Shown here: positions 1 to 64,000 of the stretch, piece by piece
Numbering within the stretch: position 1 is the first letter of the stretch
Layout: the number at the start of each line of letters is the position of its first letter
Assembly (NCBI GenBank): GCA_021158055.1
Contig: JAGGVJ010000040.1
Span: 4,114 to 68,113 of the forward strand
DNA from: Candidatus Iainarchaeum sp.
GTDB taxonomy: Archaea > Iainarchaeota > Iainarchaeia > JAGGVJ01
DNA: 64,000 nucleotides
Reading direction: 5' to 3'
The notes under the pieces: generated by a model
Seen by the model: only the letters and a program-made list of their open reading frames with translations
The model's database searches: none
What the model was told of the DNA's origin: nothing
Position numbers and translations under genes: made by a program

Positions 1-1534
1 CGGGAATTTCCCCTTCAATCAACAATTCCATCACTTCTTCGGTAATGGGTTCGACGTAAAAATAAAATTTGTTGTGCCTGTTCGGGGATTTTCCCTCGAT
101 TTCTTTGCTTTTTGCAGTCACTGATTCACGGTATACTACAATCGGCGGCGAGGTGGTAATTTCAAGCCCATGGTCACGTTGTATGATGTGTTCTATTCTT
201 TCAAGGTGAAGTTCACCCATTCCCGCAACAAGGTGCTCGCCTGTTTCCTGATCAAGCTCTACTTTTATTGTGGTGTCCTGTTTTTGTATTCCGCGCAAAA
301 CTTCAATGAGTTTCGGAAGGTCTTTTGTGTTTTTTGCTTCAATTGCTTTCGTGATAACCGGTTCTGAAAAGTGCTTCATTTCTTCAAACGGTTTAATTTC
401 AACTTCGCAAATTGTTTCACCTGCAGTTGCTGCCCTTAACCCGACTAAAGCAACAATGTTTCCTGCCGGCACATCTTCCACATTTATCCTGTCAGGACCC
501 ATATATACTGCGACCTGCTGTATTTTTGCGTCAACATTGCCTGTTATGAGTTTTACTTCAAGGCCTTTGCCGATCTTTCCGCTGAAAATCCTCCCTGTTG
601 CAATTTCCCCTGCGTGCGGGTCAATGATAACTTTTGTAATCATCATGACCATTTTTCCGTTCGGGTCGCATGAAATCATGCTTTTTCCCATTTCTGATTC
701 AAGGTCTCCTTTCCAGATTTTCGGAATCCTGTATTTTTGTGCTTCAATGGGATTCGGGAATTTGTCAAGAGCCATCTCTAATACGACCCTGTAAAGCGGG
801 ATTTTCTTGGCAAGCTCGTCTTGCTTTTCTTGTTTGCACCCGTCATAAATGTCTTTGAATGACATTCCTGTTTTTTTCATCATGGGAAGAGATATTGCCC
901 AGTTGTTATATGCGCTTCCGAAAGCGACTGTCCCGTCTTCAACCCTTACCTGCCATTCTTTTTTGAACTCGTCCGGTGCCATTGCATCTATGAGGCTGTT
1001 TACTTTTGCAATGATTTTTACAAACTGTTCCTGCATTTTTTCAGGGGTAACCTGCAACTCGTTTATGAGCCTGTCCACTTTGTTGATGAAAAGAACCGGT
1101 TTTACTCTTTCGCGAAGTGCCTGTCTTAGAACTGTTTCGGTTTGAGGCATTATCCCTTCAACCGCGCATACTACAACAAGCGCGCCGTCCACTGCCCTCA
1201 TTGATCTTGTAACATCCCCTCCAAAGTCAACGTGCCCGGGGGTGTCAATTAAGTTGATGAGGTATTGGTCTTCTTTGTTTTCTTCCCTTCCGTAGACCAT
1301 GGAAATGTTTGCTGCATTGATGGTAATTCCACGCTCTTGTTCTTCCTGATCGAAATCAAGGAACAGTTGTTTTCCTGCAAGTTCAGTGGAAATCATTCCG
1401 ACTCCCGCAATCAAGTTATCTGAAAGGGTGGTCTTCCCGTGGTCGATGTGCGCCACTATTCCCATGTTTCTGATCTTTTCCTGATTGTTCATCAGCTCCT
1501 TTACTTTTTCAACCATCTGCTCGCGTCTTCCCAT
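1..1534 (-). CDS. fusA: Translation elongation factor 2 (aEF-2), partial; C-terminus beyond window edge
   Basis: The minus-strand frame is open from position 2 to the ATG at 1532-1534. The N-terminus [49 protein letters not shown] carries the G1 motif, followed by [13 protein letters not shown] (G3) and NKVDRLI (G4). Its position after S7 fits the archaeal S12-S7-EF2 order. Confidence 0.9.
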
Positions 1535-1653
1535 CCAATACACCTGTTTTTCCAGTTATTTTCGCGTTTTTTCAAATTCCTTCAAACTTTTCAATCTCAA
1601 AACTGCCTTTTCAAAAAATGTTTTCATGCGGTTGTCCTGCTGTTTTCAGGCAG

Positions 1654-2640
1654 TTATCTTGCGGACCTTGCCATTCTTTCAAGAGCATTTTTTCTTGAAA
1701 TCGAAAATGATTGCGGGTCGTTTTTGGAAACCCTTATTATTTCGTTTGCCAATGCTTCCGAGGCGGTTGTCTTGCTTTTGAATGATTCTGAAAATCCTGC
1801 CAAAGCAATGTTTTTTATTGCCTCGTCAACTCTTCGGAGCGGCGCAACATCAACGCTTTGCTGCCGGCTTATCCCTCCGAATCTTACCACAGTTATGTCT
1901 TCCCTCGGTCCTGCGTTTTCGATTGCGTCAACGTAAACCTGTATCGGGTTGATTTTTGTTTTTGCGTAAATCATGTCAAAGGCACTTTCCACAATAAGTA
2001 TTGCTTTGAGTTTTTTGCCTGTGTTGTTTCTTCCGCGGATATATTTTCCTTTCAGTTTCCTTTTTCCCTGTCCGCTTCTCATGACTTTGTTGACAAGCCT
2101 TTCGACAATGTTGAGTTTTGCTTTCCGAAATTGCTTGTCGCCTGTGTACCTGCCGTGAGTGTGCGGGATAACAACGCTGTCAAGACCGACGTAATTTTGA
2201 AGGCTTACATCGTGAACATGCACTTCTGAAAAATCGTATTTGTGAAAGAGCCTTGAAGTAAATGCAAATTCAGCTGTTTTTTCGCTCGGTTGCACGTCGT
2301 CATGTGACTCAACTGGTTTTTTTGAAGGTTCTTTTGAAACCTCTGACTTGTCTTTGGTTTCGCCTGCTTTTTTTTCCGCGGCTTTACTGGCATCGGGCTT
2401 GTTTTTACCAGCTTCTTTCGCTGGTGCTTTGCCGGCGGATTGTTTTACTGTTGATTCGCTGGCTTTTGTCTTGGCTTCCAATTCCTGTTTCACTTCCGGC
2501 TTCTCCTTTACTTCCGGCTTTGAATCTTCCGCCATGCTTTCCCCGGCTTCCGGCTTCTCCTTTACTTCCGGCTTTGGCTTTTCTTCTTTTGTTTCTTTTG
2601 TTTTTTTCTCAGCCTTGTCTTCTTTTAACTGTTCAGCCAT
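1654..2640 (-). CDS. rps7: 30S ribosomal protein S7 (uS7) with ~125-aa K/E/P-rich N-terminal extension
   Basis: 328-aa ORF. The C-terminal ~200 aa (FHKYDFSEVHVHDVSLQNYVGL...VRFGGISRQQSVDVAPLRRVDEAIKNIALAGF...) are uS7-like. The N-terminal part is low-complexity KPEVKEK/KAEKK repeats. The start lies 5 bp from the S12 stop. Confidence 0.85.
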   Translation of the reverse strand: MAEQLKEDKAEKKTKETKEEKPKPEVKEKPEAGESMAEDSKPEVKEKPEVKQELEAKTKASESTVKQSAGKAPAKEAGKNKPDASKAAEKKAGETKDKSEVSKEPSKKPVESHDDVQPSEKTAEFAFTSRLFHKYDFSEVHVHDVSLQNYVGLDSVVIPHTHGRYTGDKQFRKAKLNIVERLVNKVMRSGQGKRKLKGKYIRGRNNTGKKLKAILIVESAFDMIYAKTKINPIQVYVDAIENAGPREDITVVRFGGISRQQSVDVAPLRRVDEAIKNIALAGFSESFKSKTTASEALANEIIRVSKNDPQSFSISRKNALERMARSAR

Positions 2641-2644
2641 AATT

Positions 2645-3070
2645 TCACCTTCTTGCCTTCTGCTTCTTACCCTTGAGCACTGCGTCCAAAGACACGTCGT
2701 TTACTTTACAGACACTCCATTTGACTGTCGGGATGTCTCCTTTCGGACCCCCTTGTGCGCCACCGATTCCTTCGAGCGTGACTTCGTCGTGTTCGTCAAT
2801 CTGCTGGATTGCCTTGTCTTTCGGCGCAAAAGCAGTTACTTGAATTCCATTTTTTATAAGCTGCACCCTGACGCACTTTCGAAGAGCGGAGTTCGGTTGT
2901 TTTGCTTCAACAACTGTTTTTTCAATAACTATTCCCCGCGCTTGCGGTGCTCCACGGAATGGATCTTTCTTTTCCTTAATCCTCAACGCCCTGTTTTTAT
3001 ATTTCGGGGACTTCCATTTCCATTTTTTCCTGTTCAGTTTAAGTTTTTTTGCTGCAAACTCACCCGGCAT
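2645..3070 (-). CDS. rps12: 30S ribosomal protein S12 (uS12)
   Basis: 141 aa. Conserved uS12 region [27 protein letters not shown]. Sits immediately upstream of S7 in the operon. Confidence 0.9.
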
Positions 3071-3153
3071 TATTATTCACCTGTTAAATTTTTTATTCAA
3101 CCACTGTTGTTTTTTAATATTTATTTTTTTAATGTTTTTTTGATTTTATTATT

Positions 3154-3621
3154 TCATTGCATTATCCAATTATCATGACTTGGTGCTCTCATTTGTTGCA
3201 ACCTTATATCGCTTATATTGTGGTGTCTTAAAAGCAGTTCTTTTGCTTTTTTTATCCTGCTCCCGTTTTTTCCAATTGCTTGCGCCCTTTCTGTTGATTT
3301 AAGGAACACATTGGCTACTTTTTCACCGCTTGATTCTTTTACGCTGATTTTAGCCAATTCAGCCGGAGCCAAAAGGTTTTTTATCATTTCCTCTGCGTTT
3401 GGCGAGTATTCAAAAATCAAAACGTTTGGGTTGTTTAATTTTTCCCTGACTCTTCTTATCTTAACGCCACCCTTCCCTATTACATTGCCTGCTTCGCCTT
3501 TGTTTACCACAAAAACAAGCGCGTCGTCAAACCTAACACAGTCCTTTGGAAAAATACCTGTTATGTCCCTGAAAAGAGAAATCAGCTTGATTGAATCATT
3601 TTCAAGCTTCAATATTTTCAC
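3154..3621 (-). CDS. nusA: Archaeal transcription termination/antitermination factor NusA (two KH domains)
   Basis: 155 aa with two KH GxxG motifs (NVIGKGGVKIRRVREKL and AQAIGKNGSRIKKAKEL). Lies between L30e and S12, as in archaeal rpo operons. Confidence 0.85.
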   Translation of the reverse strand: MKILKLENDSIKLISLFRDITGIFPKDCVRFDDALVFVVNKGEAGNVIGKGGVKIRRVREKLNNPNVLIFEYSPNAEEMIKNLLAPAELAKISVKESSGEKVANVFLKSTERAQAIGKNGSRIKKAKELLLRHHNISDIRLQQMRAPSHDNWIMQ

Positions 3622-3940
3622 CTAAAAGATCAAGGACCTGTGAATTTCCTTCACTTATGACGTTCAAAACAGCTACAGAAAACGGTTTCCCGCAAGCAGA
3701 ACCTAATTCAACACCTGTGCCGTTAAAAACGTAAACAGAAATGTCACTTAATTTAGAATAATGCTCGATTCTTTCTTTTATATCTTTCGGGCAGTTTGAG
3801 GCAACTATGACCATTTTCAAAGACCCTGTTTTTATTTCCTGCACTGTTTTTTTTGAACCGAAAACAACTTTTCCGGTGTCAACTGCTCTTCTGATGGCTT
3901 TTTTTTCATCAATGACTTTTGTTTCAGCCATGTTAATCAC
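3602..3940 (-). CDS. rpl30e: 50S ribosomal protein L30e
   Basis: 112 aa. L30e/L7Ae-fold signature KMVIVASNCPKDIKERIEHYSKLSDISVYVFNGTGVELGSACGKPF. Lies downstream of rpoA''. The true start may be the internal M (MAETKV). Confidence 0.85.
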   Translation of the reverse strand: MINMAETKVIDEKKAIRRAVDTGKVVFGSKKTVQEIKTGSLKMVIVASNCPKDIKERIEHYSKLSDISVYVFNGTGVELGSACGKPFSVAVLNVISEGNSQVLDLLGENIEA

Positions 3941-3974
3941 TCCAAAATACTTTTTATGCTGTTGATTTCATTTA

Positions 3975-7989
<4,015 letters not shown>

Positions 7990-7993
<4 letters not shown>

Positions 7994-9801
7994 GCCTTGT
8001 CCACAAGGTCAAGCCTTGAAAGAATTCCCATTGACTTCATTTCATCAAGCAACAGCTTGAATGCATAGCTCATTTCAACAAGGTGAACGTCTGAGCCACC
8101 GCACATCGGGCACACGTTTTTGCGCCTGATTGTGTCGTTAACCGCTATTATCCCGCATTTTTCACACACAAGTTCTGTTGTCTTATCAGATTCTTCAACA
8201 ATCCTCTCCTGCAAAAGCATCGCTGCCCCGTGTCCGACAAGACAGTCTTTTTCCATTTCCCCAAACCGGATTCCTCCTTCGCGGATTTTTCCTTCGGTCG
8301 GCTGCCTTGTAAGAAGCTGGACCGGTCCTCTTGAACGAACCTGAAGCTTTTGTGAAACAAAGTGATGAAGCCTCCGGTAATAAACGACGCCGATAAAGAT
8401 TTCCGCTTCAATCACTTTTCCGGTAATCCCGTCATACATTCTTTCCTTTCCGTCGCTTCTAAACCCGAGTTCATGAAGCTCTTGCCTGAGCGCGTCTTCC
8501 GTCTCCCCTTCAAACGGCGTGCCGTCAACAAACCTCCCGTTGAGAGCACCAACTTTTCCGCCGAGAGTTTCTATCAGATGCGCCACAGTCATACGGGAAG
8601 GTATCCCGTGCGGGTTAAGTAAAAGGTCAGGAATTATGCCGCTTGTGGTGAAAGGCATGTCTTCCTGCGGGATTATTGCACCGACCACTCCTTTTTGACC
8701 GTGTATCGAAGCAAACTTGTCTCCGACTTCAGGTGTTTTTTCACTCCTGACTTTTATTTTAACAAGCCTGTTTCCTGTTTCAGATTCAGTCAATATGATG
8801 TTATTGACATAACCGCCTTCACCTATTTTCACAGAATCCGAGTTTTCCCTTCTTTTTTCCTCAACTACCCCGAATTCGGAAATTTCTTCAAGGAACCTTG
8901 GAGGCGATGTTTTTGCCGCAATGAGATCTCCGCCTTCAACTTTTGTTTCCGGGAGGATTATCCCGTCTTCGCCAAGGTTTTTGTAGGCTTCTTCTCCCCT
9001 GAACCCGCTTATGTCTTCGCCGGGAATTTCAAACCTGTCTTTCTGGCCTCCCGGGTACCTGAGCTCTTCAGTCTGGTAAGTCCTGTAAAAAGTGGTTCTT
9101 CCAAGCCCCCTGTCAACCGCTGCCTTGTTTAAAACTACCGCGTCTTTTATGTTGTAGCCATAATACGTTGCAATTGCAACAACAAAATTTGTTCCGACAG
9201 GTCTTTTTGACTGATTTACTTTCTTCATGACCTGGGTCTGGACCATTGAATCTTCAGGGTAGTGCAGGATGTAACTTCGGGTATCGTTTCTAAGCAGATA
9301 GTTTGGCGCGTAAAGCGAAACTGCCTGCTTGCCCATTTTTACTCCGAATGTGTCCCTGTTTGCCATGTTGTGCTGCGCGTAAGGGATCATTGTTGCGGTG
9401 ATTCCAAAAATTGAAAGCGGAGTCACTTCAAGGTGAGTGTGTTTTTCAGTGAGGTATTCTTCTTTGACCGCAATCAAGGCGTTTTCCTCTTCTTCGGCGT
9501 CAAGGTATTCTATTTTTCCAAGCGCAATCAGTTCGTCCCATAAAAGTTCCTTTTTTTCAATTTTTTCAAGGTCTTCCTCGGTTATAAGCGACCTGCCCTC
9601 CTCAACAATGATTACCGGACGCATTAATCTTCCTTCGTCAGTGTTTATGTACACTTCAAAACTGTCTTGCGATATTGCAATCGACACGTGGCTTGATATC
9701 TTTCCGTTTCTTCGGTCTTTTCTTAGTTCACGGACCAGATCCGCTGAATCGTCGTGGAAACCCACAAGCTTGCCGTTTACATAAATGCTTGCTTCTTTCA
9801 T
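7990..9801 (-). CDS. rpoB1: DNA-directed RNA polymerase subunit B' (Rpo2C, C-terminal half of split B)
   Basis: 603 aa. Conserved HGQKGVVGAIIPQEDMPFTTSGIIPDLLLNPHGIPSRMTVAHLIE and a C-terminal zinc motif CEKCG...CPMCG. Follows B'' with a 4-bp overlap. Confidence 0.95.
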
Positions 9802-11291
9802 TCTTCCTCACCCTGCCGCAAGTCAAATTTTACATTTTTTTCCATTAGAATTTTTTCCACATTTTCTGAATTTTCCTCTGTAGAAATTTCCACAGTCAGA
9901 CCAAGGCTTTTTACAAGACCGCAGTTCGGCCCTTCAGGCGTCTCCACGCAGCAGATTCTTCCCCAGTAAGTTGCGTGAAGGTCTCTTGCCTCGTAGTTGG
10001 GGCGGTTTTTTGAAAGCGGTGATGTAACACGCCTTAAATGTGATATTGTCGCAAAATTGTTTGAGCGCTCAAGAATTTGCGAAACCCCGTTTCGCTTGTT
10101 TGTCCACTGCCCTGTGCTCATTGCAATCCTGATTCGCTCTGTCAGCGCGTCGGGACGCACAAGGGTTTTTATGTTCTTGAGTTGTCTGCTTCTTGCAGAC
10201 GCTCTTTCAACCTGAAACTTGACGTCTTTTTTGAACGTGTTGAAAGCTGTTCTGAAAAGGTCATCCATGAGTTCCCCTGCCATCTTAAGCCTCTTATTTG
10301 CATAGTGGTCCTTGTCATCTTCTTTTCTTTTGCCGCAGTCAAGGTCTATTGCTTTTTCTATCATGCGGACAATGAAAAACGCTTTTTTTATCCTGTCTGA
10401 TTTTTCACCGCCGATGTGGGGGAGCAAGTACTTGTCAATTAAATCCTGTGCCCTTTGCATCCTGTAATCCTGCGGCTGCCCCGGTGCCGCCCATTTTCCG
10501 ATGTGGTCGATTGCCTCATCAACTGTCTGGGGGATAACCCCCTCAAGATTCAAGAGCACGTCGTTGACGTAAACTTTGTCGTTTTTGAACGCGTTGAGAA
10601 TATCCTGGTCGGATTCTATTCCAAGCGCTCTTATGAGTACAAACGGATTGAGGTTTTTGGGGCTGAGCGGGAAAGAAATCCTGAATGTTCCTGTTTTCCT
10701 TTTTTCAATGTAAATTTTTGTGCGGTAACCCTGCCTGACAGAAATCGCTTTTGCAGTGATTACTCCGCTTGCCTGCCTGTCGACCATTACCCTGTTCGGG
10801 GCGAGTTCTTCCTGCATGACAAGAACTTTTTCGTTTCCGTTGATAATAAAATATCCGCCTGAATCGTCCGGGTCTTCTTTTGCATCTATGATTTCTTCGC
10901 GTGTTTTTCCGTGGAGGTGGCACAAATTTGATTTGATCATGACCGGGAGTTCTCCGATGTATACTTTTACCGGTTCAATTTCTTCTCCTTCCTGAACAGG
11001 GGTCATTTCAAGAAATACGGGTGCGGTATATGACCTGCTCCTTATCCTTGCCTCCATGGGAGTTATGTCTCTTTTTGAACCGTCTGCTTCAAAAGTCCTT
11101 GGTTTTTCCAGGCTGATCCTGCCCATTTTAACCACGTAGTTGTCAATGTTCGGTTCAATCAGGTTTGACTCGTCAACAACTCTTTGCAGTTTTTTGCTGA
11201 TGAACTGGTTGTATGAATCCAGATGAAACTGGACAATTTCTCTTGCGTCAAAAAATGACTCAAGCAATGGTTTAGTGTTCATTAACCCCAC
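9798..11291 (-). CDS. rpoB2: DNA-directed RNA polymerase subunit B'' (Rpo2N, N-terminal half of split B)
   Basis: 497 aa, homologous to the N-terminal region of Rpb2/RpoB. It sits between rpoH and rpoB', the canonical position in archaea with a split B subunit. Confidence 0.9.
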   Translation of the reverse strand: MGLMNTKPLLESFFDAREIVQFHLDSYNQFISKKLQRVVDESNLIEPNIDNYVVKMGRISLEKPRTFEADGSKRDITPMEARIRSRSYTAPVFLEMTPVQEGEEIEPVKVYIGELPVMIKSNLCHLHGKTREEIIDAKEDPDDSGGYFIINGNEKVLVMQEELAPNRVMVDRQASGVITAKAISVRQGYRTKIYIEKRKTGTFRISFPLSPKNLNPFVLIRALGIESDQDILNAFKNDKVYVNDVLLNLEGVIPQTVDEAIDHIGKWAAPGQPQDYRMQRAQDLIDKYLLPHIGGEKSDRIKKAFFIVRMIEKAIDLDCGKRKEDDKDHYANKRLKMAGELMDDLFRTAFNTFKKDVKFQVERASARSRQLKNIKTLVRPDALTERIRIAMSTGQWTNKRNGVSQILERSNNFATISHLRRVTSPLSKNRPNYEARDLHATYWGRICCVETPEGPNCGLVKSLGLTVEISTEENSENVEKILMEKNVKFDLRQGEEE

Positions 11292-11309
11292 CCTCTAGTG
11301 TAATTTATC

Positions 11310-11549
11310 TTATCTGGCAACTCGCCTATAATAAACAGACTCGCCGGCTGTAATGCTTTTGCGAGTTATCCTGAGAACCTGTCCTTCTTCAGTATCCAAT
11401 GCCACAACTACCGGGTCATTGAGTTTTATCAACGGAAACTGTTCTTTTTTTATCCCGAATTCTTTCAAAAGAGATTCGACTTCTTCTTCACTTAAAATTT
11501 CGTGTTTCGGTACTAAAACATGGTTTAAAAGGTCTTCTGCAGTTTCCAC
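11310..11549 (-). CDS. rpoH: DNA-directed RNA polymerase subunit H (Rpo5)
   Basis: 79 aa (METAEDLLNHVLVPKHEILSEEEVESLLKEFGIKKEQFPLIKLNDPVVVAL...), typical RpoH size and sequence. First gene of the operon. Apparent GTG start preceded by a GGAGGA RBS. Confidence 0.85.
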   Translation of the reverse strand: METAEDLLNHVLVPKHEILSEEEVESLLKEFGIKKEQFPLIKLNDPVVVALDTEEGQVLRITRKSITAGESVYYRRVAR

Positions 11550-11826
11550 GGAATTTCCTCCAAAAAAAGACTAACATTGCAAATGCATGTCACAAAACTG
11601 CGCACTGTATACTCCGGCACGCGTTTTTAAAAAAATGGTTCAACAAATTAAGAACGTACTAACAATACATTTATTATAATATTTATTCATTTCGGTAAAT
11701 GACTAAACCATCTCTACAAACACTCGGATAATACACCGGAAAACTTTTTTGAACAAGTTTACAGTTTTTAGCCTGCATTTTCACATCTGTCTGCCTTTAT
11801 GCTGTATTGCAACTCTTTCTGGTTGC

Positions 11827-11910
11827 CTTGTAATTCTTTTAGTTTGTCTTGTAATTCTTTTAGTTTGTCTTGTAATTCTTTTAGTTTGTCTTGTAATTCT
11901 TTTGGATTGC
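11827..11910. repeat. 21-bp direct tandem repeat (cttgtaattcttttagtttgt) x ~4, upstream of rpoH operon
   Basis: Seen directly in the sequence. An ORF translating to LVILLVC repeats (11749..11943) is an artefact of this repeat. Confidence 0.9.
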
Positions 11911-11948
11911 CTTGAACAAATTGCCATTTCGGAACTTTGCTAAAATAC

Positions 11949-12063
11949 TGGCGCCCCGGTCGGGATTTGAACCCGAGTCACAAGCTTACTGCCTGTAATT
12001 GAGCCGACAGGCGTATGCAACCAAAATGGTTTTTGCATCCTGGGCCACTAGACTACCGGGGCA
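11949..12063 (-). tRNA. tRNA gene with intron(s); isotype unresolved
   Basis: On the minus strand there is a perfect 7-bp acceptor (GCCCCGG/CCGGGGC), discriminator G, encoded CCA, a D-arm (GTCT-AGTGGCCCA-GGAT) and a T-arm (TCGGG-TTCAAAT-CCCGA). About 59 nt lie between D- and T-arms, so 30-40 nt of intron. I could not fold a canonical anticodon arm by eye. Confidence 0.5.
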
Positions 12064-12356
12064 TTTAAAACAACAAAATTTCAATATCAAAAAACCTTAA
12101 AAAACTAATTGCAAGCTCAAATTAAAAGTTGAACATTCCAGTTATCCTAAAATTAATTTGTTCAAATCTAATTCGTTCAAATCAAATGTTATTAAATTGT
12201 TAAAAAAATTTAATTACATTTACTACCCTTAATTCAATGTCGTTAAATTTATTTAAACCTATTCTTGAAAAATTCACCCGCAAGTTAATTCGAGCTCTTT
12301 ACCCGCAAGTTAGTTTGATTAACTTAATTACTCTTGTTTAGATGATGTTTGAATAA

Positions 12357-12800
12357 TCACTTTCTTTTGTTTAAAAATTCTTTTATGTCAACAACAACTT
12401 TTTTTACCCTTAAAACCATATCAAGCACGTTTTTTTTGTTTTTTTCAAAGTCCCTGCAAAGCTTTTCTTTCTCTTCTTTTGGAAAAGCTGTTTTTTTGCC
12501 TGAAAGCACTTGCGCGTTTATGATGACTTTTGCCTGGGCAAAATTAAAGCAAAACTCGTCAAGATTTATTTTTTGAGTGTCGCAGTCAAAGTTGAGTTCA
12601 AAAAGATACTTGTTTATTTCAAGTGAAACGTGCGAACCCATCTCTTCATGATAACCTTCAACAATCTCCGTTGCACTTGCAAGAAGTTCTTTCAACTCAT
12701 TTCCTGCGTTGTGGCCAAAGCCAAACTCTTCAAAAACTGCTTTTTCAACCTTTTCACTTATGTTCAGTTTATCGCTCATGAAACCCTTCTCCCAAAACAC
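12357..12800 (-). CDS. Hypothetical protein (147 aa)
   Basis: Intact ORF between two tRNA genes. No recognisable motifs. Confidence 0.4.
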   Translation of the reverse strand: MFWEKGFMSDKLNISEKVEKAVFEEFGFGHNAGNELKELLASATEIVEGYHEEMGSHVSLEINKYLFELNFDCDTQKINLDEFCFNFAQAKVIINAQVLSGKKTAFPKEEKEKLCRDFEKNKKNVLDMVLRVKKVVVDIKEFLNKRK

Positions 12801-12837
12801 AGTTTATCAAAACAAAACATTGCATATCAAAAAACAT

Positions 12838-12940
12838 GGTAGCCCCGGAGAGATTCGAACTCCCGCCACCAGCTCCAAAGGCTGGCATACTTTTGTGGGT
12901 CAATGCAGATGCATTTGGCTGGCCACTATACTACGGGGCT
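12838..12940 (-). tRNA. tRNA-Gln (UUG) with ~29-nt intron at a non-canonical position in the D-loop region
   Basis: Acceptor AGCCCCG/CGGGGCT, A73, encoded CCA. Anticodon arm CCAGC-CUUUGGA-GCUGG. T-arm GGGAG-TTCGAAT-CTCTC. The extra sequence (CCAGCCAAATGCATCTGCATTGACCCACAAA, with hairpin AATGCA/TGCATT) interrupts the D-loop between AGTGGCC and GTAT-G26. Confidence 0.7.
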
Positions 12941-13088
12941 TTAAAAATTGTGTCCTTATATCTGAAATCTCTTATATATTATACAATTAAAGTAATTAAT
13001 AACATATCTATTACAACAACCCAAATTAACCAAACCAACCACCCCCAAACCAGGCCAACGCAAAATCAACACACTTAAAATATCTCAA

Positions 13089-14408
13089 ATGAATATATCT
13101 AACATGGTCAATCAACCCGAAGTCAACCTGCCTGAAAAAGAGCAGCTTAAAGAACTTGTGAAAAAATACGGTTCGCCTCTTTTTGTTGTAAGCGAAGCAA
13201 AAATCATTTCCCAGTATTCAAAATTAAAGCGCGAGTTTTGCGCCCTTTACCCGAACACAAAAATCGCGTACGCTTACAAGGCAAATTACCTTCCTGCAAT
13301 ATGCGACCTGATAAACCGCGAAGGCGGCCTGGCCGAAGTCATCTGCGGGTTTGAATACCAGATAGCAAAAATAGTGGGGGTCAAGGGAAGCGACACTGTC
13401 ATAAACGGACCATACAAACCAACAGAAGAACTGGAAGACGCCATAGAGTGCAACTGCATGATTAACGTTGACAATTTTGACGAGCTGAAACGAATCAACG
13501 AAATCGGCCTCAAAAAAAACAAGCAAGTCAACATCGGGATAAGAATCAACACAAAAATCTGGCACCTTCTCTGGAACCAGTTCGGGTTCAACATCGAATC
13601 AGGCGAAGCGTTTAAAGTCGCCGAAACCATTCAGGATGACTTTTCAAACCTGAACTTAACAGGAATACACATTCACATCGGCACAAGTTTAACAGACGCC
13701 GGACTATATGAAAAATCTGTTCTGGCAGTTATTTCCTTTATAAAAAAACTTGAAGGCGAACTGAAAATTGAAATAGAATACATTGATTTGGGCGGGGGGT
13801 TCTCTTCAAAGGGAACCTGCCCCGCAGACAAATCCCTTGAAGAATGGAGCGTTCCAAAAACAGAAGACTATGCAAAAAAAATATGCGGCCCGTTAAACAA
13901 ATTTCCCGGGGATAAAAAACCGTTGTTGATACTTGAACCCGGGCAGTACATGGTTGACGAAGCAGTGGTCCTGATTTCATCAGTTGTCGCGGTAAAAAAC
14001 ATTTTCGGGATCAGGTCACTGTTCTTGGATGCGGGAATAAACATTTTGCCTTCTGCGCTTTACAGAAAACACCTGGTAAAACCGTTAACAGCAAGCCAAA
14101 GCAGCGAAGAGCAAGAAAAAGAAATCACTGACATTTACGGCCCTCTTTGCATGAGCATCGACCTGCTGGAAACAGGAGTGATGCTGCCAAAACTGCAGGC
14201 GGGGGACTTGCTGGTGATTCACAACGCCGGGGCTTACGAGATGTCAAGGTCGACCCAGTTCACAAGACCACGGCCGGCAGTCGTCAGTGTGGACAAAAAC
14301 GGAAAAATACGGCTGGTTAAAAAACGAGAGACCATAAAAGAAATCCTTGCATTGGACAATCTGAAACCAAATGACCCGGGGAAAAATACTTTTTGTGATG
14401 AACAATGA
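13089..14408 (+). CDS. PLP-dependent decarboxylase, Orn/DAP/Arg decarboxylase family (fold III; LysA-like)
   Basis: 439 aa. N-terminal PLFVVSEAKI...YAYKANYLPAICDLINREG (Lys in the AYKAN PLP site) and C-terminal EPGQYMVDEAVVL...GAYEMS, typical of diaminopimelate/ornithine decarboxylases. Confidence 0.75.
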   Translation: MNISNMVNQPEVNLPEKEQLKELVKKYGSPLFVVSEAKIISQYSKLKREFCALYPNTKIAYAYKANYLPAICDLINREGGLAEVICGFEYQIAKIVGVKGSDTVINGPYKPTEELEDAIECNCMINVDNFDELKRINEIGLKKNKQVNIGIRINTKIWHLLWNQFGFNIESGEAFKVAETIQDDFSNLNLTGIHIHIGTSLTDAGLYEKSVLAVISFIKKLEGELKIEIEYIDLGGGFSSKGTCPADKSLEEWSVPKTEDYAKKICGPLNKFPGDKKPLLILEPGQYMVDEAVVLISSVVAVKNIFGIRSLFLDAGINILPSALYRKHLVKPLTASQSSEEQEKEITDIYGPLCMSIDLLETGVMLPKLQAGDLLVIHNAGAYEMSRSTQFTRPRPAVVSVDKNGKIRLVKKRETIKEILALDNLKPNDPGKNTFCDEQ

Positions 14409-15454
14409 CAAGCCAGATCTGCGTCGGAGTCACCGGAATCAAAGTGACAACAAGCCCTCAAACCGGTTTCGGTGTGGCAAGAAGCCTCAAGGAATCCGGG
14501 CACGGTGTTGTTGGAATTTGCGAAACAGCTTTGACTTCCGCCATCTGCGCACCGTATTTTGACAGCGTTTACGCGCTTGATTCAATTTATTCAGAAGACA
14601 TTGACGGTTTCATAAAAAAAATAACAAAAATACAAAAAGAAACAAACCTGAAAGTTTTTATTCCGTGTTCCGACAGCGAAATTTATTTTTTTGAAAAATA
14701 CAAAAAAAGGCTGCTTGAAAACAACATCAAGACATTGCTCCCGTCACTTGAAAGCTTAAAAAAAACATCAAAACTGTTCCTGCACAAATTGTCAAAACAC
14801 GGTTTAAACGTGCCGAAAACAATAATTGCGTCTTCAGAAGATGACTTGGAAAAAGTAACAAACGAACTTGATTTTCCGGTTGTCTGCAAGGGAATTTTAA
14901 AAGACAGCTATATCGCAAGAGACAAAATTGACCTTCTTATTTATTTCAGGAAAATCAATGACATGCTTCACGGGGGAAAAGGAAGAATCATTTTCCAGGA
15001 GCATATCAAAGGCGATTTTTACTGTTCAACAGGCGTTGCCAACCGCAACAGCGAGCTTGTCAGGTGCCTGAACATGAAAAAGCTCGGGATTGACATCAAC
15101 GGTTCAACCTGGGCTGGAATGACTATCAAAAAAGACACTTTAACTAAAATATCGGAAAAAATGGTTAAAGCAGTCAACTGGGTCGGCCCATTTGAACTGG
15201 AGTTCATAAAAGACAATGACGGCAAGTACTGGTTATTTGAAATAAACCCGCGCCTGCCGGCGTACATTTACCTTGCGACTGTTTCCGGGCAAAACCTGCC
15301 CAAAGCAATTGTTGATCTTGCGCTTGAAAAAAACGTGAAGCAAGATTTCTCTTTCAAAAAAGACCTGGTTTTTACCAGATTGAGTGAAGAAGTCGTTTAT
15401 CCAAAAGAATATCTTGACAGTTTGGATAACGGCAAGCTTCCGCAGTTCCAATGA
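14405..15454 (+). CDS. ATP-grasp domain protein (carboxylate-amine ligase-like)
   Basis: 349 aa. WLFEINPRLPAYIYLA (the ATP-grasp EINPR motif). Its start overlaps the decarboxylase stop (ATGA). Confidence 0.7.
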   Translation: MTSQICVGVTGIKVTTSPQTGFGVARSLKESGHGVVGICETALTSAICAPYFDSVYALDSIYSEDIDGFIKKITKIQKETNLKVFIPCSDSEIYFFEKYKKRLLENNIKTLLPSLESLKKTSKLFLHKLSKHGLNVPKTIIASSEDDLEKVTNELDFPVVCKGILKDSYIARDKIDLLIYFRKINDMLHGGKGRIIFQEHIKGDFYCSTGVANRNSELVRCLNMKKLGIDINGSTWAGMTIKKDTLTKISEKMVKAVNWVGPFELEFIKDNDGKYWLFEINPRLPAYIYLATVSGQNLPKAIVDLALEKNVKQDFSFKKDLVFTRLSEEVVYPKEYLDSLDNGKLPQFQ

Positions 15455-15831
15455 AACAAAACAAAAAAACTATTCAGAAGTTTCAAAAAGCAATTCTTCT
15501 GCAACTGTTTTTTTGCACTCGCTTTGCGTGTTTTTAATATAACTCGGCAATTTTCTGATTATGCTTTTTCCAATTGCAATTTCCATTAATATTTCATCAC
15601 TTTTCATATCAACCACCACACTTCAGTGAACAATTGTTCACCTGCAGCCGCCGGTCCGCAAAAGAAACAACAACCGCAAACCCAAGCATAACAATTATTG
15701 CATAATTGTCATTAATAAATGTAACTTCCGCAGTGTTTGTTTAAGGTGCATGACATTGGTGTTGTTTAACACGCATGACATTAATTATCACCAAATCAGA
15801 CAGGGAAAATCCAAACTGTTCAAAAAAGAGG

Positions 15832-15936
15832 TCGGAAGGGAGGGAGTCGAACCCTCAACCGCTCGGTTTTTGTTTTATGCGCGTTTGTTCGCGCGTCGAT
15901 CTACAGCCGAGTGCTCTTCCATTGAGCTACCTTCCG
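15832..15936 (-). tRNA. tRNA-Tyr (GUA) with ~33-nt canonical (37/38) intron
   Basis: C1:G72 acceptor (CGGAAGG/CCTTCCG) and A73, the archaeal Tyr identity. D-arm GCTC-AATGGAA-GAGC. Anticodon stem CTCGG/CCGAG with loop CUGUAG|intron|A. T-arm GAGGG-TTCGACT-CCCTC. CCA is not encoded. Confidence 0.85.
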
Positions 15937-15971
15937 AAAAACAAAATTAAGTGTTTTTAAAGTCCTTTTTC

Positions 15972-16083
15972 TGGTGGGGCCACGGAGATTTGAACTCCGG
16001 TTACGGGCTGTTTTGCTTAAACGAACCTTTTGATTCGTTTTGTCCCAAAGCCCGAGTGATAGACCAAACTACACTATGGCCCC
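15972..16083 (-). tRNA. tRNA-Pro (UGG) with ~34-nt canonical intron
   Basis: Acceptor GGGGCCA/TGGCCCC, A73, encoded CCA. Anticodon stem CGGGC/GCCCG with loop UUUGGG|intron|A (G37). T-arm CGGAG-TTCAAAT-CTCCG. The D-stem has only 3 clean pairs. Confidence 0.7.
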
Positions 16084-16178
16084 TTTAAAAATCATTTCCA
16101 GAAAAATCCACTGCTTGCTGTTATTAATACTGCAAAACTGCCTAAAAGAGTTTACTGTAACTTTTATTATTGACCATT

Positions 16179-16325
16179 TGAAGTTTAAAATTATTCCTTT
16201 GCAGTTTAAAATTATTCCTTTGCAGTTTAAAATTATTCCTTTGCAGTTTAAAATTATTCCTTTGCAGTTTAAAATTATTCCTTTGCAGTTTAAAATTATC
16301 CTCTTCAATCCCGCTCACTTTTTAA
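16179..16325. repeat. 22-bp direct tandem repeat (gcagtttaaaattattcctttg) x ~6.5, immediately downstream of the tRNA-Pro 5' end
   Basis: Perfect copies with no intervening unique spacers. ORFs reading KIIPLQF repeats on both strands are artefacts. Confidence 0.9.
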
Positions 16326-16329
16326 CTGC

Positions 16330-16821
16330 TCACTTCTTTTTTCTTGACCCGTACCTGCCTGATTTTTTGACAAGAACTTCAAGCTTGTTGTAATCAATCC
16401 TGACTTTTGTTTTTTCAAGCGCCCGCCTGACCGCGTATGTCTTGCAGACTTCTTTGAGCGTGTTAATGTCTTTTTTTTCCATTTCAAGCCCAAAAGTAAG
16501 CTCGTTTATGACTTTTCCCACTTTCGGGCCCTGCGCTGAAGAAAGCGCTTTCGCAATTTCCTCTGAAGTGAACCTTCCTTTGTCTTCCGGAATCATTTCA
16601 TTGATTTCCGCGTCAATTTTTGAGGTGTCAACAAGTTTTGCAATGGATTCGCTTGTTTTTCTGTCAAAGCTGTCTGAAACGCTTGCGAAAAACCTTATGA
16701 TATCGAGCGGTTCCGTATTTTCATCACAAGTTATTTTCTTTACCGCAACCCAGTCACCGTATTTTGCAAGAAACTGGATGCTGTCCTTTTGTTCTTTTTG
16801 TTTCAAGTCACTGTCTGGCAA
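16330..16821 (-). CDS. Hypothetical protein (163 aa), possible winged-helix-like
   Basis: Intact ORF with apparent TTG start after a GGAGGG RBS. C-terminal basic tail. No confident family assignment. Confidence 0.45.
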   Translation of the reverse strand: MPDSDLKQKEQKDSIQFLAKYGDWVAVKKITCDENTEPLDIIRFFASVSDSFDRKTSESIAKLVDTSKIDAEINEMIPEDKGRFTSEEIAKALSSAQGPKVGKVINELTFGLEMEKKDINTLKEVCKTYAVRRALEKTKVRIDYNKLEVLVKKSGRYGSRKKK

Positions 16822-16980
16822 AAATATCCCTCCAAAACCAATGGCAAAATTAACACTAAAAAATGCATTGCACTAAAAATATGTCACAAAACTGCACTAA
16901 AAAAATATATTACAAAACTAAGTTGCTCCACATTAAAAAGACATACTCAAAAAACACTTAATGCCTTGAAAAAAACCATT

Positions 16981-17083
16981 TGGAGCCCCCTGCGAGATTT
17001 GAACTCGCGACCTACTGATTACAAGTTACGACCAAAAGCAGTTGGCTTTTGTCAGTCGCTCTGGCCAGCTGAGCTAAGGGGGC
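16981..17083 (-). tRNA. tRNA-Thr (UGU) with ~26-nt intron at non-canonical position (31/32 or 32/33)
   Basis: Acceptor GCCCCCT/AGGGGGC, U73, CCA. D-arm GCTC-AGCTGGCCA-GAGC. Anticodon stem ACTGA/TCAGT. Between the stems the only splice leaving a 7-nt loop with U33 gives CUUGUAA (anticodon UGU). The intron forms hairpin CAAAAGC-CAACT-GCTTTTG. Confidence 0.7.
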
Positions 17084-17287
17084 AAACAAAACAGACAATG
17101 CAGTATTCGCTGAAAAAATCAATAAACAACTTCAGTAAATAAATAATTACAAAATAAAAATGTAATCATTAAATGGATTTTATTGTTTAAAATCATTGCT
17201 GATTACCTGCAAAGCTAAACTTTTTTATTTAAAACATGCATTATTATTGCTGTTGCTTTAAACGTGCCAAAAAAACACTTTATTGAA

Positions 17288-17452
17288 GCCGGGGTAGCTC
17301 AGTTGGTTAGAGTGCTAGACTCATAAGTTTCATTCTTATGAGTGATGACCTTCAACACACGCTCGCTTGATTGCGGGTGTCTTGCGGGAATGACAAAAAA
17401 GATGCACTGGGAAATCTAGATGTCGAGGGTTCAAGCCCCTCCCCCGGCACCA
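17288..17452 (+). tRNA. Elongator tRNA-Met (CAU) with ~88-nt canonical intron
   Basis: GCCGGGG-TA-GCTC-AGTTGGTTA-GAGT-G-CTAGA-CUCAUA|intron 17326..17413|A-TCTAG-ATGTC-GAGGG-TTCAAGC-CCCTC-CCCCGGC-A-CCA. G1:C72 and a non-GGG anticodon stem indicate an elongator. Confidence 0.85.
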
Positions 17453-17496
17453 GCAATGCTGGTAATACAAATGCCTGTAAAGCACAGGGGTTAAAA

Positions 17497-18063
17497 ATGA
17501 AAAACGGCATCAACATCACTTATTTTGTGCACGGGACAACTTCAGACAACGAGCAGAACATTGCTACCGGCTGGTCTCCCGGCGAATTATCAGAACTTGG
17601 CAAAGAACAGTCAGTCAAACTGAAAAAGCTCATAAAAAACAAAAAATTCGACGTCGTGTTCTGTTCCGACTTAAAAAGAGCAGTTGATTCAGCAAACCTG
17701 ACTTTCAAAAACACTGTGCAGATCGTTCAGGACAAAAGACTGCGGGAATGCAATTACGGAAACCTTACCGGAAGCAGCTCCAAAAAAGTGGAATTATTGA
17801 CTCTGCAGCATATTGAAAACCCTTTTCCTGACGGTGAAAGCTACAGGGACGTTGAAAAAAGAATAAATTCCTTTTTAAATGAACTGGCAAAAAAATACGC
17901 AGGGAAAAACATCGCAATCGTTGCGCACGGGGCTCCTCAGTTAGCCCTGGATGTTTTGCTTAAGAAAAAAACATGGCAACAGGCAATTAAAGATGACTGG
18001 CGCCTGAAAGAACCGAAAGAATGGAAACCCGGGTGGCGTTATTTACTCAAAAACAACAGTTAA
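17497..18063 (+). CDS. Histidine phosphatase superfamily (phosphoglycerate mutase-like) protein
   Basis: 189 aa from the first ATG after the tRNA. N-terminal ITYFVHGTTSDNEQN (variant of the RHGxxxxN motif with V replacing R) and a second His region AIVAHGAPQ. The longer listed ORF (17371..) overlaps tRNA-Met and is rejected. Confidence 0.65.
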   Translation: MKNGINITYFVHGTTSDNEQNIATGWSPGELSELGKEQSVKLKKLIKNKKFDVVFCSDLKRAVDSANLTFKNTVQIVQDKRLRECNYGNLTGSSSKKVELLTLQHIENPFPDGESYRDVEKRINSFLNELAKKYAGKNIAIVAHGAPQLALDVLLKKKTWQQAIKDDWRLKEPKEWKPGWRYLLKNNS

Positions 18064-18077
18064 AACCAAAACAGCAC

Positions 18078-18743
18078 TCAAACCCTGAGAAACTGGTCGT
18101 TTTTCTTTTGCACGTGAACGTCATCATAAGTTAAAATAATTGCAACGTCTGCCATTCCCTCAAAATAATTGGAGTCAATCACACCCGGCACTTCAAATGC
18201 CTCGTGGACTAAGTCGCCGTGGTCAAACCTTTTATCAAACTCGACTTCAACAAACTTGTTTCCTGACTCGCTTTCCGAATCACTGACCTGTGAAACTTTT
18301 CCCATCAAACCGACTTGTTCCGAGAGTCTTTTTATCGCAAACGGGTGCACTTCAAAAACTATTTTTCTGGTCAAATTTTGCTTCCAGCTAATCTTATCCA
18401 AAAGCACCACGCATTTTTTTGCCGAAAAACAAAGAAGATTGTCTTTCAAAAGAGAATCGGACTTTCCCTTCAGAAAATCATAGTTTGTATCAAGCTCCAT
18501 TGCCTGTTCAAACATTATGTCCGGGTCGCAGTCAAGCATATTTTTTATGGGAATGTGAAATTGCTCCAGCAAAACCGCGCTTTTTACATTGGACGGGATT
18601 CCTGTAATGTTAAGTTCTCCGCAACTTACCCTTACTCCAAGCGCCTTTATGGTTTCGTAAACAAATTCACCACCGCCAAAACCAACAACCATGCCGTCTT
18701 TGACAAGCATTGCAGCGGTTTGGCCGACAACCTTGATGTTCAT
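18078..18743 (-). CDS. rpiA: Ribose-5-phosphate isomerase A
   Basis: Start taken at MNIKVVGQTAAMLVKDGMVVGFGGGEFVYETIKALG (RpiA N-terminal glycine-rich phosphate-binding pattern). About 221 aa, typical for RpiA. Confidence 0.7.
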   Translation of the reverse strand: MNIKVVGQTAAMLVKDGMVVGFGGGEFVYETIKALGVRVSCGELNITGIPSNVKSAVLLEQFHIPIKNMLDCDPDIMFEQAMELDTNYDFLKGKSDSLLKDNLLCFSAKKCVVLLDKISWKQNLTRKIVFEVHPFAIKRLSEQVGLMGKVSQVSDSESESGNKFVEVEFDKRFDHGDLVHEAFEVPGVIDSNYFEGMADVAIILTYDDVHVQKKNDQFLRV

Positions 18744-18909
18744 TTCATAAACCCCCAAAAAATAACTCAACTCACAATGCTGTTTTACTGAATCAGCAAC
18801 CAATAACACTTAATTGATTCTGACTAAAAAGCCTTTGTTTTTTAGGAAATCTTTTGTTTCGGGTCCGAATTTCACAACATATTTAATCTTTTATATAACA
18901 TAGTTAATC

Positions 18910-20076
18910 ATGGAATACATTCGCGACAGCGTGCACGACGAAATAGCACTCAACAGGATAGAGTGCGAATGCGTTGATGCCCATGAAATGCAGCGGTTGA
19001 GGGGGATAAAACAGCTCGGCATGTCTTTTTTGGTCTATCCCAGTGCAAACCATTCAAGGTTTGAGCACAGCCTCGGAACCATGCACATAGCAAAAGTCAT
19101 GGCAAAGTCACTGAAACTTGAAAAGCGTGACGTGCAAAAACTTTCGCTGGCAGGATTGCTTCACGACCTTGGACACGGTCCCTTTTCACACGTTTCAGAG
19201 ATAGTGATAAAACAAAAAACAGGCAAATCTCACGAAAAAATAACAAGAAAACGAATCACTGAATCAAGAATCGGAAAAATACTTGAAAAATACGATTTTG
19301 ACGCGGCTGAAATAGCATGTCTTGCAACAGGCAGGGGAGAATTCGGCAAGATAATTTCCGGTGATATTGACGCTGACAGGATGGATTACCTGATGAGGGA
19401 CGCTTACCACACAGGTGTTGTTTACGGGTTGTTTGACATAAAAAGGCTTATCAGGACAATGCGGCTTTTTCGAGGAGACATCGTGCTTTCAAGAAAAGGA
19501 ATTGACGCTGCTGAAAGGCTTCTTCTTGCAAGGCACTTCATGCATCTTTCAGTGTACCGGCACCACACAGTGAGAATAATCGGAGAAATGATGGTAAGGG
19601 CCATTAATTACGGGTTTGAAGAAGACTTGTTTTCACTGGATGAATTCATTTCAATGGACGACGTTGATTTGCTGAGCAGGCTTCGCTCAAGTTCCGGAAA
19701 CGCAAAAGAGTTCATTTCAAGGATTGAGTCAAGAAACCTTTTCAAGGAAGCTTCAAGAATCACTGAGCACTCCACAAACAAGCAGCTTGATAAAAAAAGC
19801 CCTGAAAAAATAGCAAAAATCGAGGAAAAAATAGCTGCAGAAGCAGGTCTGGACGCGCTGAACGTTATTCTGGACGTGCAGGGCCCTGTGAAATCCCCTG
19901 AATACAACACCAAAGTAGTAATTGAGCGTTCTCTTTTTCCGCTCGACGAAGTTTCGTTTTTCGCAAAAAATCTGGAAAAAGCAGAAAACAGTTTTCGTTA
20001 CACTGGGGTTTACACTTTGCCTTCCTACAAAAACGAAGTAAAAAAAATAGTGGAAAACATGTTTCCCGCAAACTAA
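18910..20076 (+). CDS. HD-domain metal-dependent phosphohydrolase (dNTPase-like, COG1078-type)
   Basis: 388 aa. HD signature HSRFEHSLG...LLHDLGHGPFSH...D(x)RMDYLMRD. Confidence 0.8.
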   Translation: MEYIRDSVHDEIALNRIECECVDAHEMQRLRGIKQLGMSFLVYPSANHSRFEHSLGTMHIAKVMAKSLKLEKRDVQKLSLAGLLHDLGHGPFSHVSEIVIKQKTGKSHEKITRKRITESRIGKILEKYDFDAAEIACLATGRGEFGKIISGDIDADRMDYLMRDAYHTGVVYGLFDIKRLIRTMRLFRGDIVLSRKGIDAAERLLLARHFMHLSVYRHHTVRIIGEMMVRAINYGFEEDLFSLDEFISMDDVDLLSRLRSSSGNAKEFISRIESRNLFKEASRITEHSTNKQLDKKSPEKIAKIEEKIAAEAGLDALNVILDVQGPVKSPEYNTKVVIERSLFPLDEVSFFAKNLEKAENSFRYTGVYTLPSYKNEVKKIVENMFPAN

Positions 20077-20100
20077 CCGCCCAGCCAGGACTTATCCTGT

Positions 20101-21189
20101 CTAGCTGATTATCTCATCAAGTTTGTTTGATTTTACGGCCAATCTTATCTCTTCTGCAATCCGTCTGCCTGTTGAAAGATCCGGTTCTATGAAGTCAGAG
20201 TAAGGCGAGCCGCTCGGAAACAAATTCGTGCCGGCAACAATTCTTGCAGATATTTCAAACACTTTGAATTCAAGGTTATCAGTGCAGATGGTCTCAAGGC
20301 AAAACGGCCCCGTAAGGCCTCCGAAAATATTTACGGACTCTTCCACGACTTTTTCCCCGAGTTCAAACACTTTTGGAAGAAGCGATTCTCTTGCGATAAT
20401 CGGCGCGTTTCCGGTGACAACAAAACTTGGCTGAATTGAATTTTTTGAATGGCCCAAACTTCCTTCGCGCAAAATGCGCATCCTGAAAAGCTCATCTATG
20501 TTTGTTTCTATTCTCCTGTCCATTCCCAAAAGCTCAAGGCTTCCTTTTTTCAGTTGATAGCCCGTGCTTTTCACCGGTGAGTAAAAAAAATGAAGGTAAT
20601 ACCTTGCTCCAAGAATAAACTCCTGTATTGTGCAGTTTTTGTGTTCCTTGATTTTTTGGTAGAATTCTTCAGCGGTTTCGGTCACAAAAAAACCCTTGCC
20701 TCCTTTTGCCCCGTCAAATTTCACGATTACAGGACCGTCAATTTCCTCCGGAGTGTCATATATCCGCGGAATCGGCACTCCCGCTCCTTCAAGCCATTTT
20801 CGCTCTTTTTTGCGGTCTGATTCAAAAGTCAAAGAGTGCTTGTTTCCAAAAGAAGGCACCTTAAACGACAAAAAGTTTTCTGCTCCGAGGTATTCAACAA
20901 AAGAACCGTGCGGCACAACAATTGCGTTTTTTTCCAGAAGCTTTTTGACAACACCTTCTGAAACAATGTCTTTATATGATTCAACAATCAAAAACTCATC
21001 CGGGCAGGCCGCCGGAAACGCGTCGTAAAACCTGGGTTTTTCGCCGACTGCAATCCCGATTGTGTGAAATCCCTCTTTTTTTGCCCCGTGAAATATCTGC
21101 AGGCTTGAATGGGAACAGACCGTTGCTATGCTGATGTTTTCCAGGTCATAAGAGCTGATTGTTTCCTTCAATCTTGCATCATTATTCAT
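20101..21189 (-). CDS. purP: 5-formaminoimidazole-4-carboxamide ribonucleotide (FAICAR) synthetase PurP
   Basis: 362 aa. N-terminal IATVCSHSSLQIFHGAKKEGF and an ATP-grasp-like C-terminal domain characteristic of archaeal PurP. Confidence 0.8.
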   Translation of the reverse strand: MNNDARLKETISSYDLENISIATVCSHSSLQIFHGAKKEGFHTIGIAVGEKPRFYDAFPAACPDEFLIVESYKDIVSEGVVKKLLEKNAIVVPHGSFVEYLGAENFLSFKVPSFGNKHSLTFESDRKKERKWLEGAGVPIPRIYDTPEEIDGPVIVKFDGAKGGKGFFVTETAEEFYQKIKEHKNCTIQEFILGARYYLHFFYSPVKSTGYQLKKGSLELLGMDRRIETNIDELFRMRILREGSLGHSKNSIQPSFVVTGNAPIIARESLLPKVFELGEKVVEESVNIFGGLTGPFCLETICTDNLEFKVFEISARIVAGTNLFPSGSPYSDFIEPDLSTGRRIAEEIRLAVKSNKLDEIIS

Positions 21190-21290
21190 TTAAACACCTG
21201 TGGATTGTTCATTTAGACACCTGACAGCGCACCGGCAAACCGGTAAAACACCGGCTTTGCACAAGCAAACACCGGCTTTCAATCTTTCAA

Positions 21291-22478
21291 TCATGTTATT
21301 ATCTTTTCAAGTTCATTCATTTCAAGCGCTCTTCTTATCTCAAGCGCGGTTCTCCTTCCCGTGCTCATGCTGGTTCTCCAGACAGAGTTTGCGTAAGGGT
21401 GGCCCACTGCCATGTGCACGTTTGTCCCGCCCCCGACTCTGGGCGCAACGTCGTAAATGTGATAGTTGAGGTCTTTGTCAACGCAGGTCTGCAGGCAAAA
21501 AGCGCCGATTATTCCCGGCGAGTAATGCTTTTTCGCCGCATCCACGTATTTTTCCCCGAGCTCAAATGCTTTTTCAAGAAGCGACTCGCGAAGCGTGGCG
21601 GAATTGTGACCGCACACAGTGTACTCCGGGGTTTTCTGCGACTCATTTAAGGCAAGCTGCTGGTCTGCCGGAAGCCGGACGTGACCGTCAAGGCTTGATT
21701 CAAACCTCCAGTCCACTCCAAGCAGCTCCAGCCCGCCTTCTGAAAGGGGAGAGTAAAAGAAATCAAGGTTAAAAACAGGCCCTATCACATAGCGCTCCAT
21801 CCTCGCGGATTCAAGGGCCTCGCGGGCAATGACTCCTTGAGATATGAGCGATTCTGATTTTTCAGTGTATTCCTCAAAAGAAGACGCGGTAAAAAACCCT
21901 CTTTCAAGCTTTTTTACTGCGTGAGGCAGCTTTATGATAGACAATTCGTTTATGTCTTTCGGATCAGTGATCTTTTCAGGAAACGGCAACCCCGCGCGTT
22001 CAAGAATCCAGTAGTAGTCCTGTTGTTCGCCGCGTTCCTCGCTTCTGAGCATGTTTCTGCTTCCGACCATGGGAACGGCAAAATCACGTTCTATTGCGTC
22101 CATGCTGCAATAAGAAGAAAACGACCTGTTCGGGACAAATAAAGTGTTTTTTTCAATGAGCTGTTTTTGGATTCGCGGAGACAGAATCTCTGAAAACCTG
22201 TCCAAAACCATTACTTCGTCAACAAATCCTTTTTCAACCACTCCCGTGTTTGGATTCCGCCTTGACTTGAAATAAACAGAATAAGTTTTCTCGCGTCCTT
22301 TTTGGCACACTGCAAGGGTCTTGAACCCTTCGTCTATTGCGCCGTCGCAGACGTCGAGCGCGGAGTGAGAACCCACGACACCGATAGCCAGGTTTTCTGT
22401 GTCGTAACTTTCAAGAACTCTCAAAAGATCGTCTTTGTCAACAAATCTGCCCTTAATTGAATCTTCTTCACTTTCCAT
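21291..22478 (-). CDS. purP: PurP paralog (FAICAR synthetase family)
   Basis: 395 aa. LAIGVVGSHSALDVCDGAIDEGF and overall colinearity with the adjacent PurP. Tandem paralogs. Confidence 0.75.
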   Translation of the reverse strand: MESEEDSIKGRFVDKDDLLRVLESYDTENLAIGVVGSHSALDVCDGAIDEGFKTLAVCQKGREKTYSVYFKSRRNPNTGVVEKGFVDEVMVLDRFSEILSPRIQKQLIEKNTLFVPNRSFSSYCSMDAIERDFAVPMVGSRNMLRSEERGEQQDYYWILERAGLPFPEKITDPKDINELSIIKLPHAVKKLERGFFTASSFEEYTEKSESLISQGVIAREALESARMERYVIGPVFNLDFFYSPLSEGGLELLGVDWRFESSLDGHVRLPADQQLALNESQKTPEYTVCGHNSATLRESLLEKAFELGEKYVDAAKKHYSPGIIGAFCLQTCVDKDLNYHIYDVAPRVGGGTNVHMAVGHPYANSVWRTSMSTGRRTALEIRRALEMNELEKIIT

Positions 22479-22562
22479 AATACACTTTGTGAACGCAAAA
22501 ATAAAAAGGTTTCAATTTACTTTCACATAACCGCAATTCAAGAAAATTACAGACAACCAGAA

Positions 22563-25500
22563 TCAGGCAAGTTCCACGTTGTATTTCCAGCTGCACTTTC
22601 CGTTTGCAGGAATGCACGCCTGAATATTGTAAATTCCCGGCGGGACAACAACAAACACCTGACCGCCTGCCCCCGTGAACGGGCCGAACTCTTCAGAATC
22701 ACTCACCCTCACTGCCTCGGCAGTTACCTCGCCTGAGTAAAGAGCCGAGCAATCTGTTACAGTAATCTTGAACCGAGAATAATAGCTCACATCCCACGAG
22801 TCAAGGCTCGGGGTGCTTCCGGAAGTGAAATTTGCCTTCAGTTTAATCGGGACGCTCCCGACCGTTGCTGAAATGTTCTGCCCGTTTTGAACATTTGAAA
22901 TCAAAACATTGTCATCTGACGCTTTCAAAACATCAACTGTAAGGATAGAGTTTCCCGGCGTGGTCTTTGAAAAAGTTATTACTCCCCACTTGCTGAAATT
23001 CACGGGGTCAATCGCAGGCGTGGTGAAACTCCCGCTTGACTGCGTGCCTGAAAGAACCACGCTCTCACCAGACAACTCCGTGTCTGAATAAGCTCCGTCA
23101 GACAAACTCAAACTTACAGTTGCAAGACCTGAATCATTCACAAACACAACTTCAGTAAACTCACCGCCCCAATAAGTGCCATCGCTTGCCTTTGCTTTGA
23201 TCTGCCACAAACCAGGCTCCCCAACAGCAGTGAAAGAATAACTGCCTGAACTTTGAACTGCAGGGTTCAATATCTCATTTCCCAAACCATCCAAAACCCT
23301 AAAGTCATACTGAACAATCGGGTCGCCGTTCGGATCAATCGCGGTGGCAGCCGCCTCAACTGCGTCCCCAAGTTCAAACAAAGCCAAGTTAAGCGAAACG
23401 TCTGTTATCACAGGCGCCCCAAACTGCTCCTGCGCACCCAAACCGACTGCCGGTTCAGAAGAAGCGTATTTTCGGATAAGGATGTCATCCCAGTAATGCT
23501 GACCGGTACTCGGATCATAACCTATGCTCATCCTTACCTTGTCTATTGAAGATGCTGCTGATGTGGGGAGGTCATTGCCCTTTACCTGACCGCTTATTTT
23601 AATAAACGGATATCTGTCATTCACGGTATCAAAAGCCAATTCAATTTCATACCATACATTTGCAGACCATAATGTATCAACGGGCAAATTTACACGTCCA
23701 GTGTCTGCCTGATATTTAAAATGACCGTCCTGATGCATTGTTATGCCTAAATAATTATTGCCTGCATCAGATTCCCCGACAAAAGTTCTTGAACCCCCTG
23801 ATGTTCTCCTCATACGAACTTTTAAGATGCCGGTATCAAAATCCACTGCTTTATTAACGCCGCTTTCAGGATAACCATCATGGCTCGCTGCTCTCAAGCC
23901 CCCGTAAACAACACTGCTTTGCACGTCAATATCATTCTGACCAACCCACCCTCCTTGACCGTTCAAATCCCCTGCATTGTAGTTTTCAAAATCATCAAAA
24001 AAATCAAATGTTTCCATGCCGTTGCTCACACCCCCCGCAACCGGATTACCGTAATACATGTAAATATCTGTGGAACCGTTCGCAGGAATGCTTGGGACCT
24101 TTACCCAAACCTTCGTGTCCGCAGTGTTGCACCCGGACTCAATCCAGTAACTCAGCTCATGTGTCCCGGAAACATCAGTAAACCTCAAATCACTGCAATC
24201 ACTGCACATTGCACCTGCAGAAACCAACGACTCGGAATCAAACTCAACCAACACCTGAAAATCAGTCAGATCAGAACCGCTCAACTCAGCCATGGTAATC
24301 GGTTTCCTGTACAGCCAATCAGAACCCCACCAGCCGCTGACAATAACGCTCTCACTGAAAACACTACTTTCGTGACCGTCAACATCAACCACTGTCACTT
24401 CAACAGCCCATGTTCCCGCGACATCGGGAGTGAAAGAATACTCACTGCCTGCCGGGGTTACGGGACCTGCGAATATACTTCCACCAGGGCTTTTTACAGT
24501 GAAAGAATAACTCTCAATCGTTCCAACTCCTTGCGGGTCATCTGCAGTGGCGGTTGCTGTCACACTTTGACCTATTTCCAAAGAAGCGGGGTTGAACAAA
24601 ACACCTGTGACAAAAGGACCGTCTTCCTGTTCTTGATCGCCCAGAATTACTGTCGGTTCCTGAACAATGTTAAGAGCCGAATAATTCCTGACAAACACAT
24701 TGGCTCCCTGATGGGCATTCTTATAATCTATATGTGGGCTGCCGGCGTAATACTCACCGTAAACAATCACCCCGACGTGGTTACCTACAGAAATCCATGG
24801 GTCCTCCGAATTCGCGCTCCTGAAATACCAGCGGTACTGCGTGGGCGACGCTGACTGGGATGATTTTTTCACGTTCTTCAAGGCATTTGAATAACAGCAG
24901 ACAATTTCCGACGGGTAAGTTATCAGCCAGTGGGAATAATCCCCTGTTGAAAGCAAAACCTCATCATAAGAAATACCACTGAAATTCATGTAAAAATCAG
25001 ATGACGCAGTAATATCCGGGACATAAGTTCCGGAAGAGTGATTCGGCTGCAAGTTATAATTCCACGAAGCCCAACCCCCTACGTCGTCGTTCCTGATTAC
25101 AAAAGTCCAGCCGCCGCCGTCCAACGACATGTCACAATAAACCTGAAAAGGAACACCATCCGGATCAATCCAGTAAACACCATCCATTGAAGAACCATTG
25201 CTGCGGACTTCCGTGCAGGACTTCCCAGCGGGAGAGACATCTGAACCGAAAACAACGGATTCCAGACTTGCGCTATCTGCAAGGGCATTTCCGTAATACA
25301 TGTAAACAACTGAAGAAGAATCCCCTGATATAACAGGTATCTCAACCCTCACTTTCGTGTCTGGAGTATTGCAGCCGGACTCAATCCAGTAACTTAATTC
25401 CTGAATACCGGACATATCCGCAAATCTTAAGTCGCCGCAATCATCTTTCATAGCTCCTGAAGAAATCAGGGACTGGGAATCGAATTCAACTAAAACACCA

Positions 25501-28364
25501 TAATCAGTCAGATCAGAACCTGAATTTTCATTTATTGTGATTGGTTGCCTGTACCTCCAATTAGAGTTCCACCAACCAACCACCTGCACCTGCTCAGAAT
25601 AAACATTGCTTGTGTGTCCATCACCATCTGTTGCAGTAACGCCCACAGACCAATACCCCCCCTCATCAGGAACAAACGAGTAAGTGTTGCCTGCCTGAGT
25701 CACCGGACCCTCAAACACGCTTGAATCAGGCTTTTTCACAATAAAAGTGTAACTTGAAATGTCTTCCGGGCCCTGCGGGTCACTCGCAGAAACAGCCACA
25801 GTCACTGACTGCCTTGACTCTGGAGAAATCGGGTCAAAAGAAACGCCGGTAACACACGGCCTACCGCTCTGCTCCTCGCCGCCAACACTTAAAACCGGCT
25901 CGGCGGAAGCGCATTTGGCGACAAAGAATTCGTCAGCATATCGCGGCCCGTAATCCCAAGCCGCAAGACCCACCTGACCGGCACCCGTTATCTTTGAACC
26001 AAGATCAACTGTTGTTTTATAATTCCCATTAAGCCACACTTTTGCCGAATTACCTGATACACATGTCTCAACTATATTCCAGTCAGATGTGACATCGCCA
26101 CTTGCAAAATGCCCTAAAACACTGTTACTACTGCCATTCCAGTAAAGCATATCCATTTCACTTCTTGGAGAATCTCTTACAGAAAGCCAATACAATTCTC
26201 CCGTTCCAGATTGCCTCCTGAAAGCCAAAGCTACATAGTCAGAACCCCCTGTTACTTTAAGCTTTGCCCGCAGCCTCAAATCCGCGTAAGAAGACCCAGT
26301 GACATAAGTAGTGGCAGTCATATCCTCATGCGTAGCCGGACCGTTATACACCCCATCTGAAACCGCCCATTTACTATTTATATCAGTCCACGCATCCTCG
26401 TTCTCAAAATCATCAAAAAATTCAAAAACAGCGTCACCATCGCTTGCGCTCTCCGCTTCATCGTTTCCATAGTAAGCATAAATTGTCTTTGTGTCATCTG
26501 CGGGAATTTCAGGAACCTTCACCCAAAAAGTTCCGTCTTTTTCCTGCCAGTAAGGAAAAGACGCAGCCCATTCAGATTCTTCAAAACTGGCTGAATCAGT
26601 AAACCTGATATCATCATAGTTTGGCTTTGCATTTGCGTCGTAGTGGGCTTTGATTTCATCGGGGGAAAGAGCGCGGTTGTAAATGCGGACTTCGTCGATG
26701 AATCCGTTGAAAGCAGTTCTGATATTATTATCCCCTTCATCATACCACGCGCCAATATACTCTGAATAATTCCCTGCAGGAAATCCAAATGTTCCACCGC
26801 CCACAGCATCTTCGACACCGTCTATATACAATTTTGTGGAAGAAATATCCCAGGCCACTGCAACGTGCGTCCAGACACCATCAGCCAACGGCTGTGCAGA
26901 ATACAAACTTGTAACGGAACCGTAATTATCAGTGATCTTAACTTTGTTTATATCCGCACCACTCTCCTCCACAGCAAGACCAACGCTGTAGTTCATTGCT
27001 CTTTGTTTCATGAAGAGACCCGGATCATAACCCGTTGTCTGAACACCATCACGCTTTACCCACATTGATATAGTCCCCGTGATTGTCGGCAGAGCCTGAT
27101 AAGGCACGCTCACTCTGGAAGCCGAAGTACTAGTCGCACCATCAAAATACCCGCAATAGCCATGTTTACCACCTGAATCCCGGGAAAAATTACCTGCTGC
27201 TGTTCCACTATGCTGGTTTCCACTTGCATCTGCAACGCTTGTTCCGGATGTTCCGTCCATATGCCAGCTTGCGACCAAACCGGTCTCGTCATAAACCGGG
27301 TTCTCCACCTTTACCTGATAATCAGTCAAAGCAGAACCACCGGTGTTGTCGATTGTGATTGCTTTCCTGAAAGAATAAGTCCTGTCCGACTGCTCAGAAC
27401 TGATGGTAGTTGCCGGCTCGGGGGAGGTATATTTGCGGACATAAATCCAATCCACATATCCAGTGCTGCTTGGTCTCTGATGCAAAAAAATGTGTCCTGT
27501 TGTGTATATAGGCGTTCCCGTCAATTCACCAAGTTGCGTACTATCATCATCTGCATAAGCTTTTACTGTAGCTGACCCAGACGAGGGAATCCATAACTTC
27601 CCACGATACCATGTATCTGAAACTGGGTCAGTTGCTGATTTCGTAGCCCCCCCGCCAACATAAAGAGCGAAATTATCGTCAATTCTTGTCGAAAGTTTTT
27701 CTTTCGATGTTCCTTGTGCTTTTGACCCTTCCGAGCCTAAATATAGTTCGCATGGCTCTGTTCCAACTACCTTAAGTCTTGCTTCGATTGCATATCCATT
27801 ACTGAAGTTTTGCTGAGAATTTAAACAATCTGAAAATGTAAAGCCTCCATCCGAAAGTGCAAGAAGACCACCTGAAACACTATATAATCCGTGATTATTG
27901 CTTACCCATTTATTTGTCCAATCTAAAGAACTACTAAAATCATCAAAAAACTCAAAAGTACCCGGTCCGCTACTCGCACTCACAGCAACCGGATTGCCGT
28001 AATACATATGGATATCAGTTGAACTGCTTGCCGGAATGCTTGGAACCTTCACCCACGCTTTTGTATTTGCAGTATTGCACCCGGAGTCAAGCCAATAACT
28101 CAACCCTTGCGCTCCGGAAACGTCACTGAACCTCAAATCACTGCAATCAAGATTCATCTTCCCGGCAGAAACCAAAGATTGAGAATCAAACTCGACCAAA
28201 ACCTGAAAATCAGTCAAATCAGAACCTGAAGAATCAGTAACAGTGATTGCTTTCCTGTACTCCCAGTTTGAGTCCCACCAGATTCCCGCTGAAAAAACAG
28301 GGGACAAAAAAAGAACAACAGTTAAAAAAACAAATGATTTAGTCAACGCATTCAAAAGCAACAC
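22563..28364 (-). CDS. Giant secreted surface protein (1933 aa) with three DUF2341-like + LamG/ConA-like lectin + PKD-like units
   Basis: N-terminal signal peptide MLLLNALTKSFVFLTVVLFLSPVFSAG. A W-x-YRK-ITI...LTDFQVLVEFDS...DLRF...LSYW(I/L)ESGCNT..TKVWVKVP...IYMYYGN unit (the DUF2341 pattern) occurs three times. LamG-like blocks and PCVTGVSFDPISP/PFVTGVLFNPASL PKD-like modules are present. DNA-level repeats mirror the domain triplication. Confidence 0.8.
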   Translation of the reverse strand: MLLLNALTKSFVFLTVVLFLSPVFSAGIWWDSNWEYRKAITVTDSSGSDLTDFQVLVEFDSQSLVSAGKMNLDCSDLRFSDVSGAQGLSYWLDSGCNTANTKAWVKVPSIPASSSTDIHMYYGNPVAVSASSGPGTFEFFDDFSSSLDWTNKWVSNNHGLYSVSGGLLALSDGGFTFSDCLNSQQNFSNGYAIEARLKVVGTEPCELYLGSEGSKAQGTSKEKLSTRIDDNFALYVGGGATKSATDPVSDTWYRGKLWIPSSGSATVKAYADDDSTQLGELTGTPIYTTGHIFLHQRPSSTGYVDWIYVRKYTSPEPATTISSEQSDRTYSFRKAITIDNTGGSALTDYQVKVENPVYDETGLVASWHMDGTSGTSVADASGNQHSGTAAGNFSRDSGGKHGYCGYFDGATSTSASRVSVPYQALPTITGTISMWVKRDGVQTTGYDPGLFMKQRAMNYSVGLAVEESGADINKVKITDNYGSVTSLYSAQPLADGVWTHVAVAWDISSTKLYIDGVEDAVGGGTFGFPAGNYSEYIGAWYDEGDNNIRTAFNGFIDEVRIYNRALSPDEIKAHYDANAKPNYDDIRFTDSASFEESEWAASFPYWQEKDGTFWVKVPEIPADDTKTIYAYYGNDEAESASDGDAVFEFFDDFENEDAWTDINSKWAVSDGVYNGPATHEDMTATTYVTGSSYADLRLRAKLKVTGGSDYVALAFRRQSGTGELYWLSVRDSPRSEMDMLYWNGSSNSVLGHFASGDVTSDWNIVETCVSGNSAKVWLNGNYKTTVDLGSKITGAGQVGLAAWDYGPRYADEFFVAKCASAEPVLSVGGEEQSGRPCVTGVSFDPISPESRQSVTVAVSASDPQGPEDISSYTFIVKKPDSSVFEGPVTQAGNTYSFVPDEGGYWSVGVTATDGDGHTSNVYSEQVQVVGWWNSNWRYRQPITINENSGSDLTDYGVLVEFDSQSLISSGAMKDDCGDLRFADMSGIQELSYWIESGCNTPDTKVRVEIPVISGDSSSVVYMYYGNALADSASLESVVFGSDVSPAGKSCTEVRSNGSSMDGVYWIDPDGVPFQVYCDMSLDGGGWTFVIRNDDVGGWASWNYNLQPNHSSGTYVPDITASSDFYMNFSGISYDEVLLSTGDYSHWLITYPSEIVCCYSNALKNVKKSSQSASPTQYRWYFRSANSEDPWISVGNHVGVIVYGEYYAGSPHIDYKNAHQGANVFVRNYSALNIVQEPTVILGDQEQEDGPFVTGVLFNPASLEIGQSVTATATADDPQGVGTIESYSFTVKSPGGSIFAGPVTPAGSEYSFTPDVAGTWAVEVTVVDVDGHESSVFSESVIVSGWWGSDWLYRKPITMAELSGSDLTDFQVLVEFDSESLVSAGAMCSDCSDLRFTDVSGTHELSYWIESGCNTADTKVWVKVPSIPANGSTDIYMYYGNPVAGGVSNGMETFDFFDDFENYNAGDLNGQGGWVGQNDIDVQSSVVYGGLRAASHDGYPESGVNKAVDFDTGILKVRMRRTSGGSRTFVGESDAGNNYLGITMHQDGHFKYQADTGRVNLPVDTLWSANVWYEIELAFDTVNDRYPFIKISGQVKGNDLPTSAASSIDKVRMSIGYDPSTGQHYWDDILIRKYASSEPAVGLGAQEQFGAPVITDVSLNLALFELGDAVEAAATAIDPNGDPIVQYDFRVLDGLGNEILNPAVQSSGSYSFTAVGEPGLWQIKAKASDGTYWGGEFTEVVFVNDSGLATVSLSLSDGAYSDTELSGESVVLSGTQSSGSFTTPAIDPVNFSKWGVITFSKTTPGNSILTVDVLKASDDNVLISNVQNGQNISATVGSVPIKLKANFTSGSTPSLDSWDVSYYSRFKITVTDCSALYSGEVTAEAVRVSDSEEFGPFTGAGGQVFVVVPPGIYNIQACIPANGKCSWKYNVELA

Positions 28365-28488
28365 CTTGCCTGTGGTTTTTCCCCTTCAACCAAAAAACCC
28401 AGTGAATCTGTACAGTAAAACACAAATAAAGTAATTAAAAAGGCATACTAAAAAGTATCGCTGAAAATGGTAAAAATCAGCTGTTGTC

Positions 28489-28581
28489 TGGAGCCCCCTG
28501 CGAGATTTGAACTCGCGGCCTCTACCTGTTTGGTTTGAAAAAATTACCAAGGTAGCGCTCCACCGACTGAGCTAAGGGGGC
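28489..28581 (-). tRNA. tRNA-Thr (GGU) with 17-nt canonical intron
   Basis: Acceptor GCCCCCT/AGGGGGC, U73, CCA. D-arm GCTC-AGTCGGTG-GAGC. Anticodon stem CTACC/GGTAG with loop UUGGUA|intron|A. T-arm GCGAG-TTCAAAT-CTCGC. Confidence 0.85.
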
Positions 28582-28727
28582 ATGACCTGTTAATGCAATT
28601 AATACACCAACATAGCAATGCAACACCAAAACATTGCCTGTTGAAATGCAACTATATCCATAGCAACTTGATTGAATTTAATTTTATCGTCTTCAACTTT
28701 CTTTATTTCTTTATTTCTTTATTCCAA

Positions 28728-28796
28728 TTGTTTCTCTCTTTCTATCTCATTACTATAATTGTTTCTCTCTTTCTATCTCATTACTATAATTGTTTC
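28728..28796. repeat. 31-bp direct repeat (ttgtttctctctttctatctcattactataa) x2 plus a partial third copy, upstream of a membrane-protein gene
   Basis: Seen directly. Lies between tRNA-Thr(GGU) and the start of the 28784..29755 gene. Confidence 0.85.
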
Positions 28797-29755
28797 AGCC
28801 AGTTAAAAATTTTGACCAGGTATTTGACCGCTAAAAGGTAGGTGGTTGCAATAAACCCAAATATCATTGCAAATACTGACACAACAATCATCACTGAAAA
28901 AGCTATTGCAAGCAGAAAAAAATCGTAAAAAAACCTGAGCGGGGTGTCTTGTTTTATCTTTTCCATGAACTGCGGCGACGACATCGCTTCAATCATTTTT
29001 GACTGGGTAAGCGACGAATACGCAAGCGTTGACTGGATAGTGCATTCTTCAAGAGTTTTTTTCAATTGCGGGTCGTCTATCGAAGACATCTGGCTCTGGA
29101 AAGACTTTTGTTTTTCAAGCTCGCTTAAAACATCTTGTCTTGAAACCGGTTCTTTCAGCGAATCTTCAACTGTCAGCTTCAAAAAATCCACAAAGTTTTC
29201 GTTTGCAACCTGCTTGAGCTCTTCCTGATAAGGCATGAACGCGGCAAGAGACGCAAACACTGAAAGGAACGTGAAAAAAAACAAGCCGTCCCTGACGGTG
29301 TTGGAAGCAAAAGAAAACATTTTGTTGTTTTCGGAATTTCGTGCCGATATCTTTTCAGAGGTTCTTGCGGTTTGAAAAAGGCCGAATGCGTTTGCAACGC
29401 CCATGAAGAAAAAAAACAGGGAAAACCCAAAATGCGGAAGCATCACAACCACTGCCACAAAATTTCCTAAAATGACTATTTGCGAGACCTGTTTTTTAAA
29501 AACCCTTGGAAAAATAAAAGCAAGCGAATAAGAAGCAGAAAAAAACAACACAAAAAGAACAAAAGGCAAAGACAAAAGCTTTTCAGAAACCTGCTCTGCG
29601 TGAGAAAACTTGAGCATGTCAGACGCTTCAAGACCGGTTTGTGAAAGCGAAAACATCCATAAAAAAGAAACAAGCAAAGTGACAGAAAAAATTATTATGT
29701 TTGCTTTTGTGCCAGCGCTTATTAACCGGTTTTTGTGTTTTTTTGATTTTTTCAT
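28784..29755 (-). CDS. Hypothetical integral membrane protein (323 aa)
   Basis: Multiple hydrophobic helices at both ends with a central polar region. No family recognised. Confidence 0.5.
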   Translation of the reverse strand: MKKSKKHKNRLISAGTKANIIIFSVTLLVSFLWMFSLSQTGLEASDMLKFSHAEQVSEKLLSLPFVLFVLFFSASYSLAFIFPRVFKKQVSQIVILGNFVAVVVMLPHFGFSLFFFFMGVANAFGLFQTARTSEKISARNSENNKMFSFASNTVRDGLFFFTFLSVFASLAAFMPYQEELKQVANENFVDFLKLTVEDSLKEPVSRQDVLSELEKQKSFQSQMSSIDDPQLKKTLEECTIQSTLAYSSLTQSKMIEAMSSPQFMEKIKQDTPLRFFYDFFLLAIAFSVMIVVSVFAMIFGFIATTYLLAVKYLVKIFNWLKQL

Positions 29756-29803
29756 TGAAATACCAAAGTTTTTCTTATTTTATATCTTTTCCCATATTTT
29801 TTC

Positions 29804-30730
29804 TTATCTTATATTTGTCCTGTCAGTGAGTTTTTCCGCTCCCTTTGAAGTCACAACAACAGTGTCTTCTGCCTGCGCGACTATTTTTCCTTTTTCCTCT
29901 GCAAGCACCGGGTACGGCCTGATCACTTTTTTCATCATGAGCTCGCGAAACGCCATCTTCAGCTTGAGCCTGCTGTAATCTTTGGCGACCCATCGCTCTG
30001 CAAACGGCAGCGTGTTGTAGTTGCTGACCAGGTTCGGGAAAATAATCCTTGCTTCTTTGTTTCTTAACGGCGCTGCGCCCGAAACTGAAAATATCTCGCA
30101 TTTCGCGCTTTCCCGGACATGCCCTTTGCCGTCTGTCGCAAACGGTTCAAGCGCCAGAACCGAACCTTCCTCAAACTCAGCAGGGCTTTTGACAACAGTG
30201 TTTGGAATGGAATTGCCTGCATGAACAAGGTACTCTCCAAGAGTGTGGCCTGAAAGGTTTTCGACCACGTGAAGGTCAAACGACTCAATGGTCTCCTGCA
30301 CTGTTTTCCCGAATTCCTGCAAAAGAACACCAGGTGCAATCACTTTTATTCCCTGCGCAAGCCCTGTTTCCGCAGCTTCAACAAAACGGCCGTATTTCCC
30401 GCTTAAATCTTTTGTTATGGCAGAGTCTGCAATAAACCCGTCAACGTGCACCCCGATGTCAATCTTCAGCACATCGTTTTCACCAAGCTTTGTCTCGTCG
30501 TCAATTGAGGGAGTATAATGGGCTGCAACTTCGTTGAGAGACAAATTTATGGGGAAAGCGATCCCCGCGTTTTTTTCAAGCATTATCGCTTCGGCGTCGT
30601 TTGCAAGGTCAATGAGCTTTGCCCCGACAACCGCGTTCTCAAACACTGTTTCCATCACTTCGACAAGTATTTTTCCTGCCTGCCTATTTTTTTCAATGTC
30701 GTTTTTTTCAACTGCCATAAAATCACACAA
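29804..30730 (-). CDS. map: Methionine aminopeptidase, type 2 (archaeal)
   Basis: 308 aa. AAHYTP...DVLKIDIGVHVDGFIADSA and SGHTLGEYLVHAG metal-ligand motifs of the MetAP2/pita-bread fold. The start may be the internal M (MAVEKN). Confidence 0.85.
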   Translation of the reverse strand: MCDFMAVEKNDIEKNRQAGKILVEVMETVFENAVVGAKLIDLANDAEAIMLEKNAGIAFPINLSLNEVAAHYTPSIDDETKLGENDVLKIDIGVHVDGFIADSAITKDLSGKYGRFVEAAETGLAQGIKVIAPGVLLQEFGKTVQETIESFDLHVVENLSGHTLGEYLVHAGNSIPNTVVKSPAEFEEGSVLALEPFATDGKGHVRESAKCEIFSVSGAAPLRNKEARIIFPNLVSNYNTLPFAERWVAKDYSRLKLKMAFRELMMKKVIRPYPVLAEEKGKIVAQAEDTVVVTSKGAEKLTDRTNIR

Positions 30731-30817
30731 ATTCCTCTTTTAAACTACATAAATTTCTCTTTCAACTGCCAACAACAAAAGCAATCCAAACCCGCCAATA
30801 ACAACAGCAACCCGGAC

Positions 30818-33361
30818 TTAAAACCATTTCTTCATTGACGACTGTTTTCCTTCTGTTGTCATGTCCGAGTCTTTGAAGCCAAGCTCGCCGATTATCCTCA
30901 TTGTTGCCGGAAGCACCTGGTTATTGACATAGTATTCCGCGTCAAAATCCCCTTCCCTTGCAAAACTCATTACTTCTGCTTTGGCTGAAATTGTTTTGCC
31001 GTGCTTTGTCACAATGTACCCGACAAGCGCGCCGTCTGCAACTTCTTCCCCGCGTGCGCGCGCCTTTTCAACTGCCGCAACGTGTGGTCCTATTGACTCG
31101 TATTCGGAGACCTTTTTCTTTAAGCGGGTGTAAATCACAAGTTCTTTTTTTGATACCTCACCTTTCCTCAGCCTTTCAACCACCGATTTCACGTAATCGG
31201 CCGCTTCCTTGGGTTTTCCTTCAAGCACAAGCCCGATCACTTTTTGCTGGGTGTTTTTCGCGATTTCAGCCCAGTCCCTGCGCACGAACTCAAACCCCTT
31301 TATTTCAACTTTTCCGTCTTCACCCAAAAGAGCATACCTTTTTTTTGCTGCTTCTTTTCCTTCCCTTTTCGTCACAAAAAGGCCTCTCTTGTAAAACCCC
31401 TGAAAGTCAAGCTCCATCTTTTCAGGCAGGACATTTTCGTTGATGTGGCGCATGAACTCCATTCCTTTTTTCCTGACATCGCCTTTGCCATAGGTTACAA
31501 AAACAGAGTCAGTGTCCGCGTAAAGCACATCCAGCCCGAATTTTTCCGCTTCAGCAATGGTTTTTTGGATGTACTGCCTGCCCCACGCCGCAGTAGACTC
31601 CGCGCATTCAAGGCTGTACCATCTGAATCTGGGGTAACCCATCACGCCGTAGGCAGAGTTTGCGATTATCTTGAGAGCGTGTTGTTTTGCGTCAAGTATT
31701 TTTCTTTGCGTTGAATCACGCGCCTGTTTTTTCATTTCCTGTTTTGCCTGCTTGCGGCGCAAAAGTATTTCTTCAAGTATTTCCGGAATAAAACCCTTTT
31801 TTTTAGCGCAGAACTTGTGGCCGCCCGGAGAAACAAACGATTCGTCGTCACTGCAGCAGTCGCAGTCAAGGGTTGAAGAATCAATGTTGTGGGAAATTAT
31901 TATCGAAGGGTAAAGAGAGCGGAAATCAAACACCATTATGCTTTCGTGAAGCCCTGCTGTCGGCTGTTTTACCATCCCCCCTTTGTACGTGGAACGCGCT
32001 CTTCCCATGACCTGCCTGAAACTCGGTTTTCTCGGAATAAGCTCTCCTCTTTTTTTTGCCTCGCGCACAAGGAACTGTTCAACCATCTGGCCGGAGGTAA
32101 GGTTTGTGACCTCCTGAAGCGAAACAGACAAAAGCCGCGCAAGCTCTTCAAACTGCGGGGAAAAATTGTCAAACAATTCAAAAACCGCTTTTGAGTCCTC
32201 AAGGCAATACTGCGCAAGCTTGTTCACTGCGTCTTTTCCCCCGCTCCACCACATGTCAATGTTTCTTGTGTCTATTTTTTCTTTTTTTTCATTGAATACA
32301 GCTTCAAACACGTCTTCAAGGCGGTACCTCATAAGGTCAAGCGACCCTGTTCTTGCAAGAAACTGCACCATACGATAAACATCTATCACTTGCCTGCCTG
32401 TCAAAAGCGCCTGCGACGAATCTTTTCGGCTGACAAACCTTACTTCCGAGTTGTCCCGCCCGATAAGAAGCTTGTTCTTAAGCGCCCTTGACCTTTCCCG
32501 AAGGTACGGAAAATCAAAATTGTCTGTGTTGTACCCGATAATTATGTCCGGGTCGATTTTTTTCACTGTATCTGAAAAACCTTCAAGCATTTTTTCCTCG
32601 TTCCCGAAATTTTCGACAAAATCAGTTCCTTCAAGGTCTTTTGAGTACGACAATACTTTTTTTTCATTGTTCCAGACCGAAACCATGACAATTTCATCTT
32701 TTGAAGGTCTTGGCACGCCAAAAGGGTTTTTCACTTCCAGGTCAAACGCCATTTTTTTAAGAATGACCTTGATTTGTCCTGCCTGATCTTTCAATGGCCT
32801 GATGGACTTCAACCGGTCTTTCTCAAACTCGACTTCAACGCTTTGAAGCGGCGAGACCCCTTTGTCTATGAGGTATTTCAAAGTCCATTTTATCATGTGT
32901 TCGCGGGTATCAGCAACCCCGTCCATTTTTTTGACTATGTCACGCACCGGCTTCAGGTTTGAGGTGTGCCCCACGTTTATTTTTATGCATTCTGTTTCCT
33001 TTCCATTGATTTTTTTTATCTCCAAAACCACTGGCTTTGCCTGTGCTGCGGATTTTGCTTGTACTGCGGGCTTTGGCGGCACTGTGGATTTTTGGGTGTA
33101 ACCCCTGTTTGAGTGGTTTTCTCTCTCTTTGTGGTCTTTCCTCTTTTTTACTTCAACGCATACTTTTTCAATTTCAGAAACAAGTTTTTTTGCATCGCAG
33201 TCAGGCTCTGCAAGCACGTAAAAATAATCTGAAAAACTCTCATCAAAAAGCATCAGGTAACCGTCTTTTGTCTTCAGGCTAAGCCTGATTGAATTGCCTG
33301 CGTTTCCTTTCGCATAGTCGACATCCAGTAAAACCGCTTTTGCTTTCATGTTACCCTGCAC
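30818..33361 (-). CDS. polB: Family B DNA polymerase
   Basis: 847 aa. Exo I MAFDLEV, motif A DFRSLYPSII, motif B KQHALKIIANSAYG and motif C LYADTDSVFV. Confidence 0.95.
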   Translation of the reverse strand: MQGNMKAKAVLLDVDYAKGNAGNSIRLSLKTKDGYLMLFDESFSDYFYVLAEPDCDAKKLVSEIEKVCVEVKKRKDHKERENHSNRGYTQKSTVPPKPAVQAKSAAQAKPVVLEIKKINGKETECIKINVGHTSNLKPVRDIVKKMDGVADTREHMIKWTLKYLIDKGVSPLQSVEVEFEKDRLKSIRPLKDQAGQIKVILKKMAFDLEVKNPFGVPRPSKDEIVMVSVWNNEKKVLSYSKDLEGTDFVENFGNEEKMLEGFSDTVKKIDPDIIIGYNTDNFDFPYLRERSRALKNKLLIGRDNSEVRFVSRKDSSQALLTGRQVIDVYRMVQFLARTGSLDLMRYRLEDVFEAVFNEKKEKIDTRNIDMWWSGGKDAVNKLAQYCLEDSKAVFELFDNFSPQFEELARLLSVSLQEVTNLTSGQMVEQFLVREAKKRGELIPRKPSFRQVMGRARSTYKGGMVKQPTAGLHESIMVFDFRSLYPSIIISHNIDSSTLDCDCCSDDESFVSPGGHKFCAKKKGFIPEILEEILLRRKQAKQEMKKQARDSTQRKILDAKQHALKIIANSAYGVMGYPRFRWYSLECAESTAAWGRQYIQKTIAEAEKFGLDVLYADTDSVFVTYGKGDVRKKGMEFMRHINENVLPEKMELDFQGFYKRGLFVTKREGKEAAKKRYALLGEDGKVEIKGFEFVRRDWAEIAKNTQQKVIGLVLEGKPKEAADYVKSVVERLRKGEVSKKELVIYTRLKKKVSEYESIGPHVAAVEKARARGEEVADGALVGYIVTKHGKTISAKAEVMSFAREGDFDAEYYVNNQVLPATMRIIGELGFKDSDMTTEGKQSSMKKWF

Positions 33362-33642
33362 TTTTTGCGTTTTGTTTTTTATTACCTGTTTTGACAGCTG
33401 ATTTTATTACTGCTTTGACAGCCGGTTATTTAGTTGTGTTTTGTTACACATTTATACAGATATAATAAGAACCACAATTGAATAAATATACTCAGTATTT
33501 CTTTGTAAATACAAAGGATATATATTATTTTATACAATATTATTAGTGCAATATATACAAGGTTGCTCAATACAAAATTAGCGAAAAATATTAGTACAAA
33601 ACAGCGAAAATAAAAACTTTCAGTTAAAATCAGTGATATACA

Positions 33643-34146
33643 ATGGCAAGACAAAACGTGGATCTTGATATAGTGCTGAGCCAGCTAAACAATGACATGC
33701 GTGCGCTTGACACAAAAATAGCGATAATTGTGCAGAGAATCAAATACGTTGAAAAACACGAGAAAATCCTTGCCCAAAACCTCATCAGCTTAAACAACAA
33801 GGTAAAAGAACTGGAGTCCGGTGCCGGCAAAACCACCCAGGACAAAAATGAATCAGGGTTTGGAAAAGAACCCGCAAAAGCTGTTTCAAAAGTGGCGGTC
33901 AAGGAACTTGAAAGCGTAAAAAAGGAACTTGAAAACCTGAAAAAAATCGAGGGGCTGGTAAAAGAAAATTCCTCGAAAAGCAAGGAAATTTTGATTGAAC
34001 TCAAAAAAATGAAAGACGATTCTGTAAATATTCAGGACTTCAACCAGTTGCGTTACGTGATAGACACTGTCAACCCGCTTCAGTTCATTACTTTTGACCA
34101 GGTAGAAGAACTGATTGAAAAAAAATTCAGGGAAAAAAAACTTTAA
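33643..34146 (+). CDS. Hypothetical coiled-coil protein (167 aa)
   Basis: Heptad-rich K/E sequence. No family recognised. Confidence 0.4.
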   Translation: MARQNVDLDIVLSQLNNDMRALDTKIAIIVQRIKYVEKHEKILAQNLISLNNKVKELESGAGKTTQDKNESGFGKEPAKAVSKVAVKELESVKKELENLKKIEGLVKENSSKSKEILIELKKMKDDSVNIQDFNQLRYVIDTVNPLQFITFDQVEELIEKKFREKKL

Positions 34147-34220
34147 ACACAAAACTTCGCTTTATTCCAGCCAAATATCCCAATCAAAACCTTTCCCGTT
34201 CAACAAGACAAGCAAACTGC

Positions 34221-35765
34221 CTATTTTTCAAACCTGCTTAAAGTGGGCCTGACCTTAACGCGGTAAGGCCGTCCTGCAACTTCTTTTACCGCGACCTCTC
34301 TTTCCGCGATCACTTCAATGTCCAGTGTGGAGGACTCAACCATCGAACGGTCAAGATGATGCCTTGTTTCGGCAAGGTAACAGCACCCAAGCCCGTAGTT
34401 TTGGCATTCGCCGCTCAGTTTTATGAATTCCGACTGCATTACTGTCGGGTTTTCACCAAACATCAATTCAGAGTGGGGTATGACCACGACTCCCCCAATG
34501 CTTTTGCTGTGGTTTTCTTTTTTGAACTTTTGAAGCACAATTTCAAGAACAGAATAAACCATAAGCACGCCGACTTCTGTGGAGTAATCTGAAAGGTCTA
34601 CGTGGGACACCCTGCCCATCGAGCCCCTCCATCCGCCAATGATGTCATCAACCTGGTTTTTCCCTCCAAAGGCATTTTCGTTTGACTTCTCAATCACTTT
34701 CAAAAACCTTACCGCGCGGTTTATCTGGAACCTGTTCCCTTGTTTTCTTTGAAGCTTGTCAAAAATTTCCTTGACTGAAGTAATTGACCCTTTTGACTCA
34801 AAAATTGTTTCCTCGATGAGATTGGCTGCCTCGTTGTCCCCGAGGTTGAACGCCTGTGAAAAAACCCCTTTCGGCAGCAAATTTAAATCCACGTGAATGT
34901 CTTTTCCCGCAACAAATTTTTTTGTCGGAAACCCGATCGGCTCAAGGTCTATTTTTGACTCCGCAAACTTTGAAGTGTCGTTGGAAGGCAAAGATATACC
35001 CTTGAACTCCGCGTCCATGTCAAAAATCAGTGCAGGAACATTGTTCAGCAAAGATCCTTCTGCAATCACTTGTGTCACTGCGGCGCGGTTGCTCTTAAGG
35101 GAACCTGAAATAACGGCTTTCAAAAGCGACTGCACAGAAATTTTTGCAATTGTGCTGTCGGAAGTAAGGCCAAAAACAAACTCTCCCGCAATTATTTTTG
35201 ATTTCGTGCCTTTGATTGACGCCGGATACGCGCCTGTATCCGTCGCGGATCTTACGGCTGCAGATGCGACAATCATCAAGGGTTCTGAATAAAACTGCAT
35301 TTCAGCAGCTTTTCCCGCTTCCTTCAGTGAAGTGAATTCAATATTGTATGCTTTTCCTATTTCTTTTATGGAAACTGAAATTGATTCAAGGTCTTTGTTC
35401 ATTTCCTGCACGGCGTTTGACAGCTCTTCTGACTCAAGCCCGACGTATTTCGGGTAAGCGGGAATCACCGCAAACTTGAATGACTTGTCTTGCGTGTGCT
35501 TTTCAACAATGATTATGTCGCGTTTTATGGCGGATGCAAAGTGCTGCACGTCACCCACGACAGTGTATATCTTGTTGAACATTACAACCATTCCCTTAAG
35601 GCTCTTGCCTTTCCCGTCAAACACAATAGTTAAAGTGTCCTTGTCCGGGTTTTGATACACCATAAGAGAATTTTTTTGAAATTCCCCTGAAAAAAGTTGT
35701 ACCCAGGGGCCAAAAGGCAGTTTTAGTATGTTCATTTTATCACTTGAGTCATATCCTTGCGTCAT
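34221..35765 (-). CDS. Hypothetical protein (514 aa)
   Basis: Long intact ORF. No P-loop or other motif recognised by eye. Confidence 0.5.
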   Translation of the reverse strand: MTQGYDSSDKMNILKLPFGPWVQLFSGEFQKNSLMVYQNPDKDTLTIVFDGKGKSLKGMVVMFNKIYTVVGDVQHFASAIKRDIIIVEKHTQDKSFKFAVIPAYPKYVGLESEELSNAVQEMNKDLESISVSIKEIGKAYNIEFTSLKEAGKAAEMQFYSEPLMIVASAAVRSATDTGAYPASIKGTKSKIIAGEFVFGLTSDSTIAKISVQSLLKAVISGSLKSNRAAVTQVIAEGSLLNNVPALIFDMDAEFKGISLPSNDTSKFAESKIDLEPIGFPTKKFVAGKDIHVDLNLLPKGVFSQAFNLGDNEAANLIEETIFESKGSITSVKEIFDKLQRKQGNRFQINRAVRFLKVIEKSNENAFGGKNQVDDIIGGWRGSMGRVSHVDLSDYSTEVGVLMVYSVLEIVLQKFKKENHSKSIGGVVVIPHSELMFGENPTVMQSEFIKLSGECQNYGLGCCYLAETRHHLDRSMVESSTLDIEVIAEREVAVKEVAGRPYRVKVRPTLSRFEK

Positions 35766-35922
35766 TCAGCAGACAAATCAATGCCAACATAATATAATGC
35801 CGGCAAATACACTTGTTTTTTATAATTATTGTAATTTATATATAGTTATATGTTTAAAATTTTTCATGGTTTATTCAACAAACCTGTTAATAAAATGTTT
35901 ATTAATCTTTTAAATATGTCTG

Positions 35923-36879
35923 ATGTATATATCTTATGTGGTTAACGTGAGCAACATTGAATCCATCATAAAAACGATGATTAAATCAGGTTCTTCCCCT
36001 GAAAGCGTGCGAAACACTCTTTTGGAAATGGGTGTTTCAAAAGAGGCAATCGAAAACTCCTTTAAAAATGAAAACACAGCTGCTGCACAATCACCTCAAG
36101 CAACTGATCAAGCTTCACAGCCTGCGCCGGACCAGCAACCTTCGTCATCAATTGACCTTTCAAACTTTGAGCCTGCAAAAGAAACCATTGCGCAAACAAG
36201 CGACAATGCTGCGCAAACAAGTGAAAGTGCTGCACAGCCAAAGGATAACATTGCCGGATCATCTCAGCCGCAGCCGGTTCAGCCGCCTTCGCTTCAAAAA
36301 AAACAGGAAATGTTTCCAGCAACCAGCGAACCGCAACCAACGAACAACGAACCGCAATCACCCGTAGGCCTGTCTGAAGCCACCAAACCTGTAGAAACAG
36401 CAGGCGGTTCTGCTGACACTCAAAAATCCCTTGACATAACTGACATGGACAAAAAACTTGCAGAGCTAAAACAACAGGTTGAGTCCATACCGGTTGACAA
36501 CATAACTTCAAGCATGGAACTGCTTAGCCAGGAAAGAAGCGAGGGTTTGTCAGAACACAGCAAGATCATTTCTGAGCTCAGTGAAAAGGTCTCGCAGGTC
36601 CAGGACAAGATTGATTCAAGTTCACCTGACAACATTAAAGAGCTTACTTTGGCTGTGGACGACTTGAGAAAAATGCTGAATGAAATGAAGCCCATGGTAT
36701 TTGCCCTTCACGAGATCGACAAAAAGATACTTGACACAAACAGGGAGGTCCTTTTTGAGCTTGCTGAAAAAATCCACGCCCAAAAACAGGAAAACCCGGT
36801 AAAAAGCAATACTGCTTCAACACCAAAGCCTTCGGTTGCAGAAAAGGAAAAAACCAAAAAATCCGTTAAAAAAAACTGA
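35923..36879 (+). CDS. Hypothetical low-complexity protein (318 aa; Q/P/S-rich linker, C-terminal coiled coil; N-terminal UBA-like helix motif)
   Basis: ORF with N-terminal SPESVRNTLLEMGVSKEAIENSF, a long Q/P/S-rich region and a K/E coiled coil. The start may be an internal M. Confidence 0.4.
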   Translation: MYISYVVNVSNIESIIKTMIKSGSSPESVRNTLLEMGVSKEAIENSFKNENTAAAQSPQATDQASQPAPDQQPSSSIDLSNFEPAKETIAQTSDNAAQTSESAAQPKDNIAGSSQPQPVQPPSLQKKQEMFPATSEPQPTNNEPQSPVGLSEATKPVETAGGSADTQKSLDITDMDKKLAELKQQVESIPVDNITSSMELLSQERSEGLSEHSKIISELSEKVSQVQDKIDSSSPDNIKELTLAVDDLRKMLNEMKPMVFALHEIDKKILDTNREVLFELAEKIHAQKQENPVKSNTASTPKPSVAEKEKTKKSVKKN

Positions 36880-36968
36880 AGACAAAAAGAAACCAGATTG
36901 TGCTGAATACATTGACCGGCCCAAAGCAAAATAACTGTTTTTAGAACTTTCTTCTTTAATTGGACCTG

Positions 36969-37301
36969 TCATCTTCCTCTTTGAGGGGGTTCGTCATCTT
37001 CCGGGGGTTCTTCCTTGTTTGAATCCAGTATTTTATTGGTTGTTTTACGGGCTCTTTTCCATGCCTTAACAGTTGTCGGAACAGGCTTGAAAGTTGATCT
37101 CGGGTACGGCTTTGAACCGGAATGCTCTTCTTCGTCTTCTTCAGCGTCGTCTGAATAGCTTTTCGGAGCTGATTTGATTTCGGACAACACCACCAAAAAC
37201 GCAATCAATGCAAGGACAAACCCGATTGCCTGGCCTGTTCTTTTGTCAAGGACAAAAAATATAACTGCAAGAAACAATAACAAAACCGGCAAGTACTTCA
37301 T
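36969..37301 (-). CDS. Small membrane protein (110 aa) with acidic/basic C-terminal tail
   Basis: Two predicted TM helices in the N-terminal 40 aa. An overlapping alternative frame (36956..37204) is rejected. Confidence 0.4.
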   Translation of the reverse strand: MKYLPVLLLFLAVIFFVLDKRTGQAIGFVLALIAFLVVLSEIKSAPKSYSDDAEEDEEEHSGSKPYPRSTFKPVPTTVKAWKRARKTTNKILDSNKEEPPEDDEPPQRGR

Positions 37302-37372
37302 TTTTTCACCATTTGACCTTTAAATCCTGATTTCACCCTGACTTTTGAACATTACCTAGATTTGAATTTGGT

Positions 37373-37690
37373 TCAGTCGCCGCCAAGGCCAACCGCGTTC
37401 CTTATGCCTTCACCGAATATCGACAGGAAAATTATTGCCGCGACAAGCCACACAAGCGTCGGGTGCGTCCAGATGGTCAGGTAAACAAGCGCAAACCCGA
37501 CTATCCAACCGACAAACCCAGGCAAGTGAGAACGGCCCCAGTTGATTATCCAGACTGAAAATATTATCAACAAAGCATACCAAATCTGTATGTCGCCGAA
37601 AATGTTGGTGTTGAACAACTGTGACATCGTGAAAAGCACAGGGCTTGTTGAAACATTCAAAAAATCCATGTAAATACCTTCATTATCCAA
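37373..37690 (-). CDS. Small integral membrane protein (105 aa)
   Basis: Three hydrophobic helices rich in W/I/F. Confidence 0.4.
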   Translation of the reverse strand: MDNEGIYMDFLNVSTSPVLFTMSQLFNTNIFGDIQIWYALLIIFSVWIINWGRSHLPGFVGWIVGFALVYLTIWTHPTLVWLVAAIIFLSIFGEGIRNAVGLGGD

Positions 37691-37733
37691 CTTATTATTA
37701 CTTATGTTTCAAACCATTTATCTAATTTTAAAT

Positions 37734-38372
37734 TTATCGACAATAGCACATCCTGTCTCCAGTGTAATCGCAAGCAAACCTTGCCTGGTCTTCATTGAAC
37801 ACCTTTTTCTCTTGAGAGTCTTTAATCTCATCAAGTCTAGAGCCAAGTCTGGAGCCCGAGCCTGAAACTAAACAATAACCATTCCTTTTAATAATACCAT
37901 GATCAAGGGAAACGCATGCGTCATCGCAACACCCAATCTTGTCATCCATACAGCTTGCAGGCAAATCGCGGATGTTTTTGTTGGTGCTTAAATCATTATT
38001 CCACTCATCGTCACAATAACTTACCAGGTTTTCAACAGTTATACTGCTTAATTCTTCAACAATATCACTATTATATATTATGGTGCAGGACTTAAAGCTT
38101 CCAAACTGCTCCAGTTTACTGGTATCTGTTTGTTTTTCCGGGGTGGCAATGATATCAAAAGAGCATTTTGGGGTACTATACGCTTCTATATTTGTCAAAC
38201 TGACATAATCAACAGCCAGCCTGACTTTTCCACACGAAACACTATCAATCAGTTCAGACTCAAATTCCAAGCCGGGGCACTCGTTCTTAAAATTGTCTTT
38301 TGTGCACCCGGAAAGAAGCACAATCCCAAACAAAAAAATTACCACAATCAAGTTTTTACATGCAACGCCCAT
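37734..38372 (-). CDS. Cysteine-rich secreted/lipoprotein-like protein (212 aa)
   Basis: Signal peptide with lipobox-like LLSGC. 17 Cys including CC pairs. Lies immediately upstream of the first giant gene. Confidence 0.5.
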   Translation of the reverse strand: MGVACKNLIVVIFLFGIVLLSGCTKDNFKNECPGLEFESELIDSVSCGKVRLAVDYVSLTNIEAYSTPKCSFDIIATPEKQTDTSKLEQFGSFKSCTIIYNSDIVEELSSITVENLVSYCDDEWNNDLSTNKNIRDLPASCMDDKIGCCDDACVSLDHGIIKRNGYCLVSGSGSRLGSRLDEIKDSQEKKVFNEDQARFACDYTGDRMCYCR

Positions 38373-38388
38373 ACAAAACCCTTACCAA

Positions 38389-41300
38389 TCATTTAGCAAA
38401 TCCTCTTATGAACTCAACAATTATTTCATCCAATTCATCTTCACAGGCATCCAATTCCAGACCCTGCCCACTGTTTATAAAACATATCTCCGGCGGTCTT
38501 TCATCACCATAATCCTTATCTTCGCACACCGGTCTTTCGTCTGAACCCATACTGAATATCAACCCCGTGATTATCAACTCACTGGTTGGACTCAAACTGT
38601 CATCTTTGTTTCTCCTGACTACTTTTACCGGCGTTACTGTATTTGTCTTTCCGATGTCTGACATTTGCTTCCCGTCAATACTAACGTCTCCTTCAAGTAT
38701 TTTAAGATACTTTCTCTGAATGTTTTCTACAACTTCCTCTGAACTGCCTTTTACAACCACTGAAACTTTCTGGCCTGTTCCCGCGGGAGCAGAAGGATTC
38801 CAACTCATGATTGCAAAAATTCCGTCGTATTTATTGATAAGATTCACTACTCTTAAACACGCGCTTTTATAGGCATCATCTTCCTTTTCACAACGGTTTT
38901 CATCAAGATTTTCCCCTACATACCTTGCAAACAGATTAAATTGACTGTTACCGGAGGCACGCGACGGTGAAAGATTTCCTGCCAATCCCTCAATGCCCTC
39001 AATCCCAGCTGTGTTGGAGTATTCAACATCAAACATCTCCTCAAAAGGCAAGCTGTATGTTCCTTTCTGCACGCCGGAACCGTCACTAAGCGGCGCAAAA
39101 AACAACGGGAAATACTTCGGCAGGTTTATCACGCCGAAATTGCAGTTGTAAGTGGACTTGCTGTCAGCTTCCTTTCTGTCAACTTTTACGATATAGCTGT
39201 TTTCACCATCCCTCGTGTAAATCCTTTTCCAGACACCGCAGGACATCTTTTTCGGACTAACCTCAAATTTGATTGACGTCGGGCCTGGACTGCTTATGTC
39301 ACTTCCAACAACAAAAATTTCCTTGTCCCAGCTTAAAAGTTTAAGGCGCGCAGGAGAAATTCCCCCGAGTTTAAACGGGGATTCCCCCCGATCATCTCTG
39401 AACACACCCAATGCAAGAGACATAATCCCATTGTATTCCTCATCTGTAAAAGCAAATTTAAATTCATTCTCGTGAATATTAGCTCTTTTCAAATTTCCGC
39501 CATCCAACGGAGAACTGAAAAGGAAAAGATACAATTCGTTCAAAAGCTTGAAAGTTGTCTGGTCGCAGTAATGCGTGTTGCATTCCCTGAACAGTTTGGA
39601 AATGTCTTGCGCTGAAAACCCTGAAACTTCACTGCCGTCGTCGTCAACAATTATTTTGTTTCCGTTGAACATCGCAGCAACTTCGCTAAACCCCCTGCTG
39701 TCTTCTTTCACCTTGAAATTGCCGCCCGAGGTTTTCTCAACCGGCTGGTCTTCCAGTGCTTCTTCCCCGAAAATCGTGGCGAAAAGAGAGTCGTATTCAA
39801 TAGTGCACTCTGTTCCGATTACGTTCACCCTGAAATCTGCAATCTTATTTTCAGGTTCGCTGAATCCTTCAAGAAGCTTTGTTTCACCCCGACCGACAAA
39901 AGTTTCAGAAAGGTCATAACCGTAATTGGTTGTGCCGGAAGTCGTCGAACTCTCAAGGAAACGAACTCCCTGCTTTCCTTTGTTCTGCGCCTTCAGCCCT
40001 TCTTCGGAGTTGATGAAAATAAGTGTCGAGTTCAGGTCAGAGCAATTCAGATATTTCTTTTTAAAAACATGGCTGCACTCTGTAGCCGCTTCACTTTCTT
40101 CTTCTCTTTTCATGCTGTATTCTATGCTGAACTCTTCTTCACTTTCACCGAAACTGACAAAAAGAAGATCAGATTTCCCGGATTCAATAATCACATCCTT
40201 GTCAGTCCCTGCGAAATTCGGATTTTTCGTTATTGTGACTTCTGCATCTGACTTGTTGTCAATAAACAGGCCGCCCAGCGAGTCGCTCAACTCAAACGAT
40301 ACCTTGTCGCACAGCTCGCTTCCGTAGACACAACCGTCGTCACGGTTAACGTTCACGGTTACTTTTTGTTTCGGGGCAGTTTCTTTTGATTCGCCGATGT
40401 AGATTGCAAGCACCCACTTGCCGTTGTCGTCAGTCAAATCGTCACTCACTTCCGCTTCCAGTTCAAACGTCTTTGCCTCGTCAATCAACAGTTTGTGTTC
40501 CTCGCTGAACTCTTCAAGAACTCCTTCTTTTTCAGCTTCTTCGTCATCGCCGGTAACTATCTCAAGAATCGTTGCAGTGGCCAAACCCTTGTCTGATCCT
40601 TCCTCGTCTTCACCCGGCAAAAGCTTGAAATACAGGTCAATGGCGTCTTCTGAAATGTTTTTCAAATCAAACTTGATTGACTCTGTTTTTTTGTCCTGCA
40701 TGCACATGTTGTCAAAAGAAATGCTTTCAATGGAGGTTTCAGTGTTTTGCTTGAGCACTTTCACGTAACTTTGCCCGCTTTGCGGTGAAATGCTCACTGA
40801 AACAGGCAAAGTGGCTTCAACAGGTTCGCCTGAACAGTCAACTGTAAGAACATACTGCCCTGAAACAGCCAGATTGCCTGTTATTGCCTTTTCTTTGTCT
40901 ATTTCCGCCACAAGTTCAATGTCTGTAAGCGCGCTGCTTTTGTCAGTCCATTTTGAAAACGCTGTTTCAATGTCCCCTCCGGAGCTTTTGCTTCTAAGCA
41001 ACACGTTCAGCTCAAAATCACCCGCGACAGTGTCGCCGCTTAAAACAATGAATTCCTGGCCTGAAAACGAACTGATGTTGCAGGAACAAACAGTTTCTAT
41101 TTTTATCCCCTGCAGTATTTTTGACCTGTTGCCGGAATCAAGCAAAAATTCTGCTTCCTGATCGCCTGAACCGTAAGATATCCTGAAGCAGTCGGAAGAA
41201 CCGTGCGCAGTCACTTTGAACGGCAGGGTTGTAATATGCAGCTTGTTGTCGCTGTCTGATTTGCCTGCAACGAAAACATATCCTTCAAAGCTTGGATCAC

Positions 41301-44300
41301 TTGCGGTTTCAACGCTCACCCACGCTTTCATCTTGAAATCAAGAGTGGAGCCGTTTTCAATTTCCCTTCCCAGAATAATGTTTTTGAAGTCAAGGTGAAA
41401 GTCGTCTGACTCGTTTCTTGAGACAATGTCAGCGACAGTAATCGTGATATTATTTGAGCCATTGTTTTTCAGTTTCAGGGTTTCTTCAATGGTTTCTGTT
41501 TTTTCAACAACGCCGAACTCAACAATTGAATCGCTTCCCTCTGAATCAGTTAACTTGAGGTCTGAGTCAAACTCTTCTGAAACATTTATGTCAACGCCTG
41601 CCGGCCTGAACCTACCTGCGCTTACCCTGGCGTTGACTGTTCCTTCTTCAAGTGAAAAGAACTCTCCCTGTTCAGGGAAAATGTATTCACCGTCTTTTCC
41701 AGAGCCCTCTTCGTCGTCAAACCCTGTTTTTGAATAAGTCACGTCTTCCCCGAGAGGCACACCGGTTTTGTTTGAAAGAAGAACGGATGCGCCAGTCACC
41801 GGAGTATCGCTTCCTGCTTCAGTTACAATCAGTTTTATCTGGTTTCTTCCTTCAAGAATCATTGTCGAAGGGCTCACGTCAACGTCAAGCAGTTTGTCCC
41901 CCGTGGAATCAAAGTAAACTGTAAACACGCCCCCCTCATCTTCTGCACCGTCTTTTGAAAACTCAAACTCTATTCCCACCCCGTCGCTGACAACTCTTGA
42001 AAACGCCTTTATTTCCCCTGCCAGCAAATCTGACTGGTAATCCTCAAGAAGCGTTGAAATCAAATCGCTTTCATCTTCAAAAGCAATCCCCCCGATGTCA
42101 TATGACTTGAACCTAACGCTTCCTGCCATGTCAGGCGAAACTTTTACTTTGTATCCGTCAAGATAACTCCCATTCTTTGAATAAGCGGAAAACTCAACCA
42201 CAAAATCAGTTGAGGTGACTGTTGAAAACAATCCGCTCGGGAAATATTCTTCACTGTCCTCTTCCCTGAAAAGCGCTGAAAAACACACATTTTCCCCACA
42301 CAGTTCTTCCTGCGCAACCACAAGGAATTCTTCCTCGCGCAATGCAATGTCTTTTTCGTCAATGTTTCCCCTGAAACCAAAAACTGCCTTGTCTTCTTCT
42401 TCCGCATCGCTTTTTACGGCAAGCCACACCTCAATCTGGTAAACCATTGGCCCGCCTGAAGAACTCTCCGCCTTTGAAAGGGAGATCCATTTCCAGCCCC
42501 CTGAAGACAGCATTGAAGTAGTTTCAAACTCCTGTCCGCCCAAAACTTCAAGGTCAATTTTTGAAGAATAGCCGCTTACAACCCAGTTTGAATCTTCAAG
42601 GCCGAGCCCTTCACCGACCGAAAGCATAAACACAGAGTCGCCTTCCGCGTTCTTTGGAATAATAACATTGAAAACCGCGCGGTACGTTTCATCTACTGCA
42701 ACCGCGTATTTTTGGTTTCCGCTTTGGTCAAATAGTCCTTCAAAATCTATTGATTCATCTGAACTTTCAGCATGCATTTTTGCGTTCACGGTCGCCCCGC
42801 CCGAAACAACAAGAACGGGCCTTGACACAAAGTCAAGGTAATTGTCTTCTTCGACCATCACATAAACAACCATGCCCTGCGGAGCCAGCAACTCATACGC
42901 CCCTTCTTTGCCGCTTGTGTCTTTTGTTATTTCACTGTTTGTTTCCACGTCAAACAACGAAACTTCGGCGCTGTTCAATGCAGAGCCGTTTTTTGCTTTT
43001 TCAACATTTACAATGATTTTTTCAAGTTTTGAACTCAACAAAATATCAACATTTGTTGTTTTTCCTGCTTCAACTTCAACTCCGGAAACCTGTCCGGATG
43101 AAGCCAGCGACTCTGCTTTTGCAGTTATTGCCGAACCTGCCGGGACATCCGGGAAAGAAACACAACCGTCTGTTTCGGTTTTTTTCAGGGGCATGCCAAG
43201 GAAATCTGTTCCGGTCCACAAGGTGACTGACGCCCCGTGAACAGCAGCAAAGTTTTTCTTCACGCAGACATTCAGGTTTGCCGAGTTTTGTGTAGTGGAC
43301 TCTTCAAGTTCAATTGATACCGTTGAACCGGAAGAAACGCCTTTTTTGAGCTTTGGAAGATACCCGCTCTTGTAAGCTGAAACATTGTATGTCCCTGCTT
43401 TCTCAAGCAGGACAACTCTTCCGCTTGAAGCAGTTGTTTCAGACAAAAGGATTTCTGAACCAGTAAGCAAAGTGACAGCTGCTCCGGAAATGCCTCCAAA
43501 GTATTCTGTTTTCACTTCCACGATTATCTGGTTTTCGTCACCTGCTTTTTCCATGGTGATTTCTTTTCTTTCAACTGTTTGTCCTGATTCGATTTCAAAA
43601 TAATTTGTTCTTTCTGTGGAGTAAATTCCCTCCGGATCTGTTGCAACAACCTGTATTTCAACGTTTGCGGGTATTTCGCGAAGGCTTACCGTTCCTCCCG
43701 CGTAAGTCGTGCCCTCTGAAATTTTCGTTGAGTCATACCTTTTGGCAGTTACGGTTATTCCGGCAAGCAAATCACCGGATTCGTTTTTAACTGTGACTGG
43801 AAGGGTAACTATTGAACTTTTCGGATCAGGCGCGCTTAGATTTTTTGCAAGGGTAACTGTAAACTGCTTGTTTTCTGATTCAGAGTCAACACTCACTTCT
43901 TCGCTGTAGTGGTTGTCTGAAGAAAACTCAAGAACATATCTTTTGCCTCTTTCAAACCCGCTGAAAGAAAACGCGCCGTCTGTGTAAAAAGTAGTTTTTA
44001 TGTTCAGCTTGGCACCAGTATCTTCAACACCCAAAATCGTGACCTCGCCGTCCAGCACTTCATTGTCATCGTTTTTTATCAAAAATGACGCTTCAAAACT
44101 CACTGTTTCTTTGGCAAGTGAAATCTCTGCAAGGGTTCCTGCTTCGTATGTGTTTTGCCCGATTTCAAATCCGTCTGTGTTGATAACCAATTTGACTGAT
44201 TTTTGCTCATACCCCTCTTTTTCAAGGTTTATCCTGAGCGGTTCTCCAAGCCGCGGGGACGCAATGTAAAACACCCCGTCCTCCTGCGTCTGCCCAAGGT

Positions 44301-44628
44301 CTTTCAAGCCGGTTTCAGGAAAATTGGCTGACACAAAAACCCCTTGGACAGGGTCAAGCGTTATTGAGTCAATGACTGTTACTTTGAACACTAAAGGCGA
44401 CATTGCCCCTGCTGCAAGGAAAGCGACTGTTCCGAGAAGCACAGTCAAAAGAATAAGGACAACCGGAAACGAGGGGACGTTTTTTGACTCCATTGCATCA
44501 ACAACAGAGTACACAGGAACTCCCTTGCCGTCCAGAAAATCAAGCACAGAATAGTACTTGTCCTCCATGGATGCATAGAAATCTGAAAGCGATTCCTTTA
44601 AGTTACTTGCCACACTCAAATAAACCAA
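38389..44628 (-). CDS. Giant N-terminally anchored surface protein (2079 aa) with carboxypeptidase-regulatory-like/Ig-like beta repeats
   Basis: ~50-aa cytoplasmic N-terminal module (LSDFYASMEDKYYSVLDFLDGKGVPVYSVVDAMESKNVPSFP), then one TM helix, then repeated VxVxDxxTxxPVxGAxV-type beta-sandwich units. C-terminal module has the IMSWNPSAPAGTG motif. No C-terminal TM. Confidence 0.8.
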   Translation of the reverse strand: MVYLSVASNLKESLSDFYASMEDKYYSVLDFLDGKGVPVYSVVDAMESKNVPSFPVVLILLTVLLGTVAFLAAGAMSPLVFKVTVIDSITLDPVQGVFVSANFPETGLKDLGQTQEDGVFYIASPRLGEPLRINLEKEGYEQKSVKLVINTDGFEIGQNTYEAGTLAEISLAKETVSFEASFLIKNDDNEVLDGEVTILGVEDTGAKLNIKTTFYTDGAFSFSGFERGKRYVLEFSSDNHYSEEVSVDSESENKQFTVTLAKNLSAPDPKSSIVTLPVTVKNESGDLLAGITVTAKRYDSTKISEGTTYAGGTVSLREIPANVEIQVVATDPEGIYSTERTNYFEIESGQTVERKEITMEKAGDENQIIVEVKTEYFGGISGAAVTLLTGSEILLSETTASSGRVVLLEKAGTYNVSAYKSGYLPKLKKGVSSGSTVSIELEESTTQNSANLNVCVKKNFAAVHGASVTLWTGTDFLGMPLKKTETDGCVSFPDVPAGSAITAKAESLASSGQVSGVEVEAGKTTNVDILLSSKLEKIIVNVEKAKNGSALNSAEVSLFDVETNSEITKDTSGKEGAYELLAPQGMVVYVMVEEDNYLDFVSRPVLVVSGGATVNAKMHAESSDESIDFEGLFDQSGNQKYAVAVDETYRAVFNVIIPKNAEGDSVFMLSVGEGLGLEDSNWVVSGYSSKIDLEVLGGQEFETTSMLSSGGWKWISLSKAESSSGGPMVYQIEVWLAVKSDAEEEDKAVFGFRGNIDEKDIALREEEFLVVAQEELCGENVCFSALFREEDSEEYFPSGLFSTVTSTDFVVEFSAYSKNGSYLDGYKVKVSPDMAGSVRFKSYDIGGIAFEDESDLISTLLEDYQSDLLAGEIKAFSRVVSDGVGIEFEFSKDGAEDEGGVFTVYFDSTGDKLLDVDVSPSTMILEGRNQIKLIVTEAGSDTPVTGASVLLSNKTGVPLGEDVTYSKTGFDDEEGSGKDGEYIFPEQGEFFSLEEGTVNARVSAGRFRPAGVDINVSEEFDSDLKLTDSEGSDSIVEFGVVEKTETIEETLKLKNNGSNNITITVADIVSRNESDDFHLDFKNIILGREIENGSTLDFKMKAWVSVETASDPSFEGYVFVAGKSDSDNKLHITTLPFKVTAHGSSDCFRISYGSGDQEAEFLLDSGNRSKILQGIKIETVCSCNISSFSGQEFIVLSGDTVAGDFELNVLLRSKSSGGDIETAFSKWTDKSSALTDIELVAEIDKEKAITGNLAVSGQYVLTVDCSGEPVEATLPVSVSISPQSGQSYVKVLKQNTETSIESISFDNMCMQDKKTESIKFDLKNISEDAIDLYFKLLPGEDEEGSDKGLATATILEIVTGDDEEAEKEGVLEEFSEEHKLLIDEAKTFELEAEVSDDLTDDNGKWVLAIYIGESKETAPKQKVTVNVNRDDGCVYGSELCDKVSFELSDSLGGLFIDNKSDAEVTITKNPNFAGTDKDVIIESGKSDLLFVSFGESEEEFSIEYSMKREEESEAATECSHVFKKKYLNCSDLNSTLIFINSEEGLKAQNKGKQGVRFLESSTTSGTTNYGYDLSETFVGRGETKLLEGFSEPENKIADFRVNVIGTECTIEYDSLFATIFGEEALEDQPVEKTSGGNFKVKEDSRGFSEVAAMFNGNKIIVDDDGSEVSGFSAQDISKLFRECNTHYCDQTTFKLLNELYLFLFSSPLDGGNLKRANIHENEFKFAFTDEEYNGIMSLALGVFRDDRGESPFKLGGISPARLKLLSWDKEIFVVGSDISSPGPTSIKFEVSPKKMSCGVWKRIYTRDGENSYIVKVDRKEADSKSTYNCNFGVINLPKYFPLFFAPLSDGSGVQKGTYSLPFEEMFDVEYSNTAGIEGIEGLAGNLSPSRASGNSQFNLFARYVGENLDENRCEKEDDAYKSACLRVVNLINKYDGIFAIMSWNPSAPAGTGQKVSVVVKGSSEEVVENIQRKYLKILEGDVSIDGKQMSDIGKTNTVTPVKVVRRNKDDSLSPTSELIITGLIFSMGSDERPVCEDKDYGDERPPEICFINSGQGLELDACEDELDEIIVEFIRGFAK

Positions 44629-44763
44629 TCCTGATTTTTAATTTAATTCCACTGTCTCCAATCAACAACCGGTTCAAACAACCACCAGTCATGATAAACA
44701 TTGCGGTTAAACCTTTAAAATAATTACCTTATTAAAAACATTTAGCAAAAGCGGTAAAAAAAA

Positions 44764-45195
44764 TCAAAGAAAAAACGGGACTGCCGCTGCAAGCGCTGAC
44801 ACCGCAAGCAAAGCAAACGCTATTTTGACCGGCTTGTTCGTGTTTGACTTTCCCCGCAGGTCTGCGTGGAGTTCAAGTCCGAGGTACGCGCCTGCAAAAA
44901 GCGCGATGAAAACCGGAAAAAACGTTTGGGCTGCTGCCTGTGGGTTTTCCTGCATAAGTTTGCCGACTGCCTGTCCGAAAAAAAAACTCGGCACAAAAGA
45001 AAAATAGCCGAAAAAAAGCATCGCTGACACAAAAGGCGCAACAGTTCCAAGCAAAACTGCGACAAGCAACTGGTCTGAAGTGATATTCAGGGGCACTTCA
45101 AAAAGCACCCCTTGTTCAAGCGCAAACCCAGCCAGAAGCCCGGCTGCAAAAAACGCAAGGGCAACCACCAAAAAAACCTGTTTCGGTTTCATCAT
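44764..45195 (-). CDS. Small polytopic membrane protein (143 aa)
   Basis: Four hydrophobic helices. Lies between the two giant genes. Confidence 0.45.
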   Translation of the reverse strand: MMKPKQVFLVVALAFFAAGLLAGFALEQGVLFEVPLNITSDQLLVAVLLGTVAPFVSAMLFFGYFSFVPSFFFGQAVGKLMQENPQAAAQTFFPVFIALFAGAYLGLELHADLRGKSNTNKPVKIAFALLAVSALAAAVPFFL

Positions 45196-45259
45196 TCAGA
45201 CACTGTTCCTTTATTCAATTGCTTATCACATCTCTCAGATTTCTCAAATTTCTCAAGCA

Positions 45260-48200
45260 TTACACTTCTTCAAAAGTCACTATGCAGTTGTCGTGCTGTG
45301 CAATATACACGTCGAGTGCCCAGCATGCGCCTGCAATTGCTGCGCTTCCCAACGGGTTGATTCTCTTTACTTTTTTTAATGACTCAAGTTTTTTCTCGGT
45401 TTCTTCAACACCTTTTGTCATTTCATTGCTTTTAGCCACAAACTCACTGTGTTTTTCCGTGTTTTTCAAAAGCGCGTCTGTTACGTCATCCCCTTCGTCG
45501 CTAAAGTTAACACCTTCGTCTGCAAGAGAACGTAAGTCAGTTTCCAGTTGCCCTTTACGGGCGGTCAACTCGTTTTGCGTTTCAAGCAGTTTTTCTTTAC
45601 CCAGCGCTCCTCCCTCTATCTTTCCCTGCAACTTCCAAACATTTTCAAACTGCTCGTTTACTTTTTTAAGATTTTCAACTCTTTCCGCTTCAAATTCACT
45701 GAACATTTTCTGGGTGTCTTTCACTTCTTTCAAAAGTTCCCTGCGCACAGTCAATTCTTTATTTGACGCATCCATCGTTTTCACTATGTCACCGGACAGC
45801 TTGTTTAACTCGCCGGTTTCCTTTACAAGATTTGTTTTGCCCTGCTCTAACGTCTGAATGCCTTTTTTAAGATTACTGGTATCTATTTCAATTTTCTTGA
45901 AATCACTTAAAGATGTCAAAACATTATCAAGAGCAGAATCATAACCCATTGTCAGGTTAGAGAACGCGCTATTTCCCTTGATTTCACTTACTGCATCTGC
46001 CAGTTTGGCCGGGTCGTCCCCCTTATTCACCATGTCCCTGAAGTCTGTGATAAATTTTCGATCCATATCATCTAATGTGTCCCCCGGAGCAGTCATAAAT
46101 TCATCAATACCTTCCAAAAGCACTTGTTTATTCTGTTTAAAAAGATGGCCTGCATCGTCAAGACGGGGACTGAGATCATTTAACGCAGCCCTGTTTTGAG
46201 TTATGGTTTCCTCAATGCCTTTCACTTGCTCCATGTTCAGATTCATGGTGTCATTTGCATTCTTGAAAGCCGATTCCAACCCCTTGACATCAAGTTCTGC
46301 CGGTTTTGTTTTGCTGAGATTATCCAACACATCCTTTAATGCCTTTTTTGAATCATCAATTTCTTTATTGACGGTGTCCAGTGCATCCAAATGCGCTTTA
46401 TAAACAAGATCATCACCCATCCCGGCCGTATCTATCTTCATGCCTGCCAGTATGGCGTCTCTTTCTTTAGTCAAACCAGCTACTTTGCCGTCTAATTTAC
46501 TTATATCATCTTCTAACCTGGCTATTTCATCCAGAGTATCTGCATATTTACTCCATTTGCCTGCCGCGTTCTTGTATGATTCGGCTATTTCTTTCTTGAT
46601 ATTATAGTTGTCAAGATAATTCTTATTGCCCAAAACCAGCAACTTAAGCTGTTTTCCAGACGAGTCAAGTGCATCCGGTTCAAGAACCTGTGAAGCTACT
46701 GCTCTTTGTATCTTGAACTGCCTGATTGCCGGATACAAACGTCTAAACGGCTGCGCAAGAGCCCCTTTTACTTTTTTTAACTTGCCGCTGCTTTCAACGA
46801 CTTCTTCCCCGAGCTTCTTGTAAGAACAAATAGCTCCCGCAGCTGTGGGGCCGGCAGTAATCCCTGCGGCTATCATCGGGGTGTAATAAGGTGAACGCGT
46901 CAAAGTGCTGATGTCAGTGAAGCCCTCCCCTGCTTCTTTGAACTTATTCTTATAGGCCATGTGGTCAAAGCCAACCTTCAGTATTTCGTCAACAACCAAA
47001 AAGTCAACCAACTGGTCAGCTACGAAAAGCCCGGCACTGGCTCCCGCGCCTGCCGGGTTCCAGGACATCAATGCTGCCCCGCCCCTGGCCACTGCAACCC
47101 CTGTCACAATCGTGCAGGCTGAATTCATTGCAGGGCAAGTGTTGATTGTCGGGCTTTCCTTGATTTCAATGTTCATCCTCAGTTTGACACCGTCATCACC
47201 CTTCATAACCTTTTCATTTCCATCCTCAGTCGTCATCAATCCGCTCCACCTTATTTCCGGCCTGCAGCTGTGGCAGTCATCTGTCAACATACTCTCGCCC
47301 CAAAAGTCAGATGAAAACGTGCTTCCCCAAAATTTTTCATCAACATCTGCAACGCACGTGGCCCAAGCGGGCTCGTTTTCCTTGTCCCTCAGGTTATGTA
47401 TTTTATCTCTGAAAACATCTTTTGTGAAATCTTCTCCCGTGTACTTGATTTTGTACCCGCCGTAGATTCCTGTGCCGGTGTCAAAAGAAATCAGCGCCGC
47501 AGTGCATTCACAGGCAATAAGACTTGCCAGCGCTTCAGCATCTTTCACAATCAAAGTCCGCCCGTCCTTGTCAACTTCCACCCTGCCCTCAAACTCAGGC
47601 AATATTATTTTCCAATTTCCATTGGCAAACACGCACTCGTTTCTGCCCGCGTCTTTTGCGTTCAAAGGAGCTTCAGTCAAACCCGTAATCACAAACGAAT
47701 CAATCTTTGCCCTGTCGCCTTCACGTTTTGAAGTGGACTGCGACCCGAAATAACAACCGATCGGTTTTGCTCCGGAAGCAATCTCAACAAAAGCACTCAC
47801 TGCTGTTCCAATTGATTTGTTGAGATCTTCTGATGAGTCTCCAAGAGCATTCTTGTCAATCACCAATTCAAAAATATTACTGCCGAACTTGGAAACATCG
47901 TGGTGAATCACACCGTAAGCTGGGTAGCCGATGTCCTTATTAAGAATATCAACCAATTCGCTTTCTTCTTTAGTCAAATTAGCCGAATCCCTAAAGAGCA
48001 ACTTGACAACGTTTTTTCCGCCGACGACATCAAGAGATGTTTTTACCCTGCCATCTTTTTCAAGCAAATTATAATCCAGTTCAGTTCCGCTTAAACCCGA
48101 AGCGATTTCTTCAACTATTCCCTTAAAACTGTCTTCTTCGTTCTTAGGAATTACAAAAACTGTGTTTTTCATTTCAGCTGCATCTTCCGAACTCAGGTTA

Positions 48201-51200
48201 TCCCAAGGCAAAAGAGTGCTCATGTGAAGTGCGTTTCCTTCACAGGCAGCTGTTTCACCGACATAGCTCGTTTCTACAAAGATACTGAACTGACTGCCTA
48301 TTTCACCATCACGGGCAAAAAACACCGGCTTGAACTTTACTTTGTACCAACCGCATTTCCTAAGTAACTCTTCCGAGTCATAATCATTGTGTGAATCATA
48401 ATCATTGTGTGAATCATAACCATAGTGTGAATCATAATCATAGTGTGAATCATAATCATAGTGTGAATCATAATCATAGTATATGTCTCCACCGGTGCTT
48501 ATTCTACCTGAATTCACCATTTCTCTGTAATCACCGCTCACTATCTGCCCGTTAAAGTAACGTGAAACAACATTGGTTTTTGCCCGTTTCAACGCTTCTA
48601 AAGTCACCCGGTCATCCATCAGGAACAAGTCAACCCCGTTTAATATCCAGTCATCCTGCGGAACAAGACCTGACTGAAGCAACTCTTCAAAAGTGCAGAT
48701 GTTTCTTTTAGATGACCCGCACCCGATATCCCTGATTTTCTTGCCTTCAAATGCTGTCAGTATCTTATCCATGAACCGGTCTGCTTTTTCAATTACATAT
48801 TCAGCGGCCTGCATCCCATCACAGTACCCGTCACTGCAGTCCCCGCTCAAACCTGCTTTTGTCGGAATCGAGACAGTTTTTGTTATCCCGATATCCGGGT
48901 CGCATGAGTGAACCAGATACTCTGTCGTGAAATCGGATGTCTTCAAATCAGAGCCTATTTCCACGTTTATCATTATAAGCTCGCTTAAAATTTCTGTATC
49001 TGAAGATGTTTCACCTGCAATGAAAACACCTTTCTGGAAGCTGTCACTCACTATAGCTGCTCTTTTGGACACTCTTTTCAACCTAAAGTCAAACTGCGCG
49101 GTTTCACCGTCAAAAAGAGACCTTTTTGAACCTTCTGAAAAGTCAATGTACAACCTGAAATCGTTAAGAGGAATGAAATCGACAAACCTGGTTATCCTTT
49201 TGCCGCACTCGTTCTTGATAACAACTGAACTTTTTATTTCATCAAAGTAAGCAGTTGTTGAAACAAAATCAATTGACTCCGAACTGATTACCTTCAGGCA
49301 ACCTTCTTCTTCGGGAACTATTTCCACAATCAAGCCCACTTCCCTTGAAACTGAAGTGACTTTTCCCGGCTTGTTCTTATAATAGACATCTGCGTCGATA
49401 ACAAGAGTCCCGGTCATTCTCCCTGCCTCTCCGCTGTAACCTGAAGCATCAACTTCAATTTCAAAATGAGTTGTGTCTTCCGGTTCAAGCTCATCTATTG
49501 TTGACGATGCTTCAGTCTCGCTCAAATAATTCACATAAATATTCGGGTTGATCTCCCAGTCTTCTGCTTTTTCACTTATCCTAATGTTTTTGAAAGTAAC
49601 CGAACCGCGGTTTTTCAAGACAAGTTTTTCTGCATTGCCGTCCAGTATATCAAGCGATTCCCCCGCCTTGAGCTTTAGCTTTACCTTGTTCTCAACATCA
49701 AGGGCTGCTGCCTCGTCAAGGAACACCACTGCATAGTCAAGCTCTCCTGAAACGTCCTGCGAGCCGTTTTCCCCCCTGAAAACAAGGGTTCCGACAACAT
49801 CATCATCTTCAGCGTTGTTCTCGCTGTCATCCAAAGTGTCTGCCTGGAAAGTCACAAGGACAGTCGCCTTGTTCTCGCCTGAAAGCGAATCAGCTGAAAG
49901 CAATTCTATAACTGTACTTTCTTCTTCACCTGTCCCTTCAATCACCTGGTTTCCGTTGCAGTCAAGGACAAAAATTCCACCGTCAAGATCATTGCTGGAA
50001 TAAGCGACAATGTTTGACAAATCAATCCCACAATTGTTTTTCAAAACGACTTCCATTGAATTGAACGCAGTGTCAAGGTCTTCTGAGCCGACCACAAACT
50101 CTGTCTGCGACGGGGTCACTTCAAGGCATTCCGCAATTACCTGCGCGTCTATTTTCGGCGCGTACAAGAGTTTTATCCTTCCCTGCGCTGTCACATACTC
50201 GTTGTCTTTCACTGCAAATATCTTGATTGTGGCCTCGGCTGACGCGGAATCCGTCGAGTCAGGGAAATAACCTGAAGTGAACGTGAGGTAAGTTGTCTCG
50301 CCAGGCCCGAGCAATCTTGTGATTGATGCGTCGTCGAGCTCCAAGCTGAAATCATCATCCGGAAAGCCCTCGTCGCGTTCAACTACAACCTGCAGGTCAG
50401 TGAGTTTTTTGCTTGAGCTATTTTTTATGGCAAGCTGTTTTGTCGCGGTTTTTATATTAAGGGGAATCTCAATCACAAACGGGTCTTCGTCAATTGCGAT
50501 CGCCGCTTCTTTTCCGACACGCACAAGAATTGTCTCTTCGGCAAAGTGATCTGCTGAAACATTTACTGCAATGACTCCCGAGGCAGGCTCAATTGTGGTT
50601 GCGTAGACGCCGTTTCTTCCGCGGTTTCTCTTGTCTTTTCCTGTAATTGTTATTGTTTTGTTTCCAAGCGGTTTCCCGATGTTGTTGACCAGTTTTATCG
50701 TGGCGTCGGTAACTGCTTCAAAATCTCCCGCGCGAAGCACTGTTATCATAAACTGGGTTTTTTCACCTGCAACAGCCATTTCCGGCTCAACGAAAACACT
50801 GAGCCCCAGTCCCGCAACAACTTTAAGGAACAGCTCTTTTTCAATCAGCACTTCACCTGACCTTTTCACAATTATTTTTACTGAAGCCGAGTTGTTTTCA
50901 GCTGTCGGGACAAACACTGCCTCAAGGCCTGTTCCCCTGTTTTTCCCAAGGCTTTCAAGGTTGACTGCAAGCGCGTGCGCTTCGTCATCAAGCTGTGTCT
51001 GGGTTCCAAGGTAATGGTATGACACAAAGTCAAGCGATGCGTCAGAATTTAAAATTTCCACCTGCAAATCTTCAAGGTCTTGTTTTGCCTGCACTTCGAT
51101 TCCAAGCGAGTAGACCGCGCTCAAGTACGCCTCACTTGCAGTCAGGTCCTTGATTTCTTCCCCGGTTATTGCCCTTGAAAAACCGTAATTCATGCAGATT

Positions 51201-53557
51201 TCCTGCGTGCATTCAACCGTATTTTGCGTCACTGAAAATTCAACGGGTGTGGTGGCTGCGTAAAGCGGCTGTTTTCCTTCAGAGTCAATCAAAGTTCCAA
51301 GTTCTTCGTCAAACGGGCTTCTTTCCATGCCGCCCAGGTTTATGTAAGTCCAGCCCCTGAAATTGAATTTCACTCTCTCGCCCAAAACCACGTTGTCTTT
51401 CACCTGAACTGCAAAGTCCACAACATGCGTTCCTTTCCCGACATCTTTTCCAACCACCTGCACCCACTTGTTCATCTGTCCTGAAAGCGTGGTTCCTGCC
51501 ATGTCAATATCCTGTCCAAGCGGGGGGTTGTGGGTCGTGCCTGAAGACGGTTCTCCCATCGCCTGCATCACTCCCGTGATTGCAACATTGTCTTTTGCTG
51601 AAAAGTCGTTTTCTTCAAGGCCTGTCATCAAAAACAACCCTGCCTCGTCTGACGCGGCGGCCGTGTTCAACGCGACTCTTGCGCGGTACTGCTTGCTTTC
51701 AACAACGCTTTCTACCCTGTTTCCGAACCTGTCGAACAAGCCGATGAAAACCGCGCCCGTGGAATCCGCGGGGCTGAAAAGCTGTACATCTATGCGGTTT
51801 TCTTTTGAAGAGTCAATGTTTATGACATGGGAAAAGTATTTTGCGCTGCCAGGCGATTCAACGACTGCGTAAGCCTGTATGCCTTCAACAACGTCAAACT
51901 CGGCAACCCCATTTGAATCCGTGACAGTCGGCGACGAAAGCTCTTTGCCTAAAACCGTTGCCGCATTGTCAAATAAAATCACGCTTGCTCCTGAAACCGG
52001 GTTTTCTTCTTTTGTCACTTTGACCGTGACTTTTGTCTGCGTTGCGCTTATGTCAATCATTGGTTCCTGCGTGGTCGGAGTTTCCACTGGTTTTGCCACT
52101 CCGACTTTGGAGCCGACGTATGCCTTTGCAATGACTGTCTTGTTGTTCGGAACGTCGCTGAACTCCGCGCAACCGCTTGAACCGGTCAATTCTGACGGGA
52201 TTCCCAGCACTTTTGACGCAGTCTCAAAAAGAACAACCGGCACACCGTTTAACGGTGCCTTGGTGTCTTCTTCGCGGACACACACTCTAAGGGTTGATGT
52301 ATTTTCCTTGGTTGACAGCTCCATTGAAGCCAAAACTGATTCCCCTGCCCCGACATCTGTCCTGACAAACGGGACATAGTTGCCTGAGTAGACAGAAACC
52401 ATGTATTTTTTTGACTTGTCCACAAGAACTTTTCCTGTCCCGTCGATGTCCTGCGATTTCACGAGAACGCCGTCCAGATAAACGTTTACGGCTGCTTCAA
52501 GGGGTGTTCCGGTCATGGTTCTTGCAGTGACGTTTATAAAGTCGCTGTTTGCAAAATCAGCTGTTGAAATAATCATTTCAAGTTTGTTTTCAGCGTTTGA
52601 AAGGACCTGAACGGCTTTTTCAGTCTGGCTCAAGTACTCTTCTTTTGACACCGTCACGTTGTAAAGTCCTGGTATCAGCCCTCTTAAAACTGTTTTTCCG
52701 TCAACGTCGGTCTTTTCAGAAGACGCGAGTTCTGCAACGCCTTTTGGGCGGGCTTCAACCTCCGCTCCTTCAACTGCATCGCCGTTTATGTCTTCAATGT
52801 AAACCAGTAAATCTGCAGGTTCGCTTTCATCGGCTTCAAGGCTTATGGAGAGCTCCTGGTCTGAGTTGAACGTGAATGTTTCGCTTTTTTCCTGATAGCC
52901 CGGGGATGTGAAAACAAGGTCAATGTCTTGTCCCTGCGGAACTATCGCTTCAATTACCCCGTTTTCTTTTATGGTGTATGTTCCAAGGTCTTCTCCTTCT
53001 TTCATTACCTTGACTGTGCCTTCCCTTACAATGCTGTCAAAATCGGTTGTGACTCTCATCACTACTTTCACGTTTGTTTTTTCAAGTTTTGAAAGCGAAA
53101 AATCCTGCTGAAGCGAAGTGAAATAAAAGGATTTGTCAAGGGTTTCGTAGTCATACTTTGTTATCTCTACTGTGCCGTAACTATTGAGCTTGTCGAAATT
53201 TTCTATTGTTGCAATTCCTTTTGAATCGGTTTTTCCGATAAACGAGCTTAAGGTATCCGGGTAGGTTATCCTGACATCAGCCCCTTCAATGGCTGCTCCT
53301 GTTTCCGCATCAACGACTTTTACCTGAAGCGTTCCAGAGGCGGGGGTGCCAAGCATGAAAAACGCGACAAGCCCAATGAAAAAAATCGTCAAAAATAACG
53401 GGAAAACAGGTATGTTCTTGTCTTCAAGCGCGTCTATTACGCGGTAAACAGGGATTCCGTGGTCATCCACAAAATCCATCAAACCAAAAAACTTGTTTTC
53501 CACGCCGTAATAAAAGTCGTTCAAATTGTCTTTAACTGACTTGGATGCCAACTTCAT
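45260..53557 (-). CDS. Giant N-terminally anchored surface protein (2765 aa); paralogous architecture to 38389..44628, with (DYDSHY)n repeat and C-terminal coiled coil
   Basis: N-terminus LNDFYYGVENKFFGLMDFVDDHGIPVYRVIDALEDKNIPVFP + TM, colinear with the N-terminus of the 2079-aa protein. CarbopepD_reg-like repeats (TLQVKVVDAETGAAIEGADVRITY...). HYDYDS tandem repeat. ~450-aa coiled coil. C-terminal LMSWNPAGAGASAG motif shared with the other giant. Confidence 0.8.
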   Translation of the reverse strand: MKLASKSVKDNLNDFYYGVENKFFGLMDFVDDHGIPVYRVIDALEDKNIPVFPLFLTIFFIGLVAFFMLGTPASGTLQVKVVDAETGAAIEGADVRITYPDTLSSFIGKTDSKGIATIENFDKLNSYGTVEITKYDYETLDKSFYFTSLQQDFSLSKLEKTNVKVVMRVTTDFDSIVREGTVKVMKEGEDLGTYTIKENGVIEAIVPQGQDIDLVFTSPGYQEKSETFTFNSDQELSISLEADESEPADLLVYIEDINGDAVEGAEVEARPKGVAELASSEKTDVDGKTVLRGLIPGLYNVTVSKEEYLSQTEKAVQVLSNAENKLEMIISTADFANSDFINVTARTMTGTPLEAAVNVYLDGVLVKSQDIDGTGKVLVDKSKKYMVSVYSGNYVPFVRTDVGAGESVLASMELSTKENTSTLRVCVREEDTKAPLNGVPVVLFETASKVLGIPSELTGSSGCAEFSDVPNNKTVIAKAYVGSKVGVAKPVETPTTQEPMIDISATQTKVTVKVTKEENPVSGASVILFDNAATVLGKELSSPTVTDSNGVAEFDVVEGIQAYAVVESPGSAKYFSHVINIDSSKENRIDVQLFSPADSTGAVFIGLFDRFGNRVESVVESKQYRARVALNTAAASDEAGLFLMTGLEENDFSAKDNVAITGVMQAMGEPSSGTTHNPPLGQDIDMAGTTLSGQMNKWVQVVGKDVGKGTHVVDFAVQVKDNVVLGERVKFNFRGWTYINLGGMERSPFDEELGTLIDSEGKQPLYAATTPVEFSVTQNTVECTQEICMNYGFSRAITGEEIKDLTASEAYLSAVYSLGIEVQAKQDLEDLQVEILNSDASLDFVSYHYLGTQTQLDDEAHALAVNLESLGKNRGTGLEAVFVPTAENNSASVKIIVKRSGEVLIEKELFLKVVAGLGLSVFVEPEMAVAGEKTQFMITVLRAGDFEAVTDATIKLVNNIGKPLGNKTITITGKDKRNRGRNGVYATTIEPASGVIAVNVSADHFAEETILVRVGKEAAIAIDEDPFVIEIPLNIKTATKQLAIKNSSSKKLTDLQVVVERDEGFPDDDFSLELDDASITRLLGPGETTYLTFTSGYFPDSTDSASAEATIKIFAVKDNEYVTAQGRIKLLYAPKIDAQVIAECLEVTPSQTEFVVGSEDLDTAFNSMEVVLKNNCGIDLSNIVAYSSNDLDGGIFVLDCNGNQVIEGTGEEESTVIELLSADSLSGENKATVLVTFQADTLDDSENNAEDDDVVGTLVFRGENGSQDVSGELDYAVVFLDEAAALDVENKVKLKLKAGESLDILDGNAEKLVLKNRGSVTFKNIRISEKAEDWEINPNIYVNYLSETEASSTIDELEPEDTTHFEIEVDASGYSGEAGRMTGTLVIDADVYYKNKPGKVTSVSREVGLIVEIVPEEEGCLKVISSESIDFVSTTAYFDEIKSSVVIKNECGKRITRFVDFIPLNDFRLYIDFSEGSKRSLFDGETAQFDFRLKRVSKRAAIVSDSFQKGVFIAGETSSDTEILSELIMINVEIGSDLKTSDFTTEYLVHSCDPDIGITKTVSIPTKAGLSGDCSDGYCDGMQAAEYVIEKADRFMDKILTAFEGKKIRDIGCGSSKRNICTFEELLQSGLVPQDDWILNGVDLFLMDDRVTLEALKRAKTNVVSRYFNGQIVSGDYREMVNSGRISTGGDIYYDYDSHYDYDSHYDYDSHYGYDSHNDYDSHNDYDSEELLRKCGWYKVKFKPVFFARDGEIGSQFSIFVETSYVGETAACEGNALHMSTLLPWDNLSSEDAAEMKNTVFVIPKNEEDSFKGIVEEIASGLSGTELDYNLLEKDGRVKTSLDVVGGKNVVKLLFRDSANLTKEESELVDILNKDIGYPAYGVIHHDVSKFGSNIFELVIDKNALGDSSEDLNKSIGTAVSAFVEIASGAKPIGCYFGSQSTSKREGDRAKIDSFVITGLTEAPLNAKDAGRNECVFANGNWKIILPEFEGRVEVDKDGRTLIVKDAEALASLIACECTAALISFDTGTGIYGGYKIKYTGEDFTKDVFRDKIHNLRDKENEPAWATCVADVDEKFWGSTFSSDFWGESMLTDDCHSCRPEIRWSGLMTTEDGNEKVMKGDDGVKLRMNIEIKESPTINTCPAMNSACTIVTGVAVARGGAALMSWNPAGAGASAGLFVADQLVDFLVVDEILKVGFDHMAYKNKFKEAGEGFTDISTLTRSPYYTPMIAAGITAGPTAAGAICSYKKLGEEVVESSGKLKKVKGALAQPFRRLYPAIRQFKIQRAVASQVLEPDALDSSGKQLKLLVLGNKNYLDNYNIKKEIAESYKNAAGKWSKYADTLDEIARLEDDISKLDGKVAGLTKERDAILAGMKIDTAGMGDDLVYKAHLDALDTVNKEIDDSKKALKDVLDNLSKTKPAELDVKGLESAFKNANDTMNLNMEQVKGIEETITQNRAALNDLSPRLDDAGHLFKQNKQVLLEGIDEFMTAPGDTLDDMDRKFITDFRDMVNKGDDPAKLADAVSEIKGNSAFSNLTMGYDSALDNVLTSLSDFKKIEIDTSNLKKGIQTLEQGKTNLVKETGELNKLSGDIVKTMDASNKELTVRRELLKEVKDTQKMFSEFEAERVENLKKVNEQFENVWKLQGKIEGGALGKEKLLETQNELTARKGQLETDLRSLADEGVNFSDEGDDVTDALLKNTEKHSEFVAKSNEMTKGVEETEKKLESLKKVKRINPLGSAAIAGACWALDVYIAQHDNCIVTFEEV

Positions 53558-53729
53558 ACCCCCGATAACCTAAATAATCACATGCGGAATTAAACCGCAT
53601 TAACTTTGTTGCAACAAAAATATAAGTTTTAATAATTGAAACACTTCAGCATATATATTCTTTTTTATATACTGTTATAATACAACACATATCCGGACAC
53701 AAAACCACCATGTCCACCATATACATTGT

Positions 53730-55526
53730 TTAACAACTTTCGCTTGCTGAGCCGGTGCACATGTCACACGACGATACTGACATGAAGTTGTCAACACACT
53801 GGAGATCAAGCCCTTCAACATAAGGCAACGTGCTCCTTGTTGCCCCCTTCCATTCTTCCTTGAGGTCTGCCCTTACACTGTCACTTACACTGTTTTCCCT
53901 TGCCAGTGAAACGCAGAACACAAACGGGACAGAAATGCCCCCGTCATCGGATGTCGTTGAACTCATCGGGGCTTCCATCGGGTGATAAATAATCTGGTTT
54001 TCTTCCGGTTCAAAATGAGTTGTCCCGTAACCCCCCGGTATTCCAAACCCCTTATCCACAATGGTAAAACAGGCATAAGCAGCTTCCGGAACCTGCGCGC
54101 AAAGCGCCGGCTTCAGGTTTACCTGGTCTCCAAAAGGATTTGAAATAATGCCTGATTCAGGGTACTGCACATAAGAAGTGCTTCTTGAGCACCCGTCAAA
54201 AACACCTGCTCCGTTGTCAACAGTGTACCTGAAGTACTTTGTGGGGAAAACCACTTTTTCAAGGAAACCTAAAGAATGCCTGTTTTTACTTGAATTCAGC
54301 CCTTCGCGAATAAAAAACTGCGCGCCTGAAAAAACACCATCAATTTTCCCCCTGTACTCAAGAGTGTCAAAATACAACGGCGCAAATTCAATGTTGCCGG
54401 CACTTGACTTCAGTTCCGAATTATTGCCTGAAAGAACACCCCCTATTTTTTCTGAAACACTGTCCATGTAACTTTCGGCAGTTATCTCGCCTGAAGCATA
54501 AACATCGTCGTATTCTGAATCAAGGCATTTTCTTTCAAAATCCGTTTCAAAATACGGGGGGGTTTTGGGGTCATAGTGCACCCACACCGGCAAAGAAACT
54601 TCCGAAGAATCCGAAACAGCCACTGAAATTTCTTTTGTGCAGTCAAGCCGTGATTTTTTTCCAAAATACTCTGCTTCACCATAAATTTTGCAATCCACAG
54701 GATAATCCGACCCCCTCGTCATGCAATCGCATCCCTGTGCGCCTGTTGATTCCAGGTCGCACAAGCCCCACGGTTTTATTTTACCAGGCCCCTCCAGATT
54801 CAGAATTTCGTCCTGGATCGCAAAGGCAATGTCTGCTGCTTTCATAAACCTTATCGGAACAGGGACAATCAGGCTTCCCTCCGGGATCACAGAACTGACG
54901 CTTTCTTCCCCAGTGAGATTGTTTGTCATGACTATCCGCGCAATCTCATCGTTGCTTAAGTCGGCCGGGGGCTTTATTTCCACTGCAAACGAACCGTCTT
55001 TTGAACTGAAACAATCATCTGGAAAAACAAAAATATTATATCTTGTGAGGCTGCCGACCAATCCAATACTATAGTCCCCGATATTTACAAGGTGTTCTGA
55101 ATCAGTATCTTTAAACTCTCCAACCACGTCAAAAACGCTTGAAGTCATATTTGTCAATAAACTTGTCCTGACACCGGATTCAAAAAAATCCTTCACGACC
55201 GTGCAAAAAGTGCCGCGGTCAGTTGAAACAAAAATGGCTTCTTCAAGGTCGTTGTTAAAATACTTCTTCAAAAACATATTGTGGGTCTGGGCCTTAAACT
55301 GAAAAATCACCGTGTGAATCGCATCCATCCTTGCAAAATCAAGAGTCGCCGACTCCTTCAGAGAAGACTGGTAGTCAACAATGACACTGACCCTGTTTTT
55401 TTCAGTGTTTATTATGTTTACTATCATTACAAGAGCAATTACAAGAATCACCATCCCGACAAGCGGGGTAAACAATGTAAACCCTTTTTTCATCTTTTGC
55501 GACACTGACATACCAGGCAACCAGGT
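53730..55526 (-). CDS. Large (~598 aa) cysteine-rich protein with class III (prepilin-like) signal peptide; candidate filament-associated adhesin
   Basis: From ATG at 55526: MKKTWLPGMSVSQKMKKG|FTLFTPLVGMVILVIALVMIVNII, a charged N-terminus, K-G, then a ~22-aa hydrophobic stretch, which is the archaeal prepilin pattern. More than 20 Cys. The listed ORF extends to 55802 only by reading through a 21-bp tandem duplication and would overlap the neighbouring gene. Confidence 0.6.
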   Translation of the reverse strand, partial: TWLPGMSVSQKMKKGFTLFTPLVGMVILVIALVMIVNIINTEKNRVSVIVDYQSSLKESATLDFARMDAIHTVIFQFKAQTHNMFLKKYFNNDLEEAIFVSTDRGTFCTVVKDFFESGVRTSLLTNMTSSVFDVVGEFKDTDSEHLVNIGDYSIGLVGSLTRYNIFVFPDDCFSSKDGSFAVEIKPPADLSNDEIARIVMTNNLTGEESVSSVIPEGSLIVPVPIRFMKAADIAFAIQDEILNLEGPGKIKPWGLCDLESTGAQGCDCMTRGSDYPVDCKIYGEAEYFGKKSRLDCTKEISVAVSDSSEVSLPVWVHYDPKTPPYFETDFERKCLDSEYDDVYASGEITAESYMDSVSEKIGGVLSGNNSELKSSAGNIEFAPLYFDTLEYRGKIDGVFSGAQFFIREGLNSSKNRHSLGFLEKVVFPTKYFRYTVDNGAGVFDGCSRSTSYVQYPESGIISNPFGDQVNLKPALCAQVPEAAYACFTIVDKGFGIPGGYGTTHFEPEENQIIYHPMEAPMSSTTSDDGGISVPFVFCVSLARENSVSDSVRADLKEEWKGATRSTLPYVEGLDLQCVDNFMSVSSCDMCTGSASESC

Positions 55527-55539
55527 TTTTTTCATTTTA

Positions 55540-55581
55540 ACACCTTTATCTTCAAAAACACTTTGTTTGTCTTCAAAAACA
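55540..55581. repeat. 21-bp tandem duplication (tcttcaaaaacactttgtttg / ...gcttg) in the 5' leader of the pilin-like gene
   Basis: Seen directly. Produces the spurious KQSVFEDKQSVFEDK in the extended ORF. Confidence 0.85.
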
Positions 55582-55608
55582 CTTTGCTTGCACCTTACAT
55601 AAATTGCT

Positions 55609-56250
55609 TTACCTGTCCCTTGCTTTCTGCAAAAACTGTTTTGCCGAAAAACCTGCTTTTTCAAGCCAACCGATATACCTTTCAAGCCACCCAAGGTACC
55701 ATGCGGCATAAAACACAAACGTAAACACAAAAAGGCTTGCCCTGAAAAGCGTATTGTGGGTGAAATCCGCTGCTTCCCAGCCAAACCACACCCCGGTTGC
55801 AAGAGTCAATGCAATGCGGACCGGGTTAAACAAAAGAACTGCAAAAAAGCCAAGCCCCGCGCCGACTGCCCTGCTTTTCAGAGTCCTGTCAGTGCTTGAA
55901 AAGACAGCCGCAAAAAGAACAGCTATTTCAAGGTCGCCTGAGCAAATCCTTGAAATCACTGCCGTGAACGGGTAAAACAGGTCAGAAAAAATCAACGGCG
56001 CAGCCCCTGAAAAAATACCGGGCGTCATTTCTGCCCTGATTCCCAAAACCGCAAGCACTGCAACTGCAGAAACCGCGCTGAATGCCTGCAAAAGAGGGGT
56101 GAGCAAAAGGGAAATCAAAAACGAGACCGCTAAAAAAAGAACTGAAAATAATGCCGTGAACTTTGCTGCCCGGATTAACTCAAAACGAAGAATATTTATT
56201 GGAATACGCACTTTTTTCACCTTATGGGTGAAATGGATAAGGGCAAACAT
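55609..56250 (-). CDS. Exosortase/archaeosortase-family membrane protein (213 aa, short form)
   Basis: Polytopic membrane protein with SRICSGDLEIAVLF (the family's conserved C-S-G active-site Cys region) followed ~38 aa later by FNPVRIALTL (conserved N-x-x-R) and then H (FTHN). The ATG at 56250 overlaps the ATPase start head-to-head, so one of the two starts is probably misplaced. Confidence 0.55.
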   Translation of the reverse strand: MFALIHFTHKVKKVRIPINILRFELIRAAKFTALFSVLFLAVSFLISLLLTPLLQAFSAVSAVAVLAVLGIRAEMTPGIFSGAAPLIFSDLFYPFTAVISRICSGDLEIAVLFAAVFSSTDRTLKSRAVGAGLGFFAVLLFNPVRIALTLATGVWFGWEAADFTHNTLFRASLFVFTFVFYAAWYLGWLERYIGWLEKAGFSAKQFLQKARDR

Positions 56251-58518
56251 GTAATTAAAAGTGAGGGTGGCAAAAAAACCCTTGTAATCGATTACAGGAA
56301 CTCAAAAACCGGGGCAGACATCGCAGAATACGCCGACTGCATGGAACAAGTGCTCTCTCTTTTGAGAACAAACGACGCTGACTTAGTGGTTTTGGCTGAC
56401 CTGTATGAAAGGGTCTACGACGAAAAGCAGACAAAAATGCTCAAAGAAATAGCTGACCTGGCAAATTTGTTTGAAACAGAAAACCTTTGGGGCTACACAT
56501 ATCTCGGAAACGTAAAAACAGAAAGCGAAGTGACTTTAAGCGAGAGGCACAACCTGGTGGTCAAAATTGCCCACGACCTGCTTTTGCGCGACCCGATAAA
56601 GGCATACCTGACTCTTCTTGACACCCTGAAAAAAGAAAAAATGAGAGCAAACGCAGGAGGAAAAACCTATCCCGTCGTGTTCCTGAAAACACTGGTGTTT
56701 GTCAAAAACAAGCTTGAGGCAACCAATCTTATTTCCGTCACAAAAAACCTGATTTTAAGGCTTCACAAAGTCCCGACGGGACGAGGTTTTTATCACTCGT
56801 TTTTTGACGCGCAGATAAAGCCGTCTTTTGTGGGTTCAAGGCTTCTTTTCAAAACCGACGAAAAAGTTGAACTGGTTGACCAGTACAACGTTCTTGACGC
56901 GGAAGTGCGGGTCTACAGGCACCCTGAAAAAATCGCTTTAATGTATTACATCAACCCGCCCGAGTACTCGCTTTCGCCTGAAAAATACTTCATCTTGACA
57001 AAAACAAAAGAAGTCGTTGCAAAATACAGGCCCACAAACACAGAATTTTCAGATGCTTCCCAGTCAAGGAAATACTTCGAGCACATTTACCAGGCAACCA
57101 TAAACGACATTGCAAAAGAAAACAGCATTTCCATCTCACCGCGGGAAAAAGAAGCGCTTGCAAAAATAGTGGCGCGCTACACAATCGGCTACGGCGTGCT
57201 TGAACTCCTGTTGTCTGACAGGAAACTGACAGACGTTTACCTTGATGCGCCTCTCGGAACCAAACCTATTTATGTTGTTCACGGCGAATACGGGCAGTGC
57301 CAGACAAACGTAATCTTCACAAACGAAGAAGCCCGCTCAACAGTATCCCGGCTCAGGGCGCTTTCAGGCAGGCCTTTTGACGAAGCCCACCCTGTCATGG
57401 ACTTTAACCTATCCTCGCTCCAGACAAGGGTCGCAGTCATCGGCCAGCCCCTCAGCCCGCACGGCATAGCGTTTGCGTTGAGGCTTCACAAGACCACTCC
57501 CTGGACTTTGCCCCAGTTCATTGACGCGCACATGATTGACCACCACACAGCAGGCCTTTTGAGCTTTCTCGTGGACTCAAAGGCATCCATGCTCATAACC
57601 GGCTCAAGGGGTTCGGGAAAAAGCTCCATGCTTACCGCGCTCATGCTTGAGATCCTTCAAAACCTGAGAATCATCGTCCAGGAAGACACCCTTGAAATTC
57701 CCGCGCCGTACCTCAAAAGCATCGGCTACAACATCCAGCAGCTCAAAACCCAGAGTGCGATTTCCGTGGGAAGAACCGAAAACGAAGTAAGCCCTGACGA
57801 GGCATTGAGAACAGCGCTTCGTCTGGGTGACTCTGTCCTGATCGTGGGTGAAGTGAGATCAAAAGAAGCAAGAGTGCTTTACGAGGCAATGCGTATCGGC
57901 GCGGTGGGAAACGTTGTCATGGGGACCATTCACGGCGAAAGCGCTTATTCCGTGTGGGACAGGATTGTAAACGACCTTGAAGTGCCGAACACTTCCTTCA
58001 AGGCAACCGACATGGTCCTTGTCCAGGCCCCTGTTAGATTCAAGGGCTCGCTCAAACGGCACAGGAGAGTAATCCAGCTGACTGAAGTGAAAAAGCACTG
58101 GCAAAACGACCCTGCCGCAGAAGAGGGGCTTCTTGACCTGCTCTCTTTTGACGCTTCAAAAGACGGGTGGGACCTGTTAAAGGACAACTTCAAGGACTCC
58201 GAGTACTTCCCGAAACTCAAGCGCACAACCGGCATGAGCATTGAGGAAATATGGAAGGACATAAAACTGCGCGGAGAATCAAAAAAATACCTTGTCGACT
58301 CAAAAAACAAATTTGAAATCCCTGCTCTTCTGGAAGCCGAAAACACTGTTCCGATGAACAACAAATTACTGCTGATGGCTGAAGAAATGCGCAAATCCGG
58401 CGGAGGCATGGACTACGACAAGCTTCTTGAATCATGGAAAAAATGGGTTGACAACCGGTATGTGAAAGAAATAATTGCAAAAAAAAGGCTTGTTTCAACA
58501 CGTAAAATCAAAAGGTGA
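56224..58518 (+). CDS. Type IV pilus/archaellum-type secretion ATPase (FlaI/TadA/GspE/VirB11 superfamily) with ~250-aa N-terminal extension
   Basis: 764 aa. Walker A LITGSRGSGKSSMLTAL, Asp/Walker B box SVLIVGEVRSKEA and His box VVMGTIHGESA. Typical family members are ~450-550 aa. Confidence 0.85.
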   Translation: MGEMDKGKHVIKSEGGKKTLVIDYRNSKTGADIAEYADCMEQVLSLLRTNDADLVVLADLYERVYDEKQTKMLKEIADLANLFETENLWGYTYLGNVKTESEVTLSERHNLVVKIAHDLLLRDPIKAYLTLLDTLKKEKMRANAGGKTYPVVFLKTLVFVKNKLEATNLISVTKNLILRLHKVPTGRGFYHSFFDAQIKPSFVGSRLLFKTDEKVELVDQYNVLDAEVRVYRHPEKIALMYYINPPEYSLSPEKYFILTKTKEVVAKYRPTNTEFSDASQSRKYFEHIYQATINDIAKENSISISPREKEALAKIVARYTIGYGVLELLLSDRKLTDVYLDAPLGTKPIYVVHGEYGQCQTNVIFTNEEARSTVSRLRALSGRPFDEAHPVMDFNLSSLQTRVAVIGQPLSPHGIAFALRLHKTTPWTLPQFIDAHMIDHHTAGLLSFLVDSKASMLITGSRGSGKSSMLTALMLEILQNLRIIVQEDTLEIPAPYLKSIGYNIQQLKTQSAISVGRTENEVSPDEALRTALRLGDSVLIVGEVRSKEARVLYEAMRIGAVGNVVMGTIHGESAYSVWDRIVNDLEVPNTSFKATDMVLVQAPVRFKGSLKRHRRVIQLTEVKKHWQNDPAAEEGLLDLLSFDASKDGWDLLKDNFKDSEYFPKLKRTTGMSIEEIWKDIKLRGESKKYLVDSKNKFEIPALLEAENTVPMNNKLLLMAEEMRKSGGGMDYDKLLESWKKWVDNRYVKEIIAKKRLVSTRKIKR

Positions 58519-58522
58519 AAAA

Positions 58523-60730
58523 GTGCGCGAAAGAAAAAAACAAAACCAGGCAAACAGAAAAACCCGCGACACCGAAAACATTGATGTCAAGCTCCCGGGA
58601 TCACTGATTTACGGGGAGCGCGAAACAGATCCGGTCACAAAAACCGCTGATTCAAAAAAACCAGGAAAAAGCGGTTTTGTGAAATTCTGCAAGTGGAGCT
58701 ACAGGCGCATAAAATCAAAAAACTCCAAATTTGACGAAAAATACAGGCAGGCAATTGACTTTCTCGGCTGGAACCTCACTGCAGACGAGTTTGCTTCAGG
58801 ACAGAAAATGTCTATGGTCCTTGGTTTTGCATTGTCTGCAGTGATTGGACTGTGCGCATCCTACTTTGGCCTGATTTCATTATCAGGCGGCATTTCAATG
58901 GACAATCTTCCATTCCTTGGCATGCTTGCGGTGATTCCGATGGCCGCTTCGGCGATGGTTGTCAAAATGCCTTTAAACGCTGCCGAAACAGAAAAAATGA
59001 ACTCCATGACTTACGTTCCTGAAATCGTAAATTACCTTGTCATGAGCATGAAGCTGTCGCCAAACCTTGAAAAGGCAATCCAGTTTGCTGCAGAGCACGG
59101 GCGGGGAAAGATCGCCGACGATTTCAAAAAGCTGTTGTGGGACGTTGACATCGGAGTATACAACACTGTTGAGGAAGGCCTTGACGACCTCGCGTACAAA
59201 TGGGGGGACTACAGTTCTGTCCTGAAACACGCCTTGATGCAGATTCGCGCTTCAGTGATTGAGGCAAACGATGCAAGGCGCCTTGCGTTGCTTGACAAGG
59301 CGGTAGCCGATGTCATTGAAGGAATCAAGGCGGAAATGAGCACTTACTCGCGAAAACTGCACGCGCCCGCGATTTACCTTTATTACCTCGGGGTCCTCCT
59401 GCCGCTTATGCTTGTGATCATCCTGCCTATCGGCTCCGTGTTTACCGGGGCAGGCCTTGCTGACAGGAACCTCTTGTTTGTGCTCTACAACATAATCATA
59501 CCGACAGCCACTTTCCTTTTTGCAAGAAACCTCCTCAAAAAAAGACCCCCGACTTACACCCCGCCGGTCATCCCCGATGACTTTCCGGGAATCCCCCCAA
59601 AACACAAGTTGTTTTACGGGAAAAACAAAAAAACATTCCCTGTCCTGGCACTTGCAATAATTGCTGCTTTGGCTGTTCTCCTGTTTTCATTCATGGCAAA
59701 CAACACAATTACTCAGCTTAGCTTTTCAGGCACCGACTTTGGCATCGACCCTTTTCACATGGTCACGCTTGAAGAGGCAAAAAACAACATCTGGGGAACT
59801 TTCAACGACACCGGGTTTGAATGGGGCGGAATAAAATATGTCACTCCGATCTGGATGATCTACGGAGTTCTTTTATCGGTTGTTTCCTTTATTTCAGTTT
59901 ACCTTTACTTTGACTCAAAATACAAAAAAGAAGCCCAAGACCACATCAAAAAACTTGAGGACGAATTCAACGACGCGATTTACGTGCTTGCCTCAAGGCT
60001 CGGTGAAAACAGGCCCATGGAAGAAGCCCTTTCCCACTCTGTCAAGTTTTTGGGTCCGGGTTCTCTTGTCGGGACCGAGATTTTTGCAACAATCACCAAA
60101 AACATATCAATGATGGGCCTGACCTTGCGATCCGCAATCTTTGACTCAAATTACGGGGCGCTGAAACATGTTCCCTCCAACCTGATCCAAAGCGCAATGA
60201 CCATCTTAAGCGACTCGGTAGAGCTCGGGACAAACGTTGCGGCGCGCTCGATTATGTCTCTTTCCTCGCAGATCCGGGATTCAAAGAAAATCGACGAGAA
60301 CTTGCGCAAAATGCTTGAGGATCTGACTTCCATGATGAACTCAATGGCGATAATGATTGCCCCCATGGTTCTTGGAATCACCACCGCGCTGCAGAAAATC
60401 GTGCTGAATGCCCTGACCAATATCACAAAAGCGACAAGTCCTGGCGGAGCGAGCGCTGCAATGGGGACAGGCGGAATGGGCAATATGCTCTCAGGCGCAG
60501 GCAGCGCCCAGCAGGCAGCAAACATAATCAACCCCACTGATTTCCTTTTGATAATCGGGTTTTACGTGATTGAGCTTGTCATCATTTTGATGTATTTCAC
60601 CATGAACATCCAGGAAGGGGACAACAAAATAATAGTCAAGATGGCCATTGCAAAAATCCTGCCTGTTGCAATCATATTTTTCATAATAAGCACTCTTCTT
60701 GCAAACAATTTGATAGCAAACGCGGGTTGA
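58523..60730 (+). CDS. Type IV filament platform membrane protein (TadC/FlaJ/PilC-like, T2SS-F type), unusually long
   Basis: ~735 aa. Cytoplasmic basic N-terminus then many TM helices. Immediately downstream of the ATPase and upstream of the pilin genes. The listed ORF starts at TTG 58475, inside the ATPase. GTG 58523 (5 bp after the ATPase stop) or ATG ~58810 are alternatives. Assignment rests mainly on context and topology. Confidence 0.6.
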   Translation: MRERKKQNQANRKTRDTENIDVKLPGSLIYGERETDPVTKTADSKKPGKSGFVKFCKWSYRRIKSKNSKFDEKYRQAIDFLGWNLTADEFASGQKMSMVLGFALSAVIGLCASYFGLISLSGGISMDNLPFLGMLAVIPMAASAMVVKMPLNAAETEKMNSMTYVPEIVNYLVMSMKLSPNLEKAIQFAAEHGRGKIADDFKKLLWDVDIGVYNTVEEGLDDLAYKWGDYSSVLKHALMQIRASVIEANDARRLALLDKAVADVIEGIKAEMSTYSRKLHAPAIYLYYLGVLLPLMLVIILPIGSVFTGAGLADRNLLFVLYNIIIPTATFLFARNLLKKRPPTYTPPVIPDDFPGIPPKHKLFYGKNKKTFPVLALAIIAALAVLLFSFMANNTITQLSFSGTDFGIDPFHMVTLEEAKNNIWGTFNDTGFEWGGIKYVTPIWMIYGVLLSVVSFISVYLYFDSKYKKEAQDHIKKLEDEFNDAIYVLASRLGENRPMEEALSHSVKFLGPGSLVGTEIFATITKNISMMGLTLRSAIFDSNYGALKHVPSNLIQSAMTILSDSVELGTNVAARSIMSLSSQIRDSKKIDENLRKMLEDLTSMMNSMAIMIAPMVLGITTALQKIVLNALTNITKATSPGGASAAMGTGGMGNMLSGAGSAQQAANIINPTDFLLIIGFYVIELVIILMYFTMNIQEGDNKIIVKMAIAKILPVAIIFFIISTLLANNLIANAG

Positions 60731-60738
60731 TCTCAAAA

Positions 60739-61221
60739 ATGAAAAAAACAACAATGCCTGGTTTAAGAGGACAGGAATTTGACATTTTCAAAATACTTCT
60801 CGCAGTCGCTTTCGCGCTTGCCTTGACTGCCATACTTTCCGGTTTTGTCAACAGCTTGTGGGACGAGACCTGTGAGTTTGACAGCAACAAGATAGTGAGC
60901 GCAATCCACGCGGCAAAAGCTGTTCCTGGAGAGGTTTTGAAGATTGAAGACGTCTGCTTTAACAAGGGGAGCAAAATCACTGCCGAATCTTACGCGATTC
61001 AGGCAAAGCTTGTCGGGCGCGACGGGGGATGCATAAAATTCAGCGGCTGCCCAAAACAGGCAACGTGCCCGAACGAATTTGAAGCAGAATTCAACGCAAG
61101 CAACACAAAAGACTTTTTCGTTGTGTGCGGGCGAAGCACTGACCCCGTGTGTGTTTTCGAGCTTCCTGAAAGCGAGTATTATGTGTCGGGATGCACGATT
61201 TACCTTGACGGAAAACCCTGA
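60739..61221 (+). CDS. Pilin-like protein with class III signal peptide (160 aa, Cys-rich)
   Basis: MKKTTMPGLRG|QEFDIFKILLAVAFALALTAILSGF is a prepilin-type N-terminus. 8 Cys in the mature part. Confidence 0.7.
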   Translation: MKKTTMPGLRGQEFDIFKILLAVAFALALTAILSGFVNSLWDETCEFDSNKIVSAIHAAKAVPGEVLKIEDVCFNKGSKITAESYAIQAKLVGRDGGCIKFSGCPKQATCPNEFEAEFNASNTKDFFVVCGRSTDPVCVFELPESEYYVSGCTIYLDGKP

Positions 61222-61395
61222 CAAAAAAACAATAACAATAAATAATATCAAACACAATTCAGTATTCACTAAGAATATTAATCAAATCCAGTATTTGCTA
61301 AAAATATCAATCAATGTCAATACACTAAAATATTACAAAAATATTAAGATATTATCAAAAAAGATATTATAAAAATCTTCAGAAAAGGTGATTCA

Positions 61396-61821
61396 ATGAA
61401 AAACGCTTTGAAAGGACAGGCATTCGACACATTCAAACTGTTGATCGCGGCAATTGTTGCGATTTCCATTCTTGGGGTGATGATGGGAATTATCGGCGGC
61501 ACAACACTGCCCGGTTCAGACCCGAACCACGAGATAAAGAGCAAATTAAGCAGCGCAGTGATAAACGCCGGAAACACCGTGACCACATCCACAATAAAAT
61601 TCAAATTCGGTGACACCTACTGCATCACGGCCTTGAAAGGAAACTCGGGCCTTGACGACGACCAGATTGATTTTGACGTTCAGCACAACGGAATAGAAAT
61701 AAGCCCGGATGACTCCAAATGCATACAGGCAAAAAGCACTGATGTAAACGGGAGAGCAGCAATCAAATGCGACCCGAGCACCGCCACGTGCACAATAACA
61801 ATCAAACCGGCATTGAACTGA
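61396..61821 (+). CDS. Pilin-like protein with class III signal peptide (141 aa)
   Basis: MKNALKG|QAFDTFKLLIAAIVAISILGVMMGI, the same GQxFDxFK(I/L)L motif as the preceding gene. 5 Cys. Confidence 0.7.
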   Translation: MKNALKGQAFDTFKLLIAAIVAISILGVMMGIIGGTTLPGSDPNHEIKSKLSSAVINAGNTVTTSTIKFKFGDTYCITALKGNSGLDDDQIDFDVQHNGIEISPDDSKCIQAKSTDVNGRAAIKCDPSTATCTITIKPALN

Positions 61822-61876
61822 AGCGAAAGCTTGAACAAAACTGAAGCAAAAGCTTAACAAAAAAGAGGTATGAAAA

Positions 61877-62176
61877 ATGAAAAAAGGAGACAGCTCATGG
61901 GGTGCGCTTTACCTGTTGATTGTGCTTGTGATTGCAGCCGTGCTCATAACCACTGTAATAAAGCCCATGTTCAGCCAGTCGCAGGAAGCCGTGACTTCAA
62001 AAAAACTCCCTTCCTCAATGGGATTGATCGGACTGGCTGCCGTTTTCAGCAAAAGGCAGGAAAACACTGTTCTGGAAAAGCGCGCTGAAGACACAAGCAC
62101 ACCCCCAAAAAAAAACCTTGTTCAAACCTGTTTCACAGCATTTTCAAGTGTGCCAAATGCCAGCGCACAAGGGTGA
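61877..62176 (+). CDS. Small pilin-like protein (99 aa), possible minor pilin
   Basis: MKKG|DSSWGALYLLIVLVIAAVLITTVI hydrophobic N-terminus after K-G. Weaker match than its neighbours. Confidence 0.45.
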   Translation: MKKGDSSWGALYLLIVLVIAAVLITTVIKPMFSQSQEAVTSKKLPSSMGLIGLAAVFSKRQENTVLEKRAEDTSTPPKKNLVQTCFTAFSSVPNASAQG

Positions 62177-62180
62177 ACCG

Positions 62181-62756
62181 ATGCGCCGCCTGCACGGACA
62201 AGAAGAAGCGCCGATTGAGCTTCTGGTCGGGATAATCATGTTCATAATGGTCTCTGTCCTTGCCATCCAGGTAACGACAAGCATAAACAATTCCATCTGC
62301 AGCGAAAAACTGAACAAGGCACAGATTGACATTTCCTCAAACCTCAAAAGTGCGCTTACAGGCTCAGAATTCACTGTGCAGACCTTTTCGGTTGACATCC
62401 CAAGCTGTCCTGAAAAAAAAATAAAAAGCCTGAACATAGAAAAAATAACCGACCCCAACATCTGCCAGATTTACTGCCGGCCGACCAAAAACACCTGCTG
62501 GATGACAGTGCTTGAAGTGCACGGCGAAACAGAAGGGGAAATAGAAAAAGAATTCATGTGCATCAACATCTCGCCTGAAACAGAAATAATCCCGGAAGAC
62601 GACGAAGACCTGTGCAACTGGGACAAAATGAGGCAAAAAACAGGCATAACAAGCACAACACCTCTTGAGCAGTTAAACCTGGGCCCCGCCTACTACAAAT
62701 TCACTTTCAAAAGAGACACCGGAATGACCCCAAAAATAAAGGTGTGCATTGAATGA
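62181..62756 (+). CDS. Pilin-like protein with class III signal peptide (191 aa, Cys-rich)
   Basis: From the internal ATG: MRRLHG|QEEAPIELLVGIIMFIMVSVLAI. 8 Cys. The listed ORF start (62118) would overlap the previous gene. Confidence 0.6.
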   Translation: MRRLHGQEEAPIELLVGIIMFIMVSVLAIQVTTSINNSICSEKLNKAQIDISSNLKSALTGSEFTVQTFSVDIPSCPEKKIKSLNIEKITDPNICQIYCRPTKNTCWMTVLEVHGETEGEIEKEFMCINISPETEIIPEDDEDLCNWDKMRQKTGITSTTPLEQLNLGPAYYKFTFKRDTGMTPKIKVCIE

Positions 62757-63430
62757 AACTTGCCAAAAAACAACGCGGGATAATGCTCTGGACAATGTCA
62801 AAAATCACTTTGTTTATTTTCATGCTCGGCCTTGTCACTGTATTCTACCACTTCCTTATCTACACAAACACGATTACCCTGCAGGAAAACGCAAAAAACA
62901 CTGCAAAAAACATGATTTCAAAACTCGACGAAGTGCGCTTCAGCACCATGACCTGCAAAGAAGAAGTGATTCCCATTGATTACAGGTTTCGCGCAGGGGA
63001 AACCGACTTGTCTTACCTGATAAGAATTGAAAAAACAAAGCTAAAAATCGGAGATACGCAAGAGGAAAAAAGGCTTTCGGTTCAGATCAGAAGCTCAAAA
63101 GACAAAGAACTGCTTGGAGCATCAGACACGATGCTTGCGGAAAACGAAAAAATAAGCTTTTACAAATGCCCCTACAGATTCGGTTCGGCAGACGACGACT
63201 TCTTTTGCCAAAAGGAACTGGAAAAAAGCAATGGGAATGCATCACTTGACATCTACCCAAGTGAAAAAAACGAAAAAAACAACAATCTTCAAAGCTCTTA
63301 CATCATTATAAAAAAAGGATTTTTTAAAGGCGACGAAACAAAACAAGGGATTTGTGTCGTGGACTGTTTTGACACAGACCAGAGAACCTGCCTGAAAGCA
63401 ATAAGGACAGTTGATGCGTGTGAATGCTAA
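62753..63430 (+). CDS. Pilin-like protein with class III signal peptide (225 aa, Cys-rich)
   Basis: MKLAKKQRG|IMLWTMSKITLFIFMLGLVTVFY. 7 Cys. ATGA overlap with the upstream gene. Confidence 0.6.
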   Translation: MKLAKKQRGIMLWTMSKITLFIFMLGLVTVFYHFLIYTNTITLQENAKNTAKNMISKLDEVRFSTMTCKEEVIPIDYRFRAGETDLSYLIRIEKTKLKIGDTQEEKRLSVQIRSSKDKELLGASDTMLAENEKISFYKCPYRFGSADDDFFCQKELEKSNGNASLDIYPSEKNEKNNNLQSSYIIIKKGFFKGDETKQGICVVDCFDTDQRTCLKAIRTVDACEC

Positions 63431-63998
63431 AAGCCAAAAGCCAAAGACTCCAAAGGGGTTTATCGGACCGATTGGTTTTGACCTGCCAAGCATAATGCCA
63501 ATCGTTTTTGCCATAATAGTTTTTTTCAGTGCCGTGAGCTACTCGTACACCACCGTGAACGAAAAAAACAACGTTCTTGACTCAATAGAATCATCCATCA
63601 AAATAGCCGATATCTTAAAAGGAAACTCTTACCTGTTCTTCGACGCCACAGATTCAGGCGCAAAAAACAAGTTTGCCTCAAACTGCGAAAAAGCAGTTAA
63701 CATTGCGCAGTCAAAAAACATAAACTTCGCGGCCACTTTTGTAAAGCTTGACTCAAGCTCAAGCATTGAATGGCTGATTGAAAACAAGGAAAGCGAAATT
63801 GACTCCTGCACAACAGCAGACGGCAAACACCTTTGCTGGTGCGGCTTTTCCCCAAAAAAATTTGATTCAAACCTGTCAAAACAATTCTGGAGCATTTCTT
63901 TTCCCGTAACAGTTGACGTAAAACCGCCCGGTTCCGGTCCGGAGGACATTTACCCGCAAAGTTACCTCAGGAAAATAATTGTGGTGGTGTGGAAGTGA
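63414..63998 (+). CDS. Pilin-like protein with class III signal peptide (194 aa)
   Basis: MRVNAKSQKPKTPKG|FIGPIGFDLPSIMPIVFAIIVFFSAV. 5 Cys. The stop codon falls at the window end. Confidence 0.6.
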   Translation: MRVNAKSQKPKTPKGFIGPIGFDLPSIMPIVFAIIVFFSAVSYSYTTVNEKNNVLDSIESSIKIADILKGNSYLFFDATDSGAKNKFASNCEKAVNIAQSKNINFAATFVKLDSSSSIEWLIENKESEIDSCTTADGKHLCWCGFSPKKFDSNLSKQFWSISFPVTVDVKPPGSGPEDIYPQSYLRKIIVVVWK

Positions 63999-64000
63999 TT

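Follow-up and report, generated by a model that had tools for sequence, protein, structure and literature searches.

In Candidatus Micrarchaeum acidiphilum ARMAN-2, a DPANN archaeon with an epsilon2 EndA endonuclease, 56% of the tRNA genes contain introns (Fujishima et al. 2011, PMC3239211). Multiple-intron tRNA genes occur in the Thermoproteales and other Crenarchaeota, which have an (alpha-beta)2 EndA (Sugahara 2008; reviewed in PMC4033280 and PMC4090602), and in multiple-intron Crenarchaeota up to 87% of the tRNA genes are disrupted (PMC4033280, PMC4090602). The pre-tRNA-Thr2(UGU) of Aeropyrum pernix carries its intron in the D-loop and Thr1(CGU) at 37/38 (Hirata et al. 2011, PMC3241643); removal of the D-loop intron from its bulge-helix-bulge (BHB) motif by EndA alone was shown experimentally (PMC3241643). 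Positions 20/21, 29/30 and 30/31 are listed as non-canonical hot-spots (PMC4090602), and trends of co-evolution between tRNA introns and the endonuclease have been published (PMC3239211, PMC5829648).

Here we describe the tRNA genes in a stretch of 64,000 nucleotides (the window) from an uncultured and poorly sampled DPANN lineage, labelled at NCBI as Candidatus Diapherotrites archaeon. Both this label and the markers encoded in the DNA (split RpoB, RpoA'/A'', RpoH, S7/S12, PurP, PolB and an aEF-2 operon) identify the host as an archaeon. We consider it very probable that these archaeal tRNA genes are functional and that their inserts are protein-spliced BHB introns, with mature junctions as predicted here. 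The core of the first-pass annotation, which spoke of archaeal protein-spliced tRNA introns, several of them non-canonical, in an intron-rich lineage, is supported by the archaeal markers, the DPANN label and the BHB junctions. The genes are a real and tidy case of a known archaeal phenomenon and not a new type of system: the three positions (20/21, 29/30 and 30/31), genes with several introns, and DPANN tRNA sets rich in introns have all been published.

[quoted passage not shown] It is, however, a separate and deep lineage, whose RpoB'' reaches just ~50-54% identity to any entry from the Micrarchaeota or Diapherotrites. Its local interrupted fraction is 9/9, as opposed to 56% in ARMAN-2, and the sites at which its non-canonical introns cluster (29/30, 30/31 and the D-loop) differ from the T-loop site of the ARMAN-2 examples shown in PMC3239211. 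Genes with two introns, one at 37/38 and one at a non-canonical site, are common to the host and the Thermoproteales and other Crenarchaeota; but the host is of DPANN type with a moderate G+C content (~44%), not a hyperthermophilic crenarchaeon, and in the DNA reached, unlike in that system, no gene has three introns and none is split or permuted. As in A. pernix, the Thr isoacceptors of one genome carry differently placed introns, and removal of the A. pernix D-loop intron provides a precedent for the one predicted from sequence in tRNA-Gln of the host. The D-loop intron is in tRNA-Gln here and in tRNA-Thr2(UGU) in A. pernix, whereas the Thr(UGU) intron of the host lies in the anticodon stem, at 30/31.

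Interrupted tRNA genes in the window

ARAGORN run without an intron search reported no tRNA genes in the window, and an Rfam search reported four tRNAs of 90-109 nt, each carrying an insert. When introns were allowed, ARAGORN found seven genes, at the coordinates and on the strands given in Table 1, and the T-arm motifs in the window also number exactly seven, one for each gene. All seven genes are interrupted, by eight introns of 17-88 nt in total, with five introns at the canonical 37/38 site and three at non-canonical sites (Asp 29/30, Thr(UGU) 30/31 and Gln D-loop). Two further genes lie just outside the window on the same scaffold, Ser-UGA with introns at 29/30 and 37/38 and Asn-GUU with a 37/38 intron, so that 9/9 genes are interrupted on the scaffold DNA reached. 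The first-pass annotation had counted seven tRNA genes, six of them with introns; the gene number stands, but the gene at 11949-12062, which it had left unresolved, is tRNA-Asp(GUC) with two introns. Its 37/38 introns of 17 to ~88 nt in Tyr, Pro, Met and Thr(GGU) were all recovered. The Thr(GGU) gene lies beyond the region that it had delimited (11949-17452).

In-silico splicing converted all seven genes to intron-free cloverleaf tRNAs with the expected anticodons (scores 117-124), and the spliced Ser and Asn tRNAs outside the window likewise fell within this range. Identity features in the spliced tRNAs fit the lineage, with C1-G72 in Tyr, U73 in Thr, G73 in Asp and A1-U72 in Gln. No split or permuted genes were found in the window: every gene is colinear, and there are no orphan halves among the seven T-arm motifs.

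Group I self-splicing introns were considered and rejected, as the inserts are too short for the core of at least 200 nt; the Rfam intron families (Intron_gpI) gave no match at either the gathering or the E-value threshold. An informal look revealed no obvious sequence similarity among the introns, so that nothing here suggests recent intron transposition.

Table 1. Interrupted tRNA genes of the window, their introns, and RNA-joining genes of the same scaffold (the latter in L085 coordinates)
Feature	Coordinates	Strand	Intron length (nt)	Intron site	Remarks
tRNA-Asp(GUC) gene	11949..12062	-			CCA encoded; spliced score 123.4
Asp exons	12033-12062, 12005-12012, 11949-11986	-
Asp intron 1	12013..12032	-	20	29/30, anticodon stem	strict hBHBh'
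Asp intron 2	11987..12004	-	18	37/38, canonical	H 4/4 incl. one G.U, h' 2 bp
tRNA-Gln(UUG) gene	12837..12940	-			A1-U72; CCA encoded; spliced score 122.1
Gln intron	12893..12920	-	28	D-loop (~20a/20b, '20/21' class)	BHB
tRNA-Tyr(GUA) gene	15830..15936	-			archaeal C1-G72; Rfam 58.7 bits; spliced score 124.4
Tyr intron	15868..15900	-	33	37/38	relaxed BHB
tRNA-Pro(UGG) gene	15972..16083	-			CCA encoded; Rfam 49.2 bits; spliced score 120.4
Pro intron	16010..16043	-	34	37/38	H 4/4 (UUUG/CAAA), h 5 bp
tRNA-Thr(UGU) gene	16981..17083	-			U73; CCA encoded; Rfam 54.7 bits; spliced score 120.6
Thr(UGU) intron	17027..17052	-	26	30/31, anticodon stem	strict hBHBh'
tRNA(CAU) gene	17288..17452	+			CCA encoded; spliced score 117.5 as tRNA-Met(CAU)
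Met intron	17326..17413	+	88	37/38	H 4/4 (CUCA/UGGG), h 5 bp, h' 2 bp
tRNA-Thr(GGU) gene	28489..28581	-			CCA encoded; Rfam 59.1 bits; spliced score 121.4
Thr(GGU) intron	28528..28544	-	17	37/38	strict hBHBh'
Archease gene	L085 18079-18507				PF01951, 134 bits
RtcB ligase gene	L085 18581-20023				PF01139, 608 bits, full length

Intron positions and BHB motifs

The BHB geometry was calibrated on Thr(GGU), a perfect canonical case (H UUGG/CCAA 4/4, h 5 bp, h' 3 bp; pairing equalled in 9/5000 intron shuffles), and this geometry also selects Asp 29/30, Thr(UGU) 30/31, Met, Asp 37/38 and the Gln D-loop. Folding of the junctions, a check that the first-pass annotation had proposed, shows that their BHB motifs are strict or only slightly relaxed. 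Strict motifs are found at Asp 29/30, Thr(UGU) 30/31, Thr(GGU) and Asn, and strict motifs with short flanking helices at Met (h' 2 bp) and Asp 37/38 (h' 2 bp, and h 2 bp before removal of intron 1). Pro is near-strict, and the relaxed motifs are those of Tyr (H 3/4), the Gln 3' side, Ser 29/30 (outer helix absent) and Ser 37/38 (H 3/4). Strict 3-4-3 BHBs are formed by two of the window's three non-canonical introns (Asp 29/30 and Thr(UGU) 30/31); for the weaker motifs, the observed BHB pairing was reached by 146-629 of 5000 intron shuffles. Asp intron 1 and the Thr(UGU) and Gln introns could not be shifted to 37/38 without altering the product.

The tRNA-Asp gene holds two separate BHB introns in a colinear arrangement, and the architecture of Ser-UGA is identical. 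Intron 1 forms a BHB with H 4/4 (AUGC/GCAU), h of 4 bp and h' of 4-5 bp, which is contained in its entirety in the unconstrained minimum free energy (MFE) structure and whose pairing was matched by 0/5000 intron shuffles; enumeration of equivalent junctions allows 29/30 only. The outer helix h of intron 2 grows from 2 bp in the primary transcript to the 5-bp anticodon stem after removal of intron 1, and the MFE structure contains a competing 6-bp hairpin at this intron. In many archaea tRNA-Asp lies upstream of rpoH-rpoB, and it occupies the same slot here, upstream of rpoH.

The body of Thr(UGU) is almost identical to that of Thr(GGU). Its intron forms a BHB with H CGAC/GUCG (4/4), h of 3 bp and h' of 7 bp, with H and h' recovered in the unconstrained MFE structure and 0/5000 shuffles equalling the pairing. 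By inspection, no placement at 37/38 yields U33 and a 7-nt loop. Junctions at 30/31, 31/32 and 32/33 all give the identical spliced product, but the BHB forms only at 30/31; the first-pass placement at 31/32 or 32/33 is here refined to 30/31.

The unspliced tRNA-Gln gene reaches just 26.2 bits in Rfam. Its intron has H 4/4 (GUGG/CCAC), found in the MFE structure, and its outer helix h is the D-stem, beyond an A.A mismatch adjoining the 3' bulge; h' has 4/5 pairs here and 5/5 in a close relative (L001, ~91%). Enumeration of equivalents leaves only the D-loop, and the insert cannot sit in the anticodon loop because it lies 5' of the 3' strand of the D-stem. The D-loop region had already been named as the site of this insert, with a length of ~29 nt that is here corrected to 28 nt.

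The tRNA-Tyr gene, whose 3' end encodes CC only, lies 36 nt downstream of tRNA-Pro. Its intron has H 3/4 (a C32.A mismatch) and h of 5 bp, and in h' a single pair leads into an imperfect stem that includes a 5-bp GC helix; h' of the Pro intron has one pair, a small internal loop and then a 9-bp hairpin (partly by inspection of the sequence). The tRNA(CAU) gene is probably of the elongator Met type, with Ile2 as a possible alternative; judged from its sequence, it has G1-C72 and lacks the initiator-type G-C run. The BHB of its intron is absent from the MFE structure, which prefers a 9-bp hairpin between anticodon and intron.

Conservation and alternative readings

The comparison with the ~91% relative rests on this one close relative and covers the Asp and Gln genes only; it revealed differences at 0/152 exon, 2/66 intron and 74/480 (15.4%) intergenic positions (P = 9e-12 for exons and 0.001 for introns, each against intergenic DNA). 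The Asp gene is identical in the relative, and the only two substitutions in the Gln gene both fall in the intron helix h', with pairing kept or restored. The conservation of exons and introns lends indirect support to excision in vivo. No moderately diverged relatives were found in our searches. Across the tRNA island, identity to an independent assembly (L002) is 99.99%, and independent assemblies from other samples carry the six island genes without a single base change. The assemblies disagree on the copy number of nearby tandem repeats.

Some introns might not be neutral but retained for a second function, such as that of a box C/D guide or of a determinant for modification; this applies above all to the Met intron. 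At 88 nt it is of unusual length, it contains GUGAUGA once and it forms 9 bp with the anticodon loop, and the introns are conserved above intergenic DNA; C/D guides are encoded by tRNA-Trp introns in Euryarchaeota. However, CUGA (the D box) is missing, so that despite GUGAUGA this intron is not a box C/D RNA, and a regular-expression scan of the whole window yielded no complete C/D arrangement. Since Rfam also gave no snoRNA-like match at the Met intron, we rejected an intron-encoded guide of the tRNA-Trp type. As the BHB constraints already account for the conservation of the introns, a second function seems improbable.

Alternatively, Asp, Gln and Thr(UGU) may be decaying tRNA pseudogenes with junk inserts, as could be suggested by the Rfam tRNA model, which misses Asp and gives Gln its low score, and by standard ARAGORN, which returns nothing. 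Yet removal of the inserts restores perfect cloverleaves (scores 120-123), the inserts sit within strict BHBs that 0/5000 shuffles equal, and tRNA-Asp is in its ancestral slot upstream of rpoH. Together with exons unchanged in the relative against 15.4% divergence in flanking DNA, and with introns conserved too, these results largely refute the pseudogene reading, which we regard as very improbable.

It is still less probable that all introns truly lie at 37/38 and that the non-canonical sites result from mis-parsing. The free-intron mode of ARAGORN does assign all inserts to the anticodon loop or its vicinity, and in doing so reads odd anticodons (Lys, Phe, Ser, Ser), but these parses are wrong or implausible: Tyr becomes Phe-AAA, Thr becomes a Ser with a long arm, and Asp becomes a Lys with a broken stem. 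Against this reading also stand the failure of Thr(UGU) to give U33 and a 7-nt loop at 37/38, the location of the Gln insert outside the anticodon loop, and the BHB geometry, which fits solely 29/30, 30/31 and the D-loop for Asp, Thr(UGU) and Gln, respectively. Finally, although the source is a metagenome-assembled genome with adjacent tandem repeats that differ in copy number, there is hardly any chance that the inserts are assembly or chimera artefacts, because independent assemblies from other samples match the island and the diverged relative has the Asp and Gln genes with the same introns.

Splicing machinery and proposed pathway

The functional, BHB-spliced reading of these genes is accompanied by joining enzymes on the same scaffold, where genes for the RtcB ligase and Archease adjoin the Ser-UGA and Asn-GUU genes. 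EndA (PF01974/PF02778) had no match among the ORFs of the 64-kb window or of ~18 kb of flanks. The first-pass annotation had argued for a broad-specificity endonuclease; this argument rests on the relaxed motifs and the published co-evolution (PMC3239211, PMC5829648), and not on intron position alone.

We infer the cleavage and the order of splicing as follows. Each gene would be transcribed to a precursor, with Pro and Tyr probably co-transcribed, and each exon-intron boundary would fold into a BHB, a 4-bp helix between two 3-nt bulges. EndA would cleave after the second base of each bulge, and the exons would be joined by RtcB with the assistance of Archease. In the two-intron genes (Asp and Ser), the 29/30 intron would probably be removed before the 37/38 intron, because it splits the anticodon stem, which serves the 37/38 BHB as its outer helix.

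It is possible, though in our estimate rather unlikely, that this Diapherotrites-labelled lineage has at least 90% of its tRNA genes interrupted, with recurrent pairs of introns at 29/30 and 37/38 and an EndA variant uncharacterised in the group. If true, interruption of at least 90% would lie above the 56% of ARMAN-2 and also above ~87%, the maximum cited for archaea with an (alpha-beta)2 EndA.

tRNA genes of the window and their interruption

The interruption of tRNA genes in this genome is a real finding, and it is largely invisible to standard tools. Default ARAGORN found 0/7 of the tRNA genes in the 64-kb window, and Rfam found 4/7 (90-109 nt, every one with its anticodon region broken by a large insert), missing Asp and Gln. 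With introns permitted, ARAGORN reported seven genes (Table). Since its free-intron anticodon calls were unreliable (Tyr was called Phe-AAA and Thr was called Ser), we parsed the genes by hand and then tested the parses: once spliced in silico, each of the seven was recognized as a tRNA lacking introns, carried the anticodon expected of it and scored 117-124. When T-arms were sought with a regular expression (5-bp stem, TTCRANY loop), exactly seven turned up in the window, and each gene has one of them. The T-arm count thus equals the gene count, leaving no orphan tRNA pieces, and the scan revealed no split or permuted tRNA genes in the window. The 3' CCA is encoded in six of the seven genes, with Tyr encoding CC only.

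The first-pass annotation had counted seven tRNA genes, six of them with introns; the number of genes stands, but all seven are interrupted, c11949-12062 being a two-intron tRNA-Asp. The island that it delimited (11949-17452) is bounded by the 3' ends of the first and the sixth gene; Thr-GGU, the seventh, is found at 28.5 kb. Its interpretation overall was essentially right, with three corrections: interruption of 7/7 genes, the double intron in Asp, and a Thr-UGU intron at 30/31.

In many archaea (loci L008, L019, L023, L036, L051, L080 and L082), tRNA-(Tyr)-Asp-Lys lies immediately upstream of rpoH-rpoB, so that the occupancy of this slot by tRNA-Asp lends independent support to the Asp identity here. 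The corresponding slot (11291-12062) holds only Asp; tRNA-Lys is absent, and a 21-nt tandem array (4.4 copies, 11823-11914, between tRNA-Asp and rpoH) fills the gap. tRNA-Pro is preceded, at a distance of about 94 nt, by a second 21-nt array (5.9 copies, 16177-16299), every unit of which has a TATA-like box, TTTTAAA, on the tRNA strand. Both arrays vary in copy number among same-organism assemblies. tRNA-Pro and tRNA-Tyr are probably co-transcribed, as they are separated by 36 nt (15830-16083, minus strand) with no T-run between them.

Table. Interrupted tRNA genes, their introns and other features. Positions are window coordinates, or those of L085 (the same 155-kb scaffold beyond the window's left edge) where so marked. 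Window tRNA genes are from ARAGORN with introns. h, H and h' are the outer, central and inner helices of the bulge-helix-bulge (BHB) motif; the last column gives intron shuffles matching the observed pairing.
Feature	Position	Strand	Intron	Motif or description	Shuffles
Asp-GUC, intron 1	c11949-12062	-	20 nt, 29/30	H AUGC/GCAU 4/4, h 4, h' 4-5	0/5000
Asp-GUC, intron 2	c11949-12062	-	18 nt, 37/38	H 4/4, h' 2	146/5000
Gln-UUG	c12837-12940	-	28 nt, D-loop	H GUGG/CCAC 4/4; h = D-stem after A14.A21 mismatch	359/5000
Tyr-GUA	c15830-15936	-	33 nt, 37/38	relaxed: H 3/4, weak h'	629/5000
Pro-UGG	c15972-16083	-	34 nt, 37/38	H 4/4; h' = 1 bp, internal loop, then 9-bp hairpin	502/5000
Thr-UGU	c16981-17083	-	26 nt, 30/31	H CGAC/GUCG 4/4, h 3, h' 7	0/5000
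Met-type CAU	17288-17452	+	88 nt, 37/38	H 4/4, h 5, h' 2	185/5000
Thr-GGU	c28489-28581	-	17 nt, 37/38	strict BHB	9/5000
Ser-UGA, intron 1	L085 16532-16662		22 nt, 29/30	H 4/4, h' 6, no outer helix; architecture as in Asp	
Ser-UGA, intron 2	L085 16532-16662		22 nt, 37/38	H 3/4, h' 5	
Asn-GUU	L085 17916-18008		18 nt, 37/38	strict BHB	
Archease + full-length RtcB, adjacent	L085 18079-20023			~5.4-7.4 kb left of window position 1; directly downstream of tRNA-Asn	
Giant ORF	22563-28364	-		1933 aa; four DUF2341 repeats + LamG domains; scaffold_27 assembly breaks inside	
Giant ORF	38389-44628	-		2079 aa; CarboxypepD_reg domains	
Giant ORF	45260-53557	-		2765 aa; no Pfam match on record	

Bulge-helix-bulge motifs at the splice junctions

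Introns were parsed with the standard archaeal BHB geometry (h, a 4-bp H, a 3-nt bulge cut after the second base, and h'; "strict" denotes hBHBh'), for which Thr-GGU, a perfect fit (h 5 bp, H UUGG/CCAA 4/4, h' 3 bp), served as the calibration case. Together with the in-silico splicing, this parse bore out the earlier placement of the Tyr, Pro, Met and Thr-GGU introns at 37/38, with lengths of 17-88 nt, as well as that of the Gln-UUG insert in the D-loop region. The Thr-UGU intron had been assigned to 31/32 or 32/33; these junctions do give the same product as 30/31, but a BHB forms at 30/31 only. For the second Asp intron, the outer helix is complete only once intron 1 has been removed.

A low-threshold BHB scan over all junction pairs was noisy (25 matches vs 12.5 ± 3.7 in shuffles), and we therefore trusted BHBs at junctions that are independently forced by the mature tRNA. 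Shuffling each intron, with the exons and the forced junction kept, and scoring for the observed H plus h' pairing gave no match at all for Asp intron 1 and Thr-UGU, and the most matches for Tyr. Unconstrained minimum free energy (MFE) folding recovered the BHB of Asp intron 1 in full, both H and h' of Thr-UGU, and H of Gln.

In the MFE structure of the Met precursor (intron 17326-17413, plus strand), the anticodon and the 5' splice site are both tied up in a 9-bp hairpin, ACUCAUAAG/CUUAUGAGU, that competes with the BHB. A C-box-like GUGAUGA directly follows this anticodon-loop hairpin. The possibility that the 88-nt intron is a box C/D guide RNA was ruled out, since a D box, a C/D layout and an Rfam match are all absent.

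Conservation of the genes and position of the lineage

The tRNA genes were reproduced in an independent assembly of the same organism from a different sample (L002), which is 99.99% identical to window positions 1-21036, differing only in tandem-repeat copy number, and in which 6/6 island tRNA genes are identical. The Asp and Gln genes are also present in L001 (GCA_030592315.1), a diverged relative at about 91-95% DNA identity, with 0/152 differences in exons and 2/66 in introns; the neighbouring ORF differs by 6.1% and intergenic DNA by 15.4%. At the intergenic rate, the probability of so few changes is 9e-12 for exons and 0.001 for introns. Both intron changes fall in the Gln h', converting a C.A mismatch to C-G and an A-U pair to G.U; since both pair, h' in the relative consists of five contiguous pairs. 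The comparison speaks against the genes being pseudogenes and backs a D-loop register for the Gln intron, and it demonstrates, at the sequence level, purifying selection on exons and introns.

The window content is archaeal (RpoB''/B', RpoA'/A'', L30e, NusA, S12, S7, two PurP paralogues and PolB), and NCBI lists the organism's ATP-grasp protein as that of Candidatus Diapherotrites archaeon. With the organism's own species cluster set aside, none of 5.8 billion proteins exceeds 54% identity to its RpoB'', the best named matches being from Micrarchaeota and Diapherotrites; in an alignment-based scan of GTDB species representatives (80 loci, a set that served only for the Tyr-Asp-Lys-rpoH synteny and background), identity reaches at most about 51%. 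These low identities indicate a very thinly sampled lineage. The RpoB'' ORF here is 497 aa, the recorded gene starts elsewhere, and its cluster members led to other assemblies with this organism.

No moderately diverged relative carrying the same tRNA island was found in our scans: the single-protein RpoB'' scan of GTDB species representatives gave no relative, the Thr-UGU exons around a variable gap had no match in JGI metagenomes, a DUF2666-anchored metagenome scan retrieved only 40-43% homologues with no tRNAs nearby, and relatives of the ATP-grasp gene (55-68%) keep the operon with no flanking interrupted tRNAs.

Several other features of the window were observed. A conserved 41-45-aa micro-ORF (MEIAIGKS..RK.PSY.K...EE.LFE; about 15470-15607, minus strand) adjoins the PLP-decarboxylase and ATP-grasp pair (13089-15454), as it does in the 64-68% relatives L095 and L096; a LysW-like carrier and a peptide precursor are possible roles for it. 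The S7 gene (1654-2640, minus strand) encodes 328 aa, of which only residues 158-328 form the S7 domain; the gene call, with its N-terminal extension of about 157 aa, is identical in four assemblies. Three giant ORFs occupy about a third of the window and resemble typical DPANN surface proteins.

Splicing, enzyme specificity and tRNA annotation

Within the window and ~18 kb of flanks (about 82 kb), 9/9 tRNA genes are interrupted, by 11 introns in total: seven at 37/38, two at 29/30, one at 30/31 and one in the D-loop. Archease and RtcB adjoin tRNA-Asn, which puts the genes for the ligation step of tRNA splicing near the tRNA genes themselves; no EndA gene was found among the window ORFs or in the ~18 kb of flanks. 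The genome directly shows how the tRNA genes are built, BHB motifs at their junctions, and the ligase with its cofactor. By the established archaeal pathway, EndA would cut both bulges to leave a 2',3'-cyclic phosphate and a 5'-OH, and the exons would be joined by RtcB with Archease.

The anticodon stem serves as the outer helix of the 37/38 BHB, and in both Asp and Ser it is split by the 29/30 intron; it is 2 bp long until the first intron is removed and 5 bp long thereafter. Because the 29/30 intron breaks that helix, splicing is predicted to be ordered, with the 29/30 intron removed ahead of the 37/38 intron.

Strict BHBs were found in two of the three non-canonical window introns (Asp 29/30 and Thr-UGU 30/31), and relaxed motifs in Tyr, on the 3' side of Gln, and in both Ser introns (29/30, no outer helix; 37/38, H 3/4). 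These relaxed motifs, taken with published co-evolution trends (PMC3239211, PMC5829648), make a broad-specificity EndA a reasonable expectation.

Every feature described here has precedent. Known non-canonical positions include 20/21, 29/30 and 30/31, and genes with up to three introns are documented (PMC4090602, PMC4033280); in A. pernix, EndA was shown to suffice for excising an intron from the D-loop (PMC3241643). In ARMAN-2, a DPANN archaeon with an epsilon2 EndA, 56% of tRNA genes are disrupted, and in archaea with (alpha-beta)2 enzymes up to 87% (PMC3239211); disruption is also raised in DPANN lineages with an alpha4 EndA carrying an L3 loop (PMC5829648). Taking genes as independent, a rough assumption, 9/9 would be expected with a probability of about 0.005 at the ARMAN-2 rate and about 0.29 at the (alpha-beta)2 rate. 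Our search of the accessible literature turned up nothing specific to Diapherotrites. What is new here is the lineage and the density, and no new mechanism is revealed.

The main practical consequence concerns tRNA annotation in DPANN metagenome-assembled genomes (MAGs). Since standard tRNA finders fail here, automated annotation of such MAGs will list tRNAs as missing, and may put completeness too low or propose odd decoding that does not exist. The data on how tRNA disruption and EndA architecture co-evolve gain clear-cut cases from a DPANN lineage that has hardly been sampled: strict BHBs at 29/30 and at 30/31, an intron in the D-loop, and two genes with double introns.

What the first reader, a model, noticed from the sequence alone, without database searches (positions are those of the whole stretch)
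38389..53557. Two giant paralogous surface proteins with shared cytoplasmic N-terminal module + TM anchor and shared C-terminal 'MSWNP' module
The 2079-aa and 2765-aa proteins both begin with a ~50-aa non-hydrophobic segment of conserved pattern (L-x-DFY...E-x-K-[YF]-x-x-[LM]DF[LV]D..G[VI]PVY.V[VI]DA[ML]E.KN[VI]P.FP). This is followed by a single TM helix and then a very long extracytoplasmic region of carboxypeptidase-regulatory-like beta repeats. Both end in a related domain containing [IL]MSWNP[SA].[AP]AG[TA][GS]. This is a type-II (N-in) anchor, not a Sec signal peptide, class-III signal or PGF-CTERM. Conservation of a cytoplasmic handle suggests recognition by a dedicated insertion or secretion machinery, possibly the adjacent filament locus, or a regulatory interaction. 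I do not recognise this architecture as a named family.
Basis: seen in the sequence. Interest (0 to 1): 0.8.

Follow-up and report, generated by a model that had tools for sequence, protein, structure and literature searches.

The report
Conserved N-terminal handle on DPANN giant proteins
Two giant membrane-anchored surface proteins of a tiny (DPANN) archaeon share a previously undescribed 50-residue N-terminal module that marks about a thousand similar giants and always sits in a gene cluster with a pilus-type motor and a sortase-like enzyme, which points to an unrecognised way of placing huge proteins on the cell surface.

Summary
The C-terminal one is not supported.

- **N-terminal module.** Residues 1-55 of protein A and 1-53 of protein B align far above chance: score 153 against 23±5 for shuffles.
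- **Family size.** A profile of the module finds 981 protein clusters. In the 150 best hits listed it sits at the extreme N-terminus. Complete proteins are about 1,700-3,075 aa. Confirmed genomic copies are almost all in DPANN archaeal MAGs (Iainarchaeota/Diapherotrites, Micrarchaeota).
- **Predicted structure.** AlphaFold gives an acidic helix-turn-helix, an IPxFP junction and then one TM helix (pLDDT 91.6). Pfam, NCBIfam and PDB searches find no relative.
- **Gene cluster.** The giants come in two types, S and P, within a conserved cluster: FlaJ/TadC-like platform and FlaI/TadA-like ATPase, divergent from a small archaeosortase-family enzyme with its catalytic Cys/Arg/His intact, then giant, a large prepilin-like protein, and giant. 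The window holds all of these.
- **C-terminal "MSWNP module".** It is not significant (59 against 58±8). In B it lies 600 residues from the end, ahead of a coiled coil.

Best reading: an N-in signal-anchor with a dedicated cytoplasmic handle that ties the giants to the co-encoded machinery. Whether the handle is kept, cleaved like a prepilin leader, or read by the sortase is open.

The parts
38389..44628 (-). Giant protein A (2079 aa; probable true start is the GTG at 44613, giving 2074 aa). P-type member of the family.
   Evidence: ORF and translation. An identical 2074-aa protein is in a JGI metagenome. Without its N-module it is closer to P-type than to S-type relatives.
44464..44628 (-). 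N-terminal module of A (residues 1-55): acidic helix-turn-helix ending in K-N-VPSFP.
   Evidence: The family profile scores 119.5 bits, E=4e-30.
44401..44463 (-). Signal-anchor TM helix of A (about residues 56-76).
   Evidence: Kyte-Doolittle 19-residue window mean of 2.64.
42829..44391 (-). CarboxypepD_reg-like beta-sandwich repeats of A (about residues 80-600).
   Evidence: PF13620, E=3.8e-22, 4 stretches.
38794..38808 (-). MSWNP motif of A (residues 1941-1945).
   Evidence: Its similarity to B is not significant. By eye it resembles the '..L.L.WNP' C-terminal motif of P-type relatives, but a profile of that region does not hit it.
45260..53557 (-). Giant protein B (2765 aa). The body is closer to S-type relatives.
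   Evidence: Summed BLAST bits are 138 on average to S-type against 99 to P-type.
53399..53557 (-). N-terminal module of B (residues 1-53): helix 8-32, turn HGIPVY, helix 37-46, then K-N-IPVFP.
   Evidence: AlphaFold2 model with a 39-sequence alignment, mean pLDDT 91.6..
53342..53398 (-). Signal-anchor TM helix of B (about residues 54-72).
   Evidence: Hydropathy 2.65. Model helix at 51-68.
47054..47068 (-). MSWNP motif of B (residues 2164-2168), inside a Gly/Ala-rich, moderately hydrophobic stretch preceded by C-x6-C.
   Evidence: The resemblance to the S-type 'C..CN..hydrophobic..DCG[IV]P' region is by eye only. The profile does not detect it.
45365..46624 (-). Coiled-coil region of B (about residues 2312-2731). 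Probably cytoplasmic (inference).
   Evidence: Weak SMC, Rad50 and ASRP profile matches typical of coiled coils. Flanked by SYKK and KKVKR.
45299..45355 (-). C-terminal Gly/Ala-rich hydrophobic segment of B (PLGSAAIAGACWALDVYIA), preceded by KKVKR.
   Evidence: Analogous to the basic-flanked second hydrophobic segment of S-type relatives.
48378..48480 (.). 18-bp tandem repeat, 5.7 copies, inside B. It encodes the (Y/N)DYDSH peptide repeat.
44764..45195 (-). 143-aa polytopic membrane protein between B and A.
   Evidence: No family hit. A small membrane protein follows the giant in the related locus L128 as well.
53730..55511 (-). 593-aa prepilin-like protein (MKKG|FTLFTPLVGMVILVIAL...). Conserved partner of the giants.
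   Evidence: Homologues lie immediately upstream of 38 giants in other genomes.
55609..56250 (-). Small archaeosortase/exosortase-family enzyme (about 203-213 aa) with the Cys (ICSG), Arg (FNPVRI) and His (FTHN) motifs.
   Evidence: TIGR04178 scores 33.8 bits against a cut-off of 23. 24 homologues beside giants keep LCTG, FN..RI and H..lFR. It lies directly upstream of 24 giants elsewhere.
56224..58518 (+). FlaI/TadA-like type-IV-filament ATPase (764 aa), divergent from the sortase gene.
   Evidence: PF00437, E=2.5e-19. FlaI and TadA NCBIfam matches fall below their cut-offs. The divergent partnering is conserved.
58475..60730 (+). FlaJ/TadC-like polytopic platform protein (751 aa). Assigned by position and topology, not by a family hit.
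   Evidence: Sequence. Homologues sit next to the ATPase in other loci. No Pfam or NCBIfam hit.
60727..63998 (+). Run of small prepilin-like ORFs (RG|QEF.., HG|QEE.., RG|IML.., KG|FIG..).
   Evidence: N-termini read.
37734..38372 (-). 212-aa Cys-rich protein with a lipobox-like N-terminus (LLSGC), directly downstream of A.
   Evidence: No homologue in the other loci.

Best explanation
A and B are the two giant subunits (P-type and S-type) of a conserved DPANN-archaeal cell-surface apparatus. Its genes are clustered with a type-IV-filament motor (FlaI/TadA-like ATPase and FlaJ/TadC-like platform), prepilin-like proteins and a small archaeosortase-family enzyme.

The shared N-terminus is the family-defining element. 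It is a roughly 45-residue acidic helix-turn-helix that contains a duplicated [DE]-x-[KR]-G-[IV]-P-x-[YF] motif. An IPxFP junction joins it to a single signal-anchor helix.

The most likely working is as follows.
- The helix inserts N-in. The 2000-2700-residue body is exported, and the acidic module stays on the cytoplasmic face.
- There it acts as a dedicated handle that docks the giants to the cytoplasmic side of the co-encoded machinery for placement, clustering or assembly.
- In S-type members, and apparently in B, a second and third hydrophobic segment return part of the chain to the cytoplasm as a helical domain of about 420 residues. This gives the giant two cytoplasmic contact points.

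Shown: the module, its family, its predicted fold and the conserved gene cluster. Inferred: the topology, with moderate support, and the docking function, which is speculative.
For: **The module is real**
- A/B similarity has a z-score of about 26.
- The profile finds 981 clusters at E<=1e-3 and 409 at E<=1e-10. In the 150 best hits listed it starts within the first 36 residues. Complete proteins are about 1,700-3,075 aa.
- Nearly invariant residues are Y16, E20, D28, G34, P36, Y38, E45, P50, F52 and P53.
- The AF2 model has pLDDT 91.6 with helices at 8-32, 37-46 and 51-68.

**Topology**
- K/R count is 1.05 before the TM against 0.31 after it.
- The body has CarboxypepD_reg repeats.
- Homologues P0072 and P0125 end in an SLT domain above the Pfam cut-off.
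- The second hydrophobic segment of S-type proteins is preceded by 4.7 K/R against 0.6 D/E.

**Link to the machinery**
- Of 74 giants with readable upstream DNA, 38 follow the prepilin-like gene, 24 the sortase gene, 4 another giant and 2 the platform gene.
- Independent loci show the same order: L004-L006, L126, L127, and L128, which was sampled from the sortase side.
- The sortase passes TIGR04178 and keeps its catalytic residues.
Against: - No experiment or dedicated predictor (DeepTMHMM, SignalP) was available. The module is net acidic, which is not the classic positive-inside signature.
- No physical contact with any partner was tested, because only single chains could be modelled.
- Cleavage of the module cannot be excluded, either at [KR]G|IP in S-type members or after the TM by signal peptidase.
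- Six giants with readable upstream DNA (for example L005) show none of the cluster genes upstream.
- The platform protein is assigned only by position and topology.
Confidence: 0.45

Rival explanations
1. The module is an unusually long, structured class-III (prepilin-type) leader. A prepilin-type peptidase cuts at the cytoplasmic face, at [KR]-G|I-P-x-F-P. The giants then enter the filament or its base through their N-terminal helix, as giant pilin-like subunits or tip adhesins.
For: - The giants lie in a type-IV-filament locus with true prepilin-like genes that have [KRH]-[GA]| junctions.
- S-type giants have G at -1 in 31/31 and K/R at -2 in 29/31 in the unbiased set. In the synteny set it is 24/24 [RKH]G.
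- The topology is the same N-in as prepilins.
Against: - P-type giants have Asn at -1 in 20/22, and both window proteins have K-N.
- The leader is about 45 residues and acidic, whereas known leaders are short and basic (own knowledge).
- Pro at +2 and +5 does not fit the archaeal prepilin motif as I recall it (FlaFind; from memory, not tested).
- The helix is only about 18-22 residues and is followed within about 10 residues by a beta domain, which is short for a filament-core helix.
- No Peptidase_A24 gene was seen in the window ORFs scanned or in the flanks.
Confidence: 0.2
2. The IPxFP-plus-TM element is the recognition signal of the adjacent small archaeosortase-family enzyme. That would make it an N-terminal, inverted counterpart of the PGF-CTERM or PEP-CTERM signals. 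The enzyme would process, release or cross-link the giants.
For: - A catalytically intact archaeosortase-family gene lies directly upstream of S-type giants, with gaps of 19-160 bp in many loci.
- No protein in the cluster has a C-terminal motif-TM-basic signal.
- A proline-containing motif immediately N-terminal to a TM helix is the format of all known exosortase/archaeosortase signals (PMC6098224).
- ArtA can process a tripartite signal that is not C-terminal (PMC6098224).
Against: - Reading the enzyme's hydrophobic segments and charged loops by hand places its Cys, Arg and His on the outer face (sequence, family alignment). IPxFP is on the cytoplasmic face if the giants are N-in.
- There is no basic cluster after the TM (0.31 K/R).
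- The acyl-enzyme chemistry of sortases would keep the N-terminal fragment, not the body (own knowledge).
- The true substrate could lie elsewhere in the genome.
Confidence: 0.12
3. The module is a generic extension of a Sec signal peptide, analogous to ESPR or YSIRK in bacterial giant adhesins. It would pace or target translocation of a very long substrate and be removed with the hydrophobic segment by signal peptidase I.
For: - It occurs only on very large exported proteins.
- Small residues (G/S/A) are common after the helix, for example TPASG|T in B.
- The concept is established for bacterial autotransporters and Gram-positive adhesins (own knowledge).
Against: - There is no match to ESPR, YSIRK or any Pfam family even at E<=10.
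- The hydrophobic segment is anchor-length.
- No conserved cleavage motif follows it.
- The tight synteny with a dedicated machine is not expected for a generic Sec feature.
Confidence: 0.1
4. The similarity only reflects recent duplication of one gene in this genome and has no special meaning.
For: A and B align over about 1180 residues.
Against: - Overall identity is only 23%, while the module stands out at about 40%.
- The same module heads about 1000 clusters in many genomes.
- A and B fall into the two old types.
Confidence: 0.02

Closest known systems
Class III (type IV prepilin) signal peptides of archaeal pilins and archaellins
   Same: N-in insertion. A charged segment sits directly before a hydrophobic helix. 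S-type relatives have [KR]-G at the junction. The genes are encoded beside a FlaI/TadA-like ATPase, a platform protein and true prepilin-like genes.
   Different: The leader is about 45 residues, acidic and folded, rather than short and basic. Asn is at -1 in P-type members and in both window proteins. Prolines sit at +2 and +5. The helix is short and is followed at once by beta-sandwich repeats. No prepilin peptidase was seen nearby.
Archaeosortase/exosortase tripartite sorting signals (PGF-CTERM, PEP-CTERM, VPXXXP-CTERM, PIP-CTERM)
   Same: A short proline-containing motif sits immediately N-terminal to a TM helix. A dedicated sortase-family gene is adjacent.
   Different: The element is at the N-terminus and in the opposite membrane orientation. 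There is no basic tail. A 2000-2700-residue body follows instead of the protein ending.
Extended signal peptide regions of giant bacterial adhesins (ESPR PF13018; YSIRK PF04650; KxYKxGKxW)
   Same: A conserved N-terminal extension precedes the hydrophobic export segment, and it is restricted to very large surface proteins.
   Different: There is no sequence relationship. It is archaeal, twice as long, acidic and helical. The hydrophobic segment is of anchor length. It is linked to a specific gene cluster.
Other giant surface proteins of DPANN archaea (for example the SPEARE proteins of Nanohaloarchaeota, PMC6642349) and the 'murein-like lytic transglycosylase' large proteins noted in DPANN MAGs (PMC10936187)
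   Same: Multi-thousand-residue surface proteins in reduced-genome, presumably host-attached archaea. Some family members carry an SLT domain.
   Different: None of the papers found describes the N-terminal module, the S/P pairing or the ATPase-sortase-prepilin cluster. A and B themselves lack an SLT domain.

Membership tests
Sec (SPase I) signal peptide | Short, positively charged n-region | tested here: not met
   About 41 residues precede IPxFP, with a mean of 4.0 K/R against 7.4 D/E. A has 4 K/R and 8 D/E; B has 6 and 9.
Sec (SPase I) signal peptide | Short h-region (about 7-15 residues) followed by a small-x-small cleavage site | tested here: inconclusive
   The helix is about 18-23 residues. 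Small residues follow it but no conserved site does. No SignalP or DeepTMHMM was available.
Class III (prepilin) signal peptide | [KR]-[GA] immediately before the hydrophobic helix | tested here: not met
   A has K-N and B has K-N. P-type relatives have N at -1 in 20/22. S-type relatives do meet it, with G at -1 in 31/31.
Class III (prepilin) signal peptide | Short basic leader | tested here: not met
   The leader is about 45-50 residues, acidic and helical.
Class III (prepilin) signal peptide | Genomic association with a type-IV-filament ATPase and platform | tested here: met
Class III (prepilin) signal peptide | Cognate prepilin peptidase (Peptidase_A24) in the genome | not testable with these tools
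   None was found in the window ORFs scanned or in the flanks. Whole genomes could not be scanned.
Archaeosortase/exosortase sorting signal | Signature motif directly N-terminal to a TM helix | tested here: met
   [IV]-P-x-F-P lies before the helix. P50, F52 and P53 are at least 90% conserved.
Archaeosortase/exosortase sorting signal | Located at the C-terminus, or at least with the exported domain N-terminal to it | tested here: not met
   The element is at residues about 48-75 of proteins of 2079 and 2765 residues. The C-termini lack a motif-TM-basic signal.
Archaeosortase/exosortase sorting signal | Basic cluster after the TM helix | tested here: not met
   0.31 K/R in the 15 residues after the helix.
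Archaeosortase/exosortase sorting signal | Cognate sortase-family enzyme encoded in the genome or nearby | tested here: met
   Window 55609-56250(-) passes TIGR04178 at 33.8 bits against a cut-off of 23. It is adjacent in 24 other loci, and the catalytic residues are kept.
ESPR / YSIRK extended signal peptides | Match to PF13018 or PF04650 | tested here: not met
   No such hit at E<=10.
CarboxypepD_reg-repeat surface proteins (PF13620) | Domain match above the gathering score | tested here: met
   78.9 bits for A and 68.9 bits for B against a cut-off of 32.3. The match covers only about residues 80-600.
Exosortase/archaeosortase enzyme family (neighbour gene 55609-56250) | TIGR04178 signature plus conserved Cys, Arg and His | tested here: met
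   It does not reach the cut-off of any named subfamily (ArtB, ArtD, XrtH, XrtX).

The most novel reading that the evidence does not exclude
The IPxFP-TM junction with its folded acidic leader is a new class of N-terminal sorting signal. It would be read by the dedicated small archaeosortase-family enzyme, by the type-IV-filament machine, or by both. Two multi-pass giants would then be assembled into a motor-coupled apparatus that DPANN archaea use to attach to, and through the SLT-bearing members to breach, a host envelope. This would be the first N-terminal substrate signal for the exosortase/archaeosortase superfamily and the first functional coupling of that superfamily to a type-IV-filament system.
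Probability: 0.15. Interest if true: 0.9.

Novelty: new variant of a known kind. Interest (0 to 1): 0.72.

Why it matters
How DPANN archaea hold on to and exploit their hosts is a central open question, and their giant surface proteins are prime suspects with no known biogenesis route.

This finding defines a sequence tag that picks out about a thousand such giants. It shows that they come as a conserved S/P pair. It also ties them genetically to three things that can be tested: a pilus-type ATPase and platform, a large prepilin-like protein, and a catalytically intact archaeosortase of an unnamed subfamily.

The result is a concrete, falsifiable model system for protein sorting in uncultured archaea. 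It also raises the possibility of an N-terminal sorting signal for a superfamily known so far only from C-terminal signals.

Tried and rejected
- **Word-indexed search with the 75-aa module alone.** It found nothing. The family only appeared with the full-length query and then the exhaustive profile search.
- **The search for related loci with the module alignments.** I replaced it with a degenerate DNA pattern. That pattern fixes G[IV]PVY and [IV]PxFP in that sample, so conservation at those positions is quoted only from the unbiased set.
- **MSWNP as a family-wide C-terminal motif.** By eye, P-type relatives end in 'VC..L.L.WNP' and S-type relatives have 'C..CN..DCG[IV]P'. Profiles of both regions fail to hit A or B, so I do not claim homology.
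- **Fold search of the module model against the PDB.** Nothing below E=3.9.
- **Sequence profile against the PDB.** Nothing below E=0.14.
- **Weak TadB_TadC_N hit (E=0.15) on A.** It falls below the cut-off and overlaps the TM, so I disregarded it.
- **Literature searches.** Five searches and four papers read found no description of the module or the cluster.
- **Virus or mobile-element origin.** Rejected, because the flanks are RNA polymerase, ribosomal protein S7, PurP, PolB and MetAP genes.
- **First structure job.** I reran it without that row.
Full report
**What is at the coordinates**

The region holds two long minus-strand ORFs. Protein A is 38389-44628 (2079 aa from a TTG; the public gene call starts five codons later at a GTG and gives 2074 aa). 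Protein B is 45260-53557 (2765 aa). The window is cellular archaeal DNA. It carries split RNA polymerase subunits, ribosomal protein S7, two PurP genes, family-B DNA polymerase and methionine aminopeptidase. It is identical to contigs from JGI metagenome 3300016457.

**The N-terminal observation holds**

- Each protein has exactly one strong hydrophobic helix, at residues 56-74 in A and 51-69 in B. A non-hydrophobic, net acidic segment precedes it.
- These segments align with a Smith-Waterman score of 153, against 23.2±5.0 for 1000 shuffles, none of which reached it.
- They head a BLASTP alignment with E=6e-49 over the first ~1180 residues. That alignment is only 23% identical overall.
- No other reading frame in the window carries the module.

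**The C-terminal observation does not hold**

- Comparing everything after residue 1200 gives a best local score of 59, against 57.9±7.6 for shuffles, and 85 of 200 shuffles reach it.
- Only a window chosen around the motif gives a marginal 52 against 37±5.
- In B the MSWNP motif is at residues 2164-2168, about 600 residues before the end. About 420 residues that match SMC/Rad50-type coiled-coil profiles follow it, and then a final Gly/Ala-rich hydrophobic segment.
- Pfam sees CarboxypepD_reg or Ig-like repeats only in about residues 80-600 of either protein.

**The module defines a large family**

- A full-length search with A returned only four distant relatives of 1660-2919 aa. All four begin with the same module.
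- A profile of six modules was searched exhaustively against 1.84 billion representatives. It found 981 clusters at E<=1e-3 and 409 at E<=1e-10.
- In the 150 hits listed, the match always starts within the first 36 residues. Complete proteins are about 1,700-3,075 aa. The short hits look like contig-end fragments.
- In a 39-sequence alignment, Y16, E20, D28, G34, P36, Y38, E45, P50, F52 and P53 (B numbering) are at least 90% conserved.
- The consensus is M..isE.L..fY..lEDKYY..LD.LD.KGIPVYk.vD.lE.[KR][GN]IPSFP followed by the helix. It contains a tandem duplication of [DE]-x-[KR]-G-[IV]-P-x-[YF], 14 residues apart.
- AlphaFold2 with that alignment gives a confident model (mean pLDDT 91.6): helix 8-32, turn, helix 37-46, turn, helix 51-68, then a linker into the first beta strand.
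- Nothing in Pfam (even at E<=10), NCBIfam, PDB sequences or PDB folds resembles it.

**Taxonomy**

A degenerate DNA pattern for the two GIP motifs was scanned over one genome per species. The profile then confirmed about 80 loci. With one exception, a 2.7-kb contig binned as Actinomycetota, all are archaeal MAGs. They are named Candidatus Iainarchaeum/Diapherotrites (including the complete genomes CP064981.1 and CP010424.1 'AR10'), Micrarchaeota, or simply 'archaeon'. The bacterial pattern matches were chance hits that the profile rejected.

**Gene neighbourhood**

This is the main new result. Profiles were built from the window's neighbours and from two related loci, and then searched over all fetched loci. 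Of the 74 giants with readable upstream DNA:

| Gene immediately upstream | Giants |
|---|---|
| Prepilin-like gene of about 350-620 aa | 38 |
| Archaeosortase-family gene of about 140-215 aa | 24 |
| Another giant | 4 |
| Platform gene | 2 |
| None of these | 6 |

- The sortase gene is usually divergent from a FlaI/TadA-like ATPase of about 730-770 aa and a polytopic platform protein.
- The usual order is platform, ATPase (both on the opposite strand), then sortase, giant S, prepilin-like gene, giant P.
- Longer contigs show the same layout.
- Sampling from the sortase side gives the same picture. P0155 is 41% identical to the window enzyme. Its locus reads sortase, prepilin-like gene, a 1744-aa giant with the module, then a small membrane protein. 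This is the same order as in the window.
- The window has every part: sortase 55609-56250(-), prepilin-like 53730-55511(-), B, a 143-aa membrane protein, A, and divergently the ATPase 56224-58518(+), platform 58475-60730(+) and several small prepilin-like ORFs.
- The sortase passes the TIGR04178 family signature (33.8 bits against a cut-off of 23) but no named subfamily. Across 24 homologues found beside giants it keeps the Cys (LCTG), Arg (FN..RI) and His motifs.

**Two types of giant**

- S-type giants follow the sortase. P-type giants follow the prepilin-like gene.
- In the unbiased protein set the types separate cleanly by their C-terminal parts.
  - 31 S-type proteins have a Cys-rich hydrophobic region ending in [DN]C[G..][IV]P about 600-700 residues before the end.
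  - 22 P-type proteins end in 'VC...L.L.WNP'.
- They also separate by the residue before IPxFP. It is Gly in 31/31 S-type proteins, with K/R before it in 29. It is Asn in 20/22 P-type proteins.
- In 15 of the 31 S-type proteins a second Gly/Ala-rich hydrophobic segment lies about 424 residues further on. A strongly basic flank precedes it (4.7 K/R against 0.6 D/E in 20 residues).
- Two S-type proteins end in an SLT lytic-transglycosylase domain above the Pfam cut-off.
- Without their modules, B is closer to S-type proteins (mean 138 against 99 summed bits) and A is closer to P-type (median 42 against 0). A and B therefore represent the old S/P pair, although both have the P-like K-N junction.
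- B's coiled coil and its KKVKR-flanked terminal hydrophobic segment look like the S-type arrangement. This is by analogy only, because the profile does not detect it.

**Topology**

- N-in is the better-supported reading.
  - K/R are three times more frequent just before the helix than after it.
  - The body is built of beta-sandwich repeats.
  - In S-type relatives, an extracellular SLT domain and the basic flank of the last hydrophobic segment fit only an N-in start.
- The acidic character of the module is unusual for a cytoplasmic flank, and I could not run a dedicated predictor.

**Mechanism**

- The evidence shows a family-specific, folded, acidic N-terminal module fused to a signal-anchor helix. 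It occurs only on paired giants that are encoded with a type-IV-filament motor, prepilin-like proteins and an active-looking archaeosortase.
- I infer that the module is a cytoplasmic handle that couples the giants to that machinery.
- Three more specific readings remain open.
  - It could be a long prepilin-type leader. The [KR]G junction in S-type members favours this. The Asn junction in A, B and P-type members, the acidity, the Pro-rich +1 to +5 residues and the short helix all count against it.
  - It could be an N-terminal signal for the adjacent sortase. Adjacency, the motif-then-TM format and the absence of any C-terminal signal in the cluster favour this. The enzyme's outward-facing catalytic residues and the missing basic tail count against it.
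  - It could be an ESPR-like extension of a cleaved Sec signal. The size restriction favours this. The anchor-length helix and the dedicated synteny count against it.

**Comparison with the literature**

The archaeal type IV pili survey (PMC4858521) mentions neither sortases nor DPANN. The archaeal dark-matter review notes divergent DPANN pilus loci with 'specific surface proteins' (PMC6393860). The cell-surface review describes archaeosortases only with C-terminal or central tripartite signals, and only in Euryarchaeota (PMC6098224). 'Murein-like lytic transglycosylase' large proteins have been noted in DPANN MAGs (PMC10936187). I found no description of the module, the S/P pair or the cluster. 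The library does not cover all journals.

**Verdict**

The N-terminal observation is confirmed and generalised, and the C-terminal one is not.

Noticed in passing
window 55609-56250 (-): A small archaeosortase/exosortase-family gene sits beside the giants. It passes TIGR04178 and keeps the Cys, Arg and His motifs, but belongs to no named subfamily. The locus has no protein with a C-terminal tripartite signal. Archaeosortases have been described mainly from Euryarchaeota.
   Followed up: yes
window 56220-56250 versus 56224: The divergent sortase and ATPase ORFs overlap or nearly abut at their 5' ends as called. At least one start codon is probably further downstream, or the two promoters lie inside each other's coding region.
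   Followed up: no
window 48378-48480: An 18-bp tandem repeat (5.7 copies, 96% matches) inside B encodes a (Y/N)DYDSH peptide repeat. It could be a length-variable linker.
   Followed up: partly
P0072 residues 2551-2601; P0125 residues 2746-2875 (homologues; locus L127): Some S-type family members end in an SLT lytic-transglycosylase domain, which is a peptidoglycan-cleaving fold in an archaeal surface protein. A and B lack it.
   Followed up: partly
window 45299-47100 (B residues about 2140-2753) and S-type homologues: S-type giants have two extra Gly/Ala/Cys-rich hydrophobic segments about 424 residues apart. The second is preceded by a strongly basic flank, which suggests a multi-pass topology with a large cytoplasmic helical domain. 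With a C-terminal lysozyme-like domain in some members, this part loosely recalls phage tape-measure proteins.
   Followed up: partly
window 22563-28364 (-): A third giant protein (1933 aa) has four DUF2341 domains, a Laminin_G_3 domain and an ordinary N-terminal signal-like helix. It lacks the module and is unrelated to A and B.
   Followed up: no
window 60727-63998 (+): Four small ORFs downstream of the platform gene have prepilin-like N-termini. Two have Gln at +1 (RG|QEF, HG|QEE), which resembles the euryarchaeal EppA/DUF361-type pilin signal as I recall it.
   Followed up: no
window 37734-38372 (-): A 212-aa Cys-rich protein with a lipobox-like LLSGC N-terminus lies 16 bp downstream of A. 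The other fetched loci have no homologue.
   Followed up: partly
L005 18146-24745; L051; L049: In a few genomes the second giant of the pair has a degenerate module, for example one lacking IPxFP (QGISGLQV). So the junction motif is not absolutely required in every copy.
   Followed up: no
L088 (CAYMPQ010000114.1, 2.7 kb): One true module-bearing contig is binned as 'uncultured Actinomycetota bacterium'. Given its size it is most likely a mis-binned archaeal fragment.
   Followed up: no

What the first reader, a model, noticed from the sequence alone, without database searches (positions are those of the whole stretch)
53730..63998. Type-IV-filament-like locus of unusual composition: ATPase + platform + six small pilins + a 598-aa pilin-like protein + archaeosortase-family protein
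The locus diverges from one short region (55.5-56.3 kb). On the plus strand an N-terminally extended FlaI/TadA-like ATPase (764 aa) is followed by an unusually long TadC/FlaJ-like platform (~735 aa) and six consecutive small Cys-rich genes with class-III signals. On the minus strand an exosortase/archaeosortase-family membrane protein is followed by a ~598-aa Cys-rich pilin-like protein. No FlaF/G/H, FlaK/PibD, archaellin-type genes or secretin are present. The gene set therefore fits neither an archaellum nor characterised archaeal adhesive pili. It most resembles a T2SS/Tad/minor-pilin tip complex (several minor pilins plus a large PilY1-like protein) transplanted into an archaeon, and it sits directly beside two giant surface proteins. 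I propose a dedicated filament or pseudopilus system for display or secretion of the neighbouring giant proteins.
Basis: partly seen in the sequence, partly recalled or inferred. Interest (0 to 1): 0.85.

Follow-up and report, generated by a model that had tools for sequence, protein, structure and literature searches.

The report
DPANN type IV pilus–sortase locus
This is a gene cluster conserved in hundreds of tiny DPANN archaea. It combines a type IV pilus-like machine and eight pilin-like proteins with giant surface proteins and a sortase-like enzyme, and the enzyme's probable target lies just beyond the window, so the cluster most likely builds their attachment apparatus.

Summary
At 53.7-64.0 kb there is a T2SSE-family ATPase (764 aa), a divergent T2SSF-type platform (735 aa) and six small genes with class III-like N-termini. 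On the other strand lie an exosortase/archaeosortase-family protein (203 aa), a 593-aa pilin-like protein and two giant proteins.

The organism is a DPANN archaeon (Diapherotrites/Iainarchaeota). The locus is not a one-off. The ATPase family occurs in 329 species genomes of Iainarchaeota and Micrarchaeota, with conserved gene order.

New here:
- The locus runs past the window end. A seventh small pilin gene follows, then a 1451-aa secreted protein with a classic tripartite C-terminal sorting signal (…FN-LPSLPE + TM helix + K/R tail). All 67 family C-termini examined carry this signal, and no NCBIfam model matched the six proteins tested. It is the most likely substrate of the exosortase-like enzyme.
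- The giants share a conserved N-terminal ~50-aa module plus TM anchor. They co-occur with the enzyme in 24 of 28 loci.
- The 593-aa protein is a large pilin (KKG|FTLFT…), not PilY1-like.

It is not an archaellum. A pseudopilus that exports the giants is possible but untested. I rate it a new variant of known kinds: an archaeal type IV filament coupled to an exosortase system.

The parts
38389..44628 (-). Giant surface protein 2 (2079 aa). It has the conserved N-terminal ~50-aa module plus TM anchor, followed by CarboxypepD_reg/Ig-like repeats.
   Evidence: ORF. Pfam CarboxypepD_reg 78.9 bits. The N-terminal module aligns with that of the other giant and with 35 homologues.
45260..53557 (-). 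Giant surface protein 1 (2765 aa). It has the same N-terminal module (…DFVDDHGIPVYRVIDALEDKNIPVFP + TM), then beta-sandwich repeats and a coiled-coil C-terminal region. It has no conserved C-terminal sorting signal.
   Evidence: The N-module family has 742 50%-identity clusters. The module always sits at residues ~3-70, and full-length proteins are mostly 2000-3200 aa.
53730..55511 (-). Large pilin-like protein (593 aa, 16 Cys) with the class III-like N-terminus MSVSQKMKKG|FTLFTPLVGMVILVIALVMIV.
   Evidence: Gene call of 593 aa. The N-terminus [KR]KG|F[ST]LFTPLVG is conserved in 17-23 homologues of 267-698 aa. It has no Pfam or NCBIfam hit.
55545..55590 (.). A 21-bp tandem repeat (2.2 copies) in the short spacer between the exosortase-like gene and the large pilin gene.
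   Evidence: Its function is unknown.
55609..56220 (-). Minimal exosortase/archaeosortase-family membrane protein (203 aa), a probable Cys transpeptidase/protease.
   Evidence: TIGR04178 33.8 bits against a cut-off of 23. Homologues carry PF09721 and are named as such by NCBI/JGI. C93, N132, R135 and H155 are invariant in 42-54 homologues. The AF2 model has pLDDT 91.5.
56224..58518 (+). Assembly ATPase (764 aa). The GspE/FlaI/TadA-type core spans residues ~292-700, preceded by a conserved DPANN-specific N-terminal domain of ~290 aa.
58523..60730 (+). Platform protein (735 aa), a divergent member of the GspF/TadC/FlaJ (T2SSF) family.
60739..61221 (+). Pilin-like p1 (160 aa, 8 Cys): …GLRG|QEFDIFKILLAVAFALAL.
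61396..61821 (+). Pilin-like p2 (141 aa): MKNALKG|QAFDTFKLLIAAIVAISIL. It has its own AT-rich upstream region with a TATA-like box and GGTGA, which makes it the candidate major pilin.
   Evidence: The best PDB hits of the family profile are type IV pilins, but only weakly (8fj5 Pilin_N, E = 0.07).
61877..62176 (+). Tiny pilin-like p3 (99 aa here, family ~55 aa): MKKG|DSSWGALYLLIVLVIAAVLITTVIKPMF.
62157..62756 (+). Pilin-like p4 (199 aa, 8 Cys): …RRLHG|QEEAPIELLVGIIMFIMV. It belongs to the same superfamily as p1 and p2.
62753..63430 (+). Pilin-like p5 (225 aa, 8 Cys): MKLAKKQRG|IMLWTMSKITLFIFMLGLV. It evolves fast. Positional orthologues mostly start MLG|F[IT]LSKLNLLIL.
63414..63998 (+). Pilin-like p6 (194 aa): …PKG|FIGPIGFDLPSIMPIVFAIIVFF. 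It is the best-conserved small component (KGFIGPIGDDLPSLIPL…VKPM..LVVVAW).

Best explanation
The locus encodes a lineage-specific type IV filament (pilus) machine of DPANN archaea (Iainarchaeota/Diapherotrites and Micrarchaeota), coupled to a dedicated exosortase-type sorting system and to giant membrane-anchored surface proteins.

Proposed working:
- A hexameric GspE/TadA/FlaI-type ATPase, with a DPANN-specific N-terminal domain, and a long T2SSF-type platform extract processed pilins from the membrane and polymerise them.
- Eight distinct pilin-like proteins are encoded: three to four paralogues with a G|Q site, a ~55-aa mini-pilin, p5, p6, p7 and a large GFTLFT pilin. Each is present once and in a fixed order. 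This suggests one major subunit (p2 is the candidate) plus a set of minor, priming or tip pilins.
- A prepilin peptidase encoded elsewhere is assumed to do the processing.
- The 203-aa exosortase/archaeosortase-family enzyme most likely cleaves the C-terminal LPSLPE + TM + K/R signal of the conserved 1450-1770-aa secreted protein. That protein is encoded at the far end of the same locus, just outside the window. By analogy with ArtA, the enzyme would then re-anchor it on the cell surface.
- The giants are inserted through their own N-terminal anchor.
- Together these parts would form an adhesion or host-contact apparatus.

Shown: gene content, family membership, conserved motifs and synteny.
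Inferred: filament assembly, the enzyme-substrate pairing and the adhesive role.
For: - Family assignments.
- Taxonomy and spread: the 100%-identical ATPase is from a Ca. Diapherotrites MAG. There are hundreds of homologues of 757-767 aa at 55-60% identity, and 329 species genomes, all Iainarchaeota or Micrarchaeota apart from a few probably mis-binned contigs.
- Conserved order xrt(-)|ATPase-platform-p1-p2-p3-p4-p5-p6(+) across 80 loci.
- The enzyme gene is present in 43 of 54 loci with at least 3 kb upstream.
- Class III-like N-termini are conserved in every pilin family.
- Cys, Arg and His of the exosortase core are invariant.
- The 1451-aa protein, whose gene starts about 2.8 kb past the window end, has a Sec signal and ends …PLNLPLFPQEP-AMLALMLLAMLSSMLAI-RLKRTEGNK.
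- All 67 complete C-termini of its family (65 metagenome loci plus two copies of the window's own contig) show G-F-[NS]-[LIV]-P-[SL]-x-P-E, a hydrophobic helix and a K/R tail.
- Pilin genes lie within 10 kb of that protein in 26-29 of 31 long loci.
- Enzyme, ATPase and sorting-signal protein lie on one contig in at least five genomes of the LPSLPE type. Four more carry LPWTPE, LPSVPE or LPGVPE variants.
- Giants co-occur with the enzyme in 24 of 28 loci.
Against: - No prepilin peptidase was found in the window or in the next 10 kb, and whole genomes could not be searched.
- No filament, processing event or expression has been observed for any member.
- The enzyme-substrate pairing rests on synteny and on precedent from other exosortase systems, not on a genome-wide presence/absence test.
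- The platform of this genome is below the Pfam cut-off on its own.
- Which pilin is the major one is a guess from promoter-like sequence.
- Eleven of 54 loci lack the enzyme gene nearby, and 4 of 28 have the enzyme but no giant within 10 kb.
Confidence: 0.6

Rival explanations
1. The machine is a T2SS-like pseudopilus (a short piston, not a long pilus) whose job is to export or display the neighbouring giant proteins.
For: - Giants are syntenic with the locus in most genomes.
- There are many different single-copy minor-pilin-like genes, as in T2SS tip complexes.
- The giants share a conserved cytoplasmic N-terminal module that could dock on the machine, and the ATPase has an unexplained extra N-terminal domain.
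Against: - The giants have an ordinary N-terminal signal-anchor helix and need no second-membrane crossing, because archaea lack an outer membrane.
- No secretin or pore component is present.
- Four of 28 loci have the machine and the enzyme but no giant within 10 kb.
- p2 has promoter features expected of an abundant major subunit.
Confidence: 0.2
2. The exosortase-like protein is not a C-terminal sorting enzyme here. Instead it acts on N-terminal signals. It would replace the missing prepilin peptidase, or cleave the giants at the conserved …GIPxFP motif just before their TM helix.
For: - No A24 peptidase is in the locus.
- The enzyme gene sits next to the large pilin and the giant.
- [LI]PxxP-like motifs precede the TM helix in the giants and in p6 as well as in the C-terminal signal.
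- The enzyme and the giants are present or absent together.
Against: - Every characterised member of the family recognises C-terminal tripartite signals (established knowledge: Haft 2006/2012, ArtA in Haloferax). A textbook signal of that kind is present in the same locus.
- The invariant Gly at position -1 of the pilins is the hallmark of aspartic A24 peptidases.
- At least one Micrarchaeota genome (Mia14) has a FlaK-like prepilin peptidase elsewhere (PMC5498576).
- The N-terminal motifs would face the cytoplasm. By analogy with other exosortases, the catalytic residues are expected to face the outside, although this was not tested on the model here.
Confidence: 0.1
3. The filament serves DNA or nutrient uptake (a Com-like pilus) rather than adhesion.
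For: DPANN archaea depend on hosts for nucleotides, and T4P-like systems have been suggested for DNA exchange in Micrarchaeota (PMC5498576, discussion). Nothing in the sequence excludes this.
Against: - No DNA-binding or translocase components (ComEA/ComEC-like) were detected near the locus.
- The linked proteins are giant beta-sandwich surface proteins typical of adhesins.
Confidence: 0.08
4. It is a degenerate or atypical archaellum.
For: Some sources label homologous ATPases 'FlaI'. The best NCBIfam hit is the FlaI model.
Against: - The FlaI model scores 140 bits against a cut-off of 550.
- The PDB profile ranks A. fulgidus GspE2 and CpaF above FlaI.
- There are no archaellin, FlaF, FlaG, FlaH or FlaCDE/X genes.
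Confidence: 0.02

Closest known systems
Euryarchaeal type IV pili of the Epd type (Methanococcus maripaludis) and 'clade 2' archaeal T4P (Makarova, Koonin & Albers 2016, PMC4858521)
   Same: - A GspE2/TadA-like ATPase plus a TadC-like platform.
- Several different pilin genes in one operon.
- A G|Q cleavage-site type in four of the pilins, which my own knowledge links to EppA substrates.
- An S-layer-like or large surface protein is often encoded nearby.
   Different: - The ATPase carries a conserved ~290-aa N-terminal domain with no structural neighbour.
- There is a single 670-810-aa platform.
- The pilin families have no Pfam or NCBIfam match.
- An exosortase-family gene, a sorting-signal protein and giants with a special N-terminal module belong to the locus.
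DPANN 'dark-matter' type IV pili islands noted by Makarova, Wolf & Koonin 2019 (PMC6393860, Fig. 2A)
   Same: That paper already states that some DPANN genomes have loci with the ATPase, TadC, surface proteins and unrecognisable small proteins with signal peptides that are probably pilins.
   Different: In the text I could read, that paper does not mention an exosortase/archaeosortase component, a C-terminal sorting signal or the giants' N-terminal module ('sortase' occurs 0 times). I could not see its figure, so I do not know whether it shows the same locus.
Exosortase/archaeosortase systems (PEP-CTERM/XrtA, PGF-CTERM/ArtA, and one-enzyme-one-substrate types such as XrtH and ArtD)
   Same: - Signature domain above the cut-off.
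- Invariant Cys/Arg/His.
- A cognate protein with motif + TM helix + basic tail encoded in the same locus.
   Different: - Much smaller than ArtA or XrtA (about 170-215 aa).
- No subfamily model reaches its cut-off: ArtD 20 against 125, XrtH 20 against 86, ArtB 17 against 150.
- The LPSLPE-type motif matched no NCBIfam model in the six proteins tested.
- The system is embedded in a type IV filament locus, and I found no paper describing that.
Bacterial T2SS/T4aP minor-pilin tip complexes with PilY1, and the Tad/Flp pilus
   Same: - Several single-copy minor-pilin-like genes.
- One large pilin.
- A very small (~55 aa) pilin reminiscent of Flp.
- GFTL-type N-termini in the large pilin and in p5.
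   Different: - No Glu5.
- No secretin.
- No PilY1 homology, because the large protein is itself a pilin.
- The TadA model is far below its cut-off (133 against 373).
- No Flp domain hit.
- Every relative of this ATPase recovered in the genome scan came from DPANN apart from three probably mis-binned contigs, which gives no sign of recent transfer from bacteria.

Membership tests
Type IV filament superfamily | GspE/PilB/FlaI/TadA-family hexameric ATPase | tested here: met
   Pfam T2SSE 69.6 bits against 24.9. Walker A at residue 460. The profile matches 2OAP, CpaF and FlaI at 1e-37 to 1e-27.
Type IV filament superfamily | Polytopic platform protein of the GspF/PilC/TadC/FlaJ (T2SSF) family next to the ATPase | tested here: inconclusive
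   The window protein scores 15 bits, below the 25.2 cut-off. However, 23 of 25 orthologues hit T2SSF, best 8e-7. There is no PDB sequence hit.
Type IV filament superfamily | Subunits with class III signal peptides (basic residue, Gly/Ala at -1, then a ~20-residue hydrophobic helix) | tested here: met
   All eight pilin-like proteins fit a simple rule, and the motifs are conserved across homologues. FlaFind and PilFind themselves could not be run.
Type IV filament superfamily | Prepilin peptidase (peptidase A24: PibD/FlaK/EppA) | tested here: not met
   None was found among the window ORFs scanned or in the 10 kb beyond. It is often encoded elsewhere. Whole genomes could not be searched.
Archaellum | FlaI equivalog, FlaH, FlaJ, FlaF/G and archaellins | tested here: not met
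   The FlaI model scores 140 bits against a cut-off of 550. No archaellin, FlaF, FlaG or FlaH domains were found in any ORF scanned.
Tad/Flp pilus | TadA equivalog, Flp pilin domain, TadZ, RcpA secretin | tested here: not met
   The TadA model scores 133 bits against 373. There is no Flp_Fap hit for p3 and no secretin or TadZ.
Exosortase/archaeosortase family | Signature domain (TIGR04178 / PF09721) | tested here: met
   33.8 bits against a cut-off of 23. Most of the 65 homologues carry PF09721.
Exosortase/archaeosortase family | Conserved catalytic Cys, Arg and His | tested here: met
   C93, R135 (with N132) and H155 are invariant in alignments of 22, 42 and 54 sequences.
Exosortase/archaeosortase family | Cognate substrate(s) with a C-terminal motif + TM helix + basic cluster | tested here: met
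   The 1451-aa protein at L084:13393-17748 carries one, as do all 67 family C-termini. It is syntenic with the pilin genes and the enzyme. Cleavage itself was not tested.
Named archaeosortase/exosortase subfamilies (ArtA-E, XrtH) | Subfamily model above its cut-off and the matching sorting motif (PGF, VPXXXP, PEF, PIP, IPTL…) | tested here: not met
   ArtD 20.2 against 125, XrtH 20.1 against 86, ArtB 17.2 against 150. No known sorting-signal model hits the substrates.

The most novel reading that the evidence does not exclude
The exosortase-like enzyme is a pilus-dedicated transpeptidase. After cutting the LPSLPE signal it would not anchor the 1450-aa protein to lipid. It would instead join it covalently to a component of the type IV filament, for example p6, the large pilin or a giant. 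These carry similar [LI]PxxP motifs at the membrane interface. The result would be a covalently capped or decorated type IV filament. Such a mechanism is known for sortase-built Gram-positive pili but not for any type IV filament.
Probability: 0.08. Interest if true: 0.9.

Novelty: new variant of a known kind. Interest (0 to 1): 0.62.

Why it matters
DPANN archaea are mostly ultra-small episymbionts, and how they attach to and exploit host cells is an open question. This locus is one of the few large conserved, lineage-specific gene sets in two DPANN phyla. It brings together three things expected of a contact apparatus: a filament machine, giant adhesin-like proteins and a protein-anchoring enzyme with a previously undescribed sorting signal.

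The work gives concrete, testable parts: the LPSLPE-type signal, Cys93, the G|Q cleavage sites and the giants' N-terminal module. These can be tested in cultivated Micrarchaeota co-cultures or by heterologous expression in Haloferax. It also extends archaeosortase-type sorting to DPANN and links it to a type IV filament for the first time, as far as I could find.

Tried and rejected
- Foldseek of the confident exosortase-like model against the PDB found nothing with E ≤ 0.001. The afdb50 library was unavailable.
- Profiles of the p6 family, the platform and the 1451-aa protein against PDB sequences gave nothing. The p2 family gave only marginal pilin hits.
- I looked for a C-terminal sorting signal on the giants. 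Their C-termini are not conserved, so they are rejected as classical exosortase substrates.
- No other tripartite C-terminal signals were found inside the 64-kb window.
- A single-sequence homologue search with the exosortase-like protein found only 6 hits because of the word index. A profile search was needed.
- Literature searches for archaeosortase + DPANN, and for exosortase + type IV pili, found no description of this system.
- The bacterial sigma-70 promoter and terminator scan is not informative for an archaeon.
- The archaellum reading and the PilY1 analogy were rejected, as described above.

Full report
**1. What is in the sequence**

Mechanical ORF listing and independent public gene calls on the same contig agree on the following genes.

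Minus strand:
- 38389-44628: 2079 aa (giant)
- 45260-53557: 2765 aa (giant)
- 53730-55511: 593 aa (the raw ORF runs to 690 aa)
- 55609-56220: 203 aa

Plus strand:
- 56224-58518: 764 aa
- 58523-60730: 735 aa
- 60739-61221: 160 aa (p1)
- 61396-61821: 141 aa (p2)
- 61877-62176: 99 aa (p3)
- 62157-62756: 199 aa (p4)
- 62753-63430: 225 aa (p5)
- 63414-63998: 194 aa (p6)

The two divergent start codons, 56220 and 56224, are only 3 bp apart. The rest of the window is ordinary archaeal chromosome. It encodes split RNA polymerase A'/A'' and B'/B'', ribosomal protein S7, a family B DNA polymerase and purine-synthesis genes.

**2. Family assignments**

*ATPase.* The 764-aa protein is a T2SSE-family ATPase (Pfam 69.6 bits, cut-off 24.9) with Walker A GSRGSGKS. 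No equivalog model is reached: FlaI scores 140 bits against 550, and TadA 133 against 373. A profile of 17 orthologues matches solved structures only over residues ~292-699. The ranking is A. fulgidus GspE2 (2OAP, 1e-37), CpaF (5e-30) and FlaI (8e-28).

*Platform.* The 735-aa protein is below the T2SSF cut-off on its own, at 15 bits. However, 23 of 25 orthologues hit T2SSF.

*Exosortase-like enzyme.* The 203-aa protein passes the exosortase/archaeosortase signature model (33.8 bits against 23). Most of its homologues carry PF09721, and NCBI and JGI name them 'exosortase/archaeosortase family protein'. Cys93, Asn132, Arg135 and His155 are invariant in alignments of 22, 42 and 54 sequences. No named subfamily model (ArtB, ArtD, XrtH) comes near its cut-off.

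**3. The pilin-like proteins**

Every small protein, and the 593-aa protein, has a basic residue followed by Gly and then an 18-residue hydrophobic stretch. The N-termini are conserved family by family.

- p1, p2, p4 and the seventh gene beyond the window share [KR]GQ|AF..F[KR]LLI..I.A..IL. They converge to one superfamily with typically three members per locus.
- p3 is a ~55-aa mini-pilin (QSEW.S.YLLIV..IAA.LLI..VKPMF).
- p5 orthologues mostly begin MLG|F[IT]LSKLNLLIL.
- p6 has KG|F[IL]GPIGDDLPSLIPL.FAL.IFFS and a conserved C-terminus.
- The large protein has [KR]KG|F[ST]LFTPLVG in homologues of 267-698 aa.

None of them matches Pfam or NCBIfam. The p2-family profile's best PDB hits are type IV pilins, but only at E = 0.07-0.9. 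So the 'class III signal' observation is confirmed by motif and conservation, not by a dedicated predictor.

The 593-aa protein is a large pilin, not a PilY1 analogue.

p2 is preceded by a 174-bp AT-rich spacer containing a TATA-like element and GGTGA. On that basis I take it as the candidate major subunit. This is inference.

**4. Whose genome, and how widespread**

The ATPase is 100% identical to a protein of a Candidatus Diapherotrites MAG. Hundreds of homologues of 757-767 aa at 55-60% identity come from Diapherotrites/Iainarchaeota, Micrarchaeota and unclassified DPANN.

A scan of one genome per species found relatives in 329 genomes. In the 80 loci fetched, the order enzyme(-)|ATPase-platform-p1-p2-p3-p4-(p5)-p6(+) recurs. 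Counts are as follows.

| Set of loci | Result |
|---|---|
| 54 loci with ≥3 kb upstream | enzyme gene present in 43 (40 divergent within 6 kb) |
| 42 loci with ≥8 kb downstream | pilin superfamily in 38, p6 in 35 |

The 'unusual composition' is therefore the normal composition of a DPANN-specific system. A 2019 survey had already noted that DPANN genomes contain type IV pili islands with unrecognisable pilins and surface proteins (PMC6393860). It does not mention a sortase-like component.

**5. The giants**

Both giants, and their homologues in other loci, start with a conserved module: Y...EDKFY...DFL..KGIPVY..ID.LE..GIP.FP. A TM helix follows, then CarboxypepD_reg/Ig-like repeats. Their C-termini are not conserved and carry no sorting signal.

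In 1.84 billion representative proteins this module occurs in 742 clusters. It always sits at residues ~3-70, and the full-length proteins are mostly 2000-3200 aa.

Of 34 loci with at least 9 kb upstream:
- 24 have both the enzyme and a giant;
- 4 have the enzyme only;
- 6 have neither (five of these are orphan ATPases);
- none has a giant only.

The GFTLFT pilin lies either between the enzyme gene and the giant, or just beyond the giant.

**6. The piece outside the window**

The contig continues past the window end. In order it encodes:
- a seventh pilin gene (ARG|QASFFDALTFLLIV);
- a 520-aa membrane/zinc-ribbon protein;
- an 87-aa membrane protein;
- a 1451-aa protein with a Sec-type signal peptide.

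The 1451-aa protein ends …PLNLPLFPQEP-AMLALMLLAMLSSMLAI-RLKRTEGNK. This is the tripartite architecture of exosortase/archaeosortase substrates.

A metagenome scan with this family returned 65 loci. All 67 complete C-termini examined, which include two copies of the window's own contig, show G-F-[NS]-[LIV]-P-[SL]-x-P-E, a ~20-residue hydrophobic helix and a Lys/Arg tail. In 26-29 of 31 loci of at least 15 kb, the p2, p3, p6 and p7 genes lie within 10 kb.

Enzyme, ATPase and this protein lie on the same contig here and in L016, L050, Ga0209542_10000368 and JAANMU010000319.1. Four further loci have ~1400-aa proteins with LPWTPE, LPSVPE or LPGVPE variants.

No NCBIfam sorting-signal model, and no Pfam domain, matches these proteins. 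The most economical reading is that the exosortase-like enzyme is the dedicated processing enzyme of this protein. That is inference from synteny and family precedent. Cleavage has not been shown.

**7. Mechanism proposed**

See the best explanation above. The steps rest on different grounds:
- The filament part follows established knowledge of type IV filaments (ATPase + platform + class III pilins).
- The sorting part follows established knowledge of exosortase and ArtA systems.
- The adhesive or host-contact role is inferred from the giant beta-sandwich proteins and from DPANN biology.

**8.

1. *'ATPase and platform firmly in the archaellum clade.'* Not the case.
2. *'Widespread without the giant genes.'* The locus is widespread, but giants accompany it in 24 of 28 loci that have the enzyme. 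The link therefore stands as a tendency.
3. *'N-termini fail prepilin predictors.'* They fit the rule, and the motifs are conserved.

**9. What remains open**

- No A24 prepilin peptidase was seen in the locus.
- The role of the ATPase N-domain and of the giants' N-module is unknown.
- [LI]PxxP motifs next to a TM helix recur in three protein classes (the C-terminal signal, p6 and the giants). This could be chance, or shared recognition (note 4).
- The major pilin has not been identified.

**10. Verdict**

This is a real, conserved, DPANN-specific type IV filament locus. It carries an embedded exosortase-type sorting pair and linked giant surface proteins. The kinds of component are known, but I found no prior description of the combination, the sorting motif or the giants' module. 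I rate it a new variant of a known kind, with interest about 0.6.

Noticed in passing
L084:13393-17748 (same contig; the gene starts about 2.8 kb past the window end): A 1451-aa secreted protein with no Pfam or NCBIfam domain and a conserved C-terminal LPxxPE + TM + K/R sorting signal. Its family was found in 65 metagenome loci, almost always next to the pilin genes.
   Followed up: yes
L084:10582-11277, 11326-12888, 13092-13355: A seventh pilin-like gene (ARG|QASFFDALTF…) lies here. It is followed by a 520-aa protein with N-terminal TM helices, a long charged linker and C-terminal zinc ribbons, and then an 87-aa membrane protein. The 520-aa family recurs in 27 of the 80 genome loci and in 15 of the 31 long metagenome loci.
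   Followed up: partly
L084:18252-20585: Directly downstream lie a PAC2-family gene and a second, shorter T2SSF platform gene (295 aa, 53 bits). Many related loci also have a second T2SSE ATPase there, so two type IV filament-like systems sit side by side.
   Followed up: partly
window 55545-55590: A 21-bp tandem repeat (2.2 copies, TTTGTCTTCAAAAACACTTTG) lies in the ~100-bp spacer between the exosortase-like gene and the large pilin gene.
   Followed up: no
window 61222-61395 and 61816-61862: An AT-rich 174-bp spacer with a 29-bp repeat (2.6 copies), a TATA-like box and GGTGA lies before p2. A 23-bp repeat (2.1 copies) follows p2. This suggests p2 is transcribed on its own.
   Followed up: partly
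window 48378-48480: An 18-bp repeat (5.7 copies) encodes (YDYDSH)n inside the 2765-aa giant.
   Followed up: no
window 22563-28364 (-): A third very large protein (1933 aa) with Laminin_G_3, four DUF2341 domains and a fibrinogen-C-like segment. It lacks the N-terminal module of the two giants.
   Followed up: partly
window 34221-35765 (-) and 37734-38372 (-): A 514-aa protein without any Pfam hit. There is also a 212-aa Cys-rich protein with a lipobox-like N-terminus (LLSGC), encoded directly downstream of the second giant.
   Followed up: no
P0084, P0101 (ATPase homologues): Some orthologous ATPases are ~1270 aa and carry intein/LAGLIDADG domains (PF14890, PF14528).
   Followed up: no
L029, L035, L040: Contigs with this archaeal locus are deposited in MAGs labelled Falkowbacteria or Chloroflexi, which is probably mis-binning.
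   Followed up: no
L153:10594-12630: In one relative, the gene next to the exosortase-like gene encodes a 678-aa DsbA/thioredoxin-domain protein. This would fit the Cys-rich nature of the pilins and giants.
   Followed up: no
L062, L065, L016, L028: In a few genomes the exosortase-like gene or part of the pilin set is moved to the other side of the ATPase. It still stays within the locus.
   Followed up: partly

Follow-up and report, generated by a model that had tools for sequence, protein, structure and literature searches.

The 64-kb window analysed here (the whole stretch of DNA) carries on its minus strand a six-frame ORF of 690 aa, confirmed present at 53730..55802, which contains a 21-bp tandem repeat in its 5′ portion and lies beside a set of pilus assembly genes. 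The locus raises the question of how much of this ORF is translated, whether the repeat belongs to the protein or to its control, and what the product does at the cell surface.

Extent of the gene

An in-frame start scan, a GGTG site and the homologue P0002 placed the gene at 53730..55535 (minus strand, stop codon included). The gene is real, comes from a DPANN archaeon (Iainarchaeota) related to Candidatus Iainarchaeum and encodes a large, cysteine-containing, prepilin-like surface protein of 601 residues, or 583 aa after the cleavage proposed below, while the 690-aa ORF is an inflated artefact. The predicted start, ATG at 55535-55533 (minus strand), is preceded at 5 nt by a Shine-Dalgarno-like GGTG (55541..55544, minus strand), and the same motif recurs 5-8 nt before many ATGs in the window, as expected of a genome-typical ribosome-binding site. 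Both relatives examined over this upstream region conserve the GGTG site (L001, aaaggtgttgagATG; L009, cgggtgtaaagATG) as well as the ATG, and P0002, which is 89% identical, begins at the same ATG. ATG 55535 is thus most likely the gene start, judging from these sequence features, rather than the 55526 proposed in the sequence-only reading. That reading had rightly taken the ORF to be inflated, with a true start shortly downstream of the repeat and a product beginning MKKTWLPGMSVSQKMKKGFTLFTPLVGMVILV; its figures of 276 bp for the extension and ~598 aa for the product are corrected to 267 bp (89 codons) and 601 aa.

Translation of the full 690-aa ORF from TTG 55802, with a KQSVFED repeat as part of the protein, would require the first 194 nt to overlap the conserved archaeosortase-family gene at 55609..56250 in a different frame, and the upstream candidate starts have no ribosome-binding site. 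The frame is open in the window strain, and both nucleotide differences between the repeat copies are silent in it, but in L001, which has a single repeat copy, an in-frame stop lies 13 codons upstream of the ATG, and no such extension was found among the aligned homologues. We give this reading almost no credence. The silent differences were also considered as a sign of translation in their own right and were rejected as such, being just two changes in a frame that is stopped in L001.

Two further in-frame starts lie downstream on the same strand, namely ATG 55511, chosen by gene callers for the relative P0001, and ATG 55493, which would give MKKG followed by FTLF, a family-typical leader of four residues, and would leave the 42 nt from ATG 55535 as 5′ untranslated sequence. 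A start at 55493 would agree with the leaders of 4-7 residues in most family members, with the Met kept at -4 in the window, L001 and L009, and with the divergence of the 42-nt stretch, which has three non-synonymous changes and one synonymous change between the window and L001 and differs in sequence and length in L009. However, poor conservation is usual for leader regions, the frame is open from the first ATG in all three lineages, and ATG 55493 has no ribosome-binding motif, whereas ATG 55535 has the GGTG at the right spacing in each of them. We regard the later start as unlikely, and the mature protein is unchanged by the choice.

The 21-bp duplication

The archaeosortase-like gene and ATG 55535 are separated by a spacer of 73 nt, which contains the repeat. 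Repeat search and alignment with relatives delimited a distal copy, CAAAGTGTTTTTGAAGACAAA (55566..55586, minus strand), and a proximal copy, CAAAGTGTTTTTGAAGATAAA (55545..55565, minus strand), which abuts the GGTG site; TRF reported 2.2 copies over 55545-55590 with a score of 78. In a sequence of 64 kb, chance would not be expected to yield an exact adjacent repeat of 17 nt. The copies are identical at 20 of 21 positions, or at 19 of 21 in the codon phase used by the earlier reading, and because both differences are silent in that phase, the peptide repeat looks perfect, the spurious extension reading KQSVFEDKQSVFEDK across it. The duplication had been called perfect and placed at 55540..55581; it is real, but it is imperfect and those coordinates were ~5 nt off register.

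Only one copy is present in L001 (92.4% nucleotide identity) and L009 (81%). Five other assemblies represent the same strain, at essentially 100% identity, and four of them (L002-L005) show two copies each, identical to the window save one base in L002; in the fifth, L006, a gap of 100 N falls exactly where the copies meet. Length polymorphism of the unit was accordingly found between lineages, and none was seen among the same-strain assemblies. A degenerate third copy of the repeat core, AAACAGTTTTTGCAGA (13/16; 55626..55641, minus strand), was recognised by repeat search and by comparison with the L009 tail, and it falls within the last codons of the archaeosortase-like gene. A second, older 21-bp tandem duplication (55659..55700, minus strand; 81% identical), also detected by repeat search, occupies the 3′ end of that gene, where it encodes LGWLERY/IGWLEKA; L001 has this duplication too, and L009 has a single copy. 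These sequence comparisons indicate that the duplication upstream of the prepilin-like gene is recent, non-coding and strain-specific, and that it lies in a repeatedly duplicating stretch.

The repeat had been suggested to be a regulatory or phase-variation feature. A regulatory unit would be an operator or core-promoter segment by a TATA-like box, with a copy number of one or two altering expression, possibly in a contingency-like manner. The candidate TATA-like element is an AT-rich box, CAATTTAT (55599..55606, minus strand), which alignment showed to be kept in the window, L001 and L009, and the unit is located between this box and the ribosome-binding site. The unit is identical in L001 and matches at 17/19 positions in L009, while adjoining intergenic bases diverge; its copy number varies among lineages, the gap of the L006 scaffold falls on its junction, and several further 21-bp arrays occur in non-coding parts of the window. 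However, the conservation of the unit could have another cause, since in L009 it falls within the coding tail called for the upstream gene, and the RNA hairpin that it can form is weak, consisting of A-U and G-U pairs (z -1.6). Elsewhere in the window the motif shows no enrichment. Allowing up to three mismatches there were five matches against 1.2 expected, and the exact matches were the two copies only. Metagenome contigs scanned for the exact pattern gave nine chance matches, all unrelated, and added no copy-number variant. With two copies only, all of L002-L005 alike and no variation within the population seen in these assemblies, we judge a regulatory unit to be rather improbable and any effect of the repeat on expression to be conjecture; phase variation is unsupported, as variation was seen between lineages only.

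Simple-sequence contingency loci are phase-variable promoter or leader repeats of bacteria. The window repeat resembles them as a short tandem repeat placed ahead of the start codon of a surface-protein gene and behind a putative promoter element, with a copy number that differs between related lineages, but it consists of two imperfect copies of a long unit, and no variation of it was seen within the population; moreover, 21 is a multiple of three, so the repeat would not switch the reading frame even if it were coding. Its only demonstrable effect is the addition of 21 nt between the AT-rich box and the ribosome-binding site; it also gives the spurious frame the look of a peptide repeat. The duplication matters mainly as an annotation trap that inflates the ORF, and in addition it illustrates that this genome has a spacer prone to repeats. 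We dropped a riboswitch-like or attenuator interpretation, because leader RNA with one or two copies folded no better than shuffles (z -0.1 to -1.6), and a scan for sigma-70 promoters and intrinsic terminators, which is not applicable to archaea, gave counts at background.

A prepilin-type N-terminus in an Iainarchaeota family

The start scan and family N-termini defined codons 1-18 (55482..55535, minus strand) as a predicted class III leader, MKKTWLPGMSVSQKMKKG, after which the precursor continues FTLFTPLV; codons 19-41 (55413..55481, minus strand) encode a hydrophobic helix, FTLFTPLVGMVILVIALVMIVNI, directly after the site, as seen in alignments and the AF2 model. With K at -2, G at -1 and F at +1, the protein would be cleaved after Gly18 (Lys-Lys-Gly18) by an archaeal prepilin peptidase, for which the decisive positions include a basic -2, Glu at +5 being often absent (review of archaeal secreted proteins, PMC3387779). 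Among 83 family N-termini, position -2 was K or R in 73, and -1 was G or A, +1 was F and +5 was T in all 83, with a hydrophobic stretch of ~23 residues after the site (n=83); F19, L21, F22 and T23 were invariant in a 48-sequence family alignment. In the AF2 model, a helix over residues 22-93 (pLDDT 87-95) covers the hydrophobic segment (residues 19-41). The class-III signal that had been read from the single sequence fits this near-invariant peptidase site across homologues, and an archaeal class III (prepilin peptidase) signal is supported as the predicted function of the N-terminus. Family leaders have a median length of 7 residues and a mode of 5, and those of the window gene and its two closest relatives have 18-24. 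The bacterial prepilin domain (PF07963/TIGR02532, GFxxxE) was not matched by the target in Pfam and NCBIfam searches, its +5 residue being Thr and not Glu, and no prepilin peptidase gene was found in the 64-kb window by GxGD motif or Pfam.

From its sequence matches, the protein is a member of an uncharacterised, lineage-restricted family, which comprises more than 100 'hypothetical' proteins encoded for the most part in Iainarchaeota (Diapherotrites) genomes. An exhaustive phmmer search gave 52 matches (E down to 3e-9) covering the N-terminal ~60-260 residues, the longest spanning query residues 13-264, and 101 relatives were found for the family member P0041. The family, whose mature N-terminus reads F(T/N)LFTAL, has in common with the target the first ~250 residues of the latter: hhalign of the target against the family gave a probability of 99.2% (E 2.5e-19) over query residues 13-263 only, stopping short of the C-terminal half. 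Within it, C175, G181 and F183 (a conserved Cys-Gly-Phe block) are invariant in the family alignment and a conserved P..R.F.A block is homologous in the target, which has Ser178 in place of the second Cys of a pair conserved in the family. No relative was detected in Pfam, NCBIfam or PDB sequence searches with the target, family members or the family profile, none of 85 family members matched Pfam, and GTDB species genomes searched with the target protein yielded no relative; a word-indexed search with the family alignment recovered the three closest relatives only. Literature searches did not find the family described. A nearly invariant prepilin-peptidase site runs through this whole family, which deserves a domain model.

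The protein divides into two parts. The conserved N-terminal module (residues 13-263; 54747..55499, minus strand), outlined by hhalign, phmmer and AF2, comprises a long helix, a second helix, a beta-sheet and a helix, and homology searches and Cys positions set off a lineage-specific C-terminal region (residues 264-601; 53733..54746, minus strand) with homologues only in the closest relatives P0001, P0002 and P0004. Of the 16 Cys in the 601-aa product (2.7%), 14 lie in this region of ~340 residues; the more than 20 Cys previously attributed to the protein, in fact 21, are reached only when the spurious extension is counted. AF2 modelled residues 20-250 with good confidence (pLDDT mostly 70-95, with a dip at ~139-151) as a long N-terminal helix of ~70 residues and then a beta-sheet, and confidence was low in the C-terminal region because the alignment is shallow there. 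The P0041 model reached pLDDT 93.4 and pTM 0.86. Structure prediction of the mature part thus gave a helix and beta-sheet module without a recognisable pilin match: Foldseek against the PDB with the target and P0041 models found no pilin or other match (best E 0.32 and 0.24), and against BFVD the P0041 model had no match with E < 0.2, so the pilin fold is unconfirmed. The family has a confidently predicted structure without a solved relative.

Gene neighbourhood and possible roles at the cell surface

Immediately upstream of the target, the archaeosortase/exosortase-family gene (213 aa; 55609..56250, minus strand) matches TIGR04178 with 33.8 bits against a cut-off of 23 (E 3.2e-8) and keeps the CSG, R and H motifs; its L013 homologue matches PF09721. 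Divergently transcribed on the plus strand are a FlaI/PilB-type secretion ATPase (764 aa; 56224..58518; PF00437, E 2.5e-19), a FlaJ/TadC/PilC-like polytopic platform protein (751 aa; 58475..60730; weak PF00482 match, E 0.025) and five small pilin-like genes recognised from their translations (60727-61221, 61396-61821, 62118-62756, 62753-63430 and 63411-63998). The latter show (K/R/H)G, then Q/I/F, then a hydrophobic helix, with Cys-containing C-terminal parts in four of the five, and have no Pfam match. NCBIfam placed the ATPase near FlaI (E 7.7e-41) and TadA (E 1.1e-38), both under the equivalog cut-offs. The earlier suggestion of a pilus context holds in the window, where the target lies beside ATPase, platform protein and pilin-like genes.

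Downstream on the minus strand follow a giant surface protein (2765 aa; 45260..53557; ORF list and Pfam) with an N-terminal cytoplasmic segment, a transmembrane helix and CarboxypepD_reg/Big_1 repeats, a multi-pass membrane protein (143 aa; 44764-45195) and a second giant protein, assigned by synteny (2079 aa; 38389-44628). This order, from the archaeosortase-like gene through the target and the 2765-, 143- and 2079-aa proteins, is the arrangement of relatives. The 143-aa protein may be homologous to ~156-aa genes of relatives, which it resembles in position and size only, tblastn giving no match between them at E <= 1e-3.

We propose that the protein is a pilus-displayed adhesin, a reading that, taken as a whole with class III cleavage and a non-coding recent repeat, we consider the best explanation and somewhat probable. 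The protein would be made with an 18-residue basic leader, which a prepilin peptidase presumably removes after Lys-Lys-Gly18, leaving the hydrophobic N-terminal helix to run into the ~70-residue helix and the alpha/beta module restricted to Iainarchaeota. With this helix the protein would dock into a type-IV-pilus-like fibre or prime one, the neighbouring ATPase, platform protein and small pilins being the builders of the fibre. The variable, disulfide-stabilised C-terminal region would thereby be displayed for adhesion, probably in concert with the giant surface proteins found beside family members in every relative examined. The overall logic would be that of a large or modular minor pilin, and by analogy a tip adhesin or large minor pilin is plausible; as a precedent, archaeal pilus loci encode large proteins with signal peptides for which a role as adhesins or minor pilins has been predicted (PMC4858521).

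The target shares with archaeal class III/type IV pilin-like proteins (PMC4858521; PMC3387779) a short basic leader, K/R at -2 and G/A at -1, a hydrophobic helix that follows the site immediately and the lack of Glu at +5; like archaeal pilus loci it adjoins a FlaI/PilB-type ATPase, a TadC/FlaJ-type platform protein and small pilins, and it has multiple cysteines, as noted for components of some such systems. In contrast to these proteins, it matches no Pfam or NCBIfam pilin model, its family has a nearly invariant mature N-terminus, the first helix is predicted at ~70 residues with a globular part that Foldseek did not match, and the gene linkage most strongly conserved in the family is with giant surface proteins and the small archaeosortase-like gene. 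Other observations that speak against the pilus reading are the leader of 18 aa versus a family mode of 5, so that the real start could be ATG 55493, the absence of a prepilin peptidase gene from the window together with the lack of a Foldseek pilin match, and the surroundings of four distant loci, which have no pilus ATPase within 10 kb and in which the constant neighbours are giant proteins, with the archaeosortase-like gene in two. In addition, the Iainarchaeum contig L007, in the part examined, has the ATPase, a platform protein (41-43% identical to that of the window) and a pilin, and no family member.

These neighbours bear on a different role, in which the protein would be no pilus subunit but an accessory, anchored in the membrane or processed at its class III site, of a giant-surface-protein module with the archaeosortase-like enzyme, the giants and the small membrane protein. 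As such it could serve, for example, as an anchor, in assembly or as part of the cell envelope. Giant proteins flank a family member in every locus examined, including L010, L012, L013 and L014; they have 2000-3000 aa, and their N-terminal domains are homologous (tblastn E 1e-7 to 1e-24). The archaeosortase-like gene heads the clusters of L012 and L013 (two of the four distant ones) as it does those of the window, L001 and L009, and no pilus ATPase lies within 10 kb of the family member in L010, L012, L013 or L014, although the 10-kb flanks are filled by giant genes, so an ATPase could lie slightly further off. The lack of a structural match to pilins would also suit an accessory. Against this stand the near-invariant [KR][GA]F site, which argues for processing typical of pilin-like proteins, the order ATPase, archaeosortase-like gene, target common to the window, L001 and L009, which sets the gene directly beside pilus assembly genes, and the target C-terminus (...SSCDMCTGSASESC), which has no hydrophobic segment and no archaeosortase sorting signal (PGF-CTERM and similar). 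An accessory role is a possibility that we hold to be doubtful.

A precedent for such an accessory is the Sulfolobus bindosome, whose large class-III-signal sugar-binding proteins carry pilin-type signals without forming pili. The resemblance lies in large globular extracellular proteins with a pilin-type signal and a dedicated pair of ATPase and membrane protein that are not classical pilins, and the window ATPase also weakly matches the bindosome ATPase BasE (E 1.2e-23). However, no substrate-binding-protein domain was detected in the target, the ATPase scores better as FlaI/TadA-like than as BasE-like, and the genes around the target encode giant adhesin-like proteins instead of transporters.

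Most DPANN archaea, for example Iainarchaeota, have yet to be cultured, and they are presumed to make contact with other cells through their surface structures. More speculatively, and with still less confidence than the accessory role, the F(T/N)LFTAL family could be the pilin-like component, with a new fold, of an undescribed Iainarchaeota surface apparatus, in which this prepilin-type protein would act together with a miniature archaeosortase, a membrane protein of ~150 aa and several adhesin-like giants of 2000-3000 aa; the Cys-rich C-terminal module, replaced rapidly, would set the specificity of binding, and the repeat-prone spacer would tune expression of the gene. If true, this apparatus might attach these small-genome archaea to partner cells. 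The locus, in which family members cluster with giant proteins and often a small archaeosortase-like enzyme, is a concrete candidate for an attachment apparatus.

The modular logic of the favoured pilus-displayed adhesin has bacterial counterparts in large or modular minor pilins and pseudopilins such as GspK, CofB/TcpB, ComZ, the Streptococcus sanguinis modular pilins and PilV of IncI plasmids. PilV of plasmid TP114 serves as a modular pilin for comparison (PMC9045228). As in these proteins, a conserved pilin-type N-terminal module precedes a large variable C-terminal module, and the G-F(T)L junction of the target resembles the bacterial GFTL motif. The target differs from them in having Thr, not Glu, at +5 and a basic -2, which is the archaeal rule, in matching no prepilin N-methylation domain model and in showing no detected similarity of sequence or fold. 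Two family members are annotated at JGI as 'Tfp pilus assembly protein PilV'.

Start site of the prepilin-like gene

A six-frame scan of the window returned a 690-aa ORF on the minus strand (53730..55802) that opens with TTG and whose first 89 codons traverse the 3′ end of the upstream minus-strand gene at 55609..56250. The latter scored 33.8 bits against TIGR04178 (cut-off 23) and its homologue in a related locus matches PF09721; judged by its sequence, it is a genuine member of the exosortase/archaeosortase family. The earliest in-frame ATG past the stop of this gene lies at 55535, and translation from there to 53730 gives a 601-aa product with the N-terminus MKKTWLPGMSVSQKMKKGFTLFTPLVGMVILV. 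Many genes in the window carry GGTG 5-8 nt ahead of their ATG, and ATG 55535 is preceded by aaaGGTGttaaaATG.

To examine the start, we compared the loci of two relatives, L001 (92.4% nucleotide identity to the window; protein 89% identical) and L009 (81% nucleotide identity; protein 64% identical, annotated at NCBI as a Candidatus Diapherotrites hypothetical protein). Both retained the ATG and the GGTG, while the extended frame in L001 was closed by a stop 13 codons 5′ of the ATG, indicating that orthologs do not conserve the longer N-terminus and that the short form stands. The sequence-only reading had called the 690-aa ORF inflated and proposed inspecting the ribosome-binding site and orthologs; the overlap with the archaeosortase-family gene, the L001 stop and the conserved GGTG all agree with it, except that the in-frame start scan put the ATG at 55535 rather than 55526. 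These comparisons establish the start region of the gene, with a residual doubt over initiation at 55493 (MKKG): leaders of 4-7 residues are found in most family members and the 42 nt between 55535 and 55493 have evolved freely, but the 55493 start lacks a ribosome-binding site.

A lineage-specific 21-bp duplication ahead of the gene

Tandem Repeats Finder detected a period of 21 at 55545-55590 (2.2 copies, 92% matches), between the archaeosortase-like gene and ATG 55535. The full copies (55566-55586 and 55545-55565) are identical at 20 of 21 positions with an exact 17-nt core, confirming the duplication itself but not its description as perfect. In the codon phase first used to read it, the copies differ at two sites (AAG/AAA and GAC/GAT), and because both differences are silent the KQSVFED peptide repeat looks perfect. 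Both L001 and L009 have a single copy of the unit, so the lineage of the window must have acquired its extra copy recently. The duplication is non-coding and lineage-specific in origin.

Length variation of the unit was seen only between lineages. Five other assemblies of the same strain that contain the gene (L002-L006) were essentially identical to the window across 7.8 kb, with one base different in L002, and so are uninformative as independent evidence on copy number. The L006 scaffold (ENA) contains 100 N at 2847-2946, equivalent to window 55566-55569, the exact junction of the copies; this gap hints at either an assembly break or heterogeneity, and may be a break at the repeat.

The surrounding DNA has undergone repeated duplication. 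A degenerate third copy of the repeat core occupies 55626-55641, within the last codons of the archaeosortase-like gene, and an older in-frame 21-bp duplication (LGWLERY/IGWLEKA) lies at 55659-55700 in the 3′ end of the same gene, where it is shared with L001 and single-copy in L009. In L009 the upstream gene, as called, has a tail that reads through the 21-bp unit and so includes it in the coding sequence.

Since the unit is more conserved than its flanking bases and sits between a conserved CAATTTAT box (55599-55606) and the ribosome-binding site, a regulatory role is possible and the repeat might affect expression. Nothing tested supports such a role, or the earlier suggestion of a regulatory or phase-variation feature in the leader: the motif showed no enrichment elsewhere in the window, the possible hairpin was weak and a scan of metagenome contigs gave chance matches only. 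The duplication itself is ordinary, and short tandem arrays are common in the window, several with period 21.

Among these, two longer arrays of 21-bp units at 11823-11914 (4.4 copies, 94%) and 16177-16299 (unit TTTGCAGTTTAAAATTATTCC; 5.9 copies, 99%) lie in apparently non-coding DNA, where the sole ORFs spanning them are low-complexity artefacts. An 18-bp array at 48378-48480 (5.7 copies, 96%) encodes YDYDSH repeats within a 2765-aa giant protein, and a perfect 31-bp tandem repeat at 28726-28796 (2.3 copies) extends across the start annotated for ORF 28784..29755, a 323-aa membrane protein for which a family search gave no match.

Conserved cleavage-site signature and modular architecture

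The finding points to a protein family, F(T/N)LFTAL, which is uncharacterised and moderately interesting. A word-indexed search with the 601-aa protein recovered two near-identical relatives only, an exhaustive HMMER search recovered 52 proteins, and a search seeded with P0041, one of the 52, recovered 101. All members with a source name are 'hypothetical' except for two JGI labels reading 'PilV'; most named members belong to Candidatus Diapherotrites/Iainarchaeota, including GW2011_AR10, with two from Micrarchaeota and several labelled just 'archaeon'. No member matched any family in a Pfam search, and the family profile had no match among PDB sequences.

Across 83 family sequences with complete N-termini, position -2 was K/R in 73, while G/A at -1, F at +1 and T at +5 were found in every one; the mature N-terminus, F(T/N)LFTAL, is followed by a hydrophobic stretch. 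These residues conform to the archaeal prepilin-peptidase rule, in which -2, -1 and +1 are decisive, -2 is basic and Glu+5 is often absent (PMC3387779). Such a near-invariant signature upholds the proposed prepilin-type N-terminus and, at the level of sequence, is hard to explain by a mere signal anchor, suggesting that the 601-aa protein is cleaved here. The sequence-only reading had caught both the inflated ORF and the prepilin-type protein, and erred in details, namely the start position, the perfect repeat and a count of more than 20 Cys, where the protein has 16.

Profile-profile comparison with the family aligned residues 13-263 alone (probability 99.2%, E 2.5e-19), which places the N-terminal module in the family. 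The remaining ~340 residues hold 14 of the 16 Cys, and their relatives are confined to the closest strains (P0001, P0002) and one fragment, P0004, at 51% identity. As read from these alignments, the protein combines an N-terminal module conserved across the family with a C-terminal module specific to its lineage. The structure model of the 601-aa protein had a mean pLDDT of 59 and was good in residues 20-250 alone (helix 22-93, helix 107-139, beta-sheet, helix 229-246), and the model of P0041 (pLDDT 93.4, pTM 0.86) showed a helix at residues 3-75 and then alpha/beta domains. Neither model had a significant PDB hit by Foldseek (best E 0.32 and 0.24), so a pilin fold is neither confirmed nor excluded; the P0041 model also had no match in BFVD, and the modelled globular part may be new.

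Synteny and a proposed pilin-like role

The window carries split RpoB, RpoA'/A'' and PurP-type genes and is thus archaeal chromosomal DNA; judged by the adjacent ATPase (58% identity), a Candidatus Iainarchaeum MAG is the closest species genome. On the other side of the archaeosortase-like gene, and divergent from it, are a FlaI/PilB-type ATPase (PF00437), a FlaJ/TadC-like platform-type membrane protein (41-43% identity to an Iainarchaeum gene) and, directly after the platform gene at 60727-63998, five small genes with pilin-type N-termini (e.g. KGQ followed by AFDTFKLLIAAIVA), none of which matched Pfam. The order ATPase, archaeosortase-like gene, prepilin-like gene is common to the window, L001 and L009. 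Downstream of the prepilin-like gene, the same strand encodes the 2765-aa giant, a membrane protein of 143 aa and a further protein of 2079 aa; a giant protein also follows in L001, and the L009 sequence stops within the prepilin-like gene.

Synteny extends to the four distant family loci (L010, L012, L013 and L014), in all of which the family member is flanked by giant proteins whose N-terminal domains are homologous to those of the window giants (tblastn E 1e-7 to 1e-24). A ~156-aa gene comes after the giant that follows the family member in three of the four, and an archaeosortase-like gene heads the cluster in L012 and L013. No pilus ATPase was found within 10 kb in any of the four, where giant genes fill the flanks.

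The best reading is that the 601-aa protein is a pilin-like surface protein with a class-III signal. Its N-terminal helix would join or prime a fibre made by the neighbouring machinery, and the protein would display a variable, disulfide-stabilised module, following the same logic as a large or modular minor pilin; large signal-peptide proteins of other archaeal pilus loci are predicted to play such a role (PMC4858521). On this reading the protein would be incorporated into a filament and would serve in adhesion. In the main alternative, the protein would have a role in the envelope or one resembling the bindosome, tied to the giants and the small archaeosortase rather than to a pilus.

The recurring Iainarchaeota cluster (window 38389-56250; L010, L012, L013, L014) comprises 2-3 giants of 2000-3000 aa and one F(T/N)LFTAL-family protein, with a ~150-aa gene usually present as well. 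The giants share an N-terminal cytoplasmic segment, a transmembrane helix and CarboxypepD_reg/Big_1/SpaA-like repeats. In the window, L001, L009, L012 and L013 the cluster begins with a small archaeosortase-like gene (180-230 aa, CSG/R/H motifs); no classical archaeosortase sorting signal was found in the giants or in the family protein. The giant-protein cluster closes at 37734-38372 with a gene whose 212-aa product contains 15 Cys (7%), has an N-terminus like that of a lipoprotein (...LLSGC) and gave no family match.

Three of the five small pilin-like genes have Q after the (K/R/H)G site (e.g. KGQ before AFDTFKLL), where the 601-aa protein has KG before F. Tandem repeats of 29, 15 and 23 bp (61239-61314, 61346-61375 and 61816-61862) occupy AT-rich spacers ahead of two of these genes. 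Elsewhere in the window, the 1933-aa product of 22563-28364 combines four copies of the DUF2341 domain with a LamG-type domain and a segment resembling fibrinogen C; a role as PilY-like adhesins at the tips of archaeal pili has been proposed for DUF2341 proteins (PMC4858521).
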